Positions 1 to 27,219 of a stretch of 27,219 bases of DNA are shown piece after piece (position 1 is the stretch's first letter; the number at the start of each line of letters is the position of its first letter). The stretch is from NCBI GenBank assembly GCA_002269645.1, contig NIVC01000654.1, forward strand, positions 433,220 through 460,438, given 5' to 3'. The notes under the pieces were generated by a model. It was given only the letters and a program-made list of their open reading frames with translations. It ran no database searches and was not told the DNA's origin. A program made the translations under genes and the position numbers. The stretch is from Macrostomum lignano (lineage: Eukaryota).

Positions 1-3000
1 TTCCTCTCCTCTCCTCTCCTCCCTCTCCTCTCCTCTCCATTCTCTCCTCTCTCCATTCTCTCCTCTCCTCTCCTCTCCTCTCCTCCTCTCCTCTCCTCTC
101 CTCTCCTCTACTCTCCTCTCCTCTCCTCTAAATCTCCTCTCCTCTCCTCTCCTCTCCTCTCCTCTCCTCTCCTCTCCATTCCTCTCTCCTCTCCTCTCCT
201 CTCCTCTCCTCTCTCTCCTCCTCTCCTCTCCTCTCCATTCCTCTCCTCTCCTCTGCTCTCCTCTCTCTCCTCTCCATTCCTCTCCTCTCCTCTCCTCTCC
301 TCTCCTCTCCTCTCCTCTCCTCTCCTCTCCTCTCCTCTCCTATCATTCCTCTCCTCTCCTCTCCTCTCCTCCCTCTCCTTCCATCTCCTCTCCTCTCCTC
401 TCCTCTCCTCTCCTCTCCTCTCCTCTCCTCTCCTCTGCCTCTCCTCTCCTTCTCTCCATTCCTCTCCTCTCCATTCCTCTCCTCTCCTCTCCTCTCCTAC
501 TCCTCTCCTCTCCTCTCCTCTCTCTCCATTCCTCTCCTCTCCTCTGCTCTCCTCTCCTCTCCTCTCCATTCCTCTCCTCTCCTCTTCTCTCCTCTCCTCT
601 CCTCTCCATTCCTCTCCTCTCCTCTCCTCTCCTCTCCTCTCCTCTCCTCTCCTCTCCATTCCTCTCCTCTCCTCTGCTCTCCTCTCCTCTCCTCTCCATT
701 CCTCTCCTCTCCTCTTCTCTCCTCTCCTCTCCTCTCCATTCCTCTCCTCTCCTCTACTCTCCTCTCCTCTCCTCTCCATTCCTCTCCTCTCCATTCCTCT
801 CCTCTCCTCTCCTCTCCTCTCCTCTCCTCTCCTCTCCTCTCCTCTCCTCTCCTCTCCTCTCCTCTCCTCTCCTCTCCATTCCTCTCCTCTCCTCTCCTCT
901 CCTCTCCTCTCGTCTCCTCTCCTCTCCTCTCCTCTCCTATCCATTCCTCTCCTCTCTTCTCCTCTCCATTCCTCTCCTCTCCTCTTCTCTCCTCTCCTCT
1001 CCTCTCCATTCCTCTCCTTTCCATTCCTCTCCTCTCCATTCCTCTCCTCTCCTCTTCTCTCCTCTCCTCTCCTCTCCATTCCTCTCCTCTCCATTCCTCT
1101 CCTCTCCTCTCCTCTCCTCTACTCTCCTCTCCTCTCCTCTCCATTCCTCTCCTCTCCTCTTCTCTCCTCTCCTCTCCTCTCCATTCCTCTCCTCTCCATT
1201 CCTCTCCTCTCCTCTCCTCTCCTCTACTCTCCTCTCCTCTCCTCTCCATTCCTCTCCTCTCCTCTACTCTCCTCTCCTCTCCTCTCCTCTCCTCTCCTCT
1301 CCTCTCCTCTACTCTCCTCTCCTCTCCATTCCTCTCCTCTCCTCTCCTCTCCTCTCCTCTCCTCTCCATTCCTCTCCTCTCCTCTCCTCTCCTCTCCTCT
1401 CCTCTCCATTTCTCTCCTCTCTCTCCTCTACTCTCCTCTCCTCTCCTCTCCTCTCCTCTCCATTCCTCTCCTCTCCATTCCTCTCCTCTCCTCTCCTCTC
1501 CTCTCCTCTCCTCTCCTCTCCTCTCCTCTCCTCTCCATTCCTCTCCTCTCCTCTCTCTCCTCTCCTCTCCTCTCCTCTCCATTCCTCTCCTCTCCTCTCC
1601 TCTCTTCTCCATTCCTCTCATTCCTCTCCTCTCCTCTCCTCTCCTCTCCTCTCCTCTCCATTCCTCTCCTCTCCATTCCTCTCTCTCTCCTCTCCTCTCC
1701 TCTCCTCTCCTCTCCTCTCCTCTCCTCTCTCTCCTCTCCTCTCCTCTCCTCTCCTCTCCTCTCCTCTCCTCTCCTCTCCTCTCCTCTCCTCTCCTCTCCT
1801 CTCCATTCCTCTCCTCTCCTCTCCTCTCCTCTCCTCTCCTCTCCTCTCCTCTCCTCTCCTCTCCATTCCTCTCCTCTCCTCTGCTCTCCCTCCTCTCCTC
1901 TCCATTCCTCTCCTCTCCTCTCCTCTCCTCTCCATTCCTCTCCTCTCCTCTTCTCTCCTCTCCTCCTCTCCATTCCTCTCCTCTCCTCTCCTCTCCTCTC
2001 CTCTCCTCTCCTCTCCATTCCTCTCCTTCCTCTGCTCTCCTCTCCTCTCCTCTCCATTCCTCCCCTCTCTTCTCTCTCTCCTTCTCTCTCTCCTTTCCTT
2101 CCTCCCTCCTCCTCCTCCCTCTCCTCTCCTCTCCTCTCCATTCCTCTCCTCTCATTCCTCTCTCTCCTCCTCCCTCTCCTCTCCTCTCCATTCCTCTCCT
2201 CTCCTCTTCTCTCCTCTCCTCTCCTCTCCATTCCTCTCCCCTCCTCTACTCTCCTCTCCTCTCCTCTCCATTCCTCTCCTCTCCATTCCTCTCCTCTCCT
2301 CTCCTCTCCTCTCCTCTCCTCTACTCTCCTCTTCTCCTCTCCTCTCCTCTCCTCTCCTCTCCTCTCCATTCCTCTCCTCTCCTCTCCTCTCCTCTCCTCT
2401 CGTCTCCTCTCCTCTCCTCTCCTCTCCTATCCATTCTCTCCTCTCTTCTCCTCTCCATTCCTCTCCTCTCCTCTTCTCTCCTCTCCTCTCCTCTCCATTC
2501 CTCTCCTTTCCATTCCTCTCCTCTCCATTCCTCTCCTCTCCTCTTCTCTCCTCTCCTCTCCTCTCCATTCCTCTCCTCTCCATTCCTCTCCTCTCCTCTC
2601 CTCTCCTCTACTCTCCTCTCCTCTCCTCTCCATTCCTCTCCTCTCCTCTCTCTCTCCTCTCTCCTCTCCATTCCTCTCCTCTCCATTCCTCTCCTCTCCT
2701 CTCCTCTCCTCTACTCTCCTCTCCTCTCCTCTCCATTCCTCTCCTCTCCTCTACTCTCCTCTCCTCTCCTCTCCTCTCCTCTCCTCTCCTCTCCTCTCCT
2801 CTCCTCTCCTCTCCTCTCCTCTCCTCTCCTCTCCTCTCCTCTCCTCTCCTCTCCATTCCATTCCTCTCCTCTCTCTCCTCCTCTCCTCTCCTCTCCATTC
2901 CTCTCCTCTCCTCTCCTCTACTCTCCTCTCCTCTCCTCTCCTCTCCTCTCCATTCCTCTCCTCTCCATTCCTCTCCTCTCCTCTCCTCTCCTCTCCTCTC

Positions 3001-4053
3001 CTCTCCTCTCCTCTCCTCTACTCTCCTCTCCTCTCCTCTCCATTCCTCTCCTCTCCTCTCCTCTCCTCTCCTCTCCTCTCCTCTCCATTCCTCTCCTCTC
3101 CTCTCCTCTCTTCTCCATTCCTCTCCATTCCTCTCCTCTCCTCTCCTCTCCTCTCCTCTCCTCTCCATTCCTCTCCTCTCCATTCCTCTCCTCTCCTCTC
3201 CTCTCCTCTCCTCTCCTCTCCTCTCCTCTCCTCTCCTCTCCTCTCCTCTCCTCTCCTCTCCTCTCCTCTCCTCTCCTCTCCCTCTCTCCTCTCCTCTCCT
3301 CTCCTCTCCTCTCCATTCCTCTCCTCTCCTCTCCTCTCCTCTCCTCTCCTCTCCTCTCCTCTCCTCTCCATTCCTCTCCTCTCCTCTGCTCTCCTCTCCT
3401 CTCCTCTCCATTCCTCTCCTCTCCTCTCCTCTCCTCTCCTCTCCTCTCCTCTCCTCTCCTCTCCTCTCCTATCCATTCCTCTCCTCTCCTCTCCTCTCCT
3501 CTCCTCTCCTCTCCATTCCTCTCCTCTCCTCTCCTCTCCTCTCCTCTCCTCTCCTCTCCTCTCCTCTCCTCTCCTCTCCTCTCCATTCCTCTCCTCTCCA
3601 TTCCTCTCCTCTCCTCTCCTCTCCTCTCCTCTCCTCTCCTCTCCTCTCCTCTCCTCTCCATTCCTCTCCTCTCCTCTGCTCTCCTCTCCTCTCCTCTCCA
3701 TTCCTCTCCTCTCCTCTTCTCTCCTCTCCTCTCCTCTCCATTCCTCTCCTCTCCTCTCCTCTCCTCTCCTCTCCTCTCCTCTCCTCTCCATTCCTCTCCT
3801 CTCCTCTGCTCTCCTCTCCTCTCCTCTCCATTCCTCTCCTCTCCTCTCTCTCCTCTCCTCTCCTCTCCTCTCCTCTCCTCTCCATTCCTCTCCTCTCCTC
3901 TCCTCTCCTCTCCTCTCCTCTCCATTCCTCTCCTCTCCTCTCCTCTGCTCTCCTCTCCTCTCCTCTCCTCTCCTCTCCATTCCTCTCCTCTCCTCTCCTC
4001 TGCTCTCCTCTCCTCTCCTCTCCATTCCTCTCCTCTCCATTCCTCTCCTCTCC
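1..4053. repeat. (TCTCC)n pentanucleotide satellite with CCATT, CTACT, CTGCT and CTTCT variants; runs off the left edge
   Basis: About 4 kb of almost pure pyrimidines on the + strand. It produces the ERRGE-type ORFs in the track. Confidence 0.98.
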
Positions 4054-4301
4054 TAGTTTATTTCTAAGAAAATCGAGTTTATAGCGTCAAGCGCCTAGAT
4101 GAGGAAGGAGGCTCCGAGACTCAAGCCTCACTTCAGCACTGAATTCCCGGTTCATAACGCTGTTGGCGTACCTGCTGCCTATGAATTATAAATGAGCTGC
4201 TGCTGCGCTATTTCATCGTTCCCTCTAAGCTGCGGGATTTAAAGTACAAAATAATTTGGCGTTTATTGTCTAAGCACCATCAATGGAAAAAGTTGAGTTT
4301 T

Positions 4302-4800
4302 CTGGCGCCCCTTGTTGCTGGCGCCCCTTGGTGCTGGCGCCCCTTGTTGCTGGCGCCCCTTGTTGCTGGCGCCCCTTGGTGCTGGCGCCCCTTGGTGCTG
4401 GCGCCCCTTGTTGATGGCGCCCCTTGTTGCTGGCGCCCCTTGGTGCTGGCGCCCCTTGGTGCTGGCGCCCCTTGGTGCTGGCGCCCCTTGGTGCTGGCGC
4501 CCCTTGGTGCTGGCGCCCCTTGGTGCTGGCGCCCCTTGGTGCTGGCGCCCCTTGGTGCTGGCGCCCCTTGGTGCTGGCGCCCCTTGGTGCTGGCGCCCCT
4601 TGGTGCTGGCGCCCCTTGGTGCTGGCGCCCCTTGGTGCTGGGGCCCCTTGGTGCTGGCGCCCCTTGGTGCTGGCGCCCCTTGGTGCTGGCGCCCTTGGTG
4701 CTGGCGCCCCTTGGTGCTGGCGCCCCTTGGTGCTGGCGCCCCTTGGTGCTGGCGCCCCTTGGTGCTGGCACCCCTTGGTGCTGGCGCCCATTGGTGCCCC
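4302..4800. repeat. 16-bp minisatellite GGCGCCCCTTGGTGCT, about 31 copies
   Basis: Direct tandem copies; early units read TTGTT instead of TTGGT. Confidence 0.97.
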
Positions 4801-4888
4801 TTAGTGCATCAATCTAATGCTCTTGATCAATAGCGCCCAGTCGATAGCGCCCCCAATAAAACGGCGCCTTCCAAAATAAGTACCTTTA

Positions 4889-5378
4889 TGGGCGCCCCTG
4901 TCTCTAAGTGGGCGCCCCTGCCCCCTTAGTGGGCGCCCCTGCCTCTTAGTGGGCGCCCCTGCCCCTTAGTGGGCGCCCCTGCCCCTTAGTGGGCGCCCCT
5001 GCCTCTTAGTGGGCGCCCCTGCCCCTTAGTGGGCGCCCCTGCCTCTTAGTGGGCGCCCCTGCCCCTTAGTGGGCGCCCCTGCCTCTTAGTGGGCGCCCCT
5101 GCCCCTTAGTGGGCACCCCTGCCTTTTAGTGGGCGCCCCTGCCTCTTAGTGGGCGCCCCTGCCTCTTAGTGGGCGCCCCTGCCCCTTAGTGGGCACCCCT
5201 GCCTCTTAGTGGGCGCCCCTGCCCTTTAGTGGGCACCCCTGCCTCTTAGTGGGCGCCCCTTCCCCTTAGTGGGCACCCCTGCCTCTTAGTGGGCGCCCCT
5301 GCCTCTTAGTGGGCGCCCCTGCCTCTTAGTGGGCGCCCCTTCCCCTTAGTGGGCGCCCCTGCCCCCTTAGTGGGCGCC
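4889..5378. repeat. 20-bp minisatellite GGGCGCCCCTGCC(T/C)CTTAGT, about 24 copies
   Basis: Direct tandem copies sharing the GGCGCCCCT core with the 16-bp array. Confidence 0.97.
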
Positions 5379-5545
5379 TCTGTTTCGTCTCACCTCCAGC
5401 AAAAAAATCACGACAAAAGGAAATGCGCTTTTTAACTAAACTGTGTCCAGGTACAATGTGTAACAATGTATTACGTAACTAAAAGCTTGGTTTACAATGT
5501 TTATGAAGTAAATTGAGTCCATGCAAAATTCATATAATGTATTAA

Positions 5546-5853
5546 TCATTTAAAGCCTTTATTCTCGTACGCAGCAGCCGACCGAGATGTTTCGAAGTCC
5601 ATATCCTCGGACGGTGTACCAGGCGCTTCGTTTCGTTGACGACGCATCATGACGACGCAAACAGCGATGGCGGTGATGAGCAGAGTGAGCAGTACTGTAC
5701 CGATTAACAGCAGGGCGGCCAGCAACAGGCTGCCTTCGGCCTCCTCAGTCTGCTGCTGACCAGCCGGAGCTGGCAATGCTGAATCGCAGTTTAGCCAGGA
5801 CTGATTGCCTCCCATTGTTGCTAAAGCCGTGTGTGGTCGCGATTACAGTCTGT
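5546..5853 (-). CDS. Probable terminal exon of a single-pass (type I) membrane protein
   Basis: GC-rich island in AT-rich DNA. Hydrophobic segment SLLLAALLLIGTVLLTLLITAIAVCVVM, then basic RRQR and a short tail ending YENKGFK-stop. Candidate acceptors on the - strand: TTCTTCCAG (exon from 5853, needs one indel) or GGCTTTAG (exon from about 5820). Upstream exons not found. Confidence 0.5.
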
Positions 5854-7379
5854 CTGGAAGAATTACCGCCCTAAGCACTGCATGCAGCATATATTATAAG
5901 ACTTTGAGAAATTGGAGAAAGAAAATTTACAATCCATAAGTTGTACAGTCGAGACAGTGCAGCAACAGCCGATCCACCCCCCAATCTATTAGGATATTTT
6001 ATCGATCAATCTCTATAGCAATTTTCCATATCCGCCATATGGCGCAGTGCATGTACGAGTTCTGCATATCGTGTGTGCTGCATGAGAGCGCTACTTTTAC
6101 ACGTAAAATTGTTTCGGGGCAGATCAAGTTTAGTCGAGGGCTTAAGCTTCCGTCTCAGTTTAAGCTATAACTATAGCTATACACATGTACATGTAATAGG
6201 TATCATGTAGGTACGCGTGTATGGATCACTAAAATCCAGTGAAGAATGCGGGGATCTTGTGACGCCCGCGCGGTCTTGAAAAGTTTATTTATTCAAAAGC
6301 TTTTTATAATTTGTTCTTAAAACAAACTCTTAAAAATAACCTGCGCATTAGACATCAGTCGTTTTGTTTTGGGAAAACATGCACGCTAGTACTGTACATG
6401 TGATCGAGTGCCCACAGCGCCAAGCTGAGTTTCTGCGATGCTAAAAGTGCCTGCGGCGCCAAAATGAGAGCCATATATGCGCAGCTCCAAAAATTAGCAA
6501 AGACAATTTTTCGTTATTTATTAATAATCCCCCAACAATGGAATCCATGGCGGTCTCCTTGTATTAAGCATACAGGACAGCTGCATGTGTGTTTGCATGC
6601 ATAATGTATGTACATTGTGTATTGAAATTTCGTATAAATAATTAATGTGTACGTGTAGAGTATACATGTAGGACCTAATTGGACCACTAAAAGATGCCAT
6701 CATTGTATCAGTAGAACGCAACACTCGTACATGTAAATAGGCAAAAGTAGAATGTATTTTTTGAAGGCAAGCATCGCTATAAATACAAAAGTAAAACGGG
6801 CCTTCAAATAAAAACGCCTCCGTCGAATCGCGCTTCACACAATCAAAACCGCGGCCATTGAGGTTAGAATTTTTTAACATTAACGTTCACTAAATTGGGT
6901 TGATACACTATTCAAACTGAATTGAAGGTATAAAACTTATTACATGTACAAGGCATGCATGAGCGGGGAAATTAAATTGCGTCGACACGGATATCTTATA
7001 GCTACACTTAATTATAAAGTCGATCGTCATTGAAAATCAACTTCTAAAGCAGCTTCGAAATAACTTGTAAAATCGATGGTAAATGCTACACAGATTCGAA
7101 TGAATACAAACCCAGTAGACCAAGGACTCTCTGTTGTCTTGGGCTTTTGCGCGCCATGGGGTGTGAAATTACATGATAACCATATGCAGTTATACATGCA
7201 TGTACAACCGATGGGCCAAATTTCGTGCACTATAGCAGCCCCGATAGCAGCAAATAATTTTAGCCACCCGCCACCACGGAACTGAACATGGGTTCGATGC
7301 TGAGCTGAGCTAATTCGCTAAAACGCTTTACATTATCACAATATACTAAATCTCTAAGGTTTGTCTGTCTGATATAATG

Positions 7380-7912
7380 GGGCGCTTCATAAGACCTAAA
7401 TTTCACAACGCCTAAAGCACATGACTTCATATCACCTAAATTTCATAACGCCTAAATTTCTTCACAACGCCTAAAATCGAAAATGCAGCCTCCTTCACAA
7501 CGCCTAAATTTCACATCGCCTAAATTTCACAACGCCTAAAATTTCTGCACGCTCCTTCACATCGCCTAAATTTCATATCGCCTAAATTTCACGCCTAAAA
7601 ATCTGCATGCTCTTTCATATCGCCTAAACTTCATATCGCCTAAATTTCACGACACCAAAAACTGAATGTGAAGGAGAGAAGCAAAGATTTTAGGCGTTGT
7701 GAAATTTAGGCGATATGAAATTTAGGCGATGTGAAGGAGGCTGCACTCTTTGATTTTAGGCGTTGTGAAATTTAGGCGATATGAAATTTAGGCGATGTGA
7801 AAGAGCGTGCAAATATTTTAGGCGTTTTGAAATTTAGGCGATATGAAATTTAGGCGTTGTGAAGTTTGGTGGTTTTAGGCGCTGTGAAATTTAGGTCTTA
7901 TGAAAGCGTCCC
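7380..7912. mobile_element. Non-autonomous Foldback/MULE-like DNA transposon with long modular inverted arms
   Basis: Left end GGGCGCTTCATAAGACCTAAATTTCAC; right end reverse complement GGGACGCTTTCATAAGACCTAAATTTCAC. Arms built from 15-bp CGCCTAAATTTCAYA subunits. Exact 9-bp direct repeat GATATAATG at 7371-7379 and 7913-7921. No coding capacity. Confidence 0.88.
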
Positions 7913-10287
7913 GATATAATGTCTTAGTATCAAATACGATTTTTGATAGTTTGAGCCTTTTATCAATGTTTTAGTCGTTTTAATGTCAATGCGATTTTTT
8001 GCTTCATGTATTTTATTATTAAAATAGATACTTTTATACTTATAGTGTCGAGATAAGGATATACTTTGTTAATACGATTGCAGTTTAAATGTAATAGAAA
8101 ATATATTATTTCTTACACTCTCTATACTATACTCTAGGTCTTATACTTATAAACGTTGGTCATTACCATTATGTTTACATTCTGTGCTCTCCGGAGGGGG
8201 CTGATTGGCTTAGTACCTTTTGTATAAACAATTTTTGTAAGTTCGTGGTACCTGAAGGGGTCAACTTGTCCACAACCCCTGCCTGAAGGGGGTCTAACAT
8301 GGCTAGTTATATTCTAGTAATAATTTCAAGTAGGCCTAGAGTTACACCCGTTGTTTACTAATGTCTGAAATTCTTTAAATGATATAAATATATAACAAAT
8401 CTTACGATGTGGCCTATCTACAAACATTAAATAGTGATAGCTAGAGTATCTTTATAGGCCTAAAACTCAGAAAATGAAATGAAGTTGGGCCAGATGCCCA
8501 GATCGTTATGCCTAGGCCTATGCTATGGTATCGTGTAGGCCTAATCGTGTACGGCCTAGTTAATTAAGTGCTTTCAACTGTCAGTCATCCGCCACCTGTA
8601 AAGTTGCAGTACTGGTCTGTATAGGCCTAACCCATGCGCAACCTCTGAACTTACTCTGGCTGTGCGACTTTTGGCTGAAAATAGGAAATTCGACTTACCC
8701 TAGGCCTAGTTTTGTTGAACAAAAGTGCTTAGTTTTGCGACTTTGTCTACCCATATCGTTTGACTTTTGTGCCTTTGACTTGTATTAAATTGTCATATTT
8801 GGTCATTGCTCAAATTTTTAGTTCAAGGCAATGACCTCTGCATTGACTAGGCCTAGGGCTAGGCCTAGCCATTTTTAAGCAGAATTTAGGCCTATCATAT
8901 TGGTCCTATGCTGATAATCCAATTTTATTCATATAGATCCATATCAATAATTTTAAGCTTATTCCCACAGTAGCTTTTTGGAATAGAGAACCTTAAAATG
9001 AATCTGTTAAAAAAACCATTTATTTGTTTTCACTGGTTTACAAATCTTCTAAATAAACTATTGAAAACTGAATAGTATTGAGTAGGCCTACTTTGTTAAA
9101 AATTTTTGGTCATTTAAAGGGTTAATTTTAAATATTTGCTTAGCTATCTGCTTTGCTTAGAATGACCAACTAGACCATAAGATTGGGGCAAATGAGACTT
9201 GCAAAATTTAAAATTCAATATGTAATAATAAATAATAATAATGACGATATCAATTTACCATCAGTACACAAAACTTAACACAAAAAAATTGTACAATCTT
9301 AATTATGCAGATAAGCTGAAAATTATTGACATGGATTTGTGTGGATAGAATTAGAATTATTGGCAGTCTTAGCCAGTCTATAGACTTGAATAGTGCTAGC
9401 TATTTCAAAAAGCTGCCATGGGGATAAGTTGGAAATTATTAACATGGATTCATATTGATAAAATTAGAATCATTGACATGGGACTATGGGGATAAACACT
9501 TCTAAAATAAAAATCCATGGACATTTTTCCCTAGGAGCACTTTATATATCTAGTGCCTAGAACAAAAAATTGACCAAGAGAGGTATATAAAGCAGTAGAT
9601 TTTTTGTAAGAAAGAACAATAATATTGTTGATATTAGATTTAAATATAGCAATGATTAAATTGGCACCCATATTAATTACCAAAGCTCCCCCAAGGCCAA
9701 AGAAGGGATTTTTTAATTATATTTTGTATATACATTTAGTTTTTTTATTAATATAAATTGCAAGAGTTAGGTTATTTCTTTAGGACAAATTTTACCTTGG
9801 ATTTTGTCTTAATATAGAAAGCTATAGCATTGCTATTGCCTTGAATTCTCTTGTTGTGAGTTTTATGAAAGTAAAACGACTAACTAAATAAGAGAATATT
9901 TATATCAGAGCTAAATTGAAAAGAGCAAGAGAAATAGTAGTAAGAAGGTATAGGGCCCAAACCAATATATTTAGAAAACCAACTTAAGGAGACGAGTTGA
10001 GCCTAGAATAAAATGAAAGAAGTGGAATGTGCAAATAAAAAGACACAAAATGGAGAGCCAATCAGATAGCAAGGAAGAGAAAGAGGAATAGCAAGGTTGA
10101 ACTAGACAAAGAGAAAAAAGAAAGTAAACAAAGAAAAGTGATGGTGGACTAAAGAAATGACTATAAAAAGTGCAATAGTAAAGGGTTTTTCCCATAGACA
10201 AAAAAGTAAAAATTTACAATCAATGAAAGTTTAGAGTAATAAAATTTATTAAAAGTCAGTTTAAGGCAATGGTCTAATAGGATTGCC

Positions 10288-10796
10288 CATAGTCAGGATC
10301 ATGGCACGCTTGTACCAGAACAAATCCTATCAAAAAAGTTTGATTGCACCATGCGCCAGAACAAATCCTATTAAAAAATTGCTTATGCCATGTGTCAAAA
10401 ATATTCCTAACAAAAAAGTTTGCTTGTATCAGTCATGTACTACAACATTTTAAAAAAATCAGTAATTTTCCATTTAAAAAACACTAGTAAAGCTTGTATT
10501 TGAATCTGTTTCATAGAAAATGCAATGGTAACATATGTTGATTAAAAAATCTATCAATACATTGTCAAAAAAGGTTCAAATAAAAAGAAATACATGCTAA
10601 TTTTCTGTCTCAAATAACTGTCTAATTGGAAGTTTTTGTTTTGCACCAAATTGTGCCAATTATTTTGTCTTGTGCCATATTACGCTAGATTTTTCTATTT
10701 TGCCTGCTGTTGCACCAGAATATGTCAGCATGGCGCATATCCAACCCCCTTTTATGCCAGAATTTTCCATGAAAAAGACCATTTTCCTGACTATGA
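10288..10796. mobile_element. Degenerate non-autonomous TIR element (MITE-like), about 509 bp
   Basis: Ends CATAGTCAGGATCATGG and CCATTTTCCTGACTATG are inverted repeats. Direct repeat AGGATTGCC at 10279-10287 and 10797-10805. Subterminal repeats CCAGAACAAATCCTAT. Ends uncertain by 1 bp. Confidence 0.65.
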
Positions 10797-11479
10797 AGGA
10801 TTGCCACTTATGTCAAATTTGATTTAAAGTAGGCCTAGGATTAAATCAATCTGATTTATATTATAGCTAACTATTATGCCTAAGCCTAAAAGACTTAATC
10901 CTTAAGATATGAGGATTTTTTAAATTGTATTATTCTTGCAATAGCATCCATGTACAAGACTGTAAGACTTGTACATATGATAGGCTTTCCATGACAATAA
11001 AAAAAATTTTTGTATCTGGTTTCTAAAGCTTAATATCATTTAATTTAGTTTCAAGTTCTGTATTTTATATTATTTATATTTAGTCTTAAGTATCAATTAT
11101 TTATATTATTATTAGGATATCAAGATTTCTATCAATTTGCAAATATAAATAATTTTAAGGGTATAAGAGGCTTATCAGGGCTAGGGTATAGTACTGAGTT
11201 TGGCTGGAATATGTATTTATGAAATATTGTTATTTTCTAATGCAATCTAGACTTGAAATGTTGGAGGGGTTCAAAAGTTTTTGGGGATTGGTATTATGAT
11301 AAAAGTTTTTTATTTTAATTGATTCTTGCAACCATTTCTAGTTAAATAATATATATTTCCTCAAATGCATGTTAACTGATCATTTGCAAGCCAGCATTGT
11401 GAGTAGCGCAAATCTCCTCAGAAATACACTGACTCTGAATTGAAAAAAAATTGATTAATTGTATTTGTTAACAATATAA

Positions 11480-11716
<237 letters not shown>

Positions 11717-11950
11717 TGAGTCTTCCAGGTTATTGCCTGTTGGGATGTAATTTGATGAGTTGGCTTTTGCTTCATATTTCAGCTCGTATAAATTATATTA
11801 GAACATATTCATATACTGACGTTTAATGCTAATGCAATGTCAAAGCATGACTGGGTATTAGATAATTTTGCATTTTTAGGATATATTCAAGATTATGATG
11901 TACTTGAGAATATTATCTTAGGATAATTTTTAAGTTTTGATATATTTCAC

Positions 11951-12165
11951 ATCATTGGAATATTTGAAATCACTGGGATATCTGAAATCACTGGGATATC
12001 TGAGATCACTGAGATATCTGAGATCACTGGGATATCTGAGATCACTGAGATATCTGAGATCACTGGGATATCTGAGATCACTGAGATATCTGAGATCCCT
12101 GGGATGCTTGAAATCACTGGGATATCTGAGATCACTGGGATATCTAAAACCACTGGGATACTTGA
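11951..12165. repeat. 18-bp minisatellite TGA(A/G)ATCACTG(G/A)GATATC in Rab14 intron 1
   Basis: About 11-12 tandem copies. Confidence 0.93.
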
Positions 12166-12256
12166 GCTAATTGAGAGAGTTAAAACACTGATATTTAAGA
12201 TCATTAGGATTGATGTTAGACAAACACCTGGTTGGCTAGGAATGAAATATTATTAA

Positions 12257-12625
<369 letters not shown>

Positions 12626-12665
12626 TAAGTTACTCTGCAGTGAGAATAGGTGTTGAGATTTTAGA

Positions 12666-14555
12666 GTTTTAAGCAGCCATAATCAGCTGATTAATTGAGC
12701 AAAACTATTGGCAGTTTTGAGCAGCCACAATCAGCTGATTAATTGAACAGAACTATTGGCAGTTTTGAGCAGCCACAATCAGCTGATTAATTGAGCAGAA
12801 CTATTGGCAGTTTTGAGCAGCCATAATCAGCTGATTAATTGAACAGAACTATTGGCAGTTTTGAGCAGCCATCCCACAATCAGCTGATTAATTGAGCAGA
12901 ACTATTGGCAGTTTTGAGCAGCCATCCCACAATCAGCTGATTAATTGAACAGAACTATTGGCAGTTTTGAGCAGCCACAATCAGCTGATTAATTGAGCAG
13001 AACTATTGGCAGTTTTGAGCAGCCATAATCAGCTGATTAATTGAACAGAACTATTGGCAGTTTTGAGCAGCCATCCCACAATCAGCTGATTAATTGAGCA
13101 GAACTATTGGCAGTTTTGAGCAGCCACAATCAGCTGATTAATTGAACAGAACTATTGGCAGTTTTGAGCAGCCATCCCACAATCAGCTGATTAATTGAAC
13201 AGAACTATTGGCAGTTTTGAGCAGCCACAATCAGCTGATTAATTGAACAGAACTATTGGCAGTTTTGAGCAGCCATCCCACAATCAGCTGATTAATTGAG
13301 CAGAACTATTGGCAGTTTTGAGCAGCCACAATCAGCTGATTAATTGAACAGAACTATTGGCAGTTTTGAGCAGCCATCCCACAATCAGCTGATTAATTGA
13401 GCAGAACTATTGGCAGTTTTGAGCAGCCATAATCAGCTGATTAATTGAGCAGAACTATTGGCAGTTTTGAGCAGCCACAATCAGCTGATTAATTGAACAG
13501 AACTATTGGCAGTTTTGAGCAGCCATAATCAGCTGATTAATTGAGCAGAACTATTGGCAGTTTTGAGCAGCCACAATCAGCTGATTAATTGAACAGAACT
13601 ATTGGCAGTTTTGAGCAGCCATCCCACAATCAGCTGATTAATTGAGCAGAACTATTGGCAGTTTTGAGTAGCCATCCCACAATCAGCTGATTAATTGAGC
13701 AGAACTATTGGCAGTTTTGAGCAGCCACAATCAGCTGATTAATTGAACAGAACTATTGGCAGTTTTGAGCAGCCATCCCACAATCAGCTGATTAATTGAG
13801 CAGAACTATTGGCAGTTTTGAGCAGCCACAATCAGCTGATTAATTGAACAGAACTATTGGCAGTTTTGAGCAGCCATCCCACAATCAGCTGATTAATTGA
13901 GCAGAACTATTGGCAGTTTTGAGCAGCCACAATCAGCTGATTAATTGAACAGAACTATTGGCAGTTTTGAGCAGCCATAATCAGCTGATTAATTGAACAG
14001 AACTATTGGCAGTTTTGAGCAGCCATAATCAGCTGATTAAATGCGCAGAACTATTGGCAGTTTTGAGCAGCCATCCCACAATCAGCTGATTAATTGAACA
14101 GAACTATTGGCAGTTTTGAGCAGCCATAATCAGCTGATTAATTGAACAGAACTATTGGCAGTTTTGAGCAGCCATAATCAGCTGATTAATTGAACAGAAC
14201 TATTGGCAGTTTTGAGCAGCCATAATCAGCTGATTAATTGAACAGAACTATTGGCAGTTTTGAGCAGCCATAATCAGCTGATTAATTGAGCAGAACTATT
14301 GGCAGTTTTGAGCAGCCATAATCAGCTGATTAATTGAACAGAACTATTGGCAGTTTTGAGCAGCCATAATCAGCTGATTAATTGAACAGAACTATTGGCA
14401 GTTTTGAGCAGCCATAATCAGCTGATTAATTGAACAGAACTATTGGCAGTTTTGAGCAGCCATAATCAGCTGATTAATTGAACAGAACTATTGGCAGTTT
14501 TGAGCAGCCATAATCAGCTGATTAATTGAGCAGAACTATTGGCAGTTTTGAGCAG
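12666..14555. repeat. 48/53-bp minisatellite filling Rab14 intron 2, about 38 copies
   Basis: Unit CAGCTGATTAATTGA(G/A)CAGAACTATTGGCAGTTTTGAGCAGCCA(C/T)AAT; the 53-bp variant reads GCCATCCCACAAT. Confidence 0.97.
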
Positions 14556-14670
14556 TTCGATATTCATTTAAACGCAAACATTTGAATGTACATTAGAATA
14601 CATGCATATAATTGTTAGTCGGTCATCTATAAATCGTAAATGCAAAGCGACTTCAATGTCTAACTTTCAG

Positions 14671-14767
14671 TCTGGACTTGAACTCAGCCGAAGGTGTGAC
14701 TCCGAAACCGAACTCTGCTGGTGGCGCCGCACCAAAGGCGGAGGGCCGATCGGACTGTGCCTGTTGA
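14671..14767 (+). CDS. Rab14: Rab14 coding exon 3 (hypervariable tail and prenylation signal)
   Basis: Acceptor CTTTCAG|T. The spliced frame reads ...NG-V-LDLNSAEGVTPKPNSAGGAAPKAEGRSDCAC-TGA, with the Rab14 LDLN motif and a C-x-C end. Total CDS 636 nt, 211 aa. Absent from the ORF track. Confidence 0.93.
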
Positions 14768-15433
14768 AAAATTATTGTAAGGCTTCTGGCCGGTCTTTTA
14801 GTACCGACATTCAGTTTCCCTTACCCTACTGACCTTCTACTGACTAGACAAGCCCCTCTGTTTTTACTTTTTGATTAATTACTTGATTGTTCAAGATCTG
14901 TTGTCATCGCTAATTATATTAGTAAGTTTGATGATGATAACTACATGTATTGAATATCAACAGGATGAATTTTTGTTCTAAGAACATTCATGCGCAACAT
15001 CCGGTCAACTAGCGAGTACTAATTAGATGCCGAGGTATTTAACCTTAATAATACAGTCATAGTTACTCCTACCGTTTACATTCAATAACGTTTATTTCGC
15101 TTAGGTTTTTTTCTTAGGTTACATTTTTAGTTAAGAAGTAAGTCCCACGGCTGGTGTAAATCAGGTTGTTGCGCATGTATGTCTAAGAATAATTACCGTA
15201 GATAATAATGCAACCAAATATGTTCAGTTAACTGTGTTACCCGTATTGTTGTTTTATTTTAATATGCTTTCCTGTCTATTCTATTGTAACTTTTTGTCCT
15301 TACAGACATTCTTTTTGTCTATGTTGCTTCTGTCTATTTGATCCAAGTAGTTTATATAGTTATCGGGGGGGGGGTATTTAGTTTATTAGTACATCCGCAT
15401 AAAGTACATATCATCATTACGAGCGTATTATTA

Positions 15434-15472
15434 AATAAACAAAAATTGATTACACAGAGGCATGCCAATAAA
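15434..15472 (+). promoter_or_regulatory. Candidate Rab14 polyadenylation signals
   Basis: AATAAA at 15434-15439 and 15467-15472, about 0.7 kb after the stop codon. Confidence 0.35.
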
Positions 15473-16995
15473 CCTGTTCGCTTTGCACTGTGATTTTACA
15501 TATTGCATAACTGATGACGATATTGAAACGTCATTTTCGTCATCACATTATCGACCAACAAGTTAAACGATACTGCTTATTATAACTTTTCATATTCCAT
15601 AATAGTTTTCACACTTTCAGTAGTAATGCAGTGTTGTCGTCTTGTAATTTTTTTAATTTTCAAACTGCATAGATTAGTTGTCTAGTTAGTTTTCCTAACT
15701 CCCCTTCGTGTTCCTTCTTTGAGTTTCTCTTGACAGAAAAAGTAACAATTTTGATTATTGCGATTTTTAATCTGCATTGGTGGAAATGCTCTGAATTATA
15801 ACCTTTTTAATATTGATAGCACTGGCTCCTGATTCATTATAATTCCTTATTGACAGCCCTGCAGTTTCAATAATATTTCCAAATGGTTTCTTTCTATGTA
15901 CTTTATTATATTTGCTTGCGTTTCTGTTTAATCGGCTGGTCAAAGTACATATATTTAATATTCTAATGCATATATACCTATTACTCAGAATTCGTGAATT
16001 AAAATAATGTCTTTTTATACTTGAAATACTTTTGATCCGTGTTTTAACTCTCAACCTTCTCTCTGTTCTGAGTGTGCATCAGTAATCTGTGCAGTTTTCT
16101 CTTTGATGTCGAGCCTCCCATACTACCGCATACTACTGGTAGTGGTGGTCATGCTTATATACTACTGACTACTGATACTACTGTCGCTACGATAATAATT
16201 ATAAAACAAGTGAATTTTTTTGAATTTGGATTCAAGAATTCTGGAAGTTTGTGTTTCACTTCGTAGATCAAGTTATAACAAAATTCATCTGATCTGCGAG
16301 TTCTTGGCGCACAAATAAAAATTTAATATTAGCGGCTGTTGCCTCTTTTGTGTTTTTTTTCGGCACACAAGACAATAAGTATAGTTGGAAGACTATTTAA
16401 AAAAACCTTTAGGTGTCGGTTAGCTACTCATAGTAAAAAAGATAGTTAGTTGTTAGATTATTAGGTAAAAATGTAGTAAACATTGATTCACTCCTCAGTA
16501 TAAGCAAAGTACATAATGTACCAATATTATCTGATTAAGCAAGATGCACTCTGTTCCAGACCAATAATAGTTTCATGTCTGTGCTCAATTTTTTAATCTT
16601 GCAACATAACAAATAGCTTGTGCCAGATCTAGCTTTTCTGTGCCTGTTGCAGAAGAATAACTTCTGCAGCATTTTTGGCAAGCTACATTATAATTACTAA
16701 TGTTCATATGATTTCAGCGAGTAGAAGTTGCTAGTATTGAAAAATTTCATATTTGTAATATAAATCAAAATGCAAGATGCACTCTGTTCCAGACTCATTA
16801 TTATAATGTCTGCGCTCAATTTTTAAATCTTGCAAAAGTACATTGTGCTCTCTTAGGCAAAAAGTACACATTACTGCACAATTTCCTAGTAATGTGTTGT
16901 ACATTTTGAGAGCTACATATGAAAGAATTAAATGAACTGAAAGCAGTTGAATAATTATAAAACCTTGTACATTCTATTGTTTCAAGAACTCTGTC

Positions 16996-17918
16996 ATAGT
17001 GAAGGTAATTAGCTTCGATATCATTGAGCACTCGAGTGTATAGATAGTGAAGGTAATTAGCTTCGATATCATTGAGCACTCGGGTATATAGATAGTGAAG
17101 GTAATTAGCTTCGATATCATTGAGCACTCGAGTGTATAGATAGTGAAGGTAATTAGCTCCGATATCATTAAGCACTCGGGTATATAGATAGTGAAGGTAA
17201 TTAGCTCCGATATCATTAAGCACTCAGGTATATAGATAGTGAAGGTAATTAGCTCCGATATCATTAAGCATTCGGGTATATAGATAGTGAAGGTAATTAG
17301 CTTCGATATCATTAAGCATTCGGGTATATAGATAGTGAAGGTAATTAGCTCCGATATCATTAAGCACTCGAGTGTATATATAGTGAAGGTAATTAGCTTC
17401 GATATCATTAAGCACTCGAGTGTATATATAGTGAAGGTAATTAGCTTCGATATCATTAAGCACTCAGGTATATAGATAGTGAAGGTAATTAGCTTCGATA
17501 TCATTAAGCACTCGAGTGTATAGATAGTGAAGGTAATTAGCTTCGATATCATTGAGCACTCGAGTGTATAGATAGTGAAGGTAATTAGCTTCGATATCAT
17601 TGAGCATTCAAGAATATAGATAGTGAAGGTAATTAGCTCCGATATCATTGAGCATTCAAGAATATAGATAGTGAAGGTAATTAGCTCCGATATCATTAAG
17701 CATTCAAGAATATAGATAGTGAAGGTAATTAGCTCCGATATCATTAAGCACTCGGGTATATAGATAGTGAAGGTAATTAGCTCCGATATCATTAAGCATT
17801 CGGGTATATAGATAGTGAAGGTAATTAGCTCCGATATCATTAAGCATTCAGGTATATAGATAGTGAAGGTAATTAGCTCCGATATCATTAAGCACTCGGG
17901 TATATAGATAGCGAGGTA
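16996..17918. repeat. 48-bp minisatellite just upstream of EXD3, about 19 copies
   Basis: Unit TAGATAGTGAAGGTAATTAGCT(T/C)CGATATCATT(G/A)AGCACTCG(A/G)GT(G/A)TA. Confidence 0.97.
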
Positions 17919-17987
17919 AAAAGTTATACAGATTCCCTTATGAGCAAGGCACCTGCTCGTTATTTCAGCCAGTTCGAGCTATCAATC

Positions 17988-18374
17988 ATGTCTAGTCGAT
18001 TTGTATGCGACGCCGGAGACGACTCAGACGAGTATTATTACGAATCAGATTCGGACGATGATTACTGCGGTCGATTGGTGCCGCAGCAGCATGGAGTCGC
18101 CTCCAGCTCAAGCTGGCAATCCAGACTGGCCTATGTGCCGAAATACCGCGGCGGTTTCAGCGGCGCAGGAATCACCCGAGTTGACGACTCAACCACAAAG
18201 CAGCCGACCTCGCGAGCCGGCGTATCAGCCGACGAGATGAGAGCGGCAAGGGAGCGAGCCAGAAATCTGCTGTCGGATTTGGACGAATCCGCTCGAAGGA
18301 CAGCCTATGCCGAGCCAATCTCCAGGGACTGGATGCAGGAGGCTGAGGGATGGCGGCGACAGTTGGAGAATCAG
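17988..18374 (+). CDS. EXD3: EXD3/mut-7-like exonuclease, probable coding exon 1
   Basis: GC-rich open frame MSSRFVCDAGDDSDEYYYESDSDDD...WRRQLENQ. Donor CAG|GTTGGT, phase 0, matches the phase-0 exon at 23964. Alternative in-frame ATG at 17940. Assigned to EXD3 by splice compatibility, not homology. Confidence 0.65.
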
Positions 18375-18427
18375 GTTGGTGCTGGGATGCCAATGAGGAC
18401 TTATTGTACGATTATTGAACTCCCGTA

Positions 18428-18860
18428 TTGAGATCCCGTATGTCATAGATTGAGATCCCATCTGTCATAGATTGAGATCCCATCTGTCATAGATTGAGAT
18501 CCCATCTGTCATAGATTGAGATCCCATCTGTCATACATTGAGATCCCATCTGTCATACATTGAGATCCCATCTGTCATAGATTGAGATCCCATCTGTCAT
18601 AGATTGAGATCCCGTCCGGCAAAGATTGAGATCCCATCCGGCACAGATTAAGATCCCATCCGGCAAAGATTGAGATCACATCCGGCACAGATTGAGATCC
18701 TATCCGGCACAGATTGAGATCCCATCCGGCACAGATTGAGATCCCATCTGTCACAGATTGAGATCCTATCTGTCATAGATTGAGATCCCATCTGTCATAG
18801 ATTTTGAGATCCCATCTGTCACAAATTGAGATCCCATCCGGCACAGATTGAGATCCCATC
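18428..18860. repeat. 22-bp minisatellite ATTGAGATCCCATC(TGTCATAG/CGGCACAG), left part
   Basis: Tandem copies up to the LTR; the same array resumes at 23431. Confidence 0.96.
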
Positions 18861-19057
18861 TGTAAAGTCTCAAGGCCGCGTGTTAAGCTGAGCGAGAAAA
18901 TCAAGCATGGGGCCCTAACTGGCCAGGTTAGCGATATATATATTTGAGGTTTTACGCGTACGGCGTACATGACTCATGCGACACAAGATGTACATTTATA
19001 ATATAACTCACTCGCCTATTTAGAACAAATTGATAATAATATTGCGAGGCAATTACA
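18861..19057 (-). repeat. 3' LTR, 197 bp
   Basis: Identical by eye to 23229-23430 except for lacking CAGTA. Confidence 0.96.
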
Positions 19058-19066
19058 CTTCTCCCC
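19058..19066 (-). other. Polypurine tract GGGGAGAAG
   Basis: Directly abuts the 3' LTR on the element strand. Confidence 0.85.
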
Positions 19067-19180
19067 AAAAAACGAAAAAGCTCAAAAATGCGGATTAAAA
19101 GGATAAGGAAAAAGGAATAAAACATTAAGGGTAAAAAACACTTGTCTCAGCCCTTAGCACCAGTTACCCGTCAAAACCCG

Positions 19181-22100
19181 TCAAACTCTGTAGCTGATAG
19201 GCTTGTCCTTGGCCGCTCTCGGGTGCGGCCTCTCAGCAATGCCGCGCTCCGGCGAGGCGGCGCCGGCGTCCGCTTCTGGTGGTGGGTCCTCGGTCGCTGT
19301 CAGAGGCCGGATGTGCGTCAGGTGGCGAGTGCATGTCCGGTCGCCTTGCCGCAGGACGTAGGAATCGCCTCGCCTGTCGGTGACGGTCCAGGGTTCGAGC
19401 TCGAAAGGCGTTTGAATTTTCGTGCGTCTCGTCCGCTTGCGAAGAACCGCCGAACCCGGCTTGACATTGGCTGCCTTGGCCCTCCTGGAGCGGTTGAAAC
19501 CTGCTGCCATCTGGTTGTTGTAGGCCTCGTGGCGCTTTGCGAGTTCGGCGCGGTCGTGCTGCACAGGCTGCGATGGTTGGATTGACGGGAGGCCGTCGTT
19601 GAGAGCTCGGCCCATGAGCAGTTCGGCTGGTGCCACGCCGGTTGCCGAGTGCGGAGTGACGCGATGAGCGAGCAGCCAGTCGTCGAGCGTGGTGCGCCAG
19701 TTGCGTCCTTCTGCGATGGCCGCTCTGATGACCTTGTTGATGCACCTGTTGACTCGCTCGGTCGCTCCGTTCGCCTCGGGGTGCAGCGGACAGATCCGGC
19801 GATGCTTGATGCCGAACTCTGAGAGGAAGTTTGTGAATTCTGCCGAGTTAAACGGAGGTCCATTGTCGCTGACGATTTCCAACGGGATGCCGTATCTGCT
19901 AAACAGAGTCCGGAGATGCGGAAGCACTGCCTCTGCTGATGTTGAGCTGACTATGTCGACCTCGGGAAATTTTGAAAACAGATCGGTTGTCACCAGGAGC
20001 ATTTTCCCTTGGACTGGGCCGTAAAAGTCCATTCCAAGAACCAGCCATGCTCCGTCCGGAAGTTGCGACGGTGAGAGTGGTGGCGGTGCGAGGCTCTTCG
20101 GCGATGTCGCTTGGCAGGGAAGGCAAGACTGGACGAACGCCTGGCAGTCGCTTCTCATCGCTGGCCACCAGACTTTGGTTTGCAGTCTGTCCATAGTTTT
20201 TCGGCAGCATTGGTGGCCTGCATGTGCCAGCTGGAGCACCGTCCGACGTAAGCTGCTCGGGATCACGATCAACGAGCTCCGTAGTAGCACGCCGTCATGT
20301 TCTGAAAGCTCCTGCTGCAGGCAGGACAAGGCTCGCAGTTCTCTGTTCTGCTTGTCCCATTGGCCAGTTCGTAGAGCTGATAGAGCTGCTTGGATCGTGC
20401 CGTCTGACTTTGAAGCCTCCTGAATTGTTGCAAAGTTCAGTCCTTTCGGAGTAGAGCCGATGGCGACTGCGTTGATGAAGCGTCTGTCCAGGAGTTCCCC
20501 GGGGTTGTCCTTTGTCTGCATTTCAGGTTGTCTACTGAGGACATCCGCTGGATTCTGTGGCCCCGGCTGATAGATGAGCTTGAATTTGAGGTGCTGCACT
20601 CTTAAAGCCATCCGTTCAATCCTTGGTGGAGGCCTGGAACCAGGTTGAAAAAGCGGGACTAATGGGCGGTGATCCGTGATGACTGTGAGATCTGGGCAGC
20701 CGCTGAGGTAGTGCTCGAAACGTAGGCACCCGAATTTCACCGCAAGCGCCTCGCGTTCAATTTGGGCGTATCGCTGCTCAACTGGCGTGAGCGACCTGCT
20801 GGCGAAGGCGACCGGTTTGCGAACGCCTTTCTCATCCACCTGGCTGAGAATGGCACCCAGGCCGACTGGTGAGGCGTCCACATGAACTTCTGTTGGGAGA
20901 TTCACGTCAAAGAAGGCCAGGACGCTCTCCTTGCAGATCGCTGCTCTTGTTTGCAGGAATGCTTCTTGTTGCCTTTCTGACCAGCACCATTTATGACCTT
21001 TTTTTAACAGTTCTCGCATTGGCTGCGTCAGATCTGAGAAGTTCGGAACGAACCTGGACAGGTAGGTGGCCAAACCGAGGAATGAGCGCAGCTCTGACAC
21101 ATTTGTTGGCTCCTTAAAGTCTTTGACGGCCTTGATCTTCTCGGCTGCAGGCTGAACGCCTCGTGCGCTGATGCGCATACCAAGAAAATCGATGAAAGGC
21201 TGTGCCAGGCGACACTTGTTCGGGTTGAGTGTGATTCCATGGTCTTGTAGGCGCTTGAAGCACTGTTTTAGTCGGATGTTGTGCTCTTCCATCGTGCTCG
21301 CAAAGACGGTGATGTCATCGTGTGCCCATCGGACACCGTCAAGGCCGCTCAGGACGCCTGTCATAACCCTTTGCAATATCTCGGATGCGTTGGTGAATCC
21401 CATGCTGAGTCTGGTCAGTCGCATGAGACCCAGTGGGGTGCTGAAGGTGAAGACGTGACGGGATTTCGGTTTGACAAGAATTTGGTGGAAAGCCTTTACG
21501 ATGTCGAGCTCGCTGAATACCGTGGAACCCGCCATTTCGTCCGTGATCTCTTCAAAGGTTGGGATGGGCTGCTTTTCTGGCACGGCAAATGAGTTGACGT
21601 CGCGCAGGTCTTGGCAGATGCGGATGCCACCGCCTTCTTTCGGGACGACAACCATGCGGGAGACCCACGGTGACGGGCCGTTGACGCGCTCGATGATTCT
21701 TTGGTCGAGGAGAGCCTGAAGTTCCGCGATGACCGCCGACCGCTGGTGGACGGGAACTCTGGAGGGTGGGTGACAGACTGGGACAGCTTCTGGTCGAAGA
21801 CGAACGTCGACCTCGACGCCCTTAACGCAGCCAAGGCCTTCGAAGATTGACTGAAACTCACCAAGGATGCTGCTGATGCGGAGTTCGGTTGGAAGATCTT
21901 GGTCGACATCTCTGTACTTGGAGAACAGCTCTTGAATACCTGATGCGGCTAGATTTTCCGTGGGCTGCACCGAGTTGACTTCAACTGTTGGATGTTGGAT
22001 GTGCAGAATTCCCATGTTGAAAGCGGTTTCTCGACCGAGTAGTGTGGTTCCACAGCCTTTGGTGATGTAGAATGAAGCTAGTTGTCTGCTAGCTGCGGTG

Positions 22101-23191
22101 CTCACGTTGAGGTCAGCGACACCCAGGACTTGGAGAGGCGTTGTGGACCCGTAGCTGAAAATTGGATGGATGGCGCTGCGCAGTCGAACATTTCTTAGCC
22201 GCCGGAAGTTCTCCTCGCTCATGACGTTGCAACTGGCTCCACTACCCACGAGTACGATGAAGTCCTTGCCCTCGATCCTCAGATTAGTGTTGGCGGAGTT
22301 GCGTCTAGGTGCCGTTTTTTGCGACTGGATAGTGAAGGCCTCCTCATTTAGCGAATCGTGATCGATGAAGACCTCCTCAGCTTCTTTGTCCGCTACGGCG
22401 TTGATGCTGGAGCTTGTTTGAGGCCTGCGTTGTCTGCATGCTTTGGCGAGATGGTTTGGCTTGCCGCATGCCAGGCAGGTTTTGCCTTTTGCCGCGTTGC
22501 ATGAGCTGTGCCCGCGTTCGCCGCATCGATAGCAGCTGGTTGGGCCGCTGTTTGCTTGGCCGCCAGGGACCCGCTGACTGTTCGGGCGCGTTCCGCTGTC
22601 TCTGAACTGCTTCGGTGCCGCTCTGTGCACTGCTGCGATGCTACTGGAGTTCTCAATGGCCGTGGCCTGCTCTTCTGCTGCTTCAAACGCGCGCGCTTGT
22701 CTCAACGCATCGCCGAGAGAGATGTTGGACTCCTGCAGCAATCTTCGCCGAAGTTTATCGGAGCAGCATGTCGCCACTATCTGATCTCTGATTAGGGAGT
22801 CCTTGAGTGCTGAGAACTCGCATGTCTCGGCCGCTGAGTTGAGTCGGGAGTACCAGGAGTCCACTGGCTCTCCGGTTTGCTGAACGCATAGACGAAACTG
22901 ATAGCGGCCAAATACGATGTTGTTGCGCTCCTTGAAGTGCTCTTTTATTGCTGCGAGCAGAGTTTCGAGGCTGTCTTTCTTGTCATCTGGCAGGTCTTTA
23001 ATGATTTCCGCGATTTCTCTGCCGGCCGTGTAGGCCAGGAGCTTGCACTTCTGAGTTTCGTCTTTGATGCCTGACGCTTCGATAAAGTCACAAAAATGAT
23101 CGGACCATTTGTTCCAGCGTTTACCGGCATTCTGTTGATCTGCACTAGTGCTGAATTGCTCAGGGGGTGGCAGTGAGATGAATTGAGCCAT
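19181..23191 (-). CDS. Gag-Pol polyprotein; uninterrupted ORF but protease catalytic Asp replaced by Gly
   Basis: Gag from MAQFISLPPPEQF; knuckles CYRCGERGHSSC and CLACGKPNHLAKAC; PR LVGSGASCN; RT ELDIVKAFHQ...WAHDDITV; RNase H VDASPVGLG...QIEREAL...TDHRPL; integrase AHAGHQ...CLPC, GMDFYGP, VSDNGPPF, ANGATER. The frame stays open upstream to 23368, inside the LTR. Confidence 0.95.
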   Translation of the reverse strand: MAQFISLPPPEQFSTSADQQNAGKRWNKWSDHFCDFIEASGIKDETQKCKLLAYTAGREIAEIIKDLPDDKKDSLETLLAAIKEHFKERNNIVFGRYQFRLCVQQTGEPVDSWYSRLNSAAETCEFSALKDSLIRDQIVATCCSDKLRRRLLQESNISLGDALRQARAFEAAEEQATAIENSSSIAAVHRAAPKQFRDSGTRPNSQRVPGGQANSGPTSCYRCGERGHSSCNAAKGKTCLACGKPNHLAKACRQRRPQTSSSINAVADKEAEEVFIDHDSLNEEAFTIQSQKTAPRRNSANTNLRIEGKDFIVLVGSGASCNVMSEENFRRLRNVRLRSAIHPIFSYGSTTPLQVLGVADLNVSTAASRQLASFYITKGCGTTLLGRETAFNMGILHIQHPTVEVNSVQPTENLAASGIQELFSKYRDVDQDLPTELRISSILGEFQSIFEGLGCVKGVEVDVRLRPEAVPVCHPPSRVPVHQRSAVIAELQALLDQRIIERVNGPSPWVSRMVVVPKEGGGIRICQDLRDVNSFAVPEKQPIPTFEEITDEMAGSTVFSELDIVKAFHQILVKPKSRHVFTFSTPLGLMRLTRLSMGFTNASEILQRVMTGVLSGLDGVRWAHDDITVFASTMEEHNIRLKQCFKRLQDHGITLNPNKCRLAQPFIDFLGMRISARGVQPAAEKIKAVKDFKEPTNVSELRSFLGLATYLSRFVPNFSDLTQPMRELLKKGHKWCWSERQQEAFLQTRAAICKESVLAFFDVNLPTEVHVDASPVGLGAILSQVDEKGVRKPVAFASRSLTPVEQRYAQIEREALAVKFGCLRFEHYLSGCPDLTVITDHRPLVPLFQPGSRPPPRIERMALRVQHLKFKLIYQPGPQNPADVLSRQPEMQTKDNPGELLDRRFINAVAIGSTPKGLNFATIQEASKSDGTIQAALSALRTGQWDKQNRELRALSCLQQELSEHDGVLLRSSLIVIPSSLRRTVLQLAHAGHQCCRKTMDRLQTKVWWPAMRSDCQAFVQSCLPCQATSPKSLAPPPLSPSQLPDGAWLVLGMDFYGPVQGKMLLVTTDLFSKFPEVDIVSSTSAEAVLPHLRTLFSRYGIPLEIVSDNGPPFNSAEFTNFLSEFGIKHRRICPLHPEANGATERVNRCINKVIRAAIAEGRNWRTTLDDWLLAHRVTPHSATGVAPAELLMGRALNDGLPSIQPSQPVQHDRAELAKRHEAYNNQMAAGFNRSRRAKAANVKPGSAVLRKRTRRTKIQTPFELEPWTVTDRRGDSYVLRQGDRTCTRHLTHIRPLTATEDPPPEADAGAASPERGIAERPHPRAAKDKPISYRV

Positions 23192-23208
23192 GAGTGACTG
23201 GACAAAGT

Positions 23209-23227
23209 GGGCTTGCTTGCGACGCCA
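23209..23227 (-). other. Primer-binding site TGGCGTCGCAAGCAAGCCC
   Basis: Starts 1 nt after the 5' LTR with TGG, complementary to a tRNA CCA end. The implied tRNA 3' end (...GCGACGCCA, discriminator G) is tRNA-Ser-like; that identity is inference. Confidence 0.75.
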
Positions 23228-23228
23228 C

Positions 23229-23430
23229 TGTAAAGTCTCAAGGCCGCGTGTTAAGCTGAGCGAGAAAATCAAGCATGGGGCCCTAACTGGCCAGGTTAGC
23301 GATATATATACAGTATTTGAGGTTTTACGCGTACGGCGTACATGACTCATGCGACACAAGATGTACATTTATAATATAACTCACTCGCCTATTTAGAACA
23401 AATTGATAATAATATTGCGAGGCAATTACA
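23229..23430 (-). repeat. 5' LTR, 202 bp
   Basis: TG...CA ends; TATAAA on the - strand at 23373-23368; extra CAGTA at 23311-23315. Confidence 0.96.
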
Positions 23431-23920
23431 CCATCCGGCACAGATTGAGATCACATCCGGCACAGATTGAGATCCCATCCGGCACAGATTGAGATCCCAT
23501 CCGGCACAGATTGAGATCCCATTCGGCAAAGATTGAGATCCCATCTGTCACAGATTGAGATCCCATCCGGCACAGATTGAGATCGTATCTGTCATAGATT
23601 GAGATCCCATCCGGCAAAGATTGAGATCCCATCTGTCACAGATTGAGATCCCATCCGGCACAGATTGAGATCCTATCTGTCATAGATTGAGATCCCATCC
23701 GGCAAAGATTGAGATCCCATCTGTCACAGATTGAGATCCCATCCGGCACAGATTGAGATCCTATCTGTCATAGATTGAGATCCCATCTGTCACAGATTGA
23801 GATCCCATCCGGCACAGATTGAGATCCTATCTGTCACAGATTGAGATCCCATCCGGCACAGATTGAGATCCCATCTGTCACAGATTGAGATCCCATCCGG
23901 CAAAGATTGAGATCCCATCT
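23431..23920. repeat. 22-bp minisatellite, right part
   Basis: Same unit as 18428-18860. Confidence 0.96.
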
Positions 23921-23963
23921 CTAGCATTAGAATCCCCTCAGATGTACTATTCACTGCTTCCAG

Positions 23964-24374
23964 GCCATTGGAGTTGACAATTTGCCCGAACTTCGTCGAG
24001 CTCTTCGCCGCTGCTTCGACTCGGTCGGCAGTCCGTGGACAGCGGCTTGGTGTCTGGCTGACTCCGGGTGTAGAGTGCCGAATTCGGGCAGGAAGAAGAA
24101 ATCGCAGCAGAAGCAGCAATTTGGCCAGCCGGGCAGCTTTGAGCTGGTCTGCGTCAGCGAGCTAATTGACTGGCAGCGGGAGCGGAGGCAAAGCGGCCGG
24201 GCTCTGCCAGTTTGGCTCAAGCAATTGGCCTTCTGCCTTGGCTACAGAGGTGGCCTGCAGTTCTTCTGTCTGGTTGGCGATGCGTTTCAGCTCACTGAGA
24301 GGCCCGTTGCGCAATCGTTTCTGGTTGTTATCCGGCGTCTCATTGAATTGCACCTGTACAAGGAGGCTGCCCAG
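23964..24374 (+). CDS. EXD3: EXD3/mut-7-like, coding exon 2
   Basis: Acceptor GCTTCCAG|GCC, donor CAG|GTGAGC, 137 codons. ELRRALRRCFDSVGSP and FQLTE...IRRLIELHLYKEAAQ resemble the human EXD3 segments QLREEAWRGFAALDDP and FQLQD...VHRLHHEGRFREAA as I recall them. Confidence 0.85.
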
Positions 24375-24442
24375 GTGAGCTGCTACAGGGTTGGAGGGCG
24401 TTGGAGCCGGTCAGTATTTAAGTTTTTGTCCCTGCTTTTTTC

Positions 24443-24990
24443 TTCCCTGTCTCCCTTCTCTCCCTTCTCCCTGTCTCCCTTCTCTCCCTTCTCCCTGTCT
24501 CCCTTCTCTCCCTTCTCCCTGTCTCCCTTCTCTCCCTTCTCCCTGTCTCCCTTCTCTCCCTTCTCCCTGTCTCCCTTCTCTCCCTTCTCCCTGTCTCCCT
24601 TCTCTCCCTTCTCCCTGCCTCCCTTCTCTCCTTCTCCCTGCCTCCCTTCTCTCCCTTCTCCCTGCCTCCCTTCTCTCCCTTCTCCCTGTCTCCCTTCTCT
24701 CCCTTCTCCCTGCCTCCCTTCTCTCCCTTCTCCCTGTCTCCCTTCTCTCCCTTCTCCCTGCCTCCCTTCTCTCCCTTCTCCCTGTCTCCCTTCTCTCCCT
24801 TCTCCCTGTCTCCCTTCTCTACTTTCTCCACTTTCTCCCCCTTCTTCCCTTCTCTCGCTCTCCCACTTCTCCCCCATCTCTCCTTTCTCCCTTCTCCCCC
24901 TCTCTCTTCTCCTCCCTCTTCTTCTCTTCTCCTTTCTCTCGCTTCTCCCCTTTTGTTTTCCTTGTCCGTTTTCTATCCTTTTTTCTCCCT
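24443..24990. repeat. 24-bp CT-rich minisatellite TTCTCCCTG(T/C)CTCCCTTCTCTCCC, decaying into a pyrimidine tract after about 24820
   Basis: Tandem copies in EXD3 intron 2. Confidence 0.92.
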
Positions 24991-25145
24991 TATTTAACGC
25001 ACATTCATGCATTTTCCGTGATAAATCATACCGCTATTCTGTAGGACCTTGATCGGTCACTTGACTTTATAATTTCGTGCAGCTAAACACTGATAGTAAG
25101 CTGGTAACCAACAAGTCAACTGCCTCACCGCCTCGCCCACCTCAG

Positions 25146-25492
25146 GCTGCCACTGCCCTGTACATTCAAGAGCTGCTATCGCCCGACGAACTTGTGCTGC
25201 CTCTGATTGGCCAGGACAAAGTTGGCGTTGCCGAGGAATTCCTGGACTCGAATCCGGACGCTCAGTTAGCTACTCTGCGTTACCTTGACGACGCTTTAGA
25301 GAATGGCAAGAGTTTAGTTTTAGAACTGAACGATCGCCGGCTGCCTGACCTGCGCCCGGAGAAACTGCTGCCGCAGCAGCTGCGCAAACTGCTGGACAGG
25401 CTGACCAAGAAGTTCGGGGTGGACCCGGCCGATGTCTGTCCGGCTAGGGCTAAGAGACTGACCGCTGATAAGGTCCGCTTCCTGCTGCGAGA
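25146..25492 (+). CDS. EXD3: EXD3/mut-7-like, coding exon 3
   Basis: Acceptor CCTCAG|GCT, donor GA|GTGAGT (phase 2). LVLPLIGQDKVGVAEEFL, PEKLLPQQL and KFGVDPADVCP parallel the recalled EXD3 segments MSIPLLLQDKVALVERYV, LEKLSPKAL and RYGVAPALCP. Confidence 0.88.
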
Positions 25493-25519
25493 GTGAGTTG
25501 CTGCTGCGTGTCTTATTAT

Positions 25520-25538
25520 CTGTCCTGTCCTGTCTGTC

Positions 25539-25633
<95 letters not shown>

Positions 25634-25636
25634 TAG

Positions 25637-25669
<33 letters not shown>

Positions 25670-25700
25670 TGGTGTCTGTCTGTCTGTCTGTCTGTCTTAG

Positions 25701-25763
<63 letters not shown>

Positions 25764-25790
25764 GTCTGTCTGTCTGTCTGTCTGTCTTAG

Positions 25791-25839
<49 letters not shown>

Positions 25840-25925
25840 TAGTGTCTGTCTGTCTGTCTGTCTGTCTTGGTGTCTGTCTGTCTGTCTGTCTGTCTTAGTG
25901 TCTGTCTGTCTGCTGTCTGTCTTAG

Positions 25926-25982
<57 letters not shown>

Positions 25983-26054
25983 TAGTGTCTGTCTGTCTGT
26001 CTGTCTGTTAGTCTGTCTGTCTTAGTTGTCTGTCTTTTAGTCTGTCTGTCTTAG

Positions 26055-26087
<33 letters not shown>

Positions 26088-26098
26088 TAGTGTCTGTT
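25520..26098. repeat. (TCTG)n microsatellite with TTAGTG/TTGGTG interruptions
   Basis: Fills EXD3 intron 3. Confidence 0.96.
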
Positions 26099-26114
26099 CC
26101 ACCATCACTCGCAG

Positions 26115-26521
26115 GCGCCTCATCAATCGCTGCCTGAGTCGGGCGGCCCTATCCGAGCAGCTCGATCAGCTGATCGATCCGATTCTGGACGACCCGGAAT
26201 TGCAACGCGAAATCGTGACCAGCCTGATGCAGCACGGCAAGCTGGACGAGGCGTTGAACTACTCCCTGCAAGAGTTCTGCTGGACTATGGAGGACCTGCC
26301 TCACCGGCTGCAGGATCGCTACGAGGCCTGGCGGCAGCTGCCCGGCAACTGGCGGAAGCCGATAGCGAAATGACCAATCAGCGGGCTTTCCCGGAGGATT
26401 CGCCAGTGCAGTGCTTCAGCCGAGTCGCCAACACTGACTCTACCGTTGGAATTGGAGTCGGATGGTGTTTCCTGGGTTGATTCGGCTGAGGAATTTCAAA
26501 CTGGCTGTTGGCCACATTCAG
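26115..26521 (+). CDS. EXD3: EXD3/mut-7-like, coding exon 4, with apparent frameshifts
   Basis: Acceptor TCGCAG|G (phase 2). Reads RLINRCLSRAALSEQLDQ...LPHRLQDRYEA, then needs frame changes through AAAARQLAEADSEM and LTLPLELESDGVSWVDSAEEF to the donor CAG|GTTGGT. As given, the first frame stops at TGA 26371-26373. The DEDD domain would lie in later exons. Confidence 0.7.
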
Positions 26522-26709
26522 GTTGGTGTCGCGAGCTGTATAGGCCAACCCTGGCGACATCATGCCACAGCCAACGCGGTGCTCAGGCACGCACTCATAC
26601 ACTCGCTCAAACAGGGTGTACAGCGGCCCCTTTACTTTCTAATAGTCAGGCATGTACAGTCTCTGTGCCTTGGGGGTTGGGCCTCATGGCTGACCCCGAA
26701 TAATCACAC

Positions 26710-26762
26710 GGAATCGAACCAGGGGTCGCGTGCAGCGCGAGATTCAGACGCGTTAACGCTAT
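26710..26762 (-). mobile_element. Possible tRNA-derived SINE head fragment
   Basis: Perfect B-box GGTTCGATTCC (26720-26710) preceded by tRNA-like GCGTTAACGCGTCTGAATCTCGCG...GACCCCT. No clear A-box and no complete cloverleaf. Confidence 0.3.
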
Positions 26763-26819
26763 TTATTTATCTGCGTCAATAGTTCTATGAAGTCTTCTTG
26801 TCTGCAATAAGTTACACAG

Positions 26820-27219
26820 GTTCATTGTCAGGTCAGCTCGGGTCACGCAGGTTCCTTCTTCAGGTCAGGCTCGGGTCACGCAGGTTCCTTGTCAGGTCAG
26901 CTCGGGTCACGCAGGTTCCTTGTCAGTCAGCTCGGGTCACGCAGGTTCCTTGTCAGGTCAGCTCGGTCACCAGGTTCCTTGTCAGGTCAGCGTCGGGTCA
27001 CGCAGGTTCCTTGTCAGGTCAGCTCGCACGCAGAGTCAGCGTCAGCTCAGGTCACGCGAGTCAGCAGTCAGGTCAGCTCGGGTCACGCAGAGTCAGGTCA
27101 GCTCGGGTCAGCTCAGGTCACGCGAGTCAGCAGTCGGGTCAGCTCGGTCACGCAGAGTCAGTCAGCTCGGGTCAGCTCAGGTCACGCGGAGTCAGCAGTC
27201 GGGTCAGCTCGGGTCACGC
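26820..27219. repeat. About 31-bp minisatellite CAGGTCAGCTCGGGTCACGCAGGTTCCTTGT, degenerating toward the right edge
   Basis: Tandem copies with many small indels, in EXD3 intron 4. Confidence 0.9.

What the first reader, a model, noticed from the sequence alone, without database searches (positions are those of the whole stretch)
23309..23315. Tc1/mariner-type excision footprint (TACAGTA) is the only difference between the two LTRs
The 3' LTR reads GATATATATA-TTTGAGG and the 5' LTR reads GATATATATA-CAGTA-TTTGAGG. A 5-bp gain giving TA-CAG-TA is the canonical footprint of Sleeping Beauty-type Tc1 elements (3 nt of transposon end plus a duplicated TA), and (AT)n runs are their preferred target. 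LTRs are normally identical at integration and these show no substitutions, so a DNA transposon apparently jumped in and out again very recently. That implies a currently or recently active Tc1-like transposase in this genome. It also supports reading the TACATGTA and TAGGCCTA clusters as accumulated footprints.
Basis: partly seen in the sequence, partly recalled or inferred. Interest (0 to 1): 0.75.

Follow-up and report, generated by a model that had tools for sequence, protein, structure and literature searches.

The report
Five-base difference between retrotransposon LTRs
A young, intact gypsy-type retrotransposon has two end repeats that differ only by five bases. The difference looks exactly like the scar of a Tc1/Sleeping-Beauty-type transposon, but this one case cannot be told apart from an ordinary small deletion with the data available.

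Summary
A 4,570-bp Ty3/gypsy-type LTR retrotransposon lies on the minus strand at 18861-23430. It sits in a 22-bp satellite and has a perfect 5-bp target duplication (CCATC). Its LTRs (197 and 202 nt) have no substitutions. They differ only by 5 nt, so the 5' LTR reads TA-CAG-TA (23309-23315) where the 3' LTR reads TA (18941-18942).

This is exactly a canonical Sleeping Beauty footprint, and the TA has an SB-favoured context (ATATATTT, fitting ANNTANNT).

The interpretation stays unproven:
- The direction of the change cannot be set, because no other copy of the family was found in any collection. The closest protein relative is 58% identical.
- The same pair of sequences would result from a 5-bp deletion between the two TAs in the 3' LTR.
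- TACWGTA is not enriched in the window (3 found, 1.46 expected).
- The window holds no TA-CAG...CTG-TA element and no Tc1 transposase remnant.

My estimates: ordinary small indel about 0.45, true Tc1-type footprint about 0.3, reverse-transcription slip about 0.1, and artefact or conversion from a family variant about 0.15. Reading the TACATGTA and TAGGCCTA clusters as accumulated footprints is not supported. Interest is low to moderate.

The parts
18427..18860 (.). Left part of the 22-bp satellite array into which the retrotransposon inserted
   Evidence: TRF reports period 22 and 19.8 copies. The array matches the array at 23431-23919.
18856..18860 (.). Target-site duplication, left copy (CCATC)
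   Evidence: Joining the two flanks restores the 22-bp unit CGGCACAGATTGAGATCCCATC in phase.
18861..19057 (-). 3' LTR (197 nt, TGT...ACA on either strand): the short allele
   Evidence: Alignment A1. It is identical to the 5' LTR minus 5 nt.
18941..18942 (.). The single TA in the 3' LTR that corresponds to TA-CAG-TA in the 5' LTR. It is the last TA of the TA run in GATATATATATTTGAGG.
19058..19066 (-). Polypurine tract GGGGAGAAG directly upstream of the 3' LTR (sense strand)
   Evidence: Read (plus strand cttctcccc). The assignment is inferred from its position.
19181..23191 (-). Uninterrupted gag-pol ORF. The likely start is the ATG at 23191. The mechanical ORF runs up to 23368, inside the 5' LTR. 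Domain order: gag with zinc knuckle, weak aspartyl protease, RT, RNase H, integrase.
   Evidence: Pfam hits: zf-CCHC, RVT_1 (2.8e-13), RT_RNaseH_2 (8.7e-30), Integrase_H2C2 (4.3e-12), rve (6e-13). The protease hit is only sub-threshold (E = 0.0096).
23215..23227 (-). Candidate primer-binding site TGGCGTCGCAAGC, 1 nt after the 5' LTR
   Evidence: Read. The cognate tRNA was not identified, and there is no tRNA gene in the window.
23229..23430 (-). 5' LTR (202 nt): the long allele
23309..23315 (.). TACAGTA heptamer. The 5-nt difference can be placed at 23309-23313, 23310-23314 or 23311-23315.
23368..23373 (-). TATAAA in the 5' LTR (sense strand), about 55-65 nt upstream of the indel. If it is the promoter TATA box, the indel lies in R/U5.
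   Evidence: Read. The function is inferred, not tested.
23431..23435 (.). Target-site duplication, right copy (CCATC)
23431..23919 (.). Right part of the 22-bp satellite array
   Evidence: TRF reports period 22 and 22.2 copies.

Best explanation
The feature is the only difference between the two LTRs of a young, apparently intact Ty3/gypsy-type retrotransposon. The element spans 18861-23430 on the minus strand and has a 5-bp target duplication inside a 22-bp satellite. The single most likely cause, though not more likely than not, is an ordinary small indel beside the short TA run of the LTR. On this reading the family LTR originally read (TA)4-CAG-TA, and the 3' LTR lost 5 bp between the two TA dinucleotides by replication slippage or microhomology-mediated end joining. 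The match to a Tc1 footprint would then be a coincidence.

Shown: the anatomy of the element, the identity of the LTRs, the 2-bp microhomology, and the lack of any other Tc1 sign in the window. Inferred: the direction of the change and the mechanism.
For: The two alleles differ by exactly the 5 nt bounded by a TA direct repeat, which gives three equivalent placements. That is the signature of slippage or microhomology deletion. The indel abuts a TA run, a sequence type prone to small indels (general knowledge). In most animals small deletions outnumber insertions (general knowledge). No cognate transposon end pair was found in the window. No Tc1 transposase remnant was found. TACWGTA is not enriched (3 against 1.46 expected).
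Against: The coincidence needed is large. Only about 4.8% of LTR-like 202-mers contain TACWGTA at all. Only 1 of 149 distinct 5-bp deletions of the long LTR gives the short one, or 1 of the 11 with at least 2 bp of microhomology. A 5-bp change is not a multiple of the 2-bp unit, so it is not simple TA-repeat slippage. A run of four or five TA units is short for a slippage hot spot. By my rough estimate, an unspecific indel would take this exact form with a probability of about 1e-4 or less. The explanation therefore rests mainly on the low prior rate of transposon footprints compared with ordinary indels.
Confidence: 0.45

Rival explanations
1. Tc1/mariner-type (Sleeping Beauty-like) excision footprint. 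A cut-and-paste element with CAG...CTG ends inserted at the last TA of the TA run in the 5' LTR and duplicated that TA. It later excised with 3-nt staggered cuts, and end joining left TA-CAG-TA.
For: The sequence matches a canonical SB footprint exactly (TACAGTA or TACTGTA; PMC6943129; 10.1101/659086). The short allele has a single TA at the site. The target context ATATATTT fits ANNTANNT and 7 of 8 positions of ATATATAT (PMC8934666). A non-duplicative 5-nt gain is unusual for ordinary insertions. The likelihood of this exact form is far higher under this hypothesis than under an unspecific indel (numbers).
Against: The direction of the change is unknown. No cognate element, inverted-repeat pair or transposase remnant was found in the 27-kb window. 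TACWGTA is not in excess in the window, and none occurs in the roughly 14 kb of satellite units. It requires both an insertion and an excision within about 400 bp during the short life of an element with zero LTR substitutions. The host and its transposon content are unknown. Many Tc1/mariner families leave other footprints, of 2 or 4 nt or with other end sequences (general knowledge; non-canonical SB footprints).
Confidence: 0.3
2. The LTRs already differed at integration because of a reverse-transcriptase error. In the standard model the 5' LTR descends from plus-strand strong-stop DNA. The plus strand of the 3' LTR is a second, independent copy of the same minus-strand template. A slip between the two TAs in one of these syntheses would therefore give one long and one short LTR.
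For: This follows from the established strand-transfer model and from the known tendency of reverse transcriptases to delete between short direct repeats (general knowledge). The 2-bp direct repeat and the absence of any substitution fit a difference present from the start.
Against: The per-cycle probability of such an error in 200 nt is small, roughly 1e-3 or less by my estimate from published retroviral error rates. It needs the same coincidence with the footprint form as the best explanation. It was not testable here.
Confidence: 0.1
3. The difference was imported or is not real. The family may have two LTR variants, with one LTR of this copy converted by ectopic gene conversion or by an intermolecular plus-strand transfer between co-packaged RNAs. 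Alternatively, assembly or polishing may have placed reads from another copy onto one LTR.
For: Two near-identical 200-nt repeats 4.4 kb apart inside satellite DNA are a hard target for assembly and polishing (general knowledge).
Against: No second copy or variant was seen anywhere. A clean CAGTA gain is not a typical sequencing-error pattern. The target duplication and satellite phase fit a single simple insertion, although CCATC recurs in most units, so this is weak evidence.
Confidence: 0.15

Closest known systems
Canonical Sleeping Beauty / Tc1-like excision footprint (TACAGTA or TACTGTA)
   Same: The 7-bp sequence is identical. It is flanked by the duplicated TA. The other allele has a single TA. 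The net change is 5 bp. The target context is TA-rich and fits ANNTANNT.
   Different: No donor element, transposase or inverted repeat was identified. The derived state is not established. It is a single instance with no enrichment of the motif.
Ty3/gypsy (Metaviridae) LTR retrotransposons. The named relatives are annotated 'Transposon Tf2-9 polyprotein' or 'K02A2.6-like' in cnidarians, molluscs and the flatworm Macrostomum lignano.
   Same: TG...CA LTRs, a 5-bp target duplication, a polypurine tract, a TGG-type primer-binding site, a single gag-pol ORF in the order zinc knuckle, protease, RT, RNase H, integrase, and no env.
   Different: The element is compact (4.57 kb, LTRs about 200 nt). 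The RT-RNase H region is at most 58-63% identical to anything in the protein collection. It is therefore an undescribed family from a genome not represented there.
Microhomology-mediated small deletion, or removal of an interruption beside a microsatellite by slippage
   Same: A 5-bp loss bounded by a 2-bp direct repeat, directly next to a TA run. The short allele is a perfect run (ATATATATAT).
   Different: The direction is not shown. The size is not a multiple of the repeat unit, and the run is short.

Membership tests
Tc1/mariner excision footprint (SB type) | TA target dinucleotide present once in the unmodified allele and twice, flanking the extra bases, in the modified allele | tested here: met
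   The 3' LTR reads ...ATATATA-TA-TTTG. The 5' LTR reads ...ATATATA-TA-CAG-TA-TTTG.
Tc1/mariner excision footprint (SB type) | The bases between the TAs equal the terminal 3 nt of the transposon (CAG or CTG) | tested here: inconclusive
   CAG matches the published canonical footprint. No cognate element from this genome is available for comparison.
Tc1/mariner excision footprint (SB type) | The longer allele is the derived state | not testable with these tools
   No other copy of the family was found. LTR patterns gave 0 hits in metagenome and viral contigs. The exact ORF products are not on record. The best protein relative is 58% identical.
Tc1/mariner excision footprint (SB type) | A cognate TA-CAG...CTG-TA element or DD34E transposase in the same genome | tested here: not met
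   Tested in this 27-kb window only. There is no such inverted-repeat pair. No Pfam family was hit in 104 ORFs outside the satellites, the retrotransposon and Rab14. The rest of the genome was not available.
Tc1/mariner excision footprint (SB type) | Excess of TACWGTA over chance, as expected if footprints accumulate | tested here: not met
   3 matches against 1.46 expected; 20 of 100 shuffles reach 3.
Ty3/gypsy LTR retrotransposon | Direct long terminal repeats ending TG...CA, flanked by a short target-site duplication | tested here: met
   197-nt and 202-nt LTRs, TGT...ACA, and a 5-bp duplication CCATC. The empty site is in phase with the 22-bp satellite.
Ty3/gypsy LTR retrotransposon | pol domain order RT, RNase H, integrase, with integrase after RT (unlike Ty1/copia) | tested here: met
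   A piecewise Pfam scan along the ORF gave zf-CCHC, RVT_1, RT_RNaseH_2 and then Integrase_H2C2 plus rve. The protease hit is only sub-threshold.
Ty3/gypsy LTR retrotransposon | Primer-binding site next to the 5' LTR and polypurine tract next to the 3' LTR | tested here: inconclusive
   GGGGAGAAG abuts the 3' LTR. TGGCGTCGCAAGC lies 1 nt after the 5' LTR. The tRNA was not identified.
Microhomology-mediated deletion | Deleted segment bounded by a short direct repeat, one copy of which is retained | tested here: met
   2-bp TA repeat and three equivalent placements. The direction (deletion or insertion) is not testable here.

The most novel reading that the evidence does not exclude
The 5 nt are a real Tc1-like excision scar inside an LTR pair with zero substitutions. 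This unannotated animal genome would then carry a cut-and-paste transposon with CAG ends that has been active within the lifetime of a very young retrotransposon copy. LTR pairs could then serve genome-wide as dated paired controls for counting transposon in-and-out events.
Probability: 0.3. Interest if true: 0.35.

Novelty: new member of a known kind. Interest (0 to 1): 0.22.

Why it matters
If the footprint reading is right, it is cheap, sequence-only evidence that a Tc1-like transposase has been active very recently in this animal genome. It would also suggest a general method: the two LTRs of a young element are identical at birth, so differences shaped like a footprint record DNA-transposon visits within a datable interval. 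If it is an ordinary deletion, nothing follows beyond the annotation of a young, probably still competent gypsy-type element in satellite DNA. Both phenomena are well known, so the value lies in annotation and method rather than in new concepts.

Tried and rejected
1. Ty1/copia was my first guess, from the 5-bp duplication and the ORF entering the LTR. It was rejected because integrase follows RT and RNase H.

2. I looked for other copies to polarise the indel, without success:
- Exact-product look-ups for the ORF starting at 23368 and at the ATG at 23191 found nothing on record. One search used a start one codon too far upstream and is void.
- Two LTR patterns in metagenome contigs gave no hits (cap reached).
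- One LTR pattern in viral contigs gave no hits.
- The RT-RNase H homology search gave at best 58-63% identity.

3. I tried to identify the host from the Rab14 exons. The best hits are about 91% identical across molluscs, echinoderms and nematodes, so the host is an animal that is not annotated in the collection. The contigs of the two closest RT relatives give only sample accessions.

I replaced it with concatenated stop-free ORFs, which hit no families.

5. A templated origin of the 5 nt (snap-back or polymerase-theta type) was considered. The only nearby match is a 6-mer, ACTGTA, at the LTR/primer-binding-site edge (23227-23232) in inverted orientation. That is expected by chance, so it is not used.

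6. A functional reading was considered. The short allele contains AATATA, a possible poly(A) hexamer, and the long one does not. The 5 nt also put the LTR ATGs in frame with gag. Both points are speculative and carry no weight.

7. A literature search for TAGGCCTA returned nothing relevant.

Full report
**What is there.**
GATATATATATTTGAGG is at 18933-18949 and GATATATATACAGTATTTGAGG is at 23301-23322. They belong to a direct repeat pair with no mismatch and a single 5-nt gap. The exact limits are 18861-19057 (197 nt) and 23229-23430 (202 nt), and both copies run TGT...ACA. Deleting 5 nt from the longer copy reproduces the shorter one exactly. Because TA stands on both sides, the 5 nt can be placed in three equivalent ways, starting at 23309, 23310 or 23311.

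**The element.**
- A single uninterrupted ORF lies between the repeats on the minus strand (19181..23368).
- I scanned it in four pieces rather than as a whole. Pfam gave a zinc knuckle, RVT_1, RT_RNaseH_2, Integrase_H2C2 and rve, in that order. A sub-threshold aspartyl-protease signal lies between gag and RT.
- This order marks a Ty3/gypsy-type element, not copia. There is no env.
- GGGGAGAAG abuts the 3' LTR, and TGGCGTCGCAAGC follows the 5' LTR after 1 nt.
- CCATC flanks both ends. Joining the flanks restores the 22-bp satellite unit CGGCACAGATTGAGATCCCATC in phase. The element is therefore a clean insertion into a satellite array.
- Zero substitutions in 197 nt bounds LTR divergence at about 1.5% (95% limit, Poisson). 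This is a young copy.

**Provenance.**
- The RT-RNase H region has no close relative. The best match is 58% identical over 85% of the query, and short fragments reach 60-63%. Named relatives are from animals: Macrostomum lignano at 53%, cnidarians at about 43%.
- The window also carries two exons of a Rab14 gene (11501-11715 and 12301 to about 12624). Its best matches are about 91% identical to many different animals.
- The host is therefore a metazoan whose genome is not represented in the protein collection.
- Exact-product look-ups found nothing (one search used a wrong start codon). LTR patterns found nothing in metagenome or viral contigs.

**Does the form fit a Tc1 footprint?**
Yes, exactly. 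Canonical SB footprints are 5'-TACAGTA-3' or 5'-TACTGTA-3', that is, the terminal 3 bp of the transposon between duplicated TAs (PMC6943129; 10.1101/659086). The implied target is the last TA of the run, in the context ATATATTT. This satisfies ANNTANNT and 7 of 8 positions of the preferred ATATATAT (PMC8934666).

**How strong is that?**
- The long LTR has only three TA-NNN-TA heptamers, and one is TACWGTA.
- Only about 4.8% of sequences with this LTR's composition contain TACWGTA.
- Only 1 of 149 distinct 5-bp deletions gives the short LTR. Eleven of the 149 have at least 2 bp of microhomology.
- With a rough 4% share of 5-bp events among small indels (general knowledge), an unspecific indel takes this exact form with a probability near 1e-4 or less. 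A Tc1-like excision repaired by end joining gives it perhaps 10-40% of the time. The likelihood therefore favours the footprint by a wide margin.
- The prior runs the other way. Footprints are far rarer than ordinary indels unless a CAG-ended family is active now, and nothing here shows that it is.
- TACWGTA occurs 3 times in the window against 1.46 expected, and 20 of 100 shuffles reach 3. None is in the satellite units.
- No TA-CAG...CTG-TA inverted-repeat pair exists.
- None of 104 stop-free ORFs of at least 40 codons outside the satellites, the gypsy element and Rab14 hits any Pfam family, including transposases.
- Weighing plausible activity levels across animal genomes, I put the footprint at about 0.3. 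This is my own estimate, not a computed result.

**Alternatives.**
- *Ordinary deletion.* The same two alleles arise if the LTR originally read (TA)4-CAG-TA and the 3' LTR lost 5 bp between the TAs by slippage or microhomology-mediated joining. I rank this first at about 0.45, because such events are common and the site adjoins a TA run. It does require accepting a sizeable coincidence.
- *Reverse-transcription slip.* In the standard model the 5' LTR descends from plus-strand strong-stop DNA, and the plus strand of the 3' LTR is a second copy of the same template. A slip in one synthesis gives unequal LTRs at integration (about 0.1).
- *Imported or artefactual difference.* One LTR may have been changed by conversion, by intermolecular strand transfer from a variant family member, or by mis-polishing (about 0.15). 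Ordinary co-packaging with template switching does not give unequal LTRs, because both derive from one minus-strand U3-R-U5.

**Position within the LTR.**
On the sense strand a TATAAA lies at 23373-23368. With a start site about 30 nt downstream, the indel falls in R/U5 (inference).

Two side effects were noted, and neither is used as evidence:
- The 5 nt put the LTR ATGs at 23368 and 23350 in frame with the likely gag ATG at 23191. This is why the mechanical ORF is 1395 codons rather than 1336. The same frame in the 3' LTR stops after 26 codons.
- The short allele contains AATATA, a possible poly(A) hexamer, and the long allele lacks it.

TACATGTA (5 against 0.19 expected) and TAGGCCTA (11 against 0.45 expected) are truly enriched and clustered. 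Ten TAGGCCTA in 760 bp with unrelated flanks is too dense for independent insertion-excision cycles. The TACATGTA cluster lies in sequence rich in CATG and TGTA motifs. They need another explanation, so the footprint reading of these clusters is not supported.

**Verdict.**
The kind of event is already known in either case. The retrotransposon itself is a new member of the Ty3/gypsy group.

Noticed in passing
window 2-4054: About 810 copies of a TCCTC pentamer satellite, with occasional ATTCC variants, fill the first 4 kb. The strand asymmetry is extreme (GC skew about -0.99).
   Followed up: no
window 4302-5382, 12665-14555, 16996-17919, 24444-24949, 25519-26087, 26817-27219: The window is a mosaic of unrelated tandem arrays with periods of 16, 20, 48/101, 48, 24, 4 and 31/61 bp. 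Roughly half of the sequence is satellite.
   Followed up: no
window 11501-11715 and 12301-~12624 (+): Two exons of a Rab14 GTPase gene with GT/AG borders. The protein is about 91% identical to Rab14 of many animals. An 18-bp array (11942-12165) sits in the intron between the exons, and the 48-bp satellite starts about 40 bp after exon 2. Exon 1 uses AT-rich codons and exon 2 uses GC-rich codons. The later exons were not located.
   Followed up: partly
window ~7375-7925: A foldback-like element: two inverted arrays of a 16-bp unit (CGCCTAAATTTCACAA). Arms are up to 100 nt and 95% complementary. Perfect 14-bp inverted repeats (AGACCTAAATTTCA), each flanked by TA, lie at 7390-7900 near its ends.
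   Followed up: partly
window 8331-9090 (plus 10830): The palindromic octamer TAGGCCTA occurs 11 times against 0.45 expected, 10 of them within 760 bp. Spacing is irregular and the flanks share no similarity. The cause is unknown, and the density does not fit transposon footprints.
   Followed up: partly
window 6188-6948, 14942: TACATGTA occurs 5 times against 0.19 expected. The copies at 6188 and 6941 bound a 757-bp stretch with TA-flanked 12-of-14 inverted ends (CATGTAATAGGTAT), a possible small TA-targeting non-autonomous element. Separately, the LTR-LTR junction of the gypsy element would read ...TTTACA|TGTAAT..., which also contains TACATGTA. This is probably a coincidence.
   Followed up: partly
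window 23191-23368 (-) against 18861-18995 (-): The 5 extra bases put two ATGs inside the 5' LTR in frame with gag, adding 59 codons to the mechanical ORF. The same frame in the 3' LTR ends after 26 codons. This probably has no effect if transcription starts downstream of the TATAAA.
   Followed up: yes
window 17892-18428 (+): A 179-codon stop-free frame with an acidic, serine-rich stretch (DDSDEYYYESDSDDDY), just upstream of the 22-bp satellite. It has no Pfam match, and its origin is unknown.
   Followed up: partly
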